In this document: one piece after another, positions 1 to 35,808 of the stretch
How the letters are laid out: every line of letters begins with the position of its first letter
Position numbering within the stretch: the first letter of the stretch is position 1
NCBI GenBank assembly: GCA_035529555.1
Contig: DATKWL010000025.1
Span: 1-35,808, forward strand
Direction: 5' to 3'
From: Dehalococcoidia bacterium
GTDB lineage: Bacteria > Chloroflexota > Dehalococcoidia > SZUA-161
DNA length: 35,808 bases
Program-made: the position numbers and the translations under genes
The notes under the pieces: model-generated
Told to the model about the DNA's origin: nothing
Databases searched by the model: none
What the model saw: only the letters and a program-made list of their open reading frames with translations

Positions 1-257
1 AAGGTGCCAGTGAATGGCGCATCGTTTATGTTTATCGCCTCAATCGAGCAGTTGGATAGAGTGGGGCCGTTAATATCTATGACATTCTCAGCGTAAGCAA
101 AGCCGGAGTCAGAGAATCCGTTTCCAATGAAATGGTAGCCGCTGCCATTGGCGTCTATGGTGATTTTTCCACGCACGAGGCGGATTGTGCTCAGCTTTCT
201 TGCTGTGGCGATGGCCTTAGTATCAGCCCAGTTGTTTGATGGAGACCCTGGCGTGCC
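1..257. repeat. Intragenic direct repeat, copy A (partner 2686..2942)
   Basis: Ungapped alignment at offset 2685. I count about 11 mismatches in 257 bp (~96% identity). The repeat may continue left of the window. Confidence 0.9.
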
Positions 258-3200
258 GATAGGATAGTCAGTGCCGGCAACGCCGTTAACCGAATCTACA
301 TAGACGCCATCTACCGCTTGGCTAACAGATTTGCGGTAGTCGTTTATAGTGACCACCCCGCCTGCCAAGTCTACTAGCTCACAGTCGCCGTAAAGGGTAA
401 TCGTGCCACCAGTGCAGGTGGCAGCTATCGTAAGAGTGCCCCCGGAGAGGTCGATTATGGCAGTAGCCCCGGCAACCATCTGTTTTACTGTAAGCGAGCC
501 TCTGCTGACTACCCGCTGCGTTACTGAAGTTGCAGACGATATCAGGTCAAGGTCTGGATTAGGCTGCGTGAAACTGATAGCGCCACCCGTCAAGGAGACT
601 TTATTCTGCAGCTTGCCGCCTATCTTGCAACTCCCGCTGATAGCGATGGTACCGTTGTTTACTAGGTCTATTCCAACGTGGCAGTCGCCATGAATGATGA
701 GTGAACCTGCCGGGAGATTTTGCGTAACGGTACAGCCGGCATCAAGATTACCCTCAACGGTGATGCTCTCTGCACCATTTGTCATGGGACCATCGCCTAT
801 CTGACAATTACCTTTAATAACGATTATGCCGTTATTATTCAGGAGGCTACCTATCTGGCAGTTGCCATAAATAGCGAGTTCGCCACCAGCGGCAATATTC
901 AAGTTGGTGCCTATGTGACAGTCACCGTTGACGTAAAAGGTGCCTGCACCGGTCTGACTGATGTTGGAGCTTGTATGGCAGTTACCGTCTATATAAATAT
1001 CGCCTGTGGCATTGCCGATTGATTCTGCTTCGACGTTACCATGAACGGTAATATCGCCACTGGCATTGTTAACTATACTGCCGCCCATCACATGTAGGTC
1101 ACCATGGATTGTTATGGCGCCACCAAGAAGCTGAGTAATGCCGGACGCGATTTGGCAGTCGCCTTTAATAGTGATATAACCTGATGCGGTATTGCTAAGT
1201 ATGCTACCTACCTGACAATTCCCGATTATTGTGATGTCGCCTGTATCGGTCACGGCGAGACCGGTGCCCGTCTGGCAGTCGCCATAGATGTAGATGGAGC
1301 CTGTGGTATTTGATATGGGCCCGCTATAGACGTGGCAGTCGCCATAGATTCTGATGGAGCCTATGTCAGTCTGGGAGATGCCGGTATCCCTTACATCGAG
1401 ATTACCATAGATGTATATGTTCCCTTCTGTATTGGTCAACCCACGCATCTGGCAGTCGCCATAGATGTAGATGTTGCCTGTGGTATTGTCTAGCCGCCCA
1501 AGGAACTCGCAATTGTAGCAATTGATGATACCAAAAGGAGGATTGGTTACTCCACCGGCACCAAACCTACACCCGTGATAGTTGCTTCCCCCCACAGTAT
1601 GAGCGATGATAGTCGCAATATCACAGTCCCAGAACTCTGAGACGCTGACCAGGTTTGAACCGGTTGTATCCGTTATTCTCAGATTGATGAACGTGCAGTT
1701 AATAACCTGACCGTTGAAGTCCACAAGTGGGCTTAGTGCCCCTTCCTCCCCTTCGCCAATAAAAAGCACGTCTGCAAGCGCCCCTGTGAATTGTAGTGTC
1801 GTCCCGGGGTTTCTCAGCACTACTTTATCTAAGTTGCGGGCAGCAAGAATCGCTAGAAGGTCGGCCTCATTATCTACGGGCATTCCAGGCGTACCAATCG
1901 GATAAGCAGTTCCCGCCACACCGTTGACTGAATCGAAATAGACGCCATCAGCGGCCTGAAGTGCGGAATCCGCCGCACTCTTTTGTATCGTGTAGTCGTT
2001 GATGGTTGCTCCACCTGTATTATTAACTACGCGAGCATTTCCATAAATGTTAATAATACCTGCAACGCATGAAGCAGCGATGGTTAAATCAAGGCCATTT
2101 CCTACAATGTCGCTGTTAGACAAGGCAGCGCAGTTTGTGAGAGTAACATGGCCTCCAAGACAGTTTACCCCAACACAGTTCGTTATATTTATGGTCGCAT
2201 AAAGCTCATTACACTCAATGTACATGCGAGAGGTACCGCAAGTTATACCTGTTGAAATATCTATATAGCCACACTTTACGAATCTTACCAATGTTGTCAG
2301 ATTGCTTATTGTGTCTGCTTCTACATGCCCGCATCGTGAGAATACTGCTATGGCAAGGACACCAGTATAGGTTATTGCGCCACCTACGAATATGTGGTCA
2401 CAATCATGGAAGCTGCCGCAGTCGGTCATCGCCCCGCCTACGCTGATATGCCTGCCGCCGCTGATGTAATAACATCTTGTCATCGTGGTGGCAGATATAT
2501 CAACGCAGCTAATAATCCAAGAGCAGTCGGTCATTGTTGTTGCGGAAACCATGCCACAGTTGAAAAACCCCCGGTTGTTATTCATCGGCATAGTATTGAC
2601 ATAGCTGCAACCGATGAAGTAAGCGCAATCATGGGCTATCTTAACGTTAATATTAGCGCAATTTAAGAAATAGCCGCATGTATCCAAAGTGCCAGTGAAT
2701 GGCGCATCGTTTATGTTTATTGCCTCAAACGAGCAGTTGGATAGAGTGTGGCCGTTAATATCTATGGCATTCTCAGCGTAAGCAAAGCCGGAGTCAGAGA
2801 ATCCGTTTCCAATGAAATGGTAGCCGCTGCCATTGGCGTCTATGGTGATTTTTCCATGCACGAGGCGGATTGTGCTCAGCTTTCTTGCTGCGGCAATCGC
2901 CTTGGTATCAACCCAGTTGTTTGATGGAGACCCTGGCGTGCCTACAGGCCACGCCGTACCAGCGGCTCCACCGATAGAGTCGAAATAAACAGCATCCAGC
3001 GCATCTTCAATATCGGCAGTGGTTGCTCCCTTCTTGAGGGTAATAATCTTGTAATCTACACCCGCGGGAATAGGAGCAGCAATCCCTTTGTATGCGTGGT
3101 CAAGAGTTACCTCTCCGGTGACGTTGTTGAAGGCAGTGATATAAAACGATTCCACCTTCACTGACTGCCCTGGGTAGACGATAGCGAACATACCCACGTA

Positions 3201-3338
3201 GCTGATGCCAGCCCCAGCAAGCGCAACGTCTTTGAGGCTATCTCCAGCCCCCGCCCCAGCAGCACTCGTTATCCCTTCAGCAACTATCAGGCTCTGAAAT
3301 AGAGATACTAACTCACTCGCAGGTGGTCTTTCTGCCAT
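1..3338 (-). CDS. Giant modular tail-fibre / tailspike-like protein, N-terminal ~1112 codons (C-terminus lies beyond the window start)
   Basis: The minus-strand frame is open from ATG 3338..3336 to position 1, with GAGGTG 6 nt upstream just after the stop of 3348..3785. It is missing from the ORF track only because it has no in-window stop. Hand translation shows three DGVY[FV]DS..G.AGT.YP.GTPG modules, each followed by beta-helix-like repeats. Confidence 0.8.
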   Translation of the reverse strand, partial: MAERPPASELVSLFQSLIVAEGITSAAGAGAGDSLKDVALAGAGISYVGMFAIVYPGQSVKVESFYITAFNNVTGEVTLDHAYKGIAAPIPAGVDYKIITLKKGATTADIEDALDAVYFDSIGGAAGTAWPVGTPGSPSNNWVDTKAIAAARKLSTIRLVHGKITIDANGSGYHFIGNGFSDSGFAYAENAIDINGHTLSNCSFEAININDAPFTGTLDTCGYFLNCANINVKIAHDCAYFIGCSYVNTMPMNNNRGFFNCGMVSATTMTDCSWIISCVDISATTMTRCYYISGGRHISVGGAMTDCGSFHDCDHIFVGGAITYTGVLAIAVFSRCGHVEADTISNLTTLVRFVKCGYIDISTGITCGTSRMYIECNELYATINITNCVGVNCLGGHVTLTNCAALSNSDIVGNGLDLTIAASCVAGIINIYGNARVVNNTGGATINDYTIQKSAADSALQAADGVYFDSVNGVAGTAYPIGTPGMPVDNEADLLAILAARNLDKVVLRNPGTTLQFTGALADVLFIGEGEEGALSPLVDFNGQVINCTFINLRITDTTGSNLVSVSEFWDCDIATIIAHTVGGSNYHGCRFGAGGVTNPPFGIINCYNCEFLGRLDNTTGNIYIYGDCQMRGLTNTEGNIYIYGNLDVRDTGISQTDIGSIRIYGDCHVYSGPISNTTGSIYIYGDCQTGTGLAVTDTGDITIIGNCQVGSILSNTASGYITIKGDCQIASGITQLLGGAITIHGDLHVMGGSIVNNASGDITVHGNVEAESIGNATGDIYIDGNCHTSSNISQTGAGTFYVNGDCHIGTNLNIAAGGELAIYGNCQIGSLLNNNGIIVIKGNCQIGDGPMTNGAESITVEGNLDAGCTVTQNLPAGSLIIHGDCHVGIDLVNNGTIAISGSCKIGGKLQNKVSLTGGAISFTQPNPDLDLISSATSVTQRVVSRGSLTVKQMVAGATAIIDLSGGTLTIAATCTGGTITLYGDCELVDLAGGVVTINDYRKSVSQAVDGVYVDSVNGVAGTDYPIGTPGSPSNNWADTKAIATARKLSTIRLVRGKITIDANGSGYHFIGNGFSDSGFAYAENVIDINGPTLSNCSIEAININDAPFTGT
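590..1480 (-). repeat. About 15 tandem 18-21-codon coils with a G-[DN]-C-[QH] signature inside the fibre gene
   Basis: Translated units include GNIYIYGDCQMRGLTNTE, GSIYIYGDCQTGTGLAVTDT and GDITIIGNCQVGSILSNTAS. At DNA level ggcagtcgccatagat recurs at 1274, 1334 and 1451. Boundaries are approximate. Confidence 0.75.
2686..2942. repeat. Intragenic direct repeat, copy B (partner 1..257)
   Basis: Same alignment as copy A. Both copies encode the ~85 aa that follow the GTPGSPSNNW motif (..KAIA.ARKLSTIRLV.GKITIDANGSGYHFIGNGFSDSGFAYAEN..). Confidence 0.9.
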
Positions 3339-3347
3339 AAATGCACC

Positions 3348-3785
3348 TCACGGACCGTAGGTTATAGTCACCTTAATGTTTGTTACCGGACGTACCGCAT
3401 CGAGATTTTCGATACGCACCTTTAGAATATATGGGTGAGTTTCGTAATCCTTTGTCTGCCTCACAGTTGCGCCTGCAATAAATCCACCCACATTCCAGGC
3501 ATCCCAATCAACGGTGTCATAGCTTACTCCGTCATAAGAGGAGAGAACATGCACCTTAATTCCTGCTGTAGCGAGAGCGTGATATGCTGCTTCTACGGTT
3601 ACAGCTAGACGCTCTGGATTATTATGTAGGTCGACTGCCGTGCAATCTACGAGTGCCGTCGTAGCAAGAGCAACTAGATTTGCTACGTCTAGCACCTCTT
3701 GAATGGTTTTTTCAGGCGCAATGGGCATTGAATAATCGGGAGATCCGATACCTCTGGGAACAACCGAATAAACTTGCTCTGTCAT
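3348..3785 (-). CDS. Hypothetical virion-module protein (145 aa)
   Basis: ORF track. The ATG abuts the upstream stop (TAGATG) and GAGGAG lies 7 nt upstream. The gene sits directly upstream of the fibre gene in the same operon. Confidence 0.7.
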   Translation of the reverse strand: MTEQVYSVVPRGIGSPDYSMPIAPEKTIQEVLDVANLVALATTALVDCTAVDLHNNPERLAVTVEAAYHALATAGIKVHVLSSYDGVSYDTVDWDAWNVGGFIAGATVRQTKDYETHPYILKVRIENLDAVRPVTNIKVTITYGP

Positions 3786-4376
3786 CTATCTCTCCTCAAG
3801 GGTGATTGTCACGGTTATAGTATGTGCCCAGACAGCATCCGCATTAGCGATGTCTACCCATACATCAATCCCACTGTCAACGTCTTGCCCTTCGCCGAAC
3901 TTATAGGCAAGGGTAACATTGTTAAGTGAAATGTAATTATATCTGGGGAGCACTCTCTCACTACCCCTGTTTACCGCGACATCGACCAGGCCATTGCATC
4001 CCAGGGGCCAGTGAATGACCACTTCGGTCACCCTGGCGCTAAACTGCGGTCTTTCAAATATCCGTACTCCCGTAGCAGCGGGCACCGTCCTGCTAAATAG
4101 GATAACCTCAGACTTTTTTTCTACGCCCCCACCTGGTAATTGTTCTAAGAGCTTGCCTATGTTCTCCAGCCCCTCTAAAACAGCAGCCAATATATCAGCA
4201 TTTTTCTGCAAGATATCCTGGCTTGTTTCCTCGATCGCCGCGAGCAAGTTCAGTAGAGCTTCATTATCAGTGCCAGGCTGCGCTTTGGCCCTCTGTGTAG
4301 CCAGCAATACTGCCACTGCACCAAGGCCCGCACCGACGGCTACTTTCCCGGCATCACTGGTTTTATCCTCAGCCAT
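3786..4376 (-). CDS. Hypothetical protein with N-terminal membrane anchor (196 aa)
   Basis: GGAGGT lies 4-5 nt upstream of the ATG. The N-terminal hydrophobic stretch VAVGAGLGAVAVLLAT is followed by a helical segment and then a beta-rich segment. Confidence 0.7.
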   Translation of the reverse strand: MAEDKTSDAGKVAVGAGLGAVAVLLATQRAKAQPGTDNEALLNLLAAIEETSQDILQKNADILAAVLEGLENIGKLLEQLPGGGVEKKSEVILFSRTVPAATGVRIFERPQFSARVTEVVIHWPLGCNGLVDVAVNRGSERVLPRYNYISLNNVTLAYKFGEGQDVDSGIDVWVDIANADAVWAHTITVTITLEER

Positions 4377-4394
4377 ATCGACCTCCGTTTATAA

Positions 4395-4429
4395 GAAAGG
4401 GCTCGCCTCATGCTAAGGCAAGCCCTTTC
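4395..4429 (-). terminator. Intercistronic hairpin (possible weak terminator or attenuator)
   Basis: Perfect 9-bp stem GAAAGGGCT/AGCCCTTTC with a 17-nt loop, between 4499..5329 and 3786..4376. Only a short U tract follows on the minus strand. Confidence 0.35.
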
Positions 4430-4498
4430 GTTCCCTCAGCCTTTAGCCATATAAGGCGTTTGGCGTCTTGCTAGATAGACAACGGTTTTCTTGGTTGC

Positions 4499-5329
4499 TT
4501 ACTCAAGTTGTAGCCAGTAGAACTGGTCGCCATCGGCAGGTGCAGCAGTTCTTGGTAACAGATAGCCGGCATACTGTGCCCCTAGGCCTGCACTGGCATC
4601 TCCGAAAGGCCACAAGTTACCCGACTGTGCGAACCACAGAGGCCTTCTATCAGCAACGATTCCAGGGACAGTACCATCGGCTACACCATAGCATGGTCCG
4701 GCCCTTTGACCCCAGAAGAAGTTATTGATAGGTACGGCAACTGGGGGGACGCAGACTACAGTGTTAAATCCTGCAGGCATTCCAGGTGAACCTGGTGCTC
4801 TGACGTTGCTAAATACGTTGGGGTAGCCAGTGATAGCGGTGCCAGCGGCTGCAACCTGTTCAATTGGCCTGTCTAAAGTTAGAGTAGTGACCCCAGCAGC
4901 GGTGGCAGTGTTGCTTAATATCCTGTACCACTGCATATTCACAGTGAAAATCACCAACCACCCGCCCGCATACGCATTCGCTACGCAGACTCCCTCGGGA
5001 ACCACTATGGTACGAGAGCCAGCGACCGCTCCCGCCACCCCCAAGACGCCGTTTATCGGCCACTGAGTGAAGTTGAAGCAGCCGATGTTTCTCTCAAGGG
5101 CGGTCTGCCCAAAACAATATCTGAAAGTCCTCTCGTCAATAACCATGCGAGAGCCGAGTGTATAGTTTGGCACTAAGGAGAGTTCCCAGTATTGCTGCTC
5201 TGCGCCAGTCAAGTTCACGCATGGTCCCATTATTCGACCCGGCAACTGCGATAGCGGGTCGGTTTGTAGTGGCCCCAGGTCACCCTGAATCCTTCGTCCT
5301 AGAATGTAACCTATTTTCTTCGTCGTCAT
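4499..5329 (-). CDS. Hypothetical virion-module protein (276 aa), Gly/Ala/Val-rich
   Basis: ORF track. AGGAGAAGG lies directly upstream of the ATG. Size and position would suit a capsid or tail component, but I recognise no family motif. Confidence 0.7.
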   Translation of the reverse strand: MTTKKIGYILGRRIQGDLGPLQTDPLSQLPGRIMGPCVNLTGAEQQYWELSLVPNYTLGSRMVIDERTFRYCFGQTALERNIGCFNFTQWPINGVLGVAGAVAGSRTIVVPEGVCVANAYAGGWLVIFTVNMQWYRILSNTATAAGVTTLTLDRPIEQVAAAGTAITGYPNVFSNVRAPGSPGMPAGFNTVVCVPPVAVPINNFFWGQRAGPCYGVADGTVPGIVADRRPLWFAQSGNLWPFGDASAGLGAQYAGYLLPRTAAPADGDQFYWLQLE

Positions 5330-5450
5330 TTCCTTCTCCTTCTTGTGTCACTTCCCTTTATGTAGGGCTTACTTACTCATATCGGCGTGACACGACCTAG
5401 TTAGTTGCGCCCTACCGCAACCGGGCTCTTCATTCCCCTCCTTCTCCCCC

Positions 5451-5834
5451 TTATGTCGGGACATCCACATATCGCACAATTAAGTCAATCGTTCCGGCAG
5501 CGCTGCAAACAGCGCGCAGGAAACTCTGCGTCAGCGCCGTGCCCCCGCCGCCCTCGATGATATATAAGGGCAGGGCGTCCTCTTCGATGGGGCCATCCGG
5601 CTTGGGCAGATAATCGTTAATCAGGGAAAAGCTGAATCGGTCAATCGTCGTTGTAGCACCGGCGCCATTCTCACGCTTGCCCAGCGTAAGCAAGTTCACT
5701 CCTGCGAAGAGGTTCTGCGCCTCTATCTGCAGGATATGCCGGCGCATATTCCGCGTGACCTCTGTCCCGATATCAGCGTCCACATTGGTTACAGAGGCAT
5801 AAATTGTCTTGATGTCTTCGGCTTTCCAACTCAT
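5451..5834 (-). CDS. Hypothetical virion-module protein (127 aa)
   Basis: The start overlaps the upstream stop as ATGA (5831..5834), which suggests translational coupling. Confidence 0.65.
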   Translation of the reverse strand: MSWKAEDIKTIYASVTNVDADIGTEVTRNMRRHILQIEAQNLFAGVNLLTLGKRENGAGATTTIDRFSFSLINDYLPKPDGPIEEDALPLYIIEGGGGTALTQSFLRAVCSAAGTIDLIVRYVDVPT

Positions 5835-6532
5835 GGCTGCTCCTCCATAACCTTCTTGGCGTAATCGAGCAACGATGTGCCCACCAGGTCGCTAAGCCAC
5901 TTGGGAATCGCGGTCGGGCTCGGGTCAATTGGCCCCATCGTGTATTTCCTGACCCTCCTTGGCCCCTTGAGAAGGTCAGAAATCATTGCTTGATTCGTTA
6001 GCACCTTAAAGGTGTATTTCATCGTGTCAAAGACGAGCTTGACATTCGTAATGGCATCGCCCGTGGGGTTAAGCGCCTGAAATGCCGGGTATTTTTCATA
6101 GACGCAGAACAGCTCGGTTGCAGGGTTGAAGGGTCCAGCGTAGGGGCTATCATTGCCGTCCAGGTAGCCGACGTCACCATCGGCGAGGCTGATATTCCTG
6201 GTCGAGGCCAGCAAGCTGCCGATGTCCTTTTGCGAGGGGAACTGAGTATAGATACGAGCAGCAGACGGAGTAACACCCCAGAAGTGGTGATAGATAAAAT
6301 TCTGGCTCCGAGGCTGCAAGAAGTACACGTTATTGGGACCCTGTATCGTATTCCAACCAGCTACTATATTGCCCCCGGCGGCCACTGCCCCCAGTGAGTA
6401 CGGGCGTAGTTTGCTAGGTTCCCTCCCGGTTATCTTGAAGCAAACCCACCCCTCTGAGAACTGCAGCGCCAAGTAGTAACCCTGTTCGAGCCACCGGTCT
6501 GTATGACTTTGCTTGATAAGCGCTGTTTCCAT
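5831..6532 (-). CDS. Hypothetical virion-module protein (233 aa)
   Basis: ORF track. AGGAGG lies 5 nt upstream of the ATG at 6532. Confidence 0.7.
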   Translation of the reverse strand: METALIKQSHTDRWLEQGYYLALQFSEGWVCFKITGREPSKLRPYSLGAVAAGGNIVAGWNTIQGPNNVYFLQPRSQNFIYHHFWGVTPSAARIYTQFPSQKDIGSLLASTRNISLADGDVGYLDGNDSPYAGPFNPATELFCVYEKYPAFQALNPTGDAITNVKLVFDTMKYTFKVLTNQAMISDLLKGPRRVRKYTMGPIDPSPTAIPKWLSDLVGTSLLDYAKKVMEEQP

Positions 6533-6605
6533 AGCCCCTCCTTAGCTTTAGTCTTTCGCCTTAGAGGCACGGGGGGCTGGCTTGCGCCAGCCCCCTAAAA
6601 GCCTT

Positions 6606-7361
6606 TTAGGTTGTAGGATAAACAGTTGTGGCGCGAATGGCTCTACCGAGGCCGAACACCAGGCCGCCCAGTTGCACCTCATCAGTGACAGCCGCTACGG
6701 TATCCGAGCGCCCTCCCCCATAGAAGACATCCCGTGGGAGAAGCATCAATGTCGGCATGGGCACAATAGGAATCCCATTGACAGTATCACCGACTCGGAG
6801 CGAGCGGACATCGAACGGGATTAGCACACCCGTTCTTGAGATGGTAAACTGGCATTCGGCAAGGACCGGCGTCGGGGTTAGCAGAGATTTCAGGTGGGTG
6901 GCACAGAACCCGAAAGAGAGGCCGATTAGATAGCCGATTCCCGGAGCCGAAGAGAACCAGTCAGCCCAGGCTACTGTGAAAGGCTGAGCCCAGGTCACTT
7001 TCACCGCGCCGGCTACCTGAGTGAACACCGGGCGGATATACCCGAAGCCCAGCTCAGTATCCTCCGGATTCAGCCCCTTGAACTTTTTGCCCCCAAGCTC
7101 CTCCTTGACAGCTCTCAGGGTGACAATGTACGCCTCCAGCCTGTCCAGCATCAGGGTGCGTTCCTCACTGCCCGGGGCTGCCAGCAAGGTGACGAACTGC
7201 GATTTGAATAGCGCGAGCTCGTCATCATCAAGCGGCTTTCCCAGGACGTACGTCTGGTTGTACAGCTTGATTTGTTTCCTGGTGACCGGGTTCAGTTGCT
7301 CAGGAGTGCGCCAGGTCGCGCTTGTGTTGTTCAGGGCCATTACAATTCCAACATCCGCCAT
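6606..7361 (-). CDS. Hypothetical virion-module protein (251 aa)
   Basis: I moved the start to the internal ATG at 7361 (MADVGIV..) because GGAGGG lies 6 nt upstream. The track ORF extends to 7379. Confidence 0.7.
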   Translation of the reverse strand: MADVGIVMALNNTSATWRTPEQLNPVTRKQIKLYNQTYVLGKPLDDDELALFKSQFVTLLAAPGSEERTLMLDRLEAYIVTLRAVKEELGGKKFKGLNPEDTELGFGYIRPVFTQVAGAVKVTWAQPFTVAWADWFSSAPGIGYLIGLSFGFCATHLKSLLTPTPVLAECQFTISRTGVLIPFDVRSLRVGDTVNGIPIVPMPTLMLLPRDVFYGGGRSDTVAAVTDEVQLGGLVFGLGRAIRATTVYPTT

Positions 7362-7424
7362 TTTGCGTCCCTCCGTCAAGTTATTTGTTTATTGGTTATA
7401 TGGCCTTGTTCTCAGATTTTCAGG

Positions 7425-7829
7425 TCAAGACAAGAGTTCGTCTTGGTAGGTGAGCGGCTGTGCTAGGTCGCGCCCGGCACCCCCACCAGGGTTCTGAGGC
7501 CTGGCGCCAGCTCCGGGGTTGGCGGGCTGTTTCTTTTTTCGGGGCAGAAACACCCTCTCTGTGGTCTCCCCGCCGATCGCTGCTCGAATCGGCTTCGATA
7601 CCGATTTCACCAGCAGCGGAGTTGACGACAGAGCCAGGGCCTCGCCGAGCTTAGTCTGTCTGGGCATGAAGATCTGGATGCCATACCCGGCCAGAGCTCC
7701 AATAAGTCTCACGATATCCGTGGCCTTACGGAAGGGCTCCGTGCGAGCTTCCTTCTCGTCCCAGGACTCCATCACCTCGTCGACCACGCCCACGCCGACC
7801 GATATTCCGCTCTTCATCAGGTCAACCAT
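7425..7829 (-). CDS. Hypothetical protein (134 aa) with a Gly/Pro/Arg-rich basic C-terminal tail
   Basis: AAGGAGGT lies 6 nt upstream of the ATG at 7829. This is the first gene after the hairpin array. Confidence 0.7.
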   Translation of the reverse strand: MVDLMKSGISVGVGVVDEVMESWDEKEARTEPFRKATDIVRLIGALAGYGIQIFMPRQTKLGEALALSSTPLLVKSVSKPIRAAIGGETTERVFLPRKKKQPANPGAGARPQNPGGGAGRDLAQPLTYQDELLS

Positions 7830-7865
7830 CTCTACCTCCTTTTCCTACCTACGGAACGCTGTCTG

Positions 7866-7921
7866 CAAAAAAGGAAAGCCTGCGGACCGACCCTTTCGCA
7901 GGTCAGCGTCCCGCAGGCTTT
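7866..7921 (-). terminator. Intrinsic terminator T3 (minus strand)
   Basis: Minus-strand RNA folds as GCCUGCGG..GACC-UGCGAAAG-GGUC..CCGCAGGC followed by UUUCCUUUUUU. Confidence 0.65.
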
Positions 7922-8010
7922 ATATTTAATTTAATTGACTAAACTGATGTCGCTTTCAACATCCCGCAGGCTTTTTCAGACGATTCCCCCTTTTGCGGGA
8001 TGCCGTCCGC

Positions 8011-8066
8011 AAAAAGAAAAAGCCTGCGCGCCGAACCTTTTCGCAGTTCAGCGTCCCGCAGGCTTT
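8011..8066 (-). terminator. Intrinsic terminator T2 (minus strand)
   Basis: Outer stem GCCUGCG/CGCAGGC, inner stem GAAC/GUUC, then UUUUUCUUUUU. Confidence 0.65.
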
Positions 8067-8158
8067 CTTTAATTAAATACCGACAGCTTCAGCGTCCCGC
8101 AGGCTTTGATTGTTATCCCTGGGGTGTCCTCACACACCCCCCACGGGATGCTGGCCGT

Positions 8159-8212
8159 AAAAAGAAAAACCTGCGGGCTGGACTTTTTACAGTTCAGCAT
8201 CCCGCAGGCTTT
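8159..8212 (-). terminator. Intrinsic terminator T1 (minus strand)
   Basis: 8-bp stem CCUGCGGG/CCCGCAGG followed by UUUUUCUUUUU. It begins about 6 nt after the predicted start site of promoter 8225..8252. Confidence 0.65.
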
Positions 8213-8224
8213 ATTTGATTACAA

Positions 8225-8252
8225 TATATACAGATTTTTTAGAAAATGTCAA
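8225..8252 (-). promoter_or_regulatory. Sigma70-type promoter, TTGACA-N16-TATATA
   Basis: The minus strand reads cTTGACAttttctaaaaaatctgTATATA. It shares the 13-mer CTTGACATTTTCT with promoter 10416..10444. Confidence 0.6.
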
Positions 8253-8260
8253 GCGTCAAG

Positions 8261-8719
8261 CTAGACCTTGGCATAGGCAACTTCCAAATTGGTCACCGCC
8301 TGGGTCATTATCTGCACAATCCCGGCGTCAGTATCAATCGCCAGGAAGTCCGCCTCGATGGACGTGTTCGTCCTGCTGATCCATATGTAGGTGTCGTAGT
8401 AAGAAGCCCTCATGGCAGAGGTGATGGTGAGCACGGCGCTGAAGGTGCGGTCCAGTGATACCTCTGCGGTTGCCAGAGGGACAGCGATGACGGCTGAGGC
8501 GAACACCCCCGCCTCGAGGTTATTGCCATTGTTGAAGTCGCCGTCGCCCTTCTTCAGCCCCCAGCAGACATACAGGTTCTGAGCTGGACCGATGTACTTG
8601 AAGGTTGCCCTATTGGCAGCCACTCTTTCCCCTGTCACAACCTTTATCGGATAACTCCCGGGCAGGGCAGCGAATTCACGTTCGAAAACCTCCAAACCTC
8701 TGATACTTCCCTCTCTCAT
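8261..8719 (-). CDS. Hypothetical virion-module protein (152 aa), paralogue of 8729..9211
   Basis: AGGAGG lies upstream of the ATG. It shares blocks with its neighbour: F.Y.GP...L[YF][VI]CWGLKKG.GDFNNG.NL and YDTYIW[IV]...DF[IL]..AIDTDA. The C-terminus is NLEVAYAKV. Confidence 0.7.
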   Translation of the reverse strand: MREGSIRGLEVFEREFAALPGSYPIKVVTGERVAANRATFKYIGPAQNLYVCWGLKKGDGDFNNGNNLEAGVFASAVIAVPLATAEVSLDRTFSAVLTITSAMRASYYDTYIWISRTNTSIEADFLAIDTDAGIVQIMTQAVTNLEVAYAKV

Positions 8720-8728
8720 GGCAACCTC

Positions 8729-9211
8729 CTAGACCTTGATCTTGACGGCATCCGCATCTGTATCGATGGCCAGAATAAAATCCTCGTCCGTTGTAGCTTC
8801 CCCGAAGGTAATCCAGATATAGGTATCGTAATTCTTGGCCTCTATCGCATCGGGGTCGAGATAGAGCACAGGCTGTGTCTCGAAGTCCTTCTTGGGGGTG
8901 AATGAGTATTTCTTTCCCGCCACTGCCTCCACTTCCATGGGGCCGCCCCAGGTCCAGAGGCCTCCGGCGAGGTTGGCGCCGTTGTTGAAGTCACCGCTGC
9001 CCTTCTTCAGCCCCCAGCAGATAAATAGCTGCCTCTCCGGGCCGGTATAGGTGAAACTCACCTTCGACAGAGTGACCTTATCGCCCAGATAGATAGCAGG
9101 CGGTTTTTTCAGCGCATAATAGAGGCCGCCGCCGATGAGCGCAACGCCTGTCCCTACCGCGATTACTTTGCCGGTATCAACTTTTGGCGCAGTCTTCTCT
9201 TCTATTGCCAT
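8729..9211 (-). CDS. Membrane-anchored paralogue of 8261..8719 (160 aa)
   Basis: I moved the start to ATG 9211 (MAIEEKTAPK..), with AAGGTG upstream just after the stop of 9217..9879. It has a TM stretch VIAVGTGVALIGGGLYYAL. Confidence 0.7.
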   Translation of the reverse strand: MAIEEKTAPKVDTGKVIAVGTGVALIGGGLYYALKKPPAIYLGDKVTLSKVSFTYTGPERQLFICWGLKKGSGDFNNGANLAGGLWTWGGPMEVEAVAGKKYSFTPKKDFETQPVLYLDPDAIEAKNYDTYIWITFGEATTDEDFILAIDTDADAVKIKV

Positions 9212-9216
9212 AATCT

Positions 9217-9879
9217 TCACACCTTCGCATAGGCCACCTCGAGGGATTTCACCTGAGCACTTACCCCCGCTGCAATTGTAAACGGCCCCTTTAATTCGTC
9301 CTGTACCCATGAGGGTATATCGAAGTCGTAGTGGCCTGCGACAATGTTGAACTGAAGGTCGTAGTCAGGCATGGTAAATGAGACGTTGAAGTATGTTGGC
9401 TGGCCAGCAGGAAGCCATGTGTATATCGGATAAATATCGCCCCACCAAGCCGGGTAACCCCACACTGTAATATAGGCGTCCACGCCCCCTACATTTTTAA
9501 CCAGGACTGAGACCTGAACCGTAGTTCCTGGGGAGGCTTGATTCGGGTAGCTGATGGTTTGTATTTGCGCTTTAGCGGAGGAAGGAGCAGGCGGGTATCC
9601 TTCGGTAAGAGCACCAGTCATAGCATTTATGGTATAAATTCCGCCATCGCTGAGGTTAAACGGGCCGTAGGGTCCTAACTGTTGAGGTGTGGTAGGCTGC
9701 GCCCTTACAAGCACCCAGTAGCCGTTCAACTCGATGTTGGAGATATCGAAGCTCTGGTCGATAGGGATTCCGCTTTCCCAGTATCGCCACTGCTGCGTTG
9801 CCTGGTCATAGCTCATTATGGTCCAGGCATATGTGCCTTCGGGAAAGTTCGTGGCGAATAGTCGAAATGACCCTAACAT
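9217..9879 (-). CDS. Hypothetical virion-module protein (220 aa) with an Ig-like (CARDB-like) segment
   Basis: The segment PGTTVQVSVLVKNVGGVDAYITV resembles CARDB/Ig-like strands. The C-terminus SLEVAYAKV matches that of 8261..8719. Confidence 0.7.
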   Translation of the reverse strand: MLGSFRLFATNFPEGTYAWTIMSYDQATQQWRYWESGIPIDQSFDISNIELNGYWVLVRAQPTTPQQLGPYGPFNLSDGGIYTINAMTGALTEGYPPAPSSAKAQIQTISYPNQASPGTTVQVSVLVKNVGGVDAYITVWGYPAWWGDIYPIYTWLPAGQPTYFNVSFTMPDYDLQFNIVAGHYDFDIPSWVQDELKGPFTIAAGVSAQVKSLEVAYAKV

Positions 9880-9882
9880 TCT

Positions 9883-10365
9883 CTATCTCCGGGCTGCCGT
9901 GATGTACTCCGGGCCCTTCTCAACCACCCTGGTCGCTACCGGCCTCATGACATAGGCAGCCAGCACCAGACCACCCACGCTGATTAAGGTTACAGGAATG
10001 ATATATTTCGCCAGGGCATCGATAACACCACCCACCTTCCAGCCCAGGAAGGCCGTAATTCCCAGCCCGCCCAATGCCGTGATTATCAACAAGGCCAGCG
10101 GCCAGGCGGCCACTCCTTGAGGGCGGTTGGGTCTGGTGAAGACCATACGTAGCGCATCAGGCCATTGTTTAGTGGAGCCCATTTCTATGGAGTGCAGCAG
10201 AAGTCCTGAGCTTAGCAGGCGTTGCTCCAACTGGTCTACTTCCTGGTCGCTGAGGTCCCGGGGCAGTCCCAGAATGAGTTCAACCTTCTGCCCCGGCGAG
10301 TAGAATTCCATGACTGCCCTGTCCAGAGACCTCGTGTCTGTGCCTTCCAGCTTGACTTTGGCCAT
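9883..10365 (-). CDS. Membrane protein (160 aa), first gene after promoter 10416..10444
   Basis: GGGAGGAG lies 5 nt upstream of the ATG. There are two C-terminal TM helices (WPLALLIITALGGLGITAFLGW and IIPVTLISVGGLVLAAYV). Confidence 0.7.
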   Translation of the reverse strand: MAKVKLEGTDTRSLDRAVMEFYSPGQKVELILGLPRDLSDQEVDQLEQRLLSSGLLLHSIEMGSTKQWPDALRMVFTRPNRPQGVAAWPLALLIITALGGLGITAFLGWKVGGVIDALAKYIIPVTLISVGGLVLAAYVMRPVATRVVEKGPEYITAARR

Positions 10366-10380
10366 GGCGCTCCTCCCAAA

Positions 10381-10409
10381 TAAAAAAGGCCTGCGGGGCC
10401 GCAGGCTTT
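10381..10409 (-). terminator. Leader hairpin / intrinsic terminator between promoter and first structural gene
   Basis: Minus-strand RNA reads AAAGCCUGCG-GCCC-CGCAGGCC followed by UUUUUUAUUU, directly before the SD of 9883..10365. Confidence 0.55.
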
Positions 10410-10415
10410 ACATAT

Positions 10416-10444
10416 TATGTATACGAAAATTAAGAAAATGTCAA
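10416..10444 (-). promoter_or_regulatory. Sigma70-type promoter, TTGACA-N17-TACATA (alternative -10 boxes nearby)
   Basis: The minus strand reads cTTGACAttttcttaattttcgtaTACATAatatg. The -35 box and the first 7 spacer nt are identical to promoter 8225..8252. Confidence 0.55.
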
Positions 10445-10503
10445 GTATAGAGGCCGAGCGGTTTTACTAAGTAATGGTTGTATTTAACGATTGCCGGAAG
10501 TGG

Positions 10504-10519
10504 TGCTAAGTTATGGTTG
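10504..10519. repeat. Left arm of a 16-bp inverted repeat flanking ORF 10584..11090
   Basis: TGCTAAGTTATGGTTG matches the reverse complement of 11082..11097 at 15 of 16 positions. A direct near-copy CTAAGTAATGGTTGT lies at 10467. Confidence 0.4.
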
Positions 10520-10583
10520 TCAGACAAGCGGACACTACAGGTAGTGGTAGGAGAGACGCTATGCAAAGTGATAGAATAGGGAC

Positions 10584-11090
10584 ATGGATTTCAATTTCAG
10601 GCGTGGATTGTTTATCAGTCTTATTATCGGCGGGATGGCCGCTATGATGGTAGGAGTACTTTCTACGGCCGAAGCTTCTCTATGTGTTGGGATAGTAATG
10701 CTAATGTTAGCCACAATTTGGGGATTTCTGTTTTTATGCCCCAAATCCCCAGTGAAAAAATACTGGTGGTCTATCCCGGATAAACTAATGTTTGTGATAC
10801 CAAAAGAACCCGGCTACAAAGCAACAGTGCACAGTGAATATGTATCTGTCTGGGTAGACCTAACCTCCCAGTCAGGCATAATGGTTGATAGAATAGCTAT
10901 AAAAATAGGCCGGAAAAGGATTTACTCTTTTGAGTGGAAATCACATGAGGTAGCGGCACATGAACATAAATTCTTAGATTTCAAGAGACCTGATTGGTTG
11001 GGTACAGGGAAGTATGAAGCTAAGTTGATTGCTTATACCACTGAGGGCTATTCCCAATCCAGGAAGTTTATACTTGAGAATCAACCATAA
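10584..11090 (+). CDS. Membrane protein (168 aa), oppositely oriented low-GC moron
   Basis: ORF track. Two N-terminal TM helices are followed by a beta-rich domain. It is the only plus-strand gene inside the minus-strand module. The SD is weak. Confidence 0.6.
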   Translation: MDFNFRRGLFISLIIGGMAAMMVGVLSTAEASLCVGIVMLMLATIWGFLFLCPKSPVKKYWWSIPDKLMFVIPKEPGYKATVHSEYVSVWVDLTSQSGIMVDRIAIKIGRKRIYSFEWKSHEVAAHEHKFLDFKRPDWLGTGKYEAKLIAYTTEGYSQSRKFILENQP

Positions 11091-11097
11091 GTTAGCA
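11082..11097. repeat. Right arm of the 16-bp inverted repeat (overlaps the stop codon of 10584..11090)
   Basis: CAACCATAAGTTAGCA. See 10504..10519. Confidence 0.4.
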
Positions 11098-11129
11098 TCG
11101 GGTAAGGCAGCCCGAAAAACAACTATAAC

Positions 11130-11798
11130 TTAGGAGAACCGGCCGAGCTCCCTGAGCCGGCAGGGACACGACACCTTCTTAACGTCCAGGCAGATCTCCT
11201 CGTCCATGCAGGTCAGATGGATATCGTTGACAAAGGCATCCGGTATATAAGTGGAGGAAACCAAGGCCATCGGGATCCAGGGATTACGATTACATGAAGG
11301 CGGCGGCATTGTTGCCTCGAGAACATACCAGACGCCATTTTGACGCTGCACGATGACCCAGGCGTGGCCGCCAACATGGTCTACAGCAAGCTGACCAATA
11401 GCCATAGAGACCCTGTCCTCAGGCAGGCGGTTTCTCAGCAGCGATACCAAAAGATTAGACTTCCCCACGCAGTTGGCAGCCCCCTTCTTGAGCACCTGCT
11501 CAGGAAGAAGGCAGCGCTGGCAATAGACTGTGCTGTCGTAGAACTGCACGGTGCTGCCATAGGATTTGTACCTGATCTTCCGTCCAACCAGGTCCCAGGC
11601 TGCCAGGATAAATTCGTCCTCGTCCTGAGGCAGAGTAGCGGCGATATCGGCGACATTCTGAGGGCTGAACAGCTCGTCCAGTGCATATGTGCCCTTGTTC
11701 AGGCGGGACTGAATCCACCATACTGATAGACCCGCGGCTAACGAGCCGGTGAGACTCAGAAACAGATGTTGGCCAAGCTTGTTCTGTTCAGTGGTCAT
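11130..11798 (-). CDS. Transglutaminase-like cysteine protease-fold protein with N-terminal TM helix (222 aa)
   Basis: I moved the start to ATG 11798 (MTTEQNK..), which has GGGGGA upstream. The Cys-His-acid pattern GAANCVGKSNLLVSLLR ... GGHAWVIV ... YVLEAT is typical of the transglutaminase-core fold. Confidence 0.7.
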   Translation of the reverse strand: MTTEQNKLGQHLFLSLTGSLAAGLSVWWIQSRLNKGTYALDELFSPQNVADIAATLPQDEDEFILAAWDLVGRKIRYKSYGSTVQFYDSTVYCQRCLLPEQVLKKGAANCVGKSNLLVSLLRNRLPEDRVSMAIGQLAVDHVGGHAWVIVQRQNGVWYVLEATMPPPSCNRNPWIPMALVSSTYIPDAFVNDIHLTCMDEEICLDVKKVSCPCRLRELGRFS

Positions 11799-12306
11799 CT
11801 TTTTCCCCCGGCCATGATTCCAGCCATATCCCCTCATTGTCCTGCCTGACCCATAAGTGATGTGATGGTATGAGCCAGGCCAGAATGCTTTGCTTGGAAG
11901 GAGAGGCAATAAATACTTCATCGGCGACACGGTAGAGCTCATTTATAGCCTGAACAGCGTCGTCGATAGCAGGGAGATGTTCGATTACGTGCGACGCCAG
12001 TGCGGTTTTGAAAAAACCATCAGGGAAGGGGATATCCCTGACATCGGCCACCACGGATTCACAGCCAGTGCAGGCCCTGGGCTCTATGTCCAGACAGACA
12101 TCGCCACAGCCGTGCGCCTTCATGTTAAAAAGACCGCGGAGGGGATTGGTGCCGTAAGGTCCTCCCACTACCAGCATCGGCTTGCCGGCTTCCCTGGCGA
12201 TGTGCCAGGCCAGGGCGTACTTATCGTTGCGCTCCTTAACCTGGCTAAAGCCAACTTTCGCCTGCCAGCTCAGCAAAGATATAGCCAGGAAATGCACGGC
12301 TTTCAT
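11788..12306 (-). CDS. Class I SAM-dependent methyltransferase (172 aa)
   Basis: LVVGGPYG (motif I-like), CLDIEP, and ADVRDIPFPDGFFKTALASHVIEHL (Methyltransf_11-type motifs). The start is coupled to the upstream stop as ATGA. Confidence 0.7.
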   Translation of the reverse strand: MKAVHFLAISLLSWQAKVGFSQVKERNDKYALAWHIAREAGKPMLVVGGPYGTNPLRGLFNMKAHGCGDVCLDIEPRACTGCESVVADVRDIPFPDGFFKTALASHVIEHLPAIDDAVQAINELYRVADEVFIASPSKQSILAWLIPSHHLWVRQDNEGIWLESWPGEKDDH

Positions 12307-12533
12307 GATTGCGGATTTTCTCCCTTAAGCTCTTTGTCGATCTCCCTGAGGCGCTCTAAAAGTTTGTCCCTCTCGGATTCCAGTTTTTCCTTTTTATCGG
12401 GTTCTGCTTGAGCGCCCGTGTCTTCGATGGTGATTTTCAGAGGCCCCAGTTGTAGCTTGGCCTGCTCTATTTTAATCCCCAGATCTCCAAGGGTCAATTT
12501 CTTGCCCTTCTTAGGCGACTCCTCACCGTTCAT
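12303..12533 (-). CDS. Small coiled-coil protein (76 aa)
   Basis: GGAGGAG lies upstream of the ATG. The Lys/Glu/Leu-rich heptad-like sequence reads EKLESERDKLLERLREIDKELK. Confidence 0.6.
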   Translation of the reverse strand: MNGEESPKKGKKLTLGDLGIKIEQAKLQLGPLKITIEDTGAQAEPDKKEKLESERDKLLERLREIDKELKGENPQS

Positions 12534-12888
12534 GTTCTCCTCCCACTTGTGACCTCAGCCACTTTATTTCTTTATTGACCCATATCTGAGCCTTCTCATC
12601 GGCCTTAATAAGCTTGACTAACCATGGGGGCAGAAGGCTTACCAGGTCATCATCGGTCAGCGCTTCCAGAGCCCAGCGATACTTTTCGGCGGATTTAAGT
12701 GCCTGTTTCCACTCCTCGGGTATGTGAGGATAAAATCGCCGGTCGTTGTTAATGAGCCACTTGATTTTGTCCTCCCCGATGGTATTCAGGACCGGCCACA
12801 GGTGCTCTTCCGCGGGGTCCCTGGCCTCTGAAAGTACGACATGTCGCTTCAGACCTTTGACATTAAACTTGGGAAACTTCACTTTCAT
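12523..12888 (-). CDS. Hypothetical protein (121 aa)
   Basis: ORF track. GGAGG lies 9 nt upstream. The gene is operonic with its neighbours through short overlaps. Confidence 0.6.
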   Translation of the reverse strand: MKVKFPKFNVKGLKRHVVLSEARDPAEEHLWPVLNTIGEDKIKWLINNDRRFYPHIPEEWKQALKSAEKYRWALEALTDDDLVSLLPPWLVKLIKADEKAQIWVNKEIKWLRSQVGGEHER

Positions 12889-13834
12889 CCTTGGTCGCCT
12901 CCACTATTTCCCATACCGAGCCGCATCCGCCTTCATCAGTTTTGCACTCCACCTCTGCAGCATCCGGCGGCACATCCAGCATTTTGCCACAGGTACACTT
13001 GACCTTCTTGGGCCTTATTATCCTCTCCCGGGGAGGAGGCTCTGCCTTCTGTTTTCTTGCCGGCGCCTCGTAGCCCTCCTCCGTTTCGATTGACTCCATA
13101 ATACCCTCCGCCAGGTTCAGCAGTTTTGATGTTGCTTTGTCCTTGCGCTGCTCATCTTTTTGCGCAAGTAGCTGGGTGTCAGCTGCCGCTTGTTTCCTCA
13201 GTTCAAAATCCTCCAGCCAGTGACGGTCATCTATTTCCCAGCGGCGCTTCTTTTCCGCCAGGTCTTCTGTCCACCGGTCATGACGGCCCGACTCGGCTAT
13301 CTTGATCTTCTCCAGCTCTATCATATTGGGCAGGTCGGAGGGTTTCGTAGCCATGGAATCTGGAAGTCCCATCCGTTTCTTTAGCTGGTCGACCAAGGTG
13401 TTTAGCTTGACATCAGTCGCCATCAACAAGTCTATCGGGTCGGCCGTGCCCTCGGAGACCTTCTGTTTCAAGTCATTGAGGTCTTCCTTGAGATGATCCA
13501 GATAAAGGTCTGAGCCTGACCCTTTGCCGCCTTCACTCAGTTTATTCAGCGCAGACTGTACCAGCTCGCTCTGAGACTTGAAAATTGTTCCGATGTCTAT
13601 TGTCACCTTCTCGTCCGATTTCCCCACGGCAGCCGGTGGGGCCTCTTCTTTAATCCCCGCAGCCTGCTTGAAGGCTTTCAATCTCTCGCCTCTATAGACC
13701 GCAGCTTCGATCTGGTCAACGGGGTCTGGTGCCTCTTTTTCCTCCTTCGGTTTCTCAGATGGGGGTTGCGCCGTTAGGTTCAGCTTCCTCGACACATCTT
13801 CCGCGAAGTCCTTCCTGTCCGTTGGTCCTGCCAT
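12863..13834 (-). CDS. Long coiled-coil protein with C-terminal zinc ribbon (323 aa); a scaffold-like role is only a guess
   Basis: AGGAGG lies 6 nt upstream of the ATG at 13834. A charged helical body is followed by the C-terminal segment CTCGKMLDVPPDAAEVECKTDEGGCGSVW. Confidence 0.7.
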   Translation of the reverse strand: MAGPTDRKDFAEDVSRKLNLTAQPPSEKPKEEKEAPDPVDQIEAAVYRGERLKAFKQAAGIKEEAPPAAVGKSDEKVTIDIGTIFKSQSELVQSALNKLSEGGKGSGSDLYLDHLKEDLNDLKQKVSEGTADPIDLLMATDVKLNTLVDQLKKRMGLPDSMATKPSDLPNMIELEKIKIAESGRHDRWTEDLAEKKRRWEIDDRHWLEDFELRKQAAADTQLLAQKDEQRKDKATSKLLNLAEGIMESIETEEGYEAPARKQKAEPPPRERIIRPKKVKCTCGKMLDVPPDAAEVECKTDEGGCGSVWEIVEATKDESEVSQV

Positions 13835-14201
13835 GATTGCCTCCTGTCCCTGTTTGATAGATTGACCTCATGAAGCGGCACGCTACTCGTATGAAAGAGG
13901 AGAAGTCACCCTCAGCCCCCATACTTTTCACATCGCGATACTGGTCGTAGGCATCATCGATGTCAATGCGAAAGAGTGGTATTCTGTCGTCGCCCAGGAT
14001 GAAGGTATGAAGAGGCTGTTCCTTTGTGGTGCTGAGAGGTTGACTCTGGGTGAGGGATGGCTTAAGGCCGGCGCCGTTCTTCTTGAACTGCTGGAAATAG
14101 TTATAGGTCGTTCTTTTTCCCAGTCCCAGCGCCTTCACGTCCGGGTCGCTGGGACGTTTACCCTGGGAGTATAGCTCAAAGGCCTGCTCTTTCTTGCTCA
14201 T
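13755..14201 (-). CDS. Helix-turn-helix protein (149 aa), first gene of the minus-strand arm
   Basis: I moved the start to ATG 14201 (MSKKEQAFELYSQGKRPSDPDVKALGLGKRTTYNYFQQFKK, HTH-like). The track's 5' extension would cover the operator region. The 3' end overlaps the next gene by 80 nt. Confidence 0.55.
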   Translation of the reverse strand: MSKKEQAFELYSQGKRPSDPDVKALGLGKRTTYNYFQQFKKNGAGLKPSLTQSQPLSTTKEQPLHTFILGDDRIPLFRIDIDDAYDQYRDVKSMGAEGDFSSFIRVACRFMRSIYQTGTGGNHGRTNGQEGLRGRCVEEAEPNGATPI

Positions 14202-14216
14202 AGCCACCCGCCTCGA

Positions 14217-14290
14217 TGTAGTACACCAGATGTAGTGCACTAGCGGTGCATCTGAGTGTAGTGCACTATCACTACACCCGGTGTAGTGAA
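14217..14290. promoter_or_regulatory. Operator array: five TGTAGTG half-sites, including two TAGTGCACTA palindromes
   Basis: TGTAGT[AG]CAC occurs at 14217, 14231 and 14257, and TGTAGTGAA at 14282. An inverted CACTACA at 14270 forms TGTAGTG-N6-CACTACA. Confidence 0.6.
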
Positions 14291-14311
14291 ACCCGCAGGC
14301 CTTTCTCCAGT

Positions 14312-14344
14312 ATTTTACCACATTTTTGCAAGACATGGTATAAT
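14312..14344. promoter_or_regulatory. Back-to-back divergent extended -10 promoters
   Basis: Plus strand: TTACCA-N18-TGgTATAAT, with the -10 box at 14339..14344. Minus strand: TGgTAAAAT, with the -10 box at 14317..14312. The two -10 regions form an imperfect inverted repeat. Confidence 0.5.
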
Positions 14345-14358
14345 CGACAGAGGAAGGG

Positions 14359-14414
14359 ACCTGCGGGCTAAAGCCTTTACCGTTAAGGTTGGGCACTCGT
14401 CGCGCAGGTTTTTT
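14359..14414 (+). promoter_or_regulatory. Leader hairpin with U tract immediately before ATG 14418
   Basis: ACCTGCG (14359) pairs with CGCAGGT (14403). TTTTTT then runs into AATATG. No SD is visible, so the hairpin may act as an attenuator or structured leader. Confidence 0.4.
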
Positions 14415-14417
14415 AAT

Positions 14418-14939
14418 ATGTCAAACATTTATCTCAAAGCCGTCAAGACGGCGGTGCTGCTCGCCATTGAAGGTAGGGAGATAGCAAAGCCCTCCGGCAT
14501 GACCAAAACCCCTGCCAAGACCGATAATGCCTCTAAAACAGAGCCACAGGGCTTGTCACCCTCGGCGTTGCCCACCACGGCGGAGACACTGGAGGAGCTG
14601 CGGCGCCGGCTGGGCAAGGAGCTGTATCAGATGGAGTGGGACTTGAAAGGCGGAGCGAGGATCGCCGGCAAGCCCTGTGACTGCCTCGGCTCCAAGCACA
14701 ACCTGGGTCTGGAAGCGGTTGCCGAGGAGCTCATGTCTTACGAAAGGAATCCTGTATATTCCGAGATCCTCAACTGGCTGAAGTCGCATCAGGCTAAATT
14801 CCCAGTTGAGGTGATCGCTCAGACGGAGCCTGATTATTACCGCGGTCTGGCTCCCGAGGTGAGAGACTTCCGCAAGCGCGTTATGGGTACTGAGAAACTC
14901 TCGGCGCTGCGAGCATCAGCTACTTCCTTGAGCCATTAA
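14418..14939 (+). CDS. Hypothetical protein (173 aa)
   Basis: I chose the internal ATG of track ORF 14286..14939 because the longer version would cover the promoter and operator region. No SD is present. Confidence 0.5.
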   Translation: MSNIYLKAVKTAVLLAIEGREIAKPSGMTKTPAKTDNASKTEPQGLSPSALPTTAETLEELRRRLGKELYQMEWDLKGGARIAGKPCDCLGSKHNLGLEAVAEELMSYERNPVYSEILNWLKSHQAKFPVEVIAQTEPDYYRGLAPEVRDFRKRVMGTEKLSALRASATSLSH

Positions 14940-14960
14940 ACTGGCTTGGAGTACAGGCAG

Positions 14961-14989
14961 TTGACAAACCTCACCGTTTATGCTACTGT
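14961..14989 (+). promoter_or_regulatory. Candidate promoter, TTGACA-N17-TACTGT
   Basis: Consensus -35 box and weak -10 box, 22 nt after the stop of 14418..14939. Confidence 0.4.
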
Positions 14990-15043
14990 CCAATCAGCTA
15001 GCACGGCGTGAAGTCGTCTGACCCCTTTACAATAAGGCATCGA

Positions 15044-15075
15044 AGACCTGCGGCAACGCAGGTCTTTATATTTTT
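15044..15075 (+). terminator. Intrinsic terminator / leader hairpin
   Basis: 9-bp stem AGACCTGCG/CGCAGGTCT with a GCAA tetraloop, followed by TTATATTTTT. It lies 16 nt before the ATG of 15092..15370 and overlaps nothing else. Confidence 0.65.
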
Positions 15076-15091
15076 AGAGAAGGAGGTCGAA

Positions 15092-15370
15092 ATGAAAGTC
15101 CCTGTTAACCTAGCTGCCATCATGGCAAGCCCAACGATGTCGGTCAGCACCTCGCCATTCGCCCCAGACATGGCGATCATCAAGAGGGCGAGCTTCCCTA
15201 AAGGCGTAGTGCCCAAGCACCTGGAAAAATATCTGATCAGGAAGGGTGAGTGCGCGGGTAGGACCGGCACACTCGTCTACCATGGCGTCAAGATCCCGGC
15301 TACTTCGGTATGCGTGGCTGAGAAGCATGGCGTGCGTGCGGTCAGGCGGACCAAGAAATCCGAGGAGTAG
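15092..15370 (+). CDS. Hypothetical protein (92 aa)
   Basis: I chose the internal ATG at 15092 because AAGGAGGT lies 5 nt upstream. Confidence 0.6.
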   Translation: MKVPVNLAAIMASPTMSVSTSPFAPDMAIIKRASFPKGVVPKHLEKYLIRKGECAGRTGTLVYHGVKIPATSVCVAEKHGVRAVRRTKKSEE

Positions 15371-15407
15371 GCTAGGCTTACGCCTGGCGTAATTCATCAA
15401 AAACAAG

Positions 15408-15442
15408 TATAGGGCAGTCTTGACAGGGCTGCCCTATACTTT
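15408..15442 (+). terminator. Hairpin terminator whose loop carries the next promoter's -35 box
   Basis: Perfect 10-bp stem TATAGGGCAG/CTGCCCTATA with an 11-nt loop, followed by CTTTT. Confidence 0.5.
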
Positions 15443-15448
15443 TATCAT
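15420..15448 (+). promoter_or_regulatory. Promoter, TTGACA-N17-TATCAT
   Basis: Consensus -35 box and good -10 box, 22 nt upstream of ATG 15470. Confidence 0.6.
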
Positions 15449-15469
15449 GCCTTTAGCATTAGGTGTGGC

Positions 15470-15778
15470 ATGATCGAAGAAATACAGCTACAAGAGATCA
15501 AGTACTACCGGCCGGTGAAGCCGCCTACGCTTAAACAGTATCTATTTCGCCGCGCAGTCGCCGAGCGTATGGCGAACATCAAGGGCCAAACAGGTGTGAT
15601 AAATAATCCGGAGAGTGGCAAGCTTATCCCCATTTCGGCTCTGGCAGCCAAGGCAGCGCTGAAGGGACTATCGGCGGACAAAATTCTACAGGAACATCCG
15701 GAATGGGAGAAGGACTACGAGCGAGGAATAAAGGAGATAAAGGACTATGAGCGAAAGAGAGATTTACATCCTCGATGA
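15470..15778 (+). CDS. Hypothetical protein (102 aa)
   Basis: ORF track. AGGTG lies 4 nt upstream of the ATG. Confidence 0.6.
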   Translation: MIEEIQLQEIKYYRPVKPPTLKQYLFRRAVAERMANIKGQTGVINNPESGKLIPISALAAKAALKGLSADKILQEHPEWEKDYERGIKEIKDYERKRDLHPR

Positions 15779-16064
15779 CGACGAATGCACTCCCTGTGAA
15801 GAGATCAAGGCAGCCCTGAAAAAGGAGATAGAAGAAGGGAAGGTCCGGGTTCTGAAGGTAACTTCCGATGAGGCCCTGGAGCTGCTGGAGCAGGCGGGGG
15901 ACCCCGACAAGCTAGAATACCCCTCGGCTCTGGTGAAAGACGAAAAGGGTGTAAGGATTTGTGAGATCTATCATAACAAGGACATCACTCTGTCAAAGTG
16001 TGGCGATGAGATAATAGCGATCAGGGAACCGACTGAGCAAAAGCCTCCGCCGCCCAGCGATTAA
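15747..16064 (+). CDS. Thioredoxin-fold (glutaredoxin/NrdH-like) CxxC protein (105 aa)
   Basis: The N-terminus EIYILDDDECTPCEEIKAAL shows the beta1-CxxC-alpha1 arrangement. A later segment YPSALV..KG fits the cis-Pro region. Confidence 0.6.
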   Translation: MSEREIYILDDDECTPCEEIKAALKKEIEEGKVRVLKVTSDEALELLEQAGDPDKLEYPSALVKDEKGVRICEIYHNKDITLSKCGDEIIAIREPTEQKPPPPSD

Positions 16065-16287
16065 CATAGTTCTCGAACATAACTTTTTTCTTGCCCCGGC
16101 CAAAGCCGGCATACTGCCCCTCAGCTCTGAGCACCTGCCAGGTATTAGCCCCAACTTCCTGGATAATCACTTTTGCCACATCTTCCATTTTTCTCGGCCT
16201 GAGAGTCAGCAGGTCCTCTTTCTCCTCTATGGAAAAACCATTGCGGATGAGCTTGGTCAGGAAGATATCTTTGGCCTTCGGTTCCAC
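16021..16287 (-). CDS. Hypothetical protein (88 aa)
   Basis: GTG start with GGAGGGG upstream. It overlaps the 3' ends of both neighbours. Confidence 0.5.
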   Translation of the reverse strand: MEPKAKDIFLTKLIRNGFSIEEKEDLLTLRPRKMEDVAKVIIQEVGANTWQVLRAEGQYAGFGRGKKKVMFENYVNRWAAEAFAQSVP

Positions 16288-16568
16288 TTCTTACCCCTCC
16301 CCTTTTGCGCTTCTGTGAGCCTATTGTATTCCTCGAGATAGGTCTCATTACAAAACAATCCGCAGCGGCACCGGTTGATTTCTCTTATATCCTGCAGGGA
16401 CTCCTCACAGGGACAGTGAGCCCTTCCCGGCACACAGGGACAGCAGCCCCCCTTTTTCAGCACCAGGTCGGCCCAGCCGGAGGCAGTCTGGCCGGGGTGG
16501 ATCTGCAATCCGTTGGCCAGGGCAAAATCAGAGATTGCTTGAACCAGGGACTCCTTTTCCATTTCCAT
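16257..16568 (-). CDS. Ferredoxin:thioredoxin reductase catalytic-subunit-like protein (103 aa)
   Basis: The cysteine signature CCPC-x6-CPC-x12-CRCGLF resembles the CPC..CPC..CHC-x-LF signature of FTR catalytic chains. Confidence 0.65.
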   Translation of the reverse strand: MEMEKESLVQAISDFALANGLQIHPGQTASGWADLVLKKGGCCPCVPGRAHCPCEESLQDIREINRCRCGLFCNETYLEEYNRLTEAQKGRGKKWNRRPKISS

Positions 16569-16596
16569 GTTGTCTACCCTATGATTTGTTTATCAC

Positions 16597-16625
16597 TTGA
16601 CAGCCTACTTGATTATAATTATACT
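16597..16625 (+). promoter_or_regulatory. Promoter, TTGACA-N17-TATACT, ending 6 nt before the integrase ATG
   Basis: TTGACA at 16597..16602 and TATACT at 16620..16625. There is no SD before ATG 16632. Confidence 0.55.
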
Positions 16626-16631
16626 CCAGCT

Positions 16632-17375
16632 ATGCAATACAGGTCGGAGAGCACCAAAAAGACATACGAGGTACACCTCCGTCTCTACCTCAAGTGGCTG
16701 GATGGAAGGAAGCAGGATGCCCGGAACGCCCAGGAATACATCGACCACATGCTCGATTCTGGCAGAAAACCGAACTATATTGCAACCGCGGCCAATGCCC
16801 TGCGGGCGCACTGGAAAGACGGAGGGAAAGCGCTAAGCCTCCATGCGCCCACTCCGGAGGTGGGATATCCCAAGTATCTCACGATAGACCAGATTTACAA
16901 GCTCCTGGCGTCTGCCAAGACAGCGCTGGAAAAGTGCATCCTCACTCTGCTTTTTGACACCGGGGCGCGCATCTCCGAGGTTCTAAACCTGCACCTTGAA
17001 GATATAAATCTCGAGGAGCGATTACTGCACGTTACTCGTAAAGGCGGCAGGGAAGAGGATGTTCTCCTGGGTGAAAAGGGGCAGCAGGCGCTGGAGATAT
17101 GGCTTAAGACGAGGAAAAGTAAGGATAAACGGGTCTTCATGGATTACACCTATAACGATATCTATTATATCCTCAAAGAAACCGCGAAAAGGGCCGGTAT
17201 CGAAAATTTCGCCCCCCACATGTTAAGGCATTCTCTCGCTTTCTATATGCTATCGAAGGGCAAGGACCTTCACGACATCCAGGAGATCCTGGGTCACCGG
17301 TCGATAGCAACGACCGCCAATATCTATGCTCGCAGAAAGCCCGAGCATCTGCGAAAGGTGAAGCCGGACTGGTGA
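16632..17375 (+). CDS. Tyrosine recombinase, short XerC/D-like or invertase-like (247 aa)
   Basis: Catalytic signatures DTGARISEV (Arg), HMLRHS (HxxR) and LGHRSIATTANIYA (His..Tyr). I chose the internal ATG because the track's 5' extension is antisense to 16257..16568. Confidence 0.9.
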   Translation: MQYRSESTKKTYEVHLRLYLKWLDGRKQDARNAQEYIDHMLDSGRKPNYIATAANALRAHWKDGGKALSLHAPTPEVGYPKYLTIDQIYKLLASAKTALEKCILTLLFDTGARISEVLNLHLEDINLEERLLHVTRKGGREEDVLLGEKGQQALEIWLKTRKSKDKRVFMDYTYNDIYYILKETAKRAGIENFAPHMLRHSLAFYMLSKGKDLHDIQEILGHRSIATTANIYARRKPEHLRKVKPDW

Positions 17376-17376
17376 T

Positions 17377-17742
17377 ATGCCTTATTTAAAAGACGAGTGG
17401 CGGGTCCCGGGTATTTTTATCCGCGACGCATTGCACGAACTCGGTACAGCGAGCTGCTCGCAAGTGCATCGCCTTTATCGAGAGCGCATTCGGGACGAAA
17501 ACCTGTCCAGGCCAAAAAAACAGAGGATATCGGGAATGACATATCCCTCTATGCTCAGGTATTTCCATCTGTTAAAAGACGCTGAGGCTATTGAGGTAAG
17601 TTCGATGGAGCCGGTGAGGGAAGAGTGGGCTCATCTCAGGCGTTTCACACCTGAAGGTATGGAGCCGGCCCTCCAAGTGTTCTATAAGCCCGTTGCGAGC
17701 ATTGATGCCCCGGTATGGATTAAGCCATGGAGTTCGGTGTAA
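17377..17742 (+). CDS. Hypothetical, possibly winged-helix, protein (121 aa)
   Basis: The ATG lies 1 nt after the integrase stop (TGATATG). Its position would suit an excisionase or directionality factor, but no motif supports that. Confidence 0.55.
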   Translation: MPYLKDEWRVPGIFIRDALHELGTASCSQVHRLYRERIRDENLSRPKKQRISGMTYPSMLRYFHLLKDAEAIEVSSMEPVREEWAHLRRFTPEGMEPALQVFYKPVASIDAPVWIKPWSSV

Positions 17743-17937
17743 ATGGTTAGAATTGATAGAATAGACCATAGAGATGCAATCGATACGCCTGTAGCCAGCT
17801 ATGAGTTAATCCCGCCCATAGATTGGCAGCTTGGTCAGGATTTGCTTTTGGATTTAGAGCACTGTATTTATGCAATGTTTTCGGGCGATTACCTGGTGAG
17901 CTATGGTAGATTCAACTTAATAAAACCTCATTATTAA
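17743..17937 (+). CDS. Small hypothetical protein (64 aa), low GC
   Basis: The ATG abuts the upstream TAA. No SD is visible. Weak call. Confidence 0.35.
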   Translation: MVRIDRIDHRDAIDTPVASYELIPPIDWQLGQDLLLDLEHCIYAMFSGDYLVSYGRFNLIKPHY

Positions 17938-18127
17938 AGAGCGCGACGGCAGCTCACCAGGGCATGACCTGGGGGAGCAGCGGATAGAAGACGGGTAGAG
18001 GTGCCGGATGGCATGACATTAACATCGGGAAAAGGCAGCGAGGGGCTTAAAATGGAAGCCTAGAGCCTCGCTATTCGGGTTCTTAGCGGTTTTTGAAGCA
18101 GTAGCGAAGCTAAAGCGGGAAAAGGCT
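17938..18127 (+). other. ORF-free purine-rich structured segment (candidate ncRNA, 3'UTR or att region)
   Basis: Nested hairpin GCGAGG-GGCTT..AAGCC-..CCTCGC near 18038..18072. The 11-mer CGGGAAAAGGC occurs at 18026 and 18116. The segment ends at terminator 18131..18163. Confidence 0.3.
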
Positions 18128-18130
18128 GGT

Positions 18131-18163
18131 CGGGTCAGGAAAAACTCGACCCGTCTTTTTTTT
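18131..18163 (+). terminator. Intrinsic terminator
   Basis: Stem CGGGTC/GACCCG with an 11-nt loop, followed by TCTTTTTTTT. Confidence 0.7.
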
Positions 18164-18228
18164 GATTGTGGGGCTTAATAAGGCTGCGGAATACTCTTTA
18201 TCTCCCAAGACCAGAGGATACTACTCTA

Positions 18229-18256
18229 TAGACAAAATCTAATTAGATTTTATAAT
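18229..18256 (+). promoter_or_regulatory. Promoter TAGACA-N16-TATAAT whose whole spacer is a perfect 16-bp palindrome
   Basis: The spacer AAATCTAATTAGATTT (18235..18250) is self-complementary. A second palindrome ATGATT-GACT-AATCAT follows at 18255..18270. Confidence 0.6.
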
Positions 18257-18289
18257 GATTGACTAATCATTTAATCCCCTGTATGATTG

Positions 18290-18301
18290 TAATCGAAGCT
18301 A
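18290..18301. repeat. 12-bp direct repeat TAATCGAAGCTA (partner 19631..19642)
   Basis: Exact copies bracket the low-GC two-gene island. CTTATAAGG and AAGGAAAGC also recur after both copies. Confidence 0.6.
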
Positions 18302-18411
18302 TTTAGCTTCAGAAGCACCTTAAAAAATAATCACGCCTTATAAGGAAAGCTCGGTTAGTGATTAAGTCTCAAATAAGACTGAAAGCGAAGCCAAGCAAGT
18401 GATTTATAGAT

Positions 18412-18441
18412 TCTAGCCCATGTTCGGGTGATATACGCTCA
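18412..18441. repeat. Left arm of a 30-bp inverted repeat bracketing ORF 18470..18982
   Basis: TCTAGCCCATGTTCGGGTGATATACGCTCA equals the reverse complement of 19002..19030 apart from a single 1-nt indel. Confidence 0.9.
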
Positions 18442-18469
18442 AATCTAAAAAAAGAGAGGTAAAGCGTAT

Positions 18470-18982
18470 ATGGTAACGATTGCAATCCCCGAATACATAG
18501 CAAGCCTATTGAAGCCAACCACAAGGCAAACTGGTCGCAAAGTTTGGTCAATAGACCTTGAAACAGTTTGGCTTCCGTTCTTTACGGCTACCAATACGGT
18601 AGGGGCTACCGTGATACCACCCGAGGCACTAGGCTGTCCTTTACGGCTCGCATACGGCAAAGACAGGCTTCCGAAGTTCAACGAGACTACTGGCAAGCCA
18701 GTCATAAGGGTTGCCAAAGAGCTTGGAGATAGCGTCAAGATGGTTCGTGATAACTTTGTAGCCAATCTCCAGAGCTACGCCGTGAATGTCCGCAAGTCTA
18801 ACCTAGATGGCTACAAAGCCGAAATTCTAGCCAATGCGGAAGCGGGCAAGCCGATTGCCGAAGCCGATAGAATGGCAGTTGACAAAGCCATAGCCGAAGC
18901 CGTAGCCGAAGCGATGGCAGGAAAGTCCGCCAGCCCTATCGAAGCCGAAGCCAAAGCCGAAGCCGAATTAGTAGCAGCCTAA
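18470..18982 (+). CDS. Hypothetical protein (170 aa) with an Ala/Glu-rich C-terminal tail
   Basis: ORF track. AGAGAGGT lies upstream of the ATG. GC is lower than in the flanks. The tail reads AEAVAEAMAGKSASPIEAEAKAEAELVAA. Confidence 0.6.
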   Translation: MVTIAIPEYIASLLKPTTRQTGRKVWSIDLETVWLPFFTATNTVGATVIPPEALGCPLRLAYGKDRLPKFNETTGKPVIRVAKELGDSVKMVRDNFVANLQSYAVNVRKSNLDGYKAEILANAEAGKPIAEADRMAVDKAIAEAVAEAMAGKSASPIEAEAKAEAELVAA

Positions 18983-19001
18983 AGCCAGCCAGCGTACTAT
19001 A

Positions 19002-19030
19002 TGAGCGTATATCCCCGAACATGGGCTAGA
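19002..19030. repeat. Right arm of the 30-bp inverted repeat
   Basis: TGAGCGTATATCCCCGAACATGGGCTAGA, starting 20 nt after the stop of 18470..18982. Confidence 0.9.
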
Positions 19031-19045
19031 TAGATTGGGGGATAT

Positions 19046-19627
19046 ATGCCAAACTGGGCTACACAAGCACGGCAAGCGAAGCTAGTGGAATTGTGGGCTA
19101 CATACGGCAATAAATGCCTTCTAGGTCATTCGGTTTGTGATAACCCCGAACATTATATTCACCTAAAGCCAATCCGTTTAACTTGTGGGGATTGGATTAA
19201 AGTACCCGAAGTCAAACGGCTTTACGACTTGAAAGAGTCCGAAGTTATTAGCGATTGGGTGAAAGATGATAGGGAATCGAAAGCATACCTAAACCGCATT
19301 ATATCCCGAATGTTGCACCGTATCCCCGAAGTCGGTTCACTACGAGGTAGGTTTAATGCTATCAGTCGGGATATATTCCACGATAGCCAGCCACAATACT
19401 ATATTGAATCTCTGGGGATTAGCGGGCTAACCTTTAAGCCGTTTGCAAAAGTCCGCATAGCTTCGGGCTACACTCGGTTATTTATTGACTTGAAAGCACC
19501 ATTAGCGAGCTTGTCAAAAAATAAACGGCGTAAATACTTACGCTATGGTAAAGGAATACCATTACCCGTTCAACGGGAAGTTGAAGCTAGTTGTAATAGA
19601 GCGATAGCTCATTATTTGAGCAAATAA
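19046..19627 (+). CDS. Hypothetical protein (193 aa), low GC
   Basis: ORF track. GGGGGA lies upstream of the ATG. The N-terminal Cys/His cluster CLLGHSVCDNPEHYIH could bind metal. No family recognised. Confidence 0.6.
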   Translation: MPNWATQARQAKLVELWATYGNKCLLGHSVCDNPEHYIHLKPIRLTCGDWIKVPEVKRLYDLKESEVISDWVKDDRESKAYLNRIISRMLHRIPEVGSLRGRFNAISRDIFHDSQPQYYIESLGISGLTFKPFAKVRIASGYTRLFIDLKAPLASLSKNKRRKYLRYGKGIPLPVQREVEASCNRAIAHYLSK

Positions 19628-19630
19628 ACC

Positions 19631-19642
19631 TAATCGAAGCTA
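19631..19642. repeat. 12-bp direct repeat TAATCGAAGCTA (partner 18290..18301)
   Basis: Exact copy 4 nt after the stop of 19046..19627. Confidence 0.6.
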
Positions 19643-19673
19643 ACTTATAAGGTAAGATTTGAAGGAAAGCGAG

Positions 19674-19706
19674 AGACTCTCCATTGTGGGAGTCTTTTTG
19701 CTTTTT
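19674..19706 (+). terminator. Intrinsic terminator of the low-GC island
   Basis: 8-bp stem AGACTCTC/GGGAGTCT (one G-U pair) with a 6-nt loop, followed by TTTTGCTTTTT. Confidence 0.7.
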
Positions 19707-19792
19707 AAGAGCCTCTAACGCACCTGCGGTCGGGGGATGGGCGAAGCCTTGTCAGCTTACCCTACCCGCCACCAATGGCGTTAGAGGCTCTT
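19707..19792. promoter_or_regulatory. 15-bp perfect inverted repeat with a 56-nt spacer, ahead of the long plus-strand operon
   Basis: AAGAGCCTCTAACGC (19707..19721) and GCGTTAGAGGCTCTT (19778..19792). The loop contains another CCTGCGG. Confidence 0.5.
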
Positions 19793-19819
19793 TGTTTATG
19801 GGTCGGAAAGGGGGTGAGC

Positions 19820-19984
19820 ATGAAGGCGATAATAGAGTCGCTTGAGACCGCTGAGGGCCTGTTGCGCTCGCAGATAGCAATGCTGCTGTTCGGCCACTTC
19901 GATGCCTACGAAGCGGGAAAAATACAGAGAGCAATGAGCGATGTGAACCACGCTATTGCAAACCTTCAGGGCGCTTCAGCTTGA
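19820..19984 (+). CDS. Small hypothetical protein (54 aa)
   Basis: I chose the internal ATG at 19820 because GGGGGTGAG lies upstream. The track's longer version would start inside the inverted repeat. Confidence 0.5.
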   Translation: MKAIIESLETAEGLLRSQIAMLLFGHFDAYEAGKIQRAMSDVNHAIANLQGASA

Positions 19985-20011
19985 TGAAAACACCTGGAAA
20001 GGAGGCACTCT

Positions 20012-20383
20012 ATGTACGATGGCTGGACCCACGGCGTGAAGACGAAGTGCCCCAAGTGCGGCAGCGACGATTGTAATGACACCATCGGTAACCAAACCGT
20101 TGTCGGAATCAAAGTATCGGCCCATGTCATATACTGCAACACTTGCGGCTATCGGAAGGAGGAACTTCTCAAAGATAAAAAGACGATATGGGCTGAGGAG
20201 CATGTAAAAAAGCTCAAATGTAATAAGTGCGGCGTGGAATACTCATCGCCCGAGGACCGAGAGTTTGCAGAGAAGATGAGCAAATCATGGGGAGAGAGTC
20301 TACGATCTGATGGAATTGAACCGACAGGCATAGCCCCATGCCCTAACCTCACCTGCCCGGGTGAGCTCGTAGTGCTGGAATAG
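20012..20383 (+). CDS. Double zinc-ribbon protein (123 aa)
   Basis: AAGGAGG lies upstream of the ATG. Cysteine pairs: CPKCG..C, CNTCG, CNKCG, CPNLTCPG. Confidence 0.65.
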   Translation: MYDGWTHGVKTKCPKCGSDDCNDTIGNQTVVGIKVSAHVIYCNTCGYRKEELLKDKKTIWAEEHVKKLKCNKCGVEYSSPEDREFAEKMSKSWGESLRSDGIEPTGIAPCPNLTCPGELVVLE

Positions 20384-20435
20384 AAATACCGGCGCCACGA
20401 TATTTCTTAAGAAATAACCGATAGCAGGAGGCTAA

Positions 20436-20615
20436 ATGATTTGCGTAGCATGTAAGAAAGAAAAACCAGATGCTAAACCTCGCCAAGTCCATGACGAGAC
20501 TAGCGTACCACTATGTAACGAGTGCTTCGATGGACTTGAGCCGTTACTCAAGATACTGGTAGCTCCCAGTCGGCATGTCTTCGGTGACGGACGCATCACA
20601 CTGATAGTTAGTTAG
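20436..20615 (+). CDS. Small zinc-ribbon protein (59 aa, below the track cutoff)
   Basis: AGGAGG lies 5 nt upstream of ATG 20436. Hand translation: MICVACKKEKPDAK...LCNECFDGLE... Confidence 0.5.
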   Translation: MICVACKKEKPDAKPRQVHDETSVPLCNECFDGLEPLLKILVAPSRHVFGDGRITLIVS

Positions 20616-20626
20616 GAGGTGATAGC

Positions 20627-20797
20627 GTGGATAACGGCAGGCTGTCAGCCATGCAACGTTTCTTCTCTACCGCTGATAAACCGGTGTCGGCCAGGGAGCT
20701 GAAAGAGCTGCGGGAAAGCGACCCTGCAGGCTTTGAGAAACTGGCCGAGGAATGCGAGAAGGCTACGCTGCCACAGAAAATAACTGCGAAGGAGTGA
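20627..20797 (+). CDS. Small hypothetical protein (56 aa, below the track cutoff)
   Basis: AGGAGGTG lies 6 nt upstream of GTG 20627. The frame is open to TGA 20795. An alternative ATG lies at 20651. Confidence 0.45.
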   Translation: MDNGRLSAMQRFFSTADKPVSARELKELRESDPAGFEKLAEECEKATLPQKITAKE

Positions 20798-20814
20798 TTA
20801 GAAGGAGAACCGGC

Positions 20815-20946
20815 ATGACTAGATTGAAGCAGCTGGAGCAACTGAAGAAATGGCTTTGCAAGCGAATGGCTCAGGTAACTGTAGCTGAGCTGCCTGAAGT
20901 AATCAGGTCATATAACGACAAAAAGGTGAAACTCCAGAATAGATGA
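20815..20946 (+). CDS. Small hypothetical protein (43 aa)
   Basis: AAGGAG lies 6 nt upstream of ATG 20815 (internal Met of track ORF 20752..20946). Confidence 0.4.
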   Translation: MTRLKQLEQLKKWLCKRMAQVTVAELPEVIRSYNDKKVKLQNR

Positions 20947-20973
20947 GTTCTAGCCAGGATGGAGGTGGTACAA

Positions 20974-21087
20974 ATGAGAAAACGCTTTCCCTGGTGGGTG
21001 ATAGCCTGGCTGGTCATGTTCGCCGTAGCCTTCGCCTGGGTGACTCTCAATGCTTATTATGGCTGGGTGTTCAACTTATTCAAATGA
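20974..21087 (+). CDS. Small single-TM membrane protein (37 aa)
   Basis: GGAGGTGG lies upstream of ATG 20974. Hand translation: MRKRFPWWVIAWLVMFAVAFAWVTLNAYYGWVFNLFK. Confidence 0.45.
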   Translation: MRKRFPWWVIAWLVMFAVAFAWVTLNAYYGWVFNLFK

Positions 21088-21099
21088 AGGAGGTGAGCC

Positions 21100-21330
21100 G
21101 TGGATGTTTATTGTCCCAGATGCGGCGAGCCATGGGATCTCTACTATGTTCAGCACGAAATGACATCGGAGGAGCGGAGGGATTTCTGGAACAGTAAAGG
21201 ATGCCCGTGTTGCATCAATAAAGAGGTCAAGGAACGACCCGACCGAGCACTCGCTACAGCCGTGCTGCGCGATGTCCTGGGTGATGATGTAGATGGGATA
21301 GCCGCAACGCTTGATGACTTGGGATTTTAA
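21100..21330 (+). CDS. Zinc-ribbon protein (76 aa)
   Basis: AAGGAGGTG lies upstream of the GTG start. Cysteine pairs CPRCG and CPCC. Confidence 0.6.
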   Translation: MDVYCPRCGEPWDLYYVQHEMTSEERRDFWNSKGCPCCINKEVKERPDRALATAVLRDVLGDDVDGIAATLDDLGF

Positions 21331-21377
21331 GTGTTAACACTGTTAACAATGTTATCACCGCAGGAAGGAGGTGATGT

Positions 21378-22046
21378 ATGAGTATTCCTGTCGATGAGCA
21401 TGGAGATATCGTGCCTGAGCCTGAAGAGGAGCACGTAAAGCCTGTCGATGGTCAATGCGGCACTTGCCGGTGGGGGAAAATAGATTCCGCCCCTTCCCCC
21501 TCAGGACCGGAAGATGGGGTGAACTGAGCCAGTGAAGCACATGTTCGCTGGTACAGCGAACAAACTGGGACTGACTATGACCTCAAGGAATTCGAAGAGT
21601 ACGGCGCGGTCAATTATTTCCGGCTCGAGGTCTTAGCAGAAGAGACCTTCATATGCCAGCACTGGCAGCCCCGCCCTAGCGAAGTTAAAGATCAGTGGCT
21701 GCCGACGCCGGACGCTGAGCAGGTAAGCGCCTGCCCATGGTGCGGTCATGAGTACGAACTTGAAGGTAATTATTCGGACCTCTGTGGGTATACCGACCTG
21801 AGCAGCACTTACGCCAAACACGATTGCGGTCACTATGTGCGATTCCGCAGTTGGGCCGATGAACCTGAGGAGACGGAAGAGGAATACCTGAATAAGGTCA
21901 TAGAGTCAGCAGGCCAGGCTTTCTGGGCGCAGATCGCCGCTGACTACCCTCAGGTAAAAACGGGAGATTTCCCGCCCAACGAGCACGTCGTATGGCATAA
22001 AGCCATGGAGACAGCCGTACGTGCGTGGCTATCCGCAAATTGGTAG
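21378..22046 (+). CDS. One reading frame of 222 codons interrupted by an in-frame TGA at 21525..21527 (recoding, read-through or pseudogene)
   Basis: AAGGAGGTG lies upstream of ATG 21378. After the TGA the same frame stays open for 173 codons. There is no ATG, GTG or TTG in frame until 21837, yet the translation looks protein-like (..CPWCGHEYELEG..). Confidence 0.5.
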
Positions 22047-22058
22047 GAAGGAGGTAAG

Positions 22059-22400
22059 ATGGCACAGGTATCGTTTATTTACAGGTTGCCCAATATGTTA
22101 TCCCTGCTCAACCTGGTGCCCGAAGAGAATCGTCCCCGAGATGACCAGCTCGCGCTGTTCTGGCAAATTGTGGCGCGGGAACTAGCCGAGCTAATACGAT
22201 ACGCGGCCTCTGCGAAACAGCCGGAAATCTGTTTCTCTGAGGGGCGGCAAGGCGGCGAGCAGTACCTCTGGGAGTTCTGGGTTAACGATCTGTCCTCGCC
22301 GGTGCAGAATCAGTACAACTTTCATGGGCAGAACACATCCCAATGGCTGTATGCGGGAGGGATAGTGCTGCAAAACGGAAGGGTCAGTGCGCACCACTAA
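22059..22400 (+). CDS. Hypothetical protein (113 aa)
   Basis: AAGGAGGT lies upstream of the ATG. ORF track. Confidence 0.6.
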   Translation: MAQVSFIYRLPNMLSLLNLVPEENRPRDDQLALFWQIVARELAELIRYAASAKQPEICFSEGRQGGEQYLWEFWVNDLSSPVQNQYNFHGQNTSQWLYAGGIVLQNGRVSAHH

Positions 22401-22421
22401 ACTGCAGGAAGGAGGTGACCG

Positions 22422-22709
22422 ATGCAGTCGACAAAGTTCTCGCTCGGTCAGGTTGTGGTGACCGCCGCTGTGAATGTGGCGATCGCAGATGACCCCGCGA
22501 TTGCCAAGCTGGTGCCCCAGCTCATAGCGCGGCATCATGCTGGAGACTGGGGAGACCTTGAGCCGTGCGACAAGAAGGAGAATGAGTTCTCCCTGACGCG
22601 CAAGCTGCGGTTATTCTCATCGTATAACATACCCGGTGACAAGAAGATCTGGATTATCACGGAAGCAGACCGCAGCTCCACCTGCGTCCTGTTCCCCAAA
22701 GATTACTAG
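22422..22709 (+). CDS. Conserved plasmid/phage-associated small protein (95 aa)
   Basis: AAGGAGGTG lies upstream. The pattern RHHAGDWGDL...ENE....LRLFSSY...KIWIITEADRSSTCVLFPKDY matches a family I recall from plasmids and ICEs. I do not know its family name or function. Confidence 0.6.
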   Translation: MQSTKFSLGQVVVTAAVNVAIADDPAIAKLVPQLIARHHAGDWGDLEPCDKKENEFSLTRKLRLFSSYNIPGDKKIWIITEADRSSTCVLFPKDY

Positions 22710-22803
22710 CAAGATAGCAGTAACCTAGGCTGCCGAACAGGACGCAAGTTTACCTCTTACGCCCTGTCGAGACCCTAGGAACAATACCAGGAAGGAGGTG
22801 AGA

Positions 22804-23115
22804 ATGGCTGAGAAATCCGAGTCAACGAGTTACAAGAAGCATGCTGCAGCAACGAAAGACCGGGATAAGCTGCTCCAGGACCTCGCCAAATGGCTTGATG
22901 TGAATACTATCGCCGAGGCAATCGTCGACCGCATGGAGATAGAAGAGGTCGAGGTAAATCTCGAGGCCGCCAAGACGGTCTGGGAGTCCGTTCTGGAGGT
23001 CGAGATGAACGATGTCCTCGAGTCCCGTGTTCAGGAGCTCCTTGACAATGAGAAGCTGAAGCCCGCAGTTCCGATAGAACAGGCTGCCAGTGCCAAACCG
23101 AAATGGCAATTTTAG
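22804..23115 (+). CDS. Acidic hypothetical protein (103 aa)
   Basis: AAGGAGGTG lies 4 nt upstream of ATG 22804 (the track starts at GTG 22798). Confidence 0.6.
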   Translation: MAEKSESTSYKKHAAATKDRDKLLQDLAKWLDVNTIAEAIVDRMEIEEVEVNLEAAKTVWESVLEVEMNDVLESRVQELLDNEKLKPAVPIEQAASAKPKWQF

Positions 23116-23149
23116 TCCAGCTCTAACTGGATTTTAGGGAGGTGAAAAA

Positions 23150-23524
23150 GTGGCTCGTAAATTTATCGTAGACGGGAGAGAGTTCCCAGACCCGGATCCT
23201 AGCAAGTCGCCGGAGGAAGTCAGGCGCATGATGACCGACTTCTTCCCCGAGCTGTCCACCGCGACCACGCAGGAGCACAAGCAGGGTGATGATACCGCCT
23301 ATGAATTCATCAGGCGGACCGGCACAAAGGGTCGCAAGGGCAGCAAGTCTGTACCAATACACTGTGCGGTTTGCGCAACAGACAAGAACATCGCCTGCCC
23401 CCGAGATGTAGATGCTCAGTGTGCCCACTGCGGCGGGTACTTCTGTGGTGGCCATATCGGCGGCCACCTGAAGTCTGTCCACTGCGTTAGCCTGGACCTC
23501 GATTACGTCACCAGAAAGGACTAG
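23150..23524 (+). CDS. Ubiquitin-like (PRTRC protein C-type) domain fused to a C-terminal Cys/His-rich extension (124 aa)
   Basis: GGGAGGTG lies 5 nt upstream of the GTG start. Residues 1-61 read ..RKFIVDGREFPDPDPSKSPEEVRRMMTDFFPELSTA....YEFIRRTGTKG, like the small PRTRC Ub-like proteins that end in GTKG. Residues 62-124 carry about 10 Cys/His. Confidence 0.6.
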   Translation: MARKFIVDGREFPDPDPSKSPEEVRRMMTDFFPELSTATTQEHKQGDDTAYEFIRRTGTKGRKGSKSVPIHCAVCATDKNIACPRDVDAQCAHCGGYFCGGHIGGHLKSVHCVSLDLDYVTRKD

Positions 23525-23528
23525 GCTG

Positions 23529-23750
23529 ATGGAAAAGTACATCGAGGCGCTTCAAAAGCTGCCACTATGTCGCCCCGCAGTCATTGGCCTGGCGTGGAAA
23601 TTCACCAGGCCCGATGGCAGCCTGGATGAGGATCTCATGAGCTTTCACATCGAGGAGATCCGCGAGGCCGGGCAAGAGGCGCGGGCTATCGTTAACTCTA
23701 CCAGAGAGGCGGTAAGGTTGCTATGGCGATTGCAGCGCTCGACCAGCTAA
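23529..23750 (+). CDS. Hypothetical protein (73 aa)
   Basis: ORF track. It starts 2 nt after the upstream stop, inside the cassette. Confidence 0.5.
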   Translation: MEKYIEALQKLPLCRPAVIGLAWKFTRPDGSLDEDLMSFHIEEIREAGQEARAIVNSTREAVRLLWRLQRSTS

Positions 23751-24904
23751 GCCGTAAGCTAGTAAGCCTCGCATCTCCGCCCTCGCTGCCGGACCTTGAA
23801 ACCATTCTCTGCAGCGCGGAAGACTACAGGGCATTCATGCGCATAGTGCGTGAGTTTTTGCCCGAGATAGAGGATGACGTGCGCAGGGCGGGGTCACCGC
23901 CAGATAAGATGGCAGTTTTCGCCACCGCCTTTGAACGCCGGTACTTTCCTCTGCATCCCTCGTTCCAGGATGGGGCAACTGAGGCGTACGACCAGCTGGT
24001 ACGCATGATTCCCGTCATGGTCCTTAGTACGGATTGGGATGATTACCATACCATAGCCGAAGATAGCTGGCAGGCGGGACTGCAGCTGGCGACCTATCTG
24101 CTGGCCGATCCCTATGGTGAGGTGTCGAGAGGTTCACGTACTCCCCTGGCGGAGACATGCGCCCACCATGTTCACCGGCATCTCCTGAGGCGTGTTCCTG
24201 AAGCAGGGCTGGGGAACGAAGAGGTGCACAAGCTGCTTGACGGCACAAAATTCGAGGCGCTGGCCACCTGGTCGGATATGCTGGGCATGTGCTGCGGTAA
24301 TGCATTTACAGATAATTCCGCAGAGCAGGCATTCACGCCTTGCCCAGCCCTTGATTGGACCCGGGAAAATATTGATGCGCTCACGCAGCAATGGCTACAG
24401 GCGGAGGTCATACAAAACAAAACGAACAACCTGTTCGCCTGGATCGAGGAAGATCCGACAGGTCACCTGACGGAGCTTCTCGACTTTATAGACGACAGGC
24501 GCCGGGAGCTGGGCAAAAAGCCTATGAAGCCCTCCCGTGTTCCCAAGTTCAAACCGCGAGCTTCGGACATAAAGTGGGTGCAGGACCTGGTGAGGCAAAT
24601 AAGCATGGGCGGCGTATGGGTAGCCCCTGCAGGCTTCGAGTTCCAGAAGGTGGGGGAGCGGGAGATAAAGCTCACCAGGGCCAGCAAGGACCCCAGGCAG
24701 CACGCTGACGCCATGGAGTTGATTAACCGAACAGTTGCCTGTGGCAAGGCAGGACGTATCAAGGTAAATATCGATGACTTGGAAAAAATTCTGAAGGGAG
24801 GTAAGCATGACGCTGACGCAGGAACCACAAGCGCTCCAGTGGCAACTGCCAGAGAAATTGGAAGTGCAGCCCGACCAGCTCAAGGTCAGGCTAGACTTCT
24901 ATGA
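23723..24904 (+). CDS. Large cassette protein (393 aa); possibly a PRTRC protein F-type component
   Basis: ORF track. Size and position inside the Ubl/E2/JAB/E1 cassette are the only support. Its 3' end overlaps the next gene by 98 nt. Confidence 0.55.
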   Translation: MAIAALDQLSRKLVSLASPPSLPDLETILCSAEDYRAFMRIVREFLPEIEDDVRRAGSPPDKMAVFATAFERRYFPLHPSFQDGATEAYDQLVRMIPVMVLSTDWDDYHTIAEDSWQAGLQLATYLLADPYGEVSRGSRTPLAETCAHHVHRHLLRRVPEAGLGNEEVHKLLDGTKFEALATWSDMLGMCCGNAFTDNSAEQAFTPCPALDWTRENIDALTQQWLQAEVIQNKTNNLFAWIEEDPTGHLTELLDFIDDRRRELGKKPMKPSRVPKFKPRASDIKWVQDLVRQISMGGVWVAPAGFEFQKVGEREIKLTRASKDPRQHADAMELINRTVACGKAGRIKVNIDDLEKILKGGKHDADAGTTSAPVATAREIGSAARPAQGQARLL

Positions 24905-25532
24905 GAGCTGTGTAGTAGCCCACTTCTGCGGCAATGGTGTAATCAGCAGTCGCACAGTATCAGCGCAGGACGTGGCTCTAGCTTTGCTGGGTGAAACCAA
25001 CCTGCTGAGCGGGCTGCTGCCGCGCGATACCCTCTGCTGGGGCCCGGGCGAGATTGCGATGTGGGTCGAGCCGCGCGTCTGGCCGGTGGCGCTCATGACC
25101 GAGCCATTCCAGCCCCCGCAGCGGCTGAAGTTGCCCATGCCCGGGCTGATCTTCATCTGCCGCCCTGGGCAGCCACCCAGGGTGTATGCTGCCAAGCGGC
25201 GCCCGTCAGACATGGAGGCCATAATCTATCATGCACCGCTGTTCAATGTCTATAACGACGGGCGGAGCTGCGCCGGCAATAACAAGTACCCGGACAAGCT
25301 CGAGGAGATTCCCAAGGCCTTCTTCCTCAGCTTCTTCAGCATAGTGAGCGACTCGGCGAAGCGGTCGAAGAAGTACCCCGATAGCCTGATGAAGTTATGG
25401 CTCGAGCTTAACGGCAAGACCAAATACCCGATGGATGACCTTGTGCCCCTGGTGCGGCTCAAGGACGTAATCGGCAACAAGACCAGCGTTTTAATCCCGG
25501 ATATCATTGCCAACCTCGAGAATGAGGGGTAA
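24807..25532 (+). CDS. E2/UBC-like protein (PRTRC protein B-type, 241 aa)
   Basis: GGGAGGT lies 5 nt upstream of the ATG. The segment IYHAPLFNVYNDGRSCAG gives His..Asn-x7-Cys, the HPN..C spacing of E2 active sites. LPMPGLIF, YAAKRRP and FFLSFFS blocks match my memory of prokaryotic E2 family B. Confidence 0.6.
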   Translation: MTLTQEPQALQWQLPEKLEVQPDQLKVRLDFYESCVVAHFCGNGVISSRTVSAQDVALALLGETNLLSGLLPRDTLCWGPGEIAMWVEPRVWPVALMTEPFQPPQRLKLPMPGLIFICRPGQPPRVYAAKRRPSDMEAIIYHAPLFNVYNDGRSCAGNNKYPDKLEEIPKAFFLSFFSIVSDSAKRSKKYPDSLMKLWLELNGKTKYPMDDLVPLVRLKDVIGNKTSVLIPDIIANLENEG

Positions 25533-25552
25533 AGGCTATAGAGGATAAGTAG

Positions 25553-26119
25553 GTGATGGGAAACGTCGGATATCGTTACTTCACTGACCATGGGCTGGTG
25601 GGCGAGCCAGGCCTGTATTATGACTATATCGTGGGCGGAAACGGGCTGTTTATCCGTGCCGGCAATCGCTTCATTAACGCTACTGTCTGCATTGGCCATG
25701 CCAAGATCAGAGGCCTCCAGCCGATACGCCCGCTGGTGGTTTTGAAGCAGGGCAAGATTCCCTGGGGCATCTACCATGAGGCGATACGGATACTGATGGC
25801 AGACGCCCTGTGCGAGCACTACCTGGCCGTGGTGTGGACGGACGGCTATCAGCTGGTCCATCCGCAGCAACTGGGTACCGAGGCTTCATGTATGTATGAG
25901 CGTGTGCCCGATACCGTGATGGAGATCCACAGTCACGGCCTGATGAGCCCATTCTTCAGCGGCATAGATAATGCCGATGAGCAGAGCATGGCTATCTATG
26001 CCGTGGTAGGCGGACTCGACCGATTCATACCTGACGTTAATCTGCGTATCGGTCTATATGGTTATTACGACAGGCTAAATCATAATGAGGTGTTTGGAGA
26101 TGTACAAGCTGTCAAATAA
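25553..26119 (+). CDS. JAB/MPN (JAMM) metallopeptidase (PRTRC protein A-type, 188 aa)
   Basis: Complete JAMM motif: an upstream Glu (LCEHY), then EIHSHGLMSPFFSGIDNADE, which is HxH-x7-S-x2-D. The start may be GTG 25553 or ATG 25556. Confidence 0.85.
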   Translation: MMGNVGYRYFTDHGLVGEPGLYYDYIVGGNGLFIRAGNRFINATVCIGHAKIRGLQPIRPLVVLKQGKIPWGIYHEAIRILMADALCEHYLAVVWTDGYQLVHPQQLGTEASCMYERVPDTVMEIHSHGLMSPFFSGIDNADEQSMAIYAVVGGLDRFIPDVNLRIGLYGYYDRLNHNEVFGDVQAVK

Positions 26120-26900
26120 CTGGCGCGGCAATTACCCAAGAGATGATTACAGAATTGCGGTCATCGGGTGTGGCGGCACGGGCGGCTTTGTCGCTGAAGG
26201 CCTGTGCCGGATGCTCCCTGACCATCTGGTGGTCATGCTTATTGACCCTGACCGTGTTGATGAGCGGAATCTGGTGAGGCAGAATTTCTATGCCGGCGAG
26301 CTGGGGCAGTTCAAGAGCCAGGCACTGGCTAAGCGCCTGAGCCAGAAGTTCAACCGCCGCATCGCCTATTTCACCAGCCCGATATCCATGCTCGAGGCTT
26401 TTCCCGACGTAATAATCGGCTGCGTGGATAACGGGCCTGCTCGTCGCGATATTGCAGATAAGATAACCCGGAAATATAACCCGTTCGGCATGTTCCGCGG
26501 CTGGTGGGTTGATTCAGGAAATGAAAGGAATTTCGGGCAGGTGCTCATCGGCAATCACCCTGCTAGCGGGCTTGAAGAGAGTTTTGAAACAAAGCGTGAG
26601 ATATGCTTGGCGCTTCCGCTGCCCACGGAGCAGCGACCGGAGCTTTTGCTGACGCTGCCGGCGGCGCCCGCATGCGCCGATATGGATGAGCAGGGCCCGG
26701 TGATAAACCAGTGCATGGCATCGTTGGTGCTCGAGGTGGTGTGGCGTATCCTTGTGGGCACTTGCTCCTGGATGCAGCTCAACCTCGATATGGAGATGGG
26801 CACGCTCGCGCCTGTGCTGGCAACTCCCGAGAATGTATCAGCAATAACGGGGATAAAGGTCAAGAGTCTAACTTTTGTTGAAAGTAAAGGAAGGAGGTGA
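26100..26900 (+). CDS. ThiF/MoeB/E1-like adenylyltransferase (PRTRC ThiF-family protein, 266 aa)
   Basis: Rossmann loop IAVIGCGGTGGFVAEGL, then LIDPDRVDERNLVRQNF and IIGCVDNGPARRDI. ATG 26100 is preferred over 26085 because GAGGTG lies 10 nt upstream. The gene overlaps the JAB gene. Confidence 0.85.
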   Translation: MYKLSNNWRGNYPRDDYRIAVIGCGGTGGFVAEGLCRMLPDHLVVMLIDPDRVDERNLVRQNFYAGELGQFKSQALAKRLSQKFNRRIAYFTSPISMLEAFPDVIIGCVDNGPARRDIADKITRKYNPFGMFRGWWVDSGNERNFGQVLIGNHPASGLEESFETKREICLALPLPTEQRPELLLTLPAAPACADMDEQGPVINQCMASLVLEVVWRILVGTCSWMQLNLDMEMGTLAPVLATPENVSAITGIKVKSLTFVESKGRR

Positions 26901-26903
26901 GTC

Positions 26904-27200
26904 ATGGCTTCAGCGGAAATTAAAATCGTAATCGTGCTGAAGGAGAACCGCGCCTCGGTGGGCATACAGGCGCCCGAGTGTGACCCTATCATCTCAACGC
27001 TCGAGGGCGACCTGGTAACCGTTTGCGGCGAGCTGCCCGCGCTGGTAGCCCAGGCAGAGCAGAAGTGGAGCGAAAGCCCGCGTTTTGCCAAGGCTGTTAT
27101 AGTCGAGCCGCCCGCGTCGGTTCCCGCCGTCACAGCCACTGGTGGGTCCCCCAGAGCCCCCAAGCCCGCAGCCCCAGCGGTCAAGCCCACCTGGTTCTAA
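26904..27200 (+). CDS. Small protein with a Pro/Ala-rich tail (98 aa); possibly PRTRC protein E-type
   Basis: GGAGGTGAG lies upstream of the ATG. It is the last gene of the cassette. The family assignment rests on position and composition only. Confidence 0.55.
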   Translation: MASAEIKIVIVLKENRASVGIQAPECDPIISTLEGDLVTVCGELPALVAQAEQKWSESPRFAKAVIVEPPASVPAVTATGGSPRAPKPAAPAVKPTWF

Positions 27201-27208
27201 CTTCAGAT

Positions 27209-27270
27209 GGTCACCTTGGTTTACTAAGGTTTACTAAGGTCACCCTGGTTGGCATATTTTCTGGCATATT
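27209..27270. repeat. Cluster of three pairs of short direct repeats (iteron-like)
   Basis: GGTCACC[TC]TGGTT at 27209 and 27238, tandem TTACTAAGGT x2 at 27221..27240, and TGGCATATT at 27250 and 27262. Confidence 0.7.
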
Positions 27271-27290
27271 AGGTAACTGATTTTGTGTAA

Positions 27291-27314
27291 AAAAGCGGGT
27301 TAGGCTCCGCTTTT
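27291..27314 (+). terminator. Hairpin terminator after the cassette
   Basis: Stem AAAAGCGG/CCGCTTTT with an 8-nt loop. The T tract is part of the stem, so the hairpin could terminate in both directions. Confidence 0.5.
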
Positions 27315-27351
27315 GTGGTAAGAATTATGCCCTGGAAAGGAGGTGAGAAAG

Positions 27352-28707
27352 ATGAAAATACAGGTGCTGAAACTCCGTAATGCCCTGGGTTTGCTTGAGG
27401 GGTTGGCTACCGTTAAATCCGCCAGGACAAAAGCGACTGCTAAATCGGGTAAAGGAGGGAGAAAGTCGACGAAGACAACCTTTAAACCTCAAATCTACCC
27501 GGTGCTGAGCAATGTCCTGTTACAGGATGGCATGGCAATAGCAACCGACCTTGAGATCGGGGTAACTGTGGCATTGGATGAGGTTGTCGGTCAATACCTG
27601 CTGCCATATCGAGAGGTGTCTAAGCTTCTTCGATATGTTCCAGGCAACGAGGAGGTGGAGATTGCTATGATGGGACATAGCCTATCGTTGAGCTGGGAGG
27701 GCGGCAGTGCTAATTACCAGGCCGATGACCCTGCAGAATACCCGGTATTGCCGCAGATAAACCCGGTAATAAAATGTGCCGTATCGGCTGACATACTGAC
27801 GCCTGCACTCGTGTCCATGCTGGACTATTGCTCTGACGAACAGGAAAGGCCAGTGCTGACCGGCGTGAGCCTTTTCTTGGGCACACAGCTTGAACTGGCT
27901 GCCGGTGATGGGAACCGCATGGCGTACAAGACGTTGCCGATATCCATACCACCGGCTGACGGTCTTAAGACAGTCATCCTGCCCCAGAGGGTGGTGAAAA
28001 CCATGGAACTCCTGTGGAAGAAGGCGCCCAGGCCAATACCAGAGGATACCTCGGTGATAGATATAGCCTCTATGGTAGCCACCAAGGGGCCGATGGAATT
28101 GGAGCTGAGCCCGATACTGATAAGGGTTCAGTTCGGCATAGTGACATTGTTGGCCAAGACAATCACGGGCACGCCGCCAAACTTCAAACAACTCATACCC
28201 TCTTCCGGTAGCTCTCAGTTCAATTCTGTGAACATCTATGCAGCGGACCTCGAGATAGCGCTGCGCCGCATTATGGGAGCTGTTGAAGTTGGAGAGGCCG
28301 CGGCGGTGCGTATGGAATGGGACAATGGCAAGATGAAGCTTGCCACGGGCTATCTGGAGAACCGCATTGAAGTCTCTATGCCCGTGGGTACTTCCAATGG
28401 TGCGGGACGGGTTGCCCTTGACTTCAAATACCTCATGGAATACATCAAGGGCAAAGCGGGGTTGATAACCATGGACGTATCAACGCAGACCAACCCTGTT
28501 CTCTTCCGGCATAGCAACTCGCCGCTTGTCTGTATCATGCCCATGAACGTAAGCTGGCCAGGCGACCCCGTGGCAGAAACTAAAGCCGAGACAGTACAGG
28601 AAACTACAGCAGCACAGAAATCCGAGGAAACCAATGCAGAGGAGCCTGAGGACGAGACCGCCGAAGATGAAGACAAATCCGCAGAGGGAGAAGGGGCTGC
28701 TGCCTAG
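27352..28707 (+). CDS. dnaN: DNA polymerase III beta (DnaN)-like sliding clamp with a basic insertion and acidic C-terminal tail (451 aa)
   Basis: AAGGAGGTG lies 6 nt upstream of the ATG. The N-terminus MKIQVLKLRNALGLL....YPVLSNVLLQDGMAIATDLEIGVTVAL parallels the PILGNLLL..G.L.LTGTDLEME region of bacterial DnaN. The length fits three clamp domains plus a tail. Confidence 0.75.
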   Translation: MKIQVLKLRNALGLLEGLATVKSARTKATAKSGKGGRKSTKTTFKPQIYPVLSNVLLQDGMAIATDLEIGVTVALDEVVGQYLLPYREVSKLLRYVPGNEEVEIAMMGHSLSLSWEGGSANYQADDPAEYPVLPQINPVIKCAVSADILTPALVSMLDYCSDEQERPVLTGVSLFLGTQLELAAGDGNRMAYKTLPISIPPADGLKTVILPQRVVKTMELLWKKAPRPIPEDTSVIDIASMVATKGPMELELSPILIRVQFGIVTLLAKTITGTPPNFKQLIPSSGSSQFNSVNIYAADLEIALRRIMGAVEVGEAAAVRMEWDNGKMKLATGYLENRIEVSMPVGTSNGAGRVALDFKYLMEYIKGKAGLITMDVSTQTNPVLFRHSNSPLVCIMPMNVSWPGDPVAETKAETVQETTAAQKSEETNAEEPEDETAEDEDKSAEGEGAAA

Positions 28708-28717
28708 CAAGTAATTA

Positions 28718-28743
28718 GAGGGCTGGGAACGCCCCCAGCCCTC
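28718..28743 (+). terminator. GC-rich hairpin after the clamp gene
   Basis: Perfect 10-bp stem GAGGGCTGGG/CCCAGCCCTC with a 6-nt loop. The T tract that follows is poor. Confidence 0.4.
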
Positions 28744-28758
28744 GCTCCTTTGAGGTCA

Positions 28759-29361
28759 ATGATGAAAACAACGGTCTGCCGTGGCTGCCCTCGACGTTTT
28801 CGGCAGAGAAAACGCGGGCGGCAATGGTACTGCAAGGCATGCCGCCTCAAGCGCCAAAAAAAGGATCGCAAGCACAGAGCACATAAAAGGATGGCGCGCT
28901 ACTACAGGCGGCTGCGCCGTGGTCTTTGCCCTGAGTGTGGGGGCTGGCGTGATGGCGAAGGGATACAGTGCCGGCAGTGCCGGGAACAGAACAAAAACGC
29001 ACAGAGGCGTTGCATAACGAGCCCGAGGAGAGCCAGATACATGCGCCGTCTCCTCAAGCGCAGGCGCAGGGAGGGCATGTGCGCCTATTGCGGGCGGGAA
29101 ATTGACGAACCCGGGTACCGGATGTGCTCTAAATGCCGCAAGCATGGCAGGGATTATTACTACATACCTGAGGTGCATGAGAAGGTCAGGCTTTATGCCA
29201 AGGATCACTACCATCATGAGCCTGTCCCTATCTGCAAGGTATGCGGTTGTCCCCACCTTCGCTGCGACCGCTGCCAGAAATTTATGAAGGCGACTCATGG
29301 CAATGATAGGTGTATCTGGACCTGCAGGTGTGGCATCGAGAAAACATTTCGAGGTCCTTGA
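28759..29361 (+). CDS. Highly basic protein with three zinc-ribbon plus Arg-rich-helix repeats and a C-terminal Cys cluster (200 aa)
   Basis: Three CxxC-x10-14-CxxC units are each followed by an Arg-rich stretch (RYYRRLRR, RYMRRLLKRRRR, or KHGRDYYY). The start is ATG 28759 or 28762. Confidence 0.7.
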   Translation: MMKTTVCRGCPRRFRQRKRGRQWYCKACRLKRQKKDRKHRAHKRMARYYRRLRRGLCPECGGWRDGEGIQCRQCREQNKNAQRRCITSPRRARYMRRLLKRRRREGMCAYCGREIDEPGYRMCSKCRKHGRDYYYIPEVHEKVRLYAKDHYHHEPVPICKVCGCPHLRCDRCQKFMKATHGNDRCIWTCRCGIEKTFRGP

Positions 29362-29993
29362 TGGCAAAAAATTACACACGCAACAATAAAAACAATCATC
29401 GATGGACTGAGGACGAAACTCTAATTGTGCGCCGTGACTACAAGGGCGACAAAGCTTCCACGCAGGCGATTGCCGACGGCTTGGGCGTCAGCTTCTATGC
29501 AGTCAAGGGCCAAGTATCGAAGATGGGGATAACCTTCCAGGACAGGCAGTACTGGACCAAGAGGGAAGAGGAACGGCTAAGAGAGTTGATGCCGCGATAT
29601 GCCCCCACCCGGGTTGCCAAGATAATGCACAGGTGCCTTAACTCCGTAGTGCTCAAGTCTAAAAGGTTGGGGATATCCAGGAGGACCCGATACGGCTGGT
29701 TCACCAAGCAAGAGGTGTGCGAGATCCTGGGTGTAGACCACAAGTGGCTACAGAAGCGGATTGATTCAGGGTCGTTGAAGGCAAGATACCATTATCCCTA
29801 TCATAAGCCTGGGAAGTTGGGCATGGCTTCATGGGAGATAGACGAAAAAGACCTGGTGCGGTACATACGCCGCTACCCGCAGGACCTCATGGGGCGCAAC
29901 GTCGATATTATACAGATAGTAGAGATGCTGGCTGGATTGCTTAATCACGTCGCCCCTGATAATGAACCCGATTATTATTTAGAAGGGAGGTGA
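29361..29993 (+). CDS. DNA-binding protein with two SANT/Myb-like repeats plus an HTH (210 aa)
   Basis: The start overlaps the upstream stop (TGATG). Repeats are HRWTEDETLIVRR..IADGLGVSFYAVKGQVSKMGI and QYWTKREEERLRE..VAKIMHRCLNSVVLKSKRLGI, followed by WFTKQEVCEILGVDHKWLQKRI. Confidence 0.65.
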   Translation: MAKNYTRNNKNNHRWTEDETLIVRRDYKGDKASTQAIADGLGVSFYAVKGQVSKMGITFQDRQYWTKREEERLRELMPRYAPTRVAKIMHRCLNSVVLKSKRLGISRRTRYGWFTKQEVCEILGVDHKWLQKRIDSGSLKARYHYPYHKPGKLGMASWEIDEKDLVRYIRRYPQDLMGRNVDIIQIVEMLAGLLNHVAPDNEPDYYLEGR

Positions 29994-29998
29994 TACAG

Positions 29999-30604
29999 AT
30001 GGGAGACTACCTGAAACTCAAGAATGGCGACAGTATCAAAATTGGTACCTGTGGCGATAACCAATATATGAGGCATGACGAGGCCCTGCGGTTCTGGCAC
30101 CTGGATGTGAGCGATCAGATGACGGGAAACCTTAAATATCTCGATGCACTGTGGAGATTCCCTTATCCCCAGGAGGACCATGCAACCCTGGAGGACATCT
30201 GCCGTAGGAGTATGTTCTATACCACTACATTCACGGTGCCTAAAGAATGTCTATCGCAAGACCATGACGAGATTTGTGTCCATGTGCAGGCCCAGAATGA
30301 TAATGGCTGGGGAATCAACCGGCTCATCCCCTGTCCGCTTTCCAAGGATGATAAGGTCTATGGGGCGAATGTTGCCTCACCCATAGTGCAGATATATGGA
30401 GAGCGTTACGATAGCGAGGGGCATCCCAGGACAATCTTTCGCTGTGGGTACTGTGGCAAACCCTTCTCGTTAGGACAGGATGAGATCGAGGCGTATCGAC
30501 AGGCTTTTATTAAATACCATACCAGATATGTAGCTGGCGAGAACATCTGCCCCGACTGGGCAGTAGAAACGGCGGCGAGATTTAGTGCCGCAAATGAAGA
30601 GTAA
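29999..30604 (+). CDS. Hypothetical protein (201 aa)
   Basis: GGGAGGTG lies 6 nt upstream of ATG 29999. One CGYCG zinc-knuckle-like element. Confidence 0.65.
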   Translation: MGDYLKLKNGDSIKIGTCGDNQYMRHDEALRFWHLDVSDQMTGNLKYLDALWRFPYPQEDHATLEDICRRSMFYTTTFTVPKECLSQDHDEICVHVQAQNDNGWGINRLIPCPLSKDDKVYGANVASPIVQIYGERYDSEGHPRTIFRCGYCGKPFSLGQDEIEAYRQAFIKYHTRYVAGENICPDWAVETAARFSAANEE

Positions 30605-30629
30605 TGACAAAAAGGTAGGGAGGTGAAGT

Positions 30630-30926
30630 ATGTACATACGCGTAACTCTGATGGAGGGCAATGCCCAGCTCAGAACAGAGTTGGACTTCGCCCGGGCCCA
30701 GGAGGAGATGAAGCGCGTCCTGGGATTCAGAGGAGAAGTGTTCTCGGGGCATATGCAGGAACAGTCCTGCTCACTGCTTATTCAAACAAACGACAAATGG
30801 CATATATCCGAGGAGCAGAAATTAGGGTACCTGGAGGAATGGATTAATGCCAGGGTTCGTAGCAGCTATGTTGTGGCGAAGGTTGAGAAGGAGAAGCGAT
30901 GTCAGCCGGCAAGAAGCAAGTGCTGA
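30630..30926 (+). CDS. Hypothetical protein (98 aa), last gene of the plus-strand operon
   Basis: GGGAGGTG lies 5 nt upstream of the ATG. Confidence 0.6.
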   Translation: MYIRVTLMEGNAQLRTELDFARAQEEMKRVLGFRGEVFSGHMQEQSCSLLIQTNDKWHISEEQKLGYLEEWINARVRSSYVVAKVEKEKRCQPARSKC

Positions 30927-30958
30927 ACAGAATCAGGGAGCTCGAGGGCAGTGCTTTT

Positions 30959-31843
30959 TTACTGGGCTGATATCCTGAACCAGACCCTCAGATTCTCGTC
31001 AGTGAGGCTGTACTCGTTTCCCGCACCCCAGCCCTGACTTTGGTACCACATTCGCTCGATGGAGCCTAGAAAGTCATCTTCGCTGCCGATGAGAGATGCG
31101 ATTATCTGCCCCAGAAATCCACTGAACAGAGACTCGATGCCCATCCCCGCACCGCCGGTCACAGCAGTCAGGGCGGCTGAACCCAGGGACTGGGTAACCA
31201 GAGCTTCAAAGTCGCTACTGTCTTTCTCATAGGCAACAATGTACAACCTGAGATAACTACCGACCTCAGGGAACGATATGGTCTCATACACTGCCTTTGT
31301 TTGATTGCGCTCGATGCTGAGATACTCTTCGTCCCGGGAGGGTATACGAATTATACTTTTATTTATCCCATCGTCTGCTGCGATGTGTATATACTGCTCC
31401 GGGGCGCCGCGCAGCCAGGACTCGCCGGTCTCAAACACGCCCACCTGGTAGATGGTGATAGTAATAGTGGGGTTCATCGTTGTGGCACTCGCCGGCACTG
31501 CCTGGGAGCTCTCTCCCGCCGCGTTGAAGGCTGCTGCAGTGTACGTGTAGGGCGTGGCGTAGTTAAGCCCTCTATCCTGGAAAGTATTGACATTGGCGTT
31601 GACAGCCCCGACGGAGGTACCATCCCTGTAGATATTGAATCCCAGTTCATCCGAGGAGTTATCGCTCCACCAGAGACTCACCGCGCTGGAGGATATCGCC
31701 TGGGCGGTCAAATTGGAGGGAACTGCCGGCGGCGAGAGTATCTGAGGGTTTGCCACTGACGGCTGTGAGGCGCTACCGCAGCCTGTACCGAGAATCAGAC
31801 AGAGGGTGATCAATGCGGCTAATAAAATGTTGAGTTTCCCCAT
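30959..31843 (-). CDS. Secreted lipoprotein with a fibronectin type III domain (294 aa)
   Basis: Signal peptide plus lipobox (LILGTGC). The FN3-like segment reads PSNLTAQAISSSAVSLWWSDNSSDELGFNIYRDG...YTYTAAAFNAAGES. GGAGGTG lies upstream of the ATG. Confidence 0.8.
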   Translation of the reverse strand: MGKLNILLAALITLCLILGTGCGSASQPSVANPQILSPPAVPSNLTAQAISSSAVSLWWSDNSSDELGFNIYRDGTSVGAVNANVNTFQDRGLNYATPYTYTAAAFNAAGESSQAVPASATTMNPTITITIYQVGVFETGESWLRGAPEQYIHIAADDGINKSIIRIPSRDEEYLSIERNQTKAVYETISFPEVGSYLRLYIVAYEKDSSDFEALVTQSLGSAALTAVTGGAGMGIESLFSGFLGQIIASLIGSEDDFLGSIERMWYQSQGWGAGNEYSLTDENLRVWFRISAQ

Positions 31844-31886
31844 TCCACACCTCCACCCGAATACTGAAAATTACCCTTTTGGGGTC

Positions 31887-31915
31887 TTGACAATGCGCTT
31901 TCTTTGTATTATTGT
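31887..31915 (+). promoter_or_regulatory. Promoter, TTGACA-N17-TATTGT
   Basis: Consensus -35 box and acceptable -10 box, 37 nt upstream of ATG 31952. Confidence 0.5.
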
Positions 31916-31951
31916 AGCGACACTCTACCAGACAGGGGGTATAAAGTCAAG

Positions 31952-32206
31952 ATGCCAGAACAGAAGATAGTGATCGACCTCAGCAGGGCTTTGATCAAAA
32001 CCTACAAGCTCAGGCCATCAGGAACCAATTCGCCAACGGTGGAATCAGCAATCCCCAGGGAGCCCTTGGAGCGAGAGGCGAGAACCCTGGGGATACCCTT
32101 TGAGGAGTTCATGGAAAGGTACGAGGCTGTCTGGCATTATGACGGCTTCCCGGGGCTATATCTGACCTTCCAGGAGAAGCCCCAGCGCAAAGAATCAGGA
32201 GCTTAG
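31952..32206 (+). CDS. Hypothetical protein (84 aa)
   Basis: I chose the internal ATG of the track ORF because it lies downstream of the predicted promoter. Confidence 0.5.
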   Translation: MPEQKIVIDLSRALIKTYKLRPSGTNSPTVESAIPREPLEREARTLGIPFEEFMERYEAVWHYDGFPGLYLTFQEKPQRKESGA

Positions 32207-32242
32207 TCATGAATTATGAAGGGGAAGCTAAGAAGGAGACCG

Positions 32243-32428
32243 ATGCCTAGGGAGAAAGATTTGTTGAGAGATGTAGAAATACTGGGGCAGGCAGCTTCAG
32301 GGTCTTTTACCATGAACGATGAGTTTAAAGAAGCGTGCAGGAGGGGGCAGGAAGCCATAATTAGACTTTACCGGTTTGATGACCATCCCCCCGTAAAAGA
32401 TGATAGTAAGGAAAAGCGAGGAGGATAG
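32243..32428 (+). CDS. Small hypothetical protein (61 aa)
   Basis: AAGGAG lies 5 nt upstream of ATG 32243 (internal Met of track ORF 32216..32428). Confidence 0.5.
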
Positions 32429-32430
32429 AC

Positions 32431-32751
32431 GTGGAGCGTATTGCGAGTCTTACTATTCACGACCTTACTGAAAGGGAGCTCCTAATTCTACGCCACGAAG
32501 TTGATGGCCGAAAGAAGAGCGTCGCCGCTACTTGGCTTCTCTGGTTCTTCTTAGGTGAATTCGGGGCCCATCGCTTTTATCTGGGGCGGATTGGAACTGG
32601 CATTGCCATGCTTCTGACCCTGGGCGGTCTCCTCATTTGGGCTCTCGTGGACGGCTTTCTAGTCCCTGGAATGCTTCGTGCCAATGAGAGAAAAGTCCAA
32701 GTTGAGGTTCTCGGAGAGCTGGCGGCTTTGCGGGAAAGGAAAACGCCGTAG
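32431..32751 (+). CDS. TM2-domain membrane protein (106 aa)
   Basis: GAGGAGGA lies upstream of the GTG start. [39 protein letters not shown] is a typical TM2 signature. Confidence 0.75.
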
Positions 32752-32766
32752 GGCGAGGGGGAAAAG

Positions 32767-33204
32767 ATGAACGCGCGGCAATGGATAGACCCTTGGATAG
32801 ACCCTTTCAAGCGTGAGACGCCACGCCTAACTGAAGAGCAGATGCTAGAGGATATCCTCTGGTACGTTCAGACCCGTGACTGGGTTACGCCTGTAGAGTT
32901 GCGGGGTAGGTACGGAGAGCGGGGAACAGGCGATCACGCGTTAACCTTGGGCACGAACTTAATTGTGTGGACAGGCCTCTCTGAAAGCCTGGTAACCGCC
33001 ATCCTGCGCTTACTTGAAAAAAGGGAAATCCATGCGCATCCGGTATCCTGGTTGACTTACCTGATAGATGGCGGAGGGCTCAAGCTTCCCTTAGCTAAGC
33101 GGCCACCTAAGAGAGGTTATACCAGAGAACATTGGGCGCCGCTTGCTTTTAGAATGGGGCCGCGTTGCGGCCTAAAAGATTGTCCCGGTAATCGGAATTC
33201 ATAG
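32767..33204 (+). CDS. Hypothetical protein (145 aa)
   Basis: ORF track. GGGGGA lies upstream of the ATG. Confidence 0.6.
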   Translation: MNARQWIDPWIDPFKRETPRLTEEQMLEDILWYVQTRDWVTPVELRGRYGERGTGDHALTLGTNLIVWTGLSESLVTAILRLLEKREIHAHPVSWLTYLIDGGGLKLPLAKRPPKRGYTREHWAPLAFRMGPRCGLKDCPGNRNS

Positions 33205-33271
33205 TCTCGCAATACCCCCCCCCTATGAAAAGTTATCACATTTTTCACAGGGGGTGCAGATGTGAGGACTG

Positions 33272-34453
33272 ATGGGTTTAAACGAAATAATTGCTCGCAT
33301 CGGTACTTCCGTGGGATTGACCCCCCGTGAGCGGACCGGCTATAATGATTATCCTCCAAGAACATCCTCACAGGATCAGGCTGGGGTGGAGGCTGCCGGG
33401 GAGGTCGATGTTGGGGAGCCGCGTTTTCACGACATTCTAAGAAAGCTATCCCCCTCCAACCGAAGGCTGATCAGGGAGCTGGCTTTCAAGCTGGCAACGG
33501 CGCAACCGCTCGCAGACCAAGCAACGGACGAATCCTCCAATTTGCAGGAGTTCGTGGATTCCTGGCTCCTGTCCTTGACGGTCAGGGGCAGGAGCCTCAA
33601 GACGATTGCCCTCTACGGGAACTATGTGTGCCGGCTGCTCGAGAAATACCCCAGCCCGACGAGAAACGACCTCCAGGAGCTTCTGGCACAGAGGGCCTTT
33701 ACGGTCGGTGTGCACGCCCAGGGCAATGCCATCAACGCCTACAGGTCGTTCTTCACCTACCTGACCGATAACAATATCATCACCAACAATCCCGCAGCGG
33801 GCCTGAAATCGCCCTCCAGACCCTTGCGGGAGCGGAATATTCCCCCCGCGAGCGACATAGCCCGGCTGCTGACGGCCCCCATGTTAAACGACAGGGACCG
33901 TGCCATAATCCGGACGCTGTCCTCATGCGGCCTCAGAATCGGGGAATTACTATCCCTCAAGCGCTCCGACGACGTAGACCTGGAGAAAATGAGGCTCCGG
34001 GTTATCGGAAAGGGCAACAAGCAGCGCTCCGTGCCCATGACCGAGGAGACGGCAGCCTGTATCCAGCGCTACCTGATCACCGCCCCACCCTCAGTATGGC
34101 TCTTTCCCGGCAATGACCCCACCAGACCATACAGCGAAAGCGGGCTGGATAACCGGTTTGCTTCCCTCTGTAAGAAGGCAAAGGTTAAGCCAATAAAACC
34201 GCACCAGCTCAGGCATTACCTCGCCAGCTATCTGCTCAAAAAGGGCGTAAATCTGAAGGTGGTGTCCCAGATCCTGGGACATGCCAGCCCCTCAGTCACC
34301 GCCAATGTCTACTGGCACCTGCTCGATGAGTCGGAAAGGGAAAAGGCATATTACCAGGCCAAACCGCTCCAGGATGTGGATGAGGAAATAATGATGAGAA
34401 GCGCTGTAGCTCAACTGAGCTTTGAGTTCGATATCGAGCCTGAGGAAGTGTAG
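33272..34453 (+). CDS. int: Tyrosine integrase with a long N-terminal arm/SAM-like region (393 aa)
   Basis: Signatures CGLRIGELLSL (Arg), GKGNKQR (Lys), HQLRHY (HxxR) and LGHASPSVTANVYWH (His..Tyr). The N-terminal core-binding-like segment reads LKTIALYGNYVCRLLEKY. Confidence 0.9.
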   Translation: MGLNEIIARIGTSVGLTPRERTGYNDYPPRTSSQDQAGVEAAGEVDVGEPRFHDILRKLSPSNRRLIRELAFKLATAQPLADQATDESSNLQEFVDSWLLSLTVRGRSLKTIALYGNYVCRLLEKYPSPTRNDLQELLAQRAFTVGVHAQGNAINAYRSFFTYLTDNNIITNNPAAGLKSPSRPLRERNIPPASDIARLLTAPMLNDRDRAIIRTLSSCGLRIGELLSLKRSDDVDLEKMRLRVIGKGNKQRSVPMTEETAACIQRYLITAPPSVWLFPGNDPTRPYSESGLDNRFASLCKKAKVKPIKPHQLRHYLASYLLKKGVNLKVVSQILGHASPSVTANVYWHLLDESEREKAYYQAKPLQDVDEEIMMRSAVAQLSFEFDIEPEEV

Positions 34454-34455
34454 AC

Positions 34456-34737
34456 ATGCTCATAACAGTGACACAGGATGGGAAGGTAGTTGCGGAGCTG
34501 ACAGGCAGCAACGCCATCGTCGTAGTCATGAATGCCGATGGCGGCGGGAATAGCGCTTTCTTCGATGAAAAGGAGAGCCTGGCCAGGGCCTGCATGATAC
34601 TGGCACTTTGTGTCTTATCCCAGGAGGTAAGGACTAAGTACCAGGACCTGCTGGGATATCTCACCTATGCGCTGCATCTGATGCCGCCTTCGGGGCGCTG
34701 CCCCAGGGTGCTGGCCGAGCCGCCATCGCCGAACTAA
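34456..34737 (+). CDS. Hypothetical protein (93 aa)
   Basis: The ATG lies 2 nt after the integrase stop. Confidence 0.5.
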   Translation: MLITVTQDGKVVAELTGSNAIVVVMNADGGGNSAFFDEKESLARACMILALCVLSQEVRTKYQDLLGYLTYALHLMPPSGRCPRVLAEPPSPN

Positions 34738-34755
34738 TAGGGAGGTGCTGAGATT

Positions 34756-35031
34756 ATGTCAAAAATAAAGCTCGGAATATTCTTGGAAGTGGACGATAAG
34801 GGCAAAGAAACTGGTAGATTTCAAGTGGCCGAAACAAAAAATGAATGTGTCTGGGATACTTTCCCCACAGAAGAAAAAGCAATCGCGTACATGAAGAAGG
34901 AGCAAACAAAGTTAGATAGGAATGAAGCAATAAGAAAAGATTATTTGAATTGGGAACCTAGTATTATGCGTACACATCATATCAGTAGACAAGAGCTTCG
35001 GCATTTTCTTGTTAATGACGTGTGTATTTAA
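34756..35031 (+). CDS. Hypothetical protein (91 aa), distinctly low GC
   Basis: GGGAGGTG lies upstream of the ATG. The composition is AT-rich compared with its neighbours. Confidence 0.55.
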   Translation: MSKIKLGIFLEVDDKGKETGRFQVAETKNECVWDTFPTEEKAIAYMKKEQTKLDRNEAIRKDYLNWEPSIMRTHHISRQELRHFLVNDVCI

Positions 35032-35073
35032 CATAAATCTTGCACTTGGCTCGAACTAAGGAAGGGGGTGAAA

Positions 35074-35382
35074 ATGTACGACAGATATCAACATTGGTCA
35101 ACACCAGATGTAAGGATTCCACTGTGTCCTGCACGGTCTCGCAGTATTGAAGACCAGGTTCTAAAAGACTTAGCTGCAGCAAAGGATGATATGGAAAAAG
35201 TCGAAATACTTGATAGCTATGCAGCATATGCTGAGCGAGTCTACCGTGGAAATGTTGCAAGTGCACTTGCCCAACAAGCTGGAGACGTCTTTAGCTCATT
35301 TTTGGTTCAATATCTAATGTCCCAATTGCCATCCGTATTTCCGCCTCATCGGGGAGGGATGGCAAGACAGACGGAACAATAG
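35074..35382 (+). CDS. Hypothetical protein (102 aa)
   Basis: GGGGGTG lies 4 nt upstream of ATG 35074 (the track starts at GTG 35068). Confidence 0.55.
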   Translation: MYDRYQHWSTPDVRIPLCPARSRSIEDQVLKDLAAAKDDMEKVEILDSYAAYAERVYRGNVASALAQQAGDVFSSFLVQYLMSQLPSVFPPHRGGMARQTEQ

Positions 35383-35420
35383 GGGGCTTGTAGCTGGAAG
35401 CAAGGGAGAGCCCAATAATT

Positions 35421-35750
35421 ATGTGCAGGTGTTTAAAAAAGATGTTATCAGAGTTATTGAAGTTTTTACACAAGCTTCCCACTTGGAAAAGTCCCCCGGC
35501 CGATACGGGAAAGCGAGCTGAAGTGGGGAAGCAGCCCCGCAAAGCTCCTCTACCTGGGAGGTTAATCAGTACCTGGACAGGGTTGCCTAACGCCCCTAAA
35601 TATCAGCCGTGTCCGGAGTGTAACCGCTCGTGCAGAAGGGCAAAAAAGACAGCTCGCGCAGCTACCTACGTGTGTAAGGGGTGCAAGATCACAGGGGGCG
35701 ACGTTACGTTTGAGGTAAGTTTCGAGCGCAGACGGGGCAAGAGGCGGTGA
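35421..35750 (+). CDS. Basic protein with C-terminal zinc ribbon (109 aa); start uncertain
   Basis: CPECNRSC...CKGCK near the C-terminus. The SD is weak. An alternative ATG lies at 35442. Confidence 0.45.
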   Translation: MCRCLKKMLSELLKFLHKLPTWKSPPADTGKRAEVGKQPRKAPLPGRLISTWTGLPNAPKYQPCPECNRSCRRAKKTARAATYVCKGCKITGGDVTFEVSFERRRGKRR

Positions 35751-35786
35751 GCCAGAACCTTAAATTCTTTGAACAGGAGGTGTCTT

Positions 35787-35808
35787 ATGAGTCTACCAAC
35801 ACAAGCAG
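35787..35808 (+). CDS. Start of another gene (runs off the window)
   Basis: AGGAGGTG lies 6 nt upstream of ATG 35787. Only 7 codons are visible. Confidence 0.3.

Follow-up and report, generated by a model that had tools for sequence, protein, structure and literature searches.

The region described here lies on a 35,808-nucleotide stretch of contig DATKWL010000025.1 from a Dehalococcoidia bacterium, and this whole stretch of DNA is called the window. Genes in the region are read on the minus strand. The stop codon of the gene at 8261–8719 and the ATG of the next gene, at 7829, are separated by a gap of 431 nucleotides. The upstream gene encodes a 152-amino-acid protein that is predicted to form a beta-sandwich (pLDDT 81; fold matches weak and generic, TM below 0.5), and paralogues of this protein are encoded just upstream. 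The downstream gene encodes a 134-amino-acid protein with three predicted helices and a disordered basic tail in a low-confidence model, and is followed by genes for very large beta-helix proteins. The rest of the window contains two tyrosine recombinases, a sliding-clamp-like protein, and an E1/E2/JAB set. Arg/Cys-rich ORFs are located at 20012–20383, 28750–29361, and 35421–35750.

Ten proteins neighboring the gap have no match in Pfam or PHROG, and a PADLOC search of ten window proteins returned nothing relevant. Among about 30 window proteins, Pfam gave five unrelated matches (E2/JAB/ThiF, DnaN-like, and HTH_17) and no antiterminator family; the window covers about 36 of the roughly 52 kb of the element, and most of its proteins are without a match. 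No tailed-phage hallmark was found in the window, so the labels "structural operon" and "fibre" used in the preliminary description remain guesses. One homologue is located on a contig of a metagenome-assembled genome labelled Dehalococcoidia. The element differs in size from the Dehalococcoides IME1 viruses (bioRxiv 10.64898/2026.09.15.751708). A diversity-generating retroelement behind the hypervariable upstream gene was considered and ruled out, as the substitutions are of all types.

The gap contains a degenerate repeat array, and the units of about 146 bp that had been proposed for it are real. The whole units are 146, 145, and 92 nucleotides in length and share 65–71% identity, with indels. 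Tandem Repeats Finder gave no report over the array because the units share so little identity. A repeat search identified a 56-nucleotide block in three copies (7868–7923, 8013–8068, and 8159–8214) spaced by 145 and 146 nucleotides, and a block 3' of the U-tract, also in three copies, spaced by 144 and 148 nucleotides. Hairpins of the form AAAGCCUGCGG..CCGCAGGCUUU occur three times on the minus strand of the gap, 145 and 146 nucleotides apart. The 16-mer GCCTGCGGGAYGYTGA has five copies, all on the minus strand and all within the gap (expected 0.12; 0 of 100 shuffles reach five). Three of these copies serve as hairpin 5' arms, and the remaining two, H_B and H_C, lack a matching 3' arm. The five copies are irregularly spaced, at 53, 92, 41, and 105 bp. 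The spacers in the array are AT-rich, and the surrounding genome is 55% GC.

The promoter, the hairpins with their tracts (T1 to T3), and the start of the downstream gene are arranged as follows.

8223–8252, minus strand: promoter P2, with the −35 sequence TTGACA at 8252–8247, an 18-nucleotide spacer, and the −10 sequence TATATT at 8228–8223.
8159–8212, minus strand: T1, hairpin AAAGCCUGCGGG..CCCGCAGG at 8212–8170 and U-tract UUUUUCUUUUU at 8169–8159; −25.1 kcal/mol.
8011–8066, minus strand: T2, hairpin at 8066–8023 and tract CUUUUUCUUUUU at 8022–8011; −31.3 kcal/mol.
7867–7921, minus strand: T3, hairpin at 7921–7879 and pyrimidine tract CUUUCCUUUUUU at 7878–7867; −31.7 kcal/mol; this is the unit common to all relatives.
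7827–7839, minus strand: Shine-Dalgarno (SD) sequence GGAGG at 7839–7835 and ATG at 7829–7827 of the conserved 134-amino-acid gene.

T1, T2, and T3 each have a G+C-rich hairpin with a U-run directly behind it on the transcribed strand, which is the anatomy of an intrinsic terminator. The stems are composed of 7–8 G/C-rich base pairs and an upper stem, and the tracts are 11–12 nucleotides long with 9–10 U. RNAs that end at their own U-tract fold at −25 to −32 kcal/mol each. The tails end at 8159, 8011, and 7867, no more than one base from the ends noted in the preliminary description (8159, 8011, and 7866). A hairpin and a common tail had been described for every unit; all three hairpins were found, and the tail UUUUUCUUUUU is shared by T1 and T2 only, with T3 carrying CUUUCCUUUUUU. 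The SD-proximal tract is broken by CC in all lineages. No Rfam family reached its cut-off at gathering or permissive thresholds (best 21 bits against at least 50), and a search of the region for tRNA and tmRNA found none. The sole minus-strand ORF in the array (8200–8069, 43 amino acids) was rejected as a leader peptide, as it starts at an AUG that is missing in relatives.

P2 is a near-consensus promoter of the sigma70 type and starts 8 nucleotides past the stop codon of the gene at 8261–8719. It matches 11 of 12 consensus positions and is the top promoter-like site on the minus strand of positions 1–18,000. No promoter comparable to P2 was found on the minus strand downstream of 7829. T1 begins about 13 nucleotides past the −10 sequence, and a transcript from P2 to T1 would be about 55–60 nucleotides long. 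Ten lineages keep TTGACA, a spacer of 16–18 nucleotides, and a −10 with A2/T6 at the P2 junction, and their spacer sequences differ. Because P2 is directly upstream, the array is, by its layout, a 5' leader and not the end of a gene. The preliminary description had placed terminator-like hairpins in series on the coding strand, through which everything from 7829 to 1 must be transcribed. This is borne out, and the reading is now stronger because P2 lies upstream, no comparable promoter lies downstream, and the arrangement is conserved and also present at three other sites.

Nine metagenome contigs carry the same element with an identical gap. Samples with the element include JGI 3300031565/66/69/73/78, ENA ERZ272568xx, and Hainich groundwater. 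Diverged relatives were reached through homologues of the flanking proteins. In every hairpin-bearing relative the order of parts is kept: upstream stop codon, TTGACA promoter, hairpin, pyrimidine-rich tract, short segment, SD, and ATG. The order promoter, hairpin, tract, and SD precedes the 134-amino-acid gene in six sequence-distinct relatives, and the arrangement is kept before this gene in L015, L016, L069–72, L073–75, L076–78, L079/80, and L081. L067 has the promoter without a terminator. L073, L076, and L081 have a U-run that is short or broken by C, and the strength of the terminator in these distant relatives is uncertain.

The number of units varies among the relatives. L016 has a single unit, L015 has one unit with an H copy in front, and in L069–71 and L072 a single H copy lies at the junction of two units. 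In the window there are three units, and each of the two internal junctions has an H copy, so that H copies equal internal junctions in number in L069, L072, and the window. The distant relatives (L073–75, L076–78, L079/80, and L081) have one unit each. L015 has the appearance of an L069-like array from which the DNA between the first 5' arm and the H copy was deleted. Diverged relatives have one unit, close relatives one or two, and the window three; on this comparison, a conserved single unit was amplified recently and within this lineage to give the triplication. The amplification probably occurred through unequal recombination between direct repeats.

Searches beyond these relatives gave no further examples. 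The phage GenBank collection had no match in near or distant mode, and no protein relatives were found in IMG/VR or the GTDB genomes. An 18-mer match in IMG/VR (L001) was rejected as chance, as it sits in G+C-rich coding-like DNA. All 50 of the 50 matches in a metagenome motif scan were likewise rejected as chance in G+C-rich DNA, and L021, L048, and L054 are in an unrelated repeat.

The CCUGCGG hairpin stem is present behind four window promoters in all, on both strands. The three sister sites are as follows.

10378–10444, minus strand: TTGACA at 10444, hairpin GCCUGCGG-CCCC-GCAGGC at 10406–10389, then CUUUUUUAUUU, SD, and ATG at 10365.
14315–14414, plus strand: TTACCA-18-TATAAT, hairpin ACCUGCGGGC..GCGCAGGU, then UUUUUU and ATG at 14418.
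14961–15075, plus strand: TTGACA-17-TACTGT, hairpin GAAGACCUGCGGCAACGCAGGUCUU, then UAUAUUUUU, SD, and ATG at 15092.

At the sister sites the hairpin begins about 7–16 nucleotides from the −10 sequence, with the U-tract running right up to the SD or the start codon. The site at 10444 is conserved in L015, L069, and L072. L081 has two promoter-proximal hairpins with a common but different stem, GGGAAUCG. Shared genome-specific stems of this kind suggest either a common sequence-specific factor or one module that was copied. An ordinary-looking terminator at 18154 on the plus strand has a stem unrelated to CCUGCGG.

Each unit also contains a second partner for the 5' arm, located downstream of the terminator. 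This strand (S2) is composed of the U-tract and the next 15 or so nucleotides, and it is complementary to S1, which is composed of the 5' arm and the A-rich loop. The downstream segments in the window are listed below.

8140–8154, minus strand: X1, the S2 core of unit 1, CCAGCAUCCCGUGGG; complements the 5' arm of T1; duplex −28.6 kcal/mol; 0 of 1000 shuffles.
7994–8004, minus strand: X2, GGCAUCCCGCA; one mismatch to the arm of T2; −20.6 kcal/mol; 23 of 1000 shuffles.
7847–7861, minus strand: X3, the S2 core of unit 3, CAGCGUUCCGUAGGU; −29.3 kcal/mol; 0 of 1000 shuffles.

X3 pairs with all 15 nucleotides of the T3 5' arm, three G.U pairs included. The U-tract of unit 2 can pair as well, with an AAAAGG that follows X2. 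Across ten units, the duplexes between arm and downstream strand have values of −20 to −32 kcal/mol, with 0–2 of 1000 shuffles in nine of the ten; the exception is the T2 unit of the window (W_T2). In L076, L080, and L081 both the S1 and the S2 strands are wholly different, and they are complementary within each lineage and not across lineages.

When complete units were folded with RNAfold, the terminator was replaced by an extended hairpin of 20–26 bp in 8 of 11 units, and the X1 unit is among those whose read-through RNA has the extended hairpin as its minimum free energy (MFE) structure. The MFE structure of the read-through RNA stays the terminator fold in W_T2, L072a, and L076. The RNAalifold consensus is the extended fold, with five compensated pairs. 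Over nine window-type units this fold is 86.7% paired with a covariation of 0.237, compared to 0.181 for shuffles (0 of 500 reach 0.237) and at most 0.105 for slid controls. The terminator helix, at 93% paired, is too conserved in the nine-unit group to covary; only when the distant lineages are compared does its structural conservation show. In the extended helices, 32 G.U pairs stand against two A.C-type mismatches. Because of this imbalance, the pairing of S1 with S2 that appears to be selected is placed in the sense-strand RNA, rather than in a DNA palindrome or an antisense RNA.

According to the predicted folds, read-through RNA can form a 20–26-bp extended hairpin that excludes the terminator. 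This duplex is specific to read-through RNA, and the helix needs S2 to be present. The direct-path barrier from the terminator to the extended fold is 19–34 kcal/mol, which is an upper bound. With a barrier this high, a terminator hairpin that has once formed likely stays put. S2 is made after the U-tract and therefore cannot block the termination of its own transcript; we infer a role for it in the leader. A translational switch, in which one fold would mask the SD and the other expose it, was rejected as the main mechanism, as predicted SD accessibility shifts in opposite ways among relatives.

The two additional, decayed copies of the 5' arm are located between the units.

8080–8107, minus strand: H_B, a same-sense 5'-arm copy without a 3' arm or U-tract; predicted partner X1.
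7944–7974, minus strand: H_C, a further copy of the 5' arm in the same sense, with a small hairpin of its own, GAUGUUGAAAGCGACAUC; kept in L015, L069, and L072.

In local folds X1 pairs with H_B and leaves T2 intact, and H_C can pair with X2 or with the 3' arm of T3, the latter leaving a stem that abuts the U-tract. H_B and H_C are possible decoys that would soak up the X box of the preceding unit and spare the next 5' arm; their equality in number with the internal junctions fits this idea without proving it. Three upstream arms had been described for the promoter-distal unit, and all are present within one base of their coordinates. The proposal attached to them, that three arms compete for one 3' arm and so decide between termination and read-through, draws on the existence of the extra arms and on the local fold of H_C with the T3 3' arm, and is nonetheless most improbable. 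The arms share polarity and sequence, and the single-unit relatives (L016, L073, L076, L080, and L081) lack the extra ones. Whichever arm pairs, the same 3' arm is still in a stem next to the U-tract, so competition among the upstream arms would not antiterminate. The leader also lacks an upstream complement, a conserved leader peptide, and any aptamer match. The conserved and covarying partner is found instead 3' of the U-tract, in S2. Covariation in relatives, which had been put forward as a check, is seen as conserved pairing with covariation of S1 and S2.

We tentatively read the region as a terminator-gated leader, of the antitermination type, for the gene block that begins with the 134-amino-acid gene and runs from 7829 downwards, and we hold this reading at a little short of an even chance. 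By default, transcripts from P2 and from upstream would end at T1 to T3 and release a short hairpin RNA, and ten or more downstream genes would be off or low. Expression would need antitermination by a factor that blocks hairpin formation or makes the polymerase resistant. S2 would capture the 5' arm just in those transcripts in which the terminator hairpin was prevented, giving a locked non-terminator fold that may differ in stability or processing. Three terminator copies would make the gate tighter. The unit number (1, 1.5, 2, or 3 among relatives) would shift through unequal recombination and so tune the leak. The CCUGCGG stem behind three other promoters would place them under one shared, genome-specific control.

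Several observations count against a gate. The three units with the terminator as MFE structure keep that fold even with S2 present, the U-runs of L073, L076, and L081 are weak, and Pfam gave no antiterminator candidate among the roughly 30 window proteins. An mRNA stabilizer or a translation enhancer could look the same, with a hairpin at the very 5' end and a U-rich tract behind it. The host's own polymerase may respond differently to these signals. If the gate is real, at least ten genes of a mobile element or virus of about 50 kb, giant beta-helix proteins included, would depend on passing terminators, and the terminator stack would be variable in copy number and directly behind a constitutive promoter.

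The same terminators could be constitutive and partly leaky, acting as a fixed-ratio attenuator or insulator with no dedicated factor, and this is a possible if somewhat unlikely account. The hairpins would end or stabilize the upstream beta-sandwich mRNA and let a small, fixed share of polymerases through, and S2 would tidy the read-through RNA, for example by shielding a U-rich, C-rich strand from nucleases or Rho. Canonical terminators right behind a run of paralogous genes are consistent with such a function, as is a copy number that varies among close relatives in the manner of simple tuning; the CC break in the SD-proximal tract of all lineages should weaken termination. A near-consensus promoter upstream of terminators would, however, be wasteful without relief, and three strong terminators would leave little read-through for at least ten genes without another strong promoter. 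Shared control is indicated by the recurrence of one stem behind four promoters that lie on both strands. A merely leaky terminator stack would make the locus ordinary. The weak U-runs in distant relatives, together with the sister hairpins about 7–16 nucleotides from the −10 and their U-tracts abutting the SD or start codon, would also suit a module of the 5' untranslated region that is not a terminator, shields the mRNA 5' end and/or aids ribosome loading, and was copied to several operons. We consider this quite unlikely: T1 to T3 show every sequence feature of strong intrinsic terminators, stabilization of the 5' end is open to the first copy alone and leaves the triplication unexplained, the covariation of S2 is not accounted for, and predicted SD accessibility has no consistent difference between folds.

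It is highly unlikely that the array is one or more small-RNA genes, in which the P2-to-T1 RNA of about 55–60 nucleotides (with processed T2 and T3 RNAs) acts by pairing and S2 is its cis target. Such RNAs would resemble StxS from lambdoid PR'-tR', or the P4 CI and P1 c4 immunity RNAs. A promoter followed directly by a terminator is the anatomy of a small-RNA gene, the complementary target adjoins the SD of the downstream gene, and a regulatory small RNA produced by early termination has precedent (PMC7547250). Against this, the hairpin sequence is wholly replaced in L076, L080, and L081 with the structure kept, which leaves no conserved seed. Each S2-bearing mRNA also has its own 5' arm in cis, and there is no Rfam match. 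Readings at the level of DNA, as replication-origin iterons or as a pac/cos packaging site with a protein bound to the 16-mers and inverted partial copies, had been offered as alternatives and have only the slimmest chance of being right. Five direct 16-mers with AT-rich spacers in a genome of 55% GC would fit them. The repeats are not kept as a set in relatives, where the unit is mostly single, and the 16-mer spacings are irregular. Sequences are replaced with pairing kept, this pairing is preserved through G.U and not A.C and is strand-specific, and the hairpin always lies between promoter and SD with a U-tract.

The terminator-gated leader shares features with several characterized systems. 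Tandem terminators such as rrnB T1T2 multiply stringency by serial stops. Those terminators are at operon ends, and tandem riboswitches sense ligands; the array described here is a copy-variable leader behind a promoter. Classical attenuators and riboswitch or T-box platforms are alike in having two exclusive folds, one of which is a leader terminator. They differ in that the competitor here is 3' of the U-tract, with no leader peptide and no aptamer (Rfam). The RNA before the hairpin is about 5–14 nucleotides in L016 and L073, with about 13–14 nucleotides between the −10 and the hairpin, and the leader is longer in L076, L080, and L081. No upstream complement was seen by eye in these longer leaders. 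Textbook attenuators, in which the competitor is upstream, do not cover a conserved strand 3' of the U-tract. S1 and S2 are in this respect a concrete, mutable RNA element.

In lambda tI/sib, a structure exists in read-through RNA alone, and part of it lies beyond the terminator. Read-through there lengthens the existing stem, and the target of regulation is int, upstream, which is reached from its 3' side. The leader is similar in having a long duplex, of the size cut by RNase III, only in read-through RNA. It differs in that the read-through strand displaces the 3' arm of the terminator and belongs to the leader 5' of the regulated gene. The P4 CI and P1/P7 c4 RNAs are structured RNAs located upstream on the same transcript as their complementary sites, which are near a downstream ribosome-binding site. 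In type III toxin-antitoxin systems, the ToxI order is promoter, tandem repeats, terminator, and gene. The array resembles both in having a structured RNA 5' on the transcript and a complement near the ribosome-binding site, and resembles ToxI in its order of parts too. It has no Rfam match to C4. Unlike ToxI, its units are 146 nucleotides long and single in most relatives, and the downstream protein is predicted to be helical and has no PADLOC match; the pairing of short RNA repeats with an endoribonuclease gene that defines type III systems is not seen.

Tn916 canT and HK022 put are separate structured RNAs located between promoter and terminators. The Tn916 terminators belong to a mobile element that encodes its own antiterminator (PMC11658703). 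As in Tn916, internal terminators would silence a mobile element that is expressed by antitermination (PMC11658703). In the array, the place of canT and put is taken by the terminator alone, with no separate structured RNA. Transcription from the lambdoid promoter PR' is constantly on and stops just past the promoter unless Q intervenes (PMC7547250). The leader is similar to PR'-tR'/Q in its host-type promoter, its near-immediate terminator, and, as predicted, a short default RNA and a long block of genes that need read-through (PMC7547250). The order of a constitutive-type promoter, terminators, and a long gene block is found here in the sequence alone. The differences are that no Q homologue (among about 30 window proteins, Pfam) and no Q-binding or pause element was identified here, that there are three tandem terminators, that a conserved strand past the U-tract can refold the leader, and that the arrangement is repeated at four promoters in the middle of a row of co-directional genes.

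One further reading, which we regard as unlikely, is that a genome-specific antitermination system recognizes the terminator hairpin itself. A factor of the element would bind the shared stem or 5' arm (CCUGCGG here, GGGAAUCG in L081) of several promoter-proximal hairpins, in the manner of N and boxB; one candidate factor would be the protein encoded by the gene that invariably comes after the leader. The bound factor would stop the hairpin from forming, and in the leader of the 134-amino-acid gene S2 would then take the freed 5' arm. The leader would thereby have two states, kinetically locked and dependent on its history, and would mark assisted read-through RNA. Marked transcripts might receive a different stability, RNase III processing, or translation. 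If true, this would be a new antitermination design in a dark family of probable mobile elements or viruses of Chloroflexota. The shared stem behind four promoters would be a handle on the regulator amid few recognizable gene functions.

The spacer that follows T1 contains one more small hairpin.

8121–8140, minus strand: spacer hairpin GGGGUGU-GUGAGG-ACACCCC; relative L069 has GGGGGU..ACCCCC in the corresponding position.

The three genes immediately upstream of the leader, the segment with the three terminator hairpins of the array, are related to one another and make up a small family of paralogues.
8261-8719: gene of a 152-aa predicted beta-sandwich protein; shares the CWGLKKG.GDFNNG and YDTY.WI motifs with 8729-9310
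8729-9310: related neighbouring gene
9217-9879: related neighbouring gene; its C-terminal ending, LEVAYAKV, is identical to that of 8261-8719

The first of these genes contains a variable stretch. Two strains of the same element (contigs L002 and L011) are 99.2-99.9% identical across 20 kb with the exception of one segment of approximately 260 nucleotides, which corresponds to 8290-8546 of the window, and their 152-aa proteins are only 65% identical. Because the differences include substitutions of all types, a diversity-generating retroelement was rejected as their source; the divergence seems rather to reflect the exchange of an allele or cassette.

Promoters and hairpins also occur elsewhere in the window. 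Three sites consist of a promoter followed by a hairpin with the array's CCUGCGG stem, a U-tract, and a start codon; a fourth is a near-consensus promoter.
10378-10444, minus: promoter-hairpin site, kept in three relatives
14315-14414, plus: promoter-hairpin site
14961-15075, plus: promoter-hairpin site
15405-15448, plus: TTGACA-17-TATCAT promoter
The arms of a perfect 11-bp inverted repeat (GTATAGGGCAG / CTGCCCTATAC) flank the -35 of the last promoter and resemble an operator.

Three unrelated metagenome contigs matched by chance in the motif scan (L021, L048, and L054) contain a different repeated element, with GCCTGCGG/CCGCAGGC arms in nested flanking order (..tagccgcaggctttaGCCTGCGGGATG..CCGCAGGctaaagcctgcggcta..). 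This repeat looks unrelated to the window's element.

Further features lie at these positions.
18130-18163, plus: strong terminator, preceding the next stretch
18160-18470, plus: ORF-poor, A+T-rich stretch of approximately 300 nucleotides with short inverted repeats (e.g., AATCTAATTAGATT)
within 24807-28707, plus: consecutive genes for a prokaryotic E2 (Prok-E2_D), a JAB peptidase, and ThiF/E1
4-263 and 2689-2948, minus: copies of a repeat of approximately 260 nucleotides, 95% identical
The A+T-rich stretch may be an origin or regulatory region. The E2/JAB/ThiF row is followed, still within 24807-28707, by a diverged gene resembling DNA polymerase III beta (sliding clamp). The 95% identical repeat lies in the region of the giant beta-helix gene, whose protein carries one module of approximately 90 aa at both its start and its end.

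Follow-up and report, generated by a model that had tools for sequence, protein, structure and literature searches.

A predicted PRTRC-related ubiquitin-like conjugation cassette adjoining a sliding clamp gene on a Chloroflexota mobile element

Background

Operon class 6d of Iyer et al. combines a ubiquitin-like protein (Ubl), a JAB peptidase, an E1 and an E2 with a rapidly diverging alpha-helical protein that has conserved charged residues (PMC1779556, Table 1 row 6d). This class corresponds to the ParB-related, ThiF-related cassette (PRTRC), which is described by models TIGR03734-03742. Two Burkholderia phages, BgVeeders33 and AB2, already provide examples of canonical PRTRC cassettes, and the BgVeeders33 proteins pass all PRTRC cut-offs. 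PRTRC homologues have also been reported in Ralstonia phage Dina (PMC13366799). Therefore, a PRTRC system on the virus side, which a first reading of the DNA studied here (the sequence-only reading) had suggested, has precedents. We analyzed a 35,808-nucleotide stretch of a Dehalococcoidia contig, referred to as the window, which belongs to a 52,094-bp circle with integrated relatives across Chloroflexota.

Results

Positions 23150-27200 of the window hold a block of seven co-directional, tightly packed genes (Table 1). The close spacing noticed earlier was confirmed, neighboring genes being 3-23 nt apart or overlapping by 20-41 nt, and a divergent dnaN lies 142 nt beyond the final ORF of the cassette, in agreement with the claim that a sliding clamp directly follows the cassette. 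All of the motifs quoted in the sequence-only reading were found in place when the translations were checked: residues 1-61 of the Ubl end in RRTGTKG, the E2-like protein carries HAPLFNVYNDGRSC, the JAB protein carries HSH-x7-S-x2-D, and the E1-like protein carries GCGGTGG together with DPDRVDERNLVRQ. Public gene calls place the start of the E2 gene at 24864 and that of the E1 gene at 26100.

The same reading proposed a complete Ubl/E2/JAB/E1 cassette, and four HMM assignments bear this out, all of them above the Pfam gathering thresholds: Prok_Ub at 45.2 bits (threshold 25), Prok-E2_D at 71.1 bits (25), Prok-JAB at 26.9 bits (25) and ThiF at 55.8 bits (28.1). The E2 belongs to family D by its Pfam match, and not to family B, for which a search had been suggested.

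Table 1. Positions of the cassette genes and of other element features in the window, with the evidence for each
Feature	Coordinates	Strand	Evidence
Tyrosine recombinase 1	16305..17375	+	phrog_1 E 5e-40
p170 + p193, conserved backbone gene pair travelling with the cassette	18470..19627	+	tblastn
Ubl precursor, 124 aa	23150..23524	+	PF14454 E 8e-12; PRTRC_C 44.6 bits vs cut-off 45.95
p73, small conserved protein	23529..23750	+	tblastn from window protein
p393, position of PRTRC protein F	23723..24904	+	AlphaFold2 model, mean pLDDT 88.8
E2-like conjugating enzyme (Prok-E2_D)	24807..25532	+	PF14460 E 1e-19; PRTRC_B 64.8 bits vs cut-off 131.45
JAB/JAMM metallopeptidase	25553..26119	+	PF14464 E 5e-6; PRTRC_A 40.7 bits vs cut-off 101.8
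E1-like adenylating enzyme (ThiF fold)	26085..26900	+	PF00899 E 5e-15; PRTRC_ThiF 108 bits vs cut-off 144.75
p98	26904..27200	+	C-terminal pentapeptide KPTWF, clamp-binding-motif type
DnaN beta sliding clamp, element-encoded	27343..28707	+	TIGR00663 E 3e-22; phrog_947 'DNA polymerase processivity factor' E 7e-31
Tyrosine recombinase, second copy	33272-34453		PF00589 E 1e-34

The seven-gene block together with dnaN recurs in approximately 100 non-redundant metagenomic and MAG loci. Across 60-92 non-redundant relatives, the predicted catalytic residues are invariant: the C-terminal Gly of the Ubl, the Cys of the E2, the E...HxH...S..D of the JAMM site, and the GxGxxG, Asp and Cys of the E1. This applies to N147, G152, the candidate catalytic Cys155 and G157 of the E2 (61/61 relatives), to E88, H126, H128, S136 and D139 of the JAB protein (60/60), and to D54, D56, R65, K77, D115 and the candidate catalytic Cys197 of the E1 (92/92). 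Recurrence of the block and invariance of these residues indicate that the cassette is not a chance arrangement. Four residues after the E2 Cys, 43 of the 61 relatives have His, and 18, like the window protein, have Asn; Iyer et al. described a His C-terminal to the E2 Cys as absolutely conserved in class 6d (PMC1779556). A search found 1379 homologues of the E1. Nearly all named hosts are Chloroflexota MAGs.

The Ubl extends beyond its beta-grasp Prok_Ub domain (residues 1-61, DNA 23150-23332, ending G-T-K-G) by a Cys/His-rich tail of 63 aa (23333-23521) with the pattern C-x2-C-x15-C-x2-C-x4-C-x2-H-x3-H-x4-H. Among 52 complete relatives, the sequence terminates precisely at G[TV]KG in 38, and 12 have a long tail. 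These long tails are of three unrelated kinds: the zinc finger, found only as a fusion to Ubl; a domain that is free-standing in the relative L004; and p73. The last of these is otherwise encoded separately, with tblastn matches in 32 of the 43 loci whose upstream sequence is long enough, is joined to the C-terminus of Ubl in some relatives (a single Ubl-p73 polypeptide in L045 and L046), and matches nothing in Pfam, NCBIfam, PADLOC or PHROG. All three of the inspected loci that lack JAB (L009, L028 and L040) encode a tail-less Ubl. From these sequences, the Ubl is probably made as a precursor with swappable C-terminal tails, which is a new observation, and JAB is predicted both to process it and to deconjugate it.

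An E1 and a Ubl need not imply protein conjugation, as they could form a sulfur carrier pair of the ThiS/MoaD type or modify peptides in the manner of MccB, while the E2-like and JAB proteins act as scaffolds. MccB and ThiF are indeed among the closest solved relatives of the E1 by sequence. However, the E1 Cys is conserved together with the invariant Cys and Asn of the E2 and with a complete JAMM site, the tails of the Ubl precursor fit a cycle of processing and conjugation, and Pfam scans of the element revealed no genes of the sulfurtransferase, thiazole or molybdopterin type. We consider it very improbable that the cassette works in this way.

The remaining two proteins of the block have C-termini suggestive of clamp binding. 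In the AlphaFold2 model of p393, residues 1-264 form a helical core and residues 280-358 a small alpha/beta domain; the tail (361-393; pLDDT <50) is predicted to be disordered and ends in GQARLL. The model has no fold match in the PDB. The p393 family comprises 424 cluster representatives among 1.84 billion proteins, and its alignment shows E, D, R and H residues that do not vary. Of the 24 long forms, 20 terminate in Q-x-R-[LF]-L, and just one of the short forms, which account for 29 of 53 complete proteins, has an end of this type (QLRLF). In the 98-aa protein p98, a small N-terminal domain is followed by a linker rich in Pro and Ala and then by the C-terminal motif. The linker is not conserved, but 79 of 82 relatives end in Q/K-x-x-[WMLF]-F, including exact QLSLF and QQSLF, and such a terminus is present in just 3 of the 61 window ORFs. 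The consensus for clamp binding is QL(D/S)LF, which is variable and normally located in flexible terminal regions (PMC6511837); most p98 relatives and most long p393 forms carry a motif of this type in such a region. Most p98 motifs differ from the canonical one, with Pro/Gln at position 2 and Trp/Met at position 4 in place of Leu. It is from this short motif that we infer clamp binding by p98 and p393.

DnaN itself carries a Lys/Arg-rich loop insertion on its N-terminal side, and its C-terminal tail is acidic. Its alignment shows the DG-x-R and MP motifs without variation, and the protein retains the DG-x-R-[LM] and MPM signatures, which we take to be those that form the cleft of the E. coli clamp. 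Of the 50 loci with at least 2.5 kb of sequence downstream of E1, all have p98 and 49 have DnaN, and in L009 the p98-dnaN pair has been relocated yet is still together. Thus, p98 and DnaN come after the cassette in nearly every locus, and most p98 and long p393 proteins have ends of the clamp-binding type; both observations are new.

This linkage could reflect nothing more than a shared operon, with the cassette performing whatever task PRTRC has on plasmids and ICEs (proposals are maintenance, partition or addiction through opposed modifying and de-modifying activities) and p98 serving as an ordinary clamp-binding replication accessory. A role as a 'partitioning cassette' and an addiction function have both been proposed (PMC13366799; PMC1779556), and canonical PRTRC usually has no adjacent dnaN. 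In addition, the motif is missing from short p393 forms, and L004-type elements keep JAB, E1, p98 and DnaN with no detectable Ubl or E2, suggesting that p98 and E1 may have a role independent of conjugation. On the other hand, it is with JAB and E1 that these reduced elements keep p98, p98 starts no more than 150 nt from the end of E1 in 77 of 89 loci, and p393, encoded inside the cassette between Ubl and E2, has its similar C-terminal motif independently. Nor was ParB found, either in Pfam scans of the main window ORFs, in an NCBIfam scan of the cassette and neighboring ORFs, or among precomputed Pfam matches for public gene calls on the rest of the 52-kb circle, consistent with the earlier failure to recognize one. 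Separate functions for the cassette and the p98-DnaN pair therefore seem unlikely to us.

As proposed earlier, the cassette is part of the replication/recombination arm of a mobile element, which encodes two tyrosine recombinases. The p170/p193 pair, which had no family match in scans that included Pfam, PADLOC and PHROG, gave tblastn matches in 17-18 relatives (33-72% identity), upstream of Ubl every time. The description of the element as virion-encoding was not supported. No recognizable terminase, portal, capsid or packaging ATPase is present across the whole 52-kb circle: the left-arm ORFs, scanned with PHROGs and Pfam, and the precomputed Pfam matches for the rest of the circle yielded no terminase, portal or capsid. 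The structural model of a 276-aa protein had no match to a capsid fold, and no conjugation genes were found anywhere on the circle. As no terminase, portal, capsid or conjugation gene was detected, the virion claim is unproven, although capsid genes may be present in unrecognizable form. The element also encodes beta-helix fibre-like proteins. None of 2.9 million IMG/VR contigs carries a member of the E1 clade. One family of left-arm proteins is common in that database, with 123 contigs.

We also considered whether the cassette is cargo for defense or counter-defense, tagging proteins of invading phages as Bil does, or using JAB to remove host conjugates of Ubl or cGAS that Bil or CBASS Cap2 has formed. 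The characterized bacterial E1/E2/Ubl systems (type II CBASS, Bil and probably Bub) are all anti-phage (PMC11601596; PMC11601603), and the relative L009 has CBASS-like and MAD7 genes beside its cassette. However, neither Ubl, E2 and JAB nor p393 and p98 match any PADLOC model, including those of Bil and type II CBASS, and the E1 matches the Cap2 'E1-E2' models over its nucleotide-binding loop only (residues ~20-90). PADLOC v2.0.0 dates from 2023 and therefore predates Bub. The cassette also behaves as fixed backbone, syntenic with dnaN and p170/p193 over approximately 100 loci, rather than as a variable island gene. A defense role is quite improbable, and the earlier suggestion of a host-defense target, directed against Bil or CBASS, gained no support from anything we found.

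Discussion

We propose that the cassette is a clamp-tethered Ubl conjugation system of the PRTRC/6d lineage, recruited to the sliding clamp of its element and acting on the replication machinery of that element, a reading to which we assign a probability of about 0.5. The Ubl would be translated as a precursor and cut by JAB after Gly61 (G-T-K-G), freeing the 63-aa zinc-finger tail. To judge by its invariant residues, E1 would then adenylate Gly61 and load the Ubl onto Cys197, from which the Ubl would pass to Cys155 of the E2. The flexible C-terminal Q-x-x-hydrophobic-F/L peptides of p98 and p393 may dock in the protein-binding cleft of the element's DnaN, so that conjugation would take place on the clamp or on clamp-bound proteins, and JAB would reverse the modification as well. 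Such conjugation probably serves to control element replication, for instance through licensing, through copy number or by switching partners on the clamp; the system would then be a counterpart, on a bacterial element, of PCNA ubiquitylation or SUMOylation. The sequence-only reading had named replication as one potential target, and the clamp-binding motifs and the dnaN linkage lend real support to that suggestion. Non-canonical p98 motifs, short p393 forms, the Asn in the window E2 and L004-type elements count against the clamp-tethered proposal.

A more specific form of the proposal is a counterpart of PCNA ubiquitylation, in which an E1-E2-Ubl cascade docked via p98 and p393 covalently modifies the beta clamp or a clamp-bound factor and thereby controls replication, while JAB matures the Ubl-fusion precursor and erases the mark. 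We offer this version tentatively, as possible but somewhat unlikely. If it is true, and if p98 is equivalent to canonical PRTRC_E, it would explain what PRTRC cassettes generally do on plasmids, on ICEs and in phages. The putative clamp-docking motifs and the clamp adjacency are in any case a testable clue to the role of the cassette.

Assignment to the PRTRC type is supported in part. Gene order agrees, and the best NCBIfam matches are PRTRC_C for Ubl, PRTRC_B for E2, PRTRC_A for JAB and PRTRC_ThiF for E1, in line with the naming given in the sequence-only reading, but none of the four proteins reaches its curated cut-off. By sequence, then, the cassette is a deeply diverged Chloroflexota sister clade of PRTRC that curated models place outside it. 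The assignment to the Ub/E1/E2/JAB systems of Iyer, Burroughs and Aravind stood, as the cassette fits their 2006 operon class 6d in its Ubl, JAB, E1 and E2 and in the helical core and conserved charged residues of p393. PRTRC proteins D, E and F were not detected, and p73, p393 and p98 have no NCBIfam match. None of 99 p393 relatives matches PRTRC_F (hhalign probability ~0.1% with a shallow profile), and p98 has a layout similar to that of PRTRC_E, but hhalign of the two gave the same probability of ~0.1%, again from a shallow profile. Remote homology of p393 to F and of p98 to E may nevertheless exist.

The cassette and PRTRC have the four catalytic families Prok_Ub, Prok-E2_D, Prok-JAB and ThiF in common, and both reside on mobile elements. 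Comparison with the Cupriavidus, Sphingobium and BgVeeders33 cassettes showed an identical order of C, a small ORF, a helical protein of ~270-400 aa at the F position, B, A and ThiF, and PRTRC Ubls at times have a C-terminal extension (the BgVeeders33 PRTRC_C has 129 aa). The present cassette differs in lacking ParB, D and E, in the absence of detectable homology between p393 and F, and in its obligatory p98 and dnaN with clamp-binding-type termini, which are absent from the five canonical cassettes inspected. The phage cassettes are similar in that Ubl, E2, JAB and E1 lie in the early/replication arm of a temperate-type element of 30-50 kb, with a tailed Ubl followed by a small ORF. However, they are canonical, score well above the cut-offs and reside in genomes where terminase, portal, capsid and tail genes are annotated, whereas no such gene is recognizable on the present element and its E1 is just 25-32% identical to theirs.

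Bil (types I/II), type II CBASS Cap2/Cap3 and Bub (6E) have the logic of E1, E2, Ubl and peptidase in common with the cassette, and in Bub the Ubl is likewise processed from a precursor (PMC11601596). Their E2, Ubl and peptidase families differ from those of the cassette. They are also located in defense islands and target phage or immune proteins, in contrast to the clamp-linked backbone position described here.

Eukaryotic PCNA is ubiquitylated and SUMOylated by modifier machinery that is recruited through short clamp-binding peptides. In ubiquitin-ribosomal protein fusions, the modifier is made joined to a small protein of unrelated kind, which often binds zinc, and a peptidase releases the modifier. 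The likeness of the cassette to both is conceptual only, and we claim no homology of the adaptors; the clamp that the cassette may bind and modify is of the bacterial beta type, not PCNA.

Composition of the cassette

We read the cassette as a Ubl conjugation cycle that would be tethered to the sliding clamp and control replication of the element, a reading to which we assign a probability of about one half. Translation recovered all of the ORFs that the sequence-only reading had placed between 23150 and 27200, and the four expected families were found by Pfam above the gathering threshold (see table), so that the cassette itself is confirmed. The E2, however, belongs to Pfam family D and not to family B as had been proposed. 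The naming after the ParB-related, ThiF-related cassette (PRTRC) proved apt, since the top NCBIfam matches are PRTRC_C, PRTRC_B, PRTRC_A and PRTRC_ThiF, all with scores below the curated cut-offs (44.6 vs. 45.95, 64.8 vs. 131.45, 40.7 vs. 101.8 and 108 vs. 144.75 bits, respectively).

The p73, p393 and p98 proteins had no matches across Pfam, NCBIfam, PADLOC and PHROGs, and DnaN was the sole clear PHROGs match when the cassette was searched, those to E1 being weak. Profiles of E2 and p98 likewise found no match among PDB sequences. In the AlphaFold2 model of p393 (pLDDT 88.8), residues 1-264 form a helical core and 280-358 an alpha/beta domain, and the tail (361-393) is disordered; a Foldseek search of this confident model against the PDB gave no match. 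Promoter and terminator scans of 22000-29500 remained at background level. The Arg- and Cys-rich protein encoded next to DnaN has 65-68% identity to its counterparts in the loci L004 and L007. A role of the cassette in defence or counter-defence seems unlikely to us, as no positive evidence for it emerged here and PADLOC matched only the nucleotide loop of E1.

Features of the window (Pfam assignments for Ubl, E2, JAB and E1 exceed the gathering threshold)
Feature	Position	Strand	Assignment or description	E value
Beta-helix repeat copy	1-257		96% copy of 2686-2942	
Giant beta-helix protein	3-3347	-	1128 aa, three repeated modules	
276-aa protein	4499-5329			
Direct repeats	7852-8226		three, ~145 bp, between genes of the minus-strand arm; GC-rich hairpin (AAGCCTGCGG...CCGCAGGCTT) in each	
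Small proteins	8261-9879	-	three neighbours of 152, 193 and 220 aa	
Palindrome	15405-15441		37 nt, where both gene arms diverge	
Inverted repeat	18412-18444 / 18999-19030		30-33 nt, flanking the conserved p170 gene	
Ubl	23150-23524		Prok_Ub, residues 1-59	8e-12
p73	at 23529		extra ORF of the cassette	
p393	at 23723		extra ORF of the cassette	
E2	24807-25532		Prok-E2_D	1e-19
JAB	25553-26119		Prok-JAB	5e-6
E1	26085-26900		ThiF	5e-15
p98	at 26904		extra ORF of the cassette	
DnaN	27343-28707		divergent; next gene after the cassette; TIGR00663; phrog_947	3e-22; 7e-31
Arg- and Cys-rich protein	28750-29361		203 aa, many CxxC pairs; directly 3' of DnaN	

Conservation among related loci

About 100 non-redundant loci were gathered for a comparison of the clade. 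Ubl, p393, E2 and JAB occur together in 38 of the 43 loci with enough upstream sequence; JAB is missing in three and Ubl plus E2 in two. Conservation extends downstream, with p98 in 50/50 and DnaN in 49/50 of the loci that have at least 2.5 kb beyond E1. In L009, a locus on a 137-kb contig, the p98-dnaN pair has moved elsewhere but is still adjacent. At 12809-15446, close to the cassette, the same contig carries CBASS-like genes (SMODS, TIR-SAVED) and a MAD7 gene, and the JAB gene is missing. In the related 63-kb element L004 (region 9538-11138), JAB, E1, p98 and DnaN are present, and Ubl, p73, p393 and E2 are not detectable.

Invariant residues were found in all three enzymes: N147 and C155 of E2 (61/61), D54, D56, R65, K77, D115 and C197 of E1 (92/92), and E88, H126, H128, S136 and D139 of JAB (60/60). 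The E2 position Cys+4 is Asn, not His, in the window and in 18 of 61 relatives. The conserved E2 and JAMM sites are a poor fit to a non-conjugating sulfur carrier or a peptide modification pathway, and we regard either as very improbable.

Linkage to the sliding clamp

In p98, a conserved N-terminal domain of ~55 aa is joined by a non-conserved linker rich in Pro, Ala and Ser to a C-terminal end that is again conserved. Bacterial clamp-binding peptides have the consensus QL(D/S)LF, tolerate variation and are mostly found at flexible termini (PMC6511837). The p98 proteins end in KPTWF (window), QPSWF, QPRMF, QPSFF, QQSLF, QINLF or the exact consensus QLSLF, with [LMWFI][FL] at most one residue from the stop in 77 of 82 complete relatives and the motif plus two residues in 2 more. 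Long forms of p393 terminate in G/D-Q-x-R-[LF]-L (20/24) behind a predicted disordered tail, and one short form terminates in QLRLF. Among the 61 ORFs of the window, such termini are confined to p98, p393 and one loose match. The DnaN of the element has invariant DG-x-R and MP signatures in the alignment, which in E. coli beta belong to the peptide-binding cleft. A Lys/Arg-rich loop of DnaN was considered as an acceptor site and rejected, as several relatives do not have the loop.

Because of these terminal motifs and the near-obligatory adjacency of E1, p98 and dnaN, the clamp of the element probably tethers p98 and p393, as judged from a short motif and gene linkage. Motifs and adjacency together are the strongest functional clue that we have, and they make the connection to replication stronger than the sequence-only reading could see. 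The main rival explanation is that p98-DnaN and the cassette are independent neighbours. It draws on the L004-type elements, which keep JAB, E1, p98 and DnaN without Ubl or E2, but next to the termini and the adjacency just described we find it doubtful. A conjugation cycle tethered through p98 and p393 would instead place Ubl attachment at the clamp and so regulate replication of the element.

The probable Ubl precursor and its tails

All Ubl domains terminate in G-[TV]-K-G, and the protein stops at this point in 38 of 52 complete genes. Tails longer than 20 aa are present in 12 of the 52 and are of three unrelated kinds. The first, found in the window and five relatives, is Cys/His-rich with the invariant spacing C-x2-C-x15-C-x2-C-x4-C-x2-H-x3-H-x4-H, and from this spacing alone it may be read as B-box-like; a profile of this zinc-finger tail gave only a non-significant match to eS27 (E 0.06) when searched against the PDB. 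The second is a domain that is fused to Ubl in the loci L001 and L027 and encoded as a free 70-aa ORF in the Ubl-less L004 (8657-8869). The third is p73, fused in frame in L045/L046, where 7364-7768 encode one 135-aa Ubl-p73 polypeptide, and this fusion links p73 functionally to Ubl. Accordingly, each tail is a small protein in its own right that is hitched to Ubl. The tailed Ubl is probably a precursor requiring a peptidase to expose Gly61, for which JAB is the obvious candidate. The Ubls of the three JAB-less loci inspected are all without a tail. The clade thus provides bacterial Ubl-fusion precursors with exchangeable cargo domains.

The host element

The window is the initial 35.8 kb of a 53,256-bp ENA contig, and the proteins it encodes have likewise been deposited for a Dehalococcoidia MAG. 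The same sequence occurs in a 52,230-bp JGI contig, which maps at window position minus 15,191 and plus 36,903 and whose ends overlap by 136 bp; therefore, the molecule closes as a 52,094-bp circle. Assemblies from several samples yielded this element, on 16-18 contigs, so its complete gene content is known. The window begins inside a beta-helix repeat, and its first 331 nt have no match in the JGI contig. No terminal repeat was found within the window itself, nor were any tRNA genes found. Relatives from a scan of GTDB genomes are nearly all Chloroflexota MAGs (Dehalococcoidia, Chloroflexia and Anaerolineales), and several, for instance the one on the 836-kb Chloroflexia contig CAWKAJ010000001.1, are inferred to be integrated because they sit within contigs of 179-836 kb.

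One arm (~15-47 kb) encodes two tyrosine recombinases, the p170/p193 pair, the Ubl cassette, DnaN and HTH proteins, as well as an MmcB-like nuclease, RecT, HNH, a DnaC/IstB-like loader and a DnaJ-like protein. The converging arm, roughly 22 kb, consists mainly of ORFans; it includes the giant beta-helix protein, NosD/beta-helix, CARDB, membrane, and transglutaminase-like proteins and a methyltransferase. The palindrome between the arms may serve in regulation or as an origin. The direct repeats were not picked up by Tandem Repeats Finder. Of the three small neighbouring proteins, those of 152 and 193 aa are clearly paralogous, with a 54-nt DNA repeat in common, and those of 152 and 220 aa both end in ...EVAYAKV.

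The element had been described as virion-encoding, which exceeds the evidence: neither terminase, portal, capsid or packaging ATPase nor relaxase or type IV secretion appeared in the Pfam and PHROG results for the circle, which combine scans of the main window ORFs with precomputed Pfam matches for the remainder. Pfam found no virion-like domain in about 40 ORFs, and PHROGs, run on 20 left-arm and middle ORFs, matched an integrase only, besides two weak matches. Nothing in phage and plasmid collections matched 20000-35808 in Megablast. No relative emerged from IMG/VR when it was scanned with E1, with E2 or with the E1 alignment, and the E1 clade was also missing from a pattern search of IMG/VR with the invariant motifs. 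Points that favor a virus are that IMG/VR contains 123 relatives of the 276-aa protein, many of which lie on contigs of 40-48 kb, and that L088, an IMG/VR contig, has five further left-arm genes in common with the element. A Foldseek search with the all-beta AlphaFold2 model of the 276-aa protein (pLDDT 80.7) found a pair of uncharacterised phage proteins, with E values of 3e-7 and 3e-6, and weak matches to tail-fibre and tailspike domains, but no capsid. The large ORFs of L088 and L059, another IMG/VR relative, contain beta-helix, InlB-repeat and NUMOD3 domains in Pfam, and no terminase or portal. 

Comparison with PRTRC and other bacterial Ubl systems

The canonical PRTRC order is ParB-E-C-F-B-A-ThiF, as on a Cupriavidus plasmid, and a Sphingobium plasmid has ParB-E-C-74aa-269aa-B-A-ThiF. 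The window keeps this order, Ubl(C)-p73-p393-E2(B)-JAB(A)-E1(ThiF), but without ParB or E, and p393 occupies the position of protein F. Iyer et al. listed in class 6d a "rapidly diverging alpha-helical protein" in which charged residues are conserved, and p393 fits that description (PMC1779556). However, hhalign comparisons of p393 with PRTRC_F, of p73 with the Sphingobium 74-aa ORF and of p98 with PRTRC_E were all negative, and TIGR03742 (PRTRC_F) matched 0 of 99 p393 family members. We conclude that the cassette clade is a sister of PRTRC, deeply diverged from it, and not one of its members.

A p98-like layout (small N-terminal domain, low-complexity linker and hydrophobic C-terminal end) was observed in the annotated PRTRC_E proteins of the comparison loci L011 (4666-5121), L015 (3115-3540) and L016 (888-1361) and in the same-position ORF of phage BgVeeders33 (L018, 16213-16761); their extreme C-termini are SLL, SLW, TNF and DMY, and profile comparison found no homology to p98. 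The L016 locus belongs to a megaplasmid of Pseudomonas rhodesiae; its dnaN gene (11012-12121) lies ~4 kb downstream of a canonical PRTRC ThiF gene.

PRTRC/6d cassettes are common across plasmids, ICEs and some phages, and in a tblastn search of a phage collection a few phages proved to encode E1s of the PRTRC type. Burkholderia phage BgVeeders33, in whose genome terminase, portal, capsid and tail genes are annotated, encodes C, which is 129 aa long and has a tail, followed by an ORF of 61 aa and by F, B, A and ThiF, its PRTRC proteins scoring far above the NCBIfam cut-offs. According to a 2026 paper, B. gladioli phage AB2 carries the full cassette, ParB included, and both BgVeeders33 and Ralstonia phage Dina have homologues; the paper describes the function as unstudied (PMC13366799). 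A virus-side PRTRC is therefore already on record. The earlier interpretation is supported in part: its virus-side claim is weakened both by this and by the unproven virion, whereas the proposed link to replication stands on the dnaN linkage and clamp-type motifs.

The characterised bacterial Ubl systems are type II CBASS, Bil and Bub (PMC11601596; PMC11601603). PRTRC/6d was predicted in 2006 to be a true prokaryotic ubiquitin-like conjugation system (PMC1779556). The searchable literature yielded no study of what PRTRC or Prok-E2_D does, and no target or function was found for PRTRC/6d in the literature searched (PMC1779556; PMC13366799). The present cassette is a clamp-linked, newly seen form of this known, functionally unexplained kind. 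Its Chloroflexota clade offers a concrete physical lead on PRTRC/6d, namely a near-obligatory clamp linkage and two proteins with conserved clamp-binding-type termini; if our reading is correct, modifier control of sliding clamps would no longer be a eukaryote-only idea.

Follow-up and report, generated by a model that had tools for sequence, protein, structure and literature searches.

The locus raises the question of why a gene for a small ubiquitin-like (Ubl) protein, followed by E2-like, JAB-like and E1-like genes, encodes 63 further residues behind the glycine at which its Ubl domain ends. The window, that is, the whole stretch of 35,808 nucleotides analyzed here, had been interpreted in a first-pass annotation as encoding a Ubl precursor with a GTKG terminus at Gly61 and a Cys/His-rich extension, which a JAB peptidase encoded nearby might remove. 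The features of the region are as follows.

23137..23142, + strand: Shine-Dalgarno sequence GGGAGG, with the GTG start 7 nt downstream (from reading the sequence)
23150..23332, + strand: Ubl domain, residues 1-61, Prok_Ub / PRTRC_C-like, ending in ...RRTGTKG (Pfam PF14454, TIGR03738)
23330..23335, + strand: predicted JAB cleavage junction between Gly61 and Arg62, deduced from the invariant G[TA]KG boundary in 121 loci
23333..23362, + strand: basic linker, residues 62-71 (RKGSKSVPIH), from the alignment of a five-member clade
23363..23494, + strand: predicted binuclear Cys4-Cys-His3 zinc-finger module, residues 72-115 (from invariant ligands, AF2 and omega)
23495..23524, + strand: C-terminal residues 116-124 and TAG stop (from reading the sequence)
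23529..23750, + strand: 'p73', a conserved 73-aa partner ORF 4 nt past the Ubl stop, fused in 21 loci elsewhere and separate in 41
23723..24904, + strand: 393-aa protein in the PRTRC F position, with no family match; position kept in the related loci L001-L006, compared with L007/L008
24807..25532, + strand: E2-like protein, Prok-E2_D / PRTRC B-like (Pfam E 1.2e-19), with invariant Asn147 and Cys155
25553..26119, + strand: PRTRC A-like metallopeptidase of the JAB/JAMM type, proposed as the processing enzyme (Pfam Prok-JAB at 26.9 bits, threshold 25)
26085..26900, + strand: E1-like ThiF-family adenylating enzyme (Pfam ThiF E 4.7e-15; TIGR03736, 108 bits)

The 124-aa product of the ORF 23150..23524 (+), starting with GTG, was composed of a 61-aa Ubl domain and a 63-aa Cys/His-rich tail, in agreement with the first reading, and both family profiles ended at Gly61. 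Residues 1-61 matched Pfam Prok_Ub (PF14454) through the last profile position with an E-value of 7.9e-12 and 45.2 bits (cut-off 25), and reached position 66 of 66 of TIGR03738 (PRTRC_C) at Gly61 with 44.6 bits, 1.3 below the cut-off of 45.95. The identical protein is annotated in a Dehalococcoidia MAG and named 'PRTRC system protein C' at NCBI, and the residues G58, K60 and G61 of the Ubl domain were invariant in 20 relatives. AF2 modeling with five sequences gave strands at residues 3-7, 10-13, 39-45 and 48-54 and helices at 21-29 and 33-37 (pLDDT 65-73), corresponding to a beta-beta-alpha-beta-beta layout in a model of moderate confidence. From the Pfam match and this model taken together, a beta-grasp fold is predicted for residues 1-61. 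Foldseek with the model of the full-length fusion gave no significant match, the beta-grasp-type PB1 and protein G/L B1 domains appearing at E 0.7-1.5; this search was uninformative because the model, built from five sequences, had a pLDDT of 49.8.

The Ubl domain contained no Cys and one His, and the 63-residue tail seven Cys and five His. On reading the sequence, no in-frame ATG, GTG or TTG was found in codons 62-72, so that the tail can be produced solely as a fusion; the idea that the tail has its own internal start was rejected on this ground. It is scarcely credible that the extension is an artefact in which a frameshift, a lost stop codon or a wrong ORF call joined two genes. Genes are tightly packed in these elements, and fusion or fission of the downstream gene does occur, but the identical 124-aa protein was present on five contigs, and the same Ubl with the Cys/His tail was found in one frame through the junction in four homologue clusters (P0002-P0005, 65-75% identity) from NCBI, JGI, ENA and Logan assemblies, with P0002 recorded on 21 contigs (JGI, ENA, Logan). 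The architecture of these clusters was located in the same operon context as that of the window. Its occurrence in four clusters from independent assemblies excluded the assembly frameshift that the first-pass annotation had named as a possible source of the extension. Synonymous divergence between the window and L001 was near saturation (dS about 1.2), and omega for the same pair was 0.19 in the Ubl domain, 0.12 in the tail and 0.08 in residues 72-115. These values point to the tail as a domain under purifying selection, which is hard to reconcile with an artefact.

The Cys and His residues of the tail are H71, C72, C75, C83, C91, H93, C94, C99, H102, H106, H111 and C112. The pattern reported earlier was derived from the correct tail sequence but contained one wrong spacing, as C75 and C83 are separated by seven residues, not eight. 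An alignment of 37 members of the finger family also shortened the list of ligands: C72, C75, R85, C91, C94, C99, H102, H106 and H111 were invariant, while H71, C83, H93 and C112, which had been counted as well, were variable in the wider family. The resulting consensus, C-x2-C-x15-C-x2-C-x4-C-x2-H-x3-H-x4-H, contains eight ligands, and their invariance across the 37 members places the Cys/His pattern far beyond chance. The eight ligands would fit two zinc ions, in line with the earlier claim that they suffice for a binuclear site, and we infer zinc binding from them; the spacing and secondary structure suggest C72/C75/C99/H102 and C91/C94/H106/H111 as the two sets. AF2 modeling of the tail with the 37-member alignment reached a mean pLDDT of 91.8, with 74 for the first 10-residue block, the linker. 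Within this linker K63 and K66 were invariant in the five-member clade, and the linker could have a role beyond that of a cleavage site.

With the tail alone as query, no homologue was obtained by word-indexed searching, whereas exhaustive profile searching of 1.84 billion representative proteins detected 90 clusters at E<=1e-3 (clusters defined at 50% identity), 36 of them at E<=1e-10. The members were nearly all free-standing proteins of 55-100 aa, and a few had other N- or C-terminal domains. Among the 90 clusters, the finger was located behind a Ubl only in the clade of the window, and it was fused to non-Ubl partners in P0031, P0042, P0048, P0082, P0087 and P0103. As cleavage is not expected in these non-Ubl fusions, the finger can work inside a larger protein.

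To determine where Ubl relatives end, the last position of the Ubl profile was then mapped onto the ORFs of 114 further loci, of which 61 came from IMG/VR and 53 from genomes of GTDB species, nearly all of them Chloroflexota/Dehalococcoidia MAGs. In this sample, which was pattern-based and not unbiased, the G[TA]KG boundary was essentially invariant (121 loci), and the number of residues after the terminal Gly in 117 distinct complete proteins was 0 in 17, 1-11 in 29, 12-49 in one and at least 50 in 70 (60%). Tails of at least 50 aa are the majority state among the sampled Ubl relatives, and the long tails fell into many mutually unrelated sequence families. In this sample the finger tail was confined to the window and L001-L003, the clade of the window. 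The premise of the first-pass annotation that the GTKG glycine is where stand-alone Ubls of the PRTRC C type stop did not hold, as it applies to only those 17 of the 117 relatives and not to the pHG1 and Azonexus plasmid copies: PRTRC C of pHG1 ends with ...AGAKG-AHARI, 5 aa past the Gly, and that of the Azonexus plasmid has a 57-aa tail past it. Nor can the extension be regarded as new for this family. It had further been argued that similar extensions, if common among homologues without cleavage, would speak against processing. Extensions were indeed common, but they were mutually dissimilar, and this combination favors cleavage.

The Ubl of L009, the closest genomic relative (79% identity), stops exactly at the Gly, as do those of L010, L012, L013, L016 and L017, indicating that a free Gly61 is the functional state in the sister lineages. 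Pro was found at the first tail position in none of 104 tails, and Ala was the commonest residue there (42). The bimodal tails, either a propeptide or a whole domain, resemble the precursors of eukaryotic Ub/Ubl proteins. In the searchable literature, no account was found of how common and how modular the domain-sized tails behind GTKG are.

Judging from sequence similarity, several of the Ubl tails are homologous to free-standing proteins of these elements. The p73 protein was fused in-frame right after GTKG in 21 loci and was encoded by a separate ORF in 41, in most of which this ORF began no more than about 40 nt from the Ubl stop. The tail of P0007 and the C-terminal half of the free-standing ORF 20012..20383 of the window were 44% identical (E 2e-18), and DUF6166 was found both as the tail of P0018 and in P0082, where it precedes the finger as its N-terminal partner. 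The finger is encoded as a free-standing protein in L129, 3.5 kb upstream of a Prok_Ub gene that has a different tail, a CPEC...CAQC zinc ribbon; p73 comes after this gene.

The enzymes expected for a Ubl pathway are encoded directly downstream. It was confirmed that the gene at 25553..26119 encodes a JAB protein, as its Prok-JAB match was accompanied by a full JAMM motif (E88, H126-x-H128, S136 and D139) that was invariant in the alignment. The E1 conserved a Gly-rich loop GCGGTGG, N62/R65/Q66, D115 and C197, and beyond it, on the same strand, a 98-aa ORF is followed by a divergent DnaN-like clamp. E2, JAB and E1 genes were found within 6 kb downstream of the Ubl gene in each of the 59 long-tail loci whose sequence was long enough, as well as in 40 of the 42 loci with short or no tails. 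The order Ubl with its tail, p73, a 350-480-aa protein, E2, JAB, E1 and a protein of about 100 aa was common to three tail types, and the DnaN-like gene came next where the locus extended far enough. The window gave no second match to the Ubl HMM. An integrative element was indicated by tyrosine integrases encoded at 16305 and 33272; megablast of positions 22000-30000 against phage and plasmid collections gave no match.

The cassette is a divergent branch of PRTRC (ParB-related, ThiF-related; TIGR03735-03742), which is known from proteobacterial plasmids and ICEs such as Cupriavidus necator pHG1. The two share the core genes and their order, namely Ubl (C), a protein of about 390 aa in the F position, E2 (B), JAB (A) and ThiF-type E1, as well as the G[TA]KG end of the Ubl, the location on mobile elements and, in canonical copies too, residues past the Gly. 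The best NCBIfam matches in gene order across 24807-26900 were TIGR03735, TIGR03737 and TIGR03736 among E2, JAB and E1. All scores of the window were below the curated NCBIfam cut-offs (C, 44.6 against 45.95 bits; B, 64.8 against 131; A, 40.7 against 102; ThiF, 108 against 145). Compared with canonical PRTRC, the cassette contains p73, the 98-aa protein and the DnaN-like clamp as additional conserved genes, and its hosts are Chloroflexota/Dehalococcoidia MAGs rather than proteobacteria. Among the flanking ORFs of the window that were scanned, no NCBIfam or Pfam match was obtained for the PRTRC ParB-family, D, E and F proteins; in L005, a related locus, a ParB gene lies downstream. Cassettes of the PRTRC type occur widely on plasmids, ICEs and integrative elements; neither a published function or biochemistry nor mechanistic work on PRTRC was found in the searchable literature. 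To our knowledge, conjugation by a Ubl of the PRTRC type has never been shown.

On this basis we consider it probable that the 124-aa protein is a fusion of a pro-Ubl with a cargo, cut after Gly61 by the JAB of the operon. The fusion precursor would be translated as one chain, and the JAB protein (25553..26119) would cut the peptide bond after Gly61. One product would be the mature Ubl of 61 aa; with its GTKG carboxyl end free, it could be adenylated by the ThiF-type E1 and passed on to Cys155 of the E2. The other would be a free two-zinc finger protein of about 63 aa, which may act alone like its free-standing homologues. The Ubl gene would then represent a 5' fusion slot, into which small accessory proteins of integrative elements could be plugged repeatedly. 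We propose only tentatively that this slot is general for PRTRC-type Ubl genes, with the C4-C-H3 finger, p73, zinc ribbons, DUF6166 and others captured behind GTKG, co-translated and released by JAB. The earlier suggestion of a precursor-type fusion with a conserved terminal Gly at the junction, for which the JAB is the obvious candidate cutter, gained comparative support from these data, with cleavage itself a prediction.

In eukaryotes, UBA52 (Ub-eL40) and RPS27A (Ub-eS31) consist of ubiquitin fused N-terminally to a small zinc-binding ribosomal protein, which is released by a peptidase and functions independently. These fusions and the pro-ubiquitin of Caldiarchaeum share with the arrangement proposed here the production of a Ub(l) as the N-terminal part of a precursor. 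The cargo of the window differs from that of UBA52 and RPS27A in being non-ribosomal, in varying between close relatives and in being drawn from accessory proteins of the element, and its likeness to the eukaryotic ubiquitin fusion genes is an analogy, not a homology. Ubl precursors processed by a cognate JAB are of an already known kind. The archaeal pro-ubiquitin is linked in an operon to a JAMM protein, comparable to the operon JAB of the window, and this Rpn11-like enzyme removes a 9-aa propeptide from pro-ubiquitin and also cuts Ub-sfGFP, while the uncleaved pro-ubiquitin is refractory to its own E1 (PMC5654768). In the Bil (bacterial ISG15-like) system, BilC cuts BilA between Gly97 and Ala98 and also cuts a BilA-GFP fusion (PMC10557695). 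The Bil operon is similar to that of the window in combining Ubl, E2, JAB and E1 genes and in encoding residue(s) past the reactive Gly. In contrast, the natural extension of BilA in the studied system is a single residue, while that of the window is predicted to be a folded domain; the protein families differ, with no Bil family match in the window; and Bil is an anti-phage defence, whereas the integrative element that houses the cassette of the window carries genes of the replication type. That fused prokaryotic Ubls are processed by JAB proteins was already predicted by Iyer, Burroughs and Aravind in 2006 (PMC1779556).

Two other readings accept the fusion as real and differ in what becomes of it. 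In the main rival reading, the two domains of the 124-aa protein would stay joined permanently, without any cleavage, and the Ubl would be a non-conjugated docking module bringing the finger, as an adaptor or E3-like component, to E1, E2, JAB or a target. Eukaryotic UBL-domain proteins such as Rad23 and ZFAND4/An1, the latter composed of a Ubl and an AN1 finger, provide a model for such an uncleaved docking module. The finger is promiscuous, with several unrelated N-terminal domains as its fusion partners elsewhere; K63 and K66 of the linker are conserved; and the stable p73 fusion in 21 loci is compatible with a permanent two-domain protein. The finger also bears a weak likeness to fingers of the ubiquitin system (zf-UBP in 28 of 37 members, AN1, B-box), and zinc-finger proteins of such operons were proposed to be target-recognition or E3-like adaptors by Iyer et al. 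in 2006 (PMC1779556). We nevertheless regard this reading as unlikely, since it leaves unexplained both the constant boundary at a conserved Gly and the 46 of 117 relatives with 0 or 1-11 residues behind it, including the closest relatives that end at the Gly. Moreover, a blocked C-terminus on the only Ubl of the operon would prevent its activation, leaving the intact E1 and E2 sites without a substrate.

Less likely still is a regulatory propeptide, in which the tail would be cleaved as in the pro-Ubl/cargo reading but would serve only to keep the Ubl inactive until JAB acts, the released finger having no independent function. That archaeal pro-ubiquitin is not activated by E1 before cleavage (PMC5654768) is consistent with such a role, and the tails of 1-11 aa in 29 relatives can be nothing but propeptides. 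For a mere cap, however, a 63-aa domain more strongly constrained by purifying selection than the Ubl itself (omega of 0.08-0.12 against 0.19) would be superfluous, and a cap accounts neither for the eight invariant metal ligands nor for the free-standing homologues in about 90 clusters. The processed fusion of a Ubl with a functional cargo remains the reading that we prefer.

If most PRTRC-type Ubls are fusions behind an invariant Gly with interchangeable cargo, this would be the strongest comparative argument so far for a free C-terminus, and such a need, if true, would make these Ubls true conjugatable modifiers processed by their own JAB. The fusion would also offer a natural substrate for a simple and decisive cleavage assay. 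The strategy of the ubiquitin fusion gene would be extended from eukaryotes to bacterial mobile elements, and a fusion slot, if true, would provide 1:1 co-production and perhaps chaperoning of the cargo. The fusion-slot pattern of the Ubl gene is of greater interest than the single case of the finger. The uncurated two-zinc finger family, with about 90 clusters at 50% identity, is nonetheless a candidate partner of a bacterial ubiquitin-like pathway.

The relation of this family to known fingers was examined with profiles and structures. Scans of the family against NCBIfam and PHROGs gave no family, and those against Pfam gave no model at or above its curated threshold. The weak Pfam matches among the 37 members were zf-UBP (28), ANCHR B-box (16), S27e (9) and AN1 (9). 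The most consistent of them, zf-UBP, reached E<=1 in the 28 members with a best value of 4e-4, over profile positions 1-45 of 63. An assignment to zf-UBP (PF02148) was rejected, as the tail of the window scored 13.6 bits against a threshold of 22.7 and no support was obtained from Foldseek; the ZnF-UBP is a fold of about 100 aa with a pocket for a free Gly-Gly tail, whereas the finger of the window has about 50 aa, roughly half of it. zf-AN1 (PF01428) was rejected as well, with 10.3 bits against a threshold of 27.9. The AN1 pattern, C-x2-C-x9-12-C-x1-2-C-x4-C-x2-H-x5-H-x-C, is similar in its C-x2-C start and in the spacing of ligands 3-6 (C-x2-C-x4-C-x2-H), but the finger of the window has a first spacer of x15 and ends with H-x4-H rather than H-x-C. 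A B-box assignment was rejected in the absence of a score above threshold. As a bolder addition to the mechanism, the released finger, weakly zf-UBP/AN1-like, might serve the Ubl C-terminus exposed by cleavage as a receptor or E3-like adaptor.

Sequence-profile searches of PDB with the tail gave only non-significant matches (eS27 at E 0.011, the UBZ of WRNIP1, and USP16 and HDAC6 at E 1-4), and no description of this finger family was found in the searchable literature. When the confident model of the tail was compared with PDB and BFVD by Foldseek, nothing was obtained at E<=0.001 (best E 0.6), which left the finger without assignment to a fold family. The top-ranked non-significant whole-domain matches were the MetAP1 ZnF, MYND, ZNHIT1, the AN1 of ZFAND1 (E 1.4) and the Cbl RING, with TM scores of 0.35-0.43. 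Because these are interleaved binuclear fingers, we call the tail an uncurated binuclear Cys4-Cys-His3 finger of a putative cross-brace class. As a separate local observation, the C-terminal half of the finger was superposed on the beta-beta-alpha units of C2H2 fingers with an RMSD of 0.6-1.0 Å over 25-29 residues.

The Ubl gene of the window is directly followed on the same strand by two ORFs of the cassette.
23529..23750, +, p73, a 73-aa ORF starting 4 nt past the Ubl stop codon
23723..24904, +, a 393-aa ORF overlapping p73 by 28 nt
p73 was without a family assignment. Its homologues were found at related loci, as an in-frame fusion right behind the GTKG terminus in 21 and as separate ORFs in 41, the latter mostly starting no more than about 40 nt from the Ubl stop codon. 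p73 is a conserved partner of the Ubl that switches between fused and unfused states. The 393-aa ORF occupied the same place as PRTRC protein F in the canonical cassettes (L007 and L008), and an ORF of 350-484 aa was kept at this position in L001-L006. The window ORF itself gave no family match in Pfam, NCBIfam or PHROG.

The residue following the terminal Gly, at the predicted junction for JAB cleavage, was compared for 104 tails from 121 Ubl loci (L001-L122). Pro was found in none of them at this position, while Ala was the most frequent residue (42 tails), followed by Arg, Ser and Gly. The absence of Pro and the frequency of Ala could reflect a cleavage-site preference, in a set of sequences that are not independent of one another.

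Domains found as Ubl tails were also detected in proteins of other architecture.
20012..20383, +, free-standing 123-aa protein of the window with CxxC pairs
3687..4139 and 7620..8027 of L129, features of a metagenomic element
The C-terminal tail of the Ubl in cluster P0007 showed 44% identity (E 2e-18) to the C-terminal half of the 123-aa protein, and a second protein family of the window therefore serves elsewhere as a Ubl tail. DUF6166 (PF19663) formed the C-terminal tail of the Ubl in P0018, and was located N-terminal to the C4-C-H3 finger, the Cys/His-rich domain of the window Ubl tail, in P0082 (L127, 1575..2153), a protein without a Ubl. These elements reshuffle their small domains between different fusion partners. 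In L129, the C4-C-H3 finger was free-standing upstream of the Ubl. The Ubl itself had a different tail, a zinc ribbon (CPEC...CAQC), and p73 came after it; genes for Ku, ATP-dependent DNA ligase and LPD29 were located in the neighbourhood.

Two further genes were located downstream of E1.
26904..27200, +, 98-aa ORF
27343..28707, +, sliding clamp of a divergent DnaN-like type (E 2.9e-22 to TIGR00663, under the cut-off), its C-terminal tail long and acidic
In L001-L003, L005 and L006, E1 was likewise followed by a DnaN-like gene, and L001-L005 had an ORF of about 100 aa behind E1. These arrangements suggested that the Ubl cassette is linked to replication of the element.

Other genes noted in the window were as follows.
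3348..14396, -, block of ORFs
16305..17375, +, tyrosine integrase (phrog_1, E 5e-40)
28750..29361, +, putative 203-aa ORF, strongly basic with many CxxC pairs
30959..31843, -, protein of 294 aa containing a fibronectin type III domain (E 2.6e-7 in Pfam)
33272..34453, +, tyrosine integrase (phrog_1, E 2e-51)
The two integrases flanked the Ubl cassette region on both sides. None of the nine ORFs (192-322 aa) scanned in the minus-strand block had a PHROG family match. The putative 203-aa ORF was also without any family match, and was covered almost entirely by an antisense ORF of 207 aa (28756..29379), making either strand a candidate coding strand. The fibronectin type III protein, encoded on the strand opposite to that of the Ubl cassette, showed weak likeness to phage tail or virion proteins.
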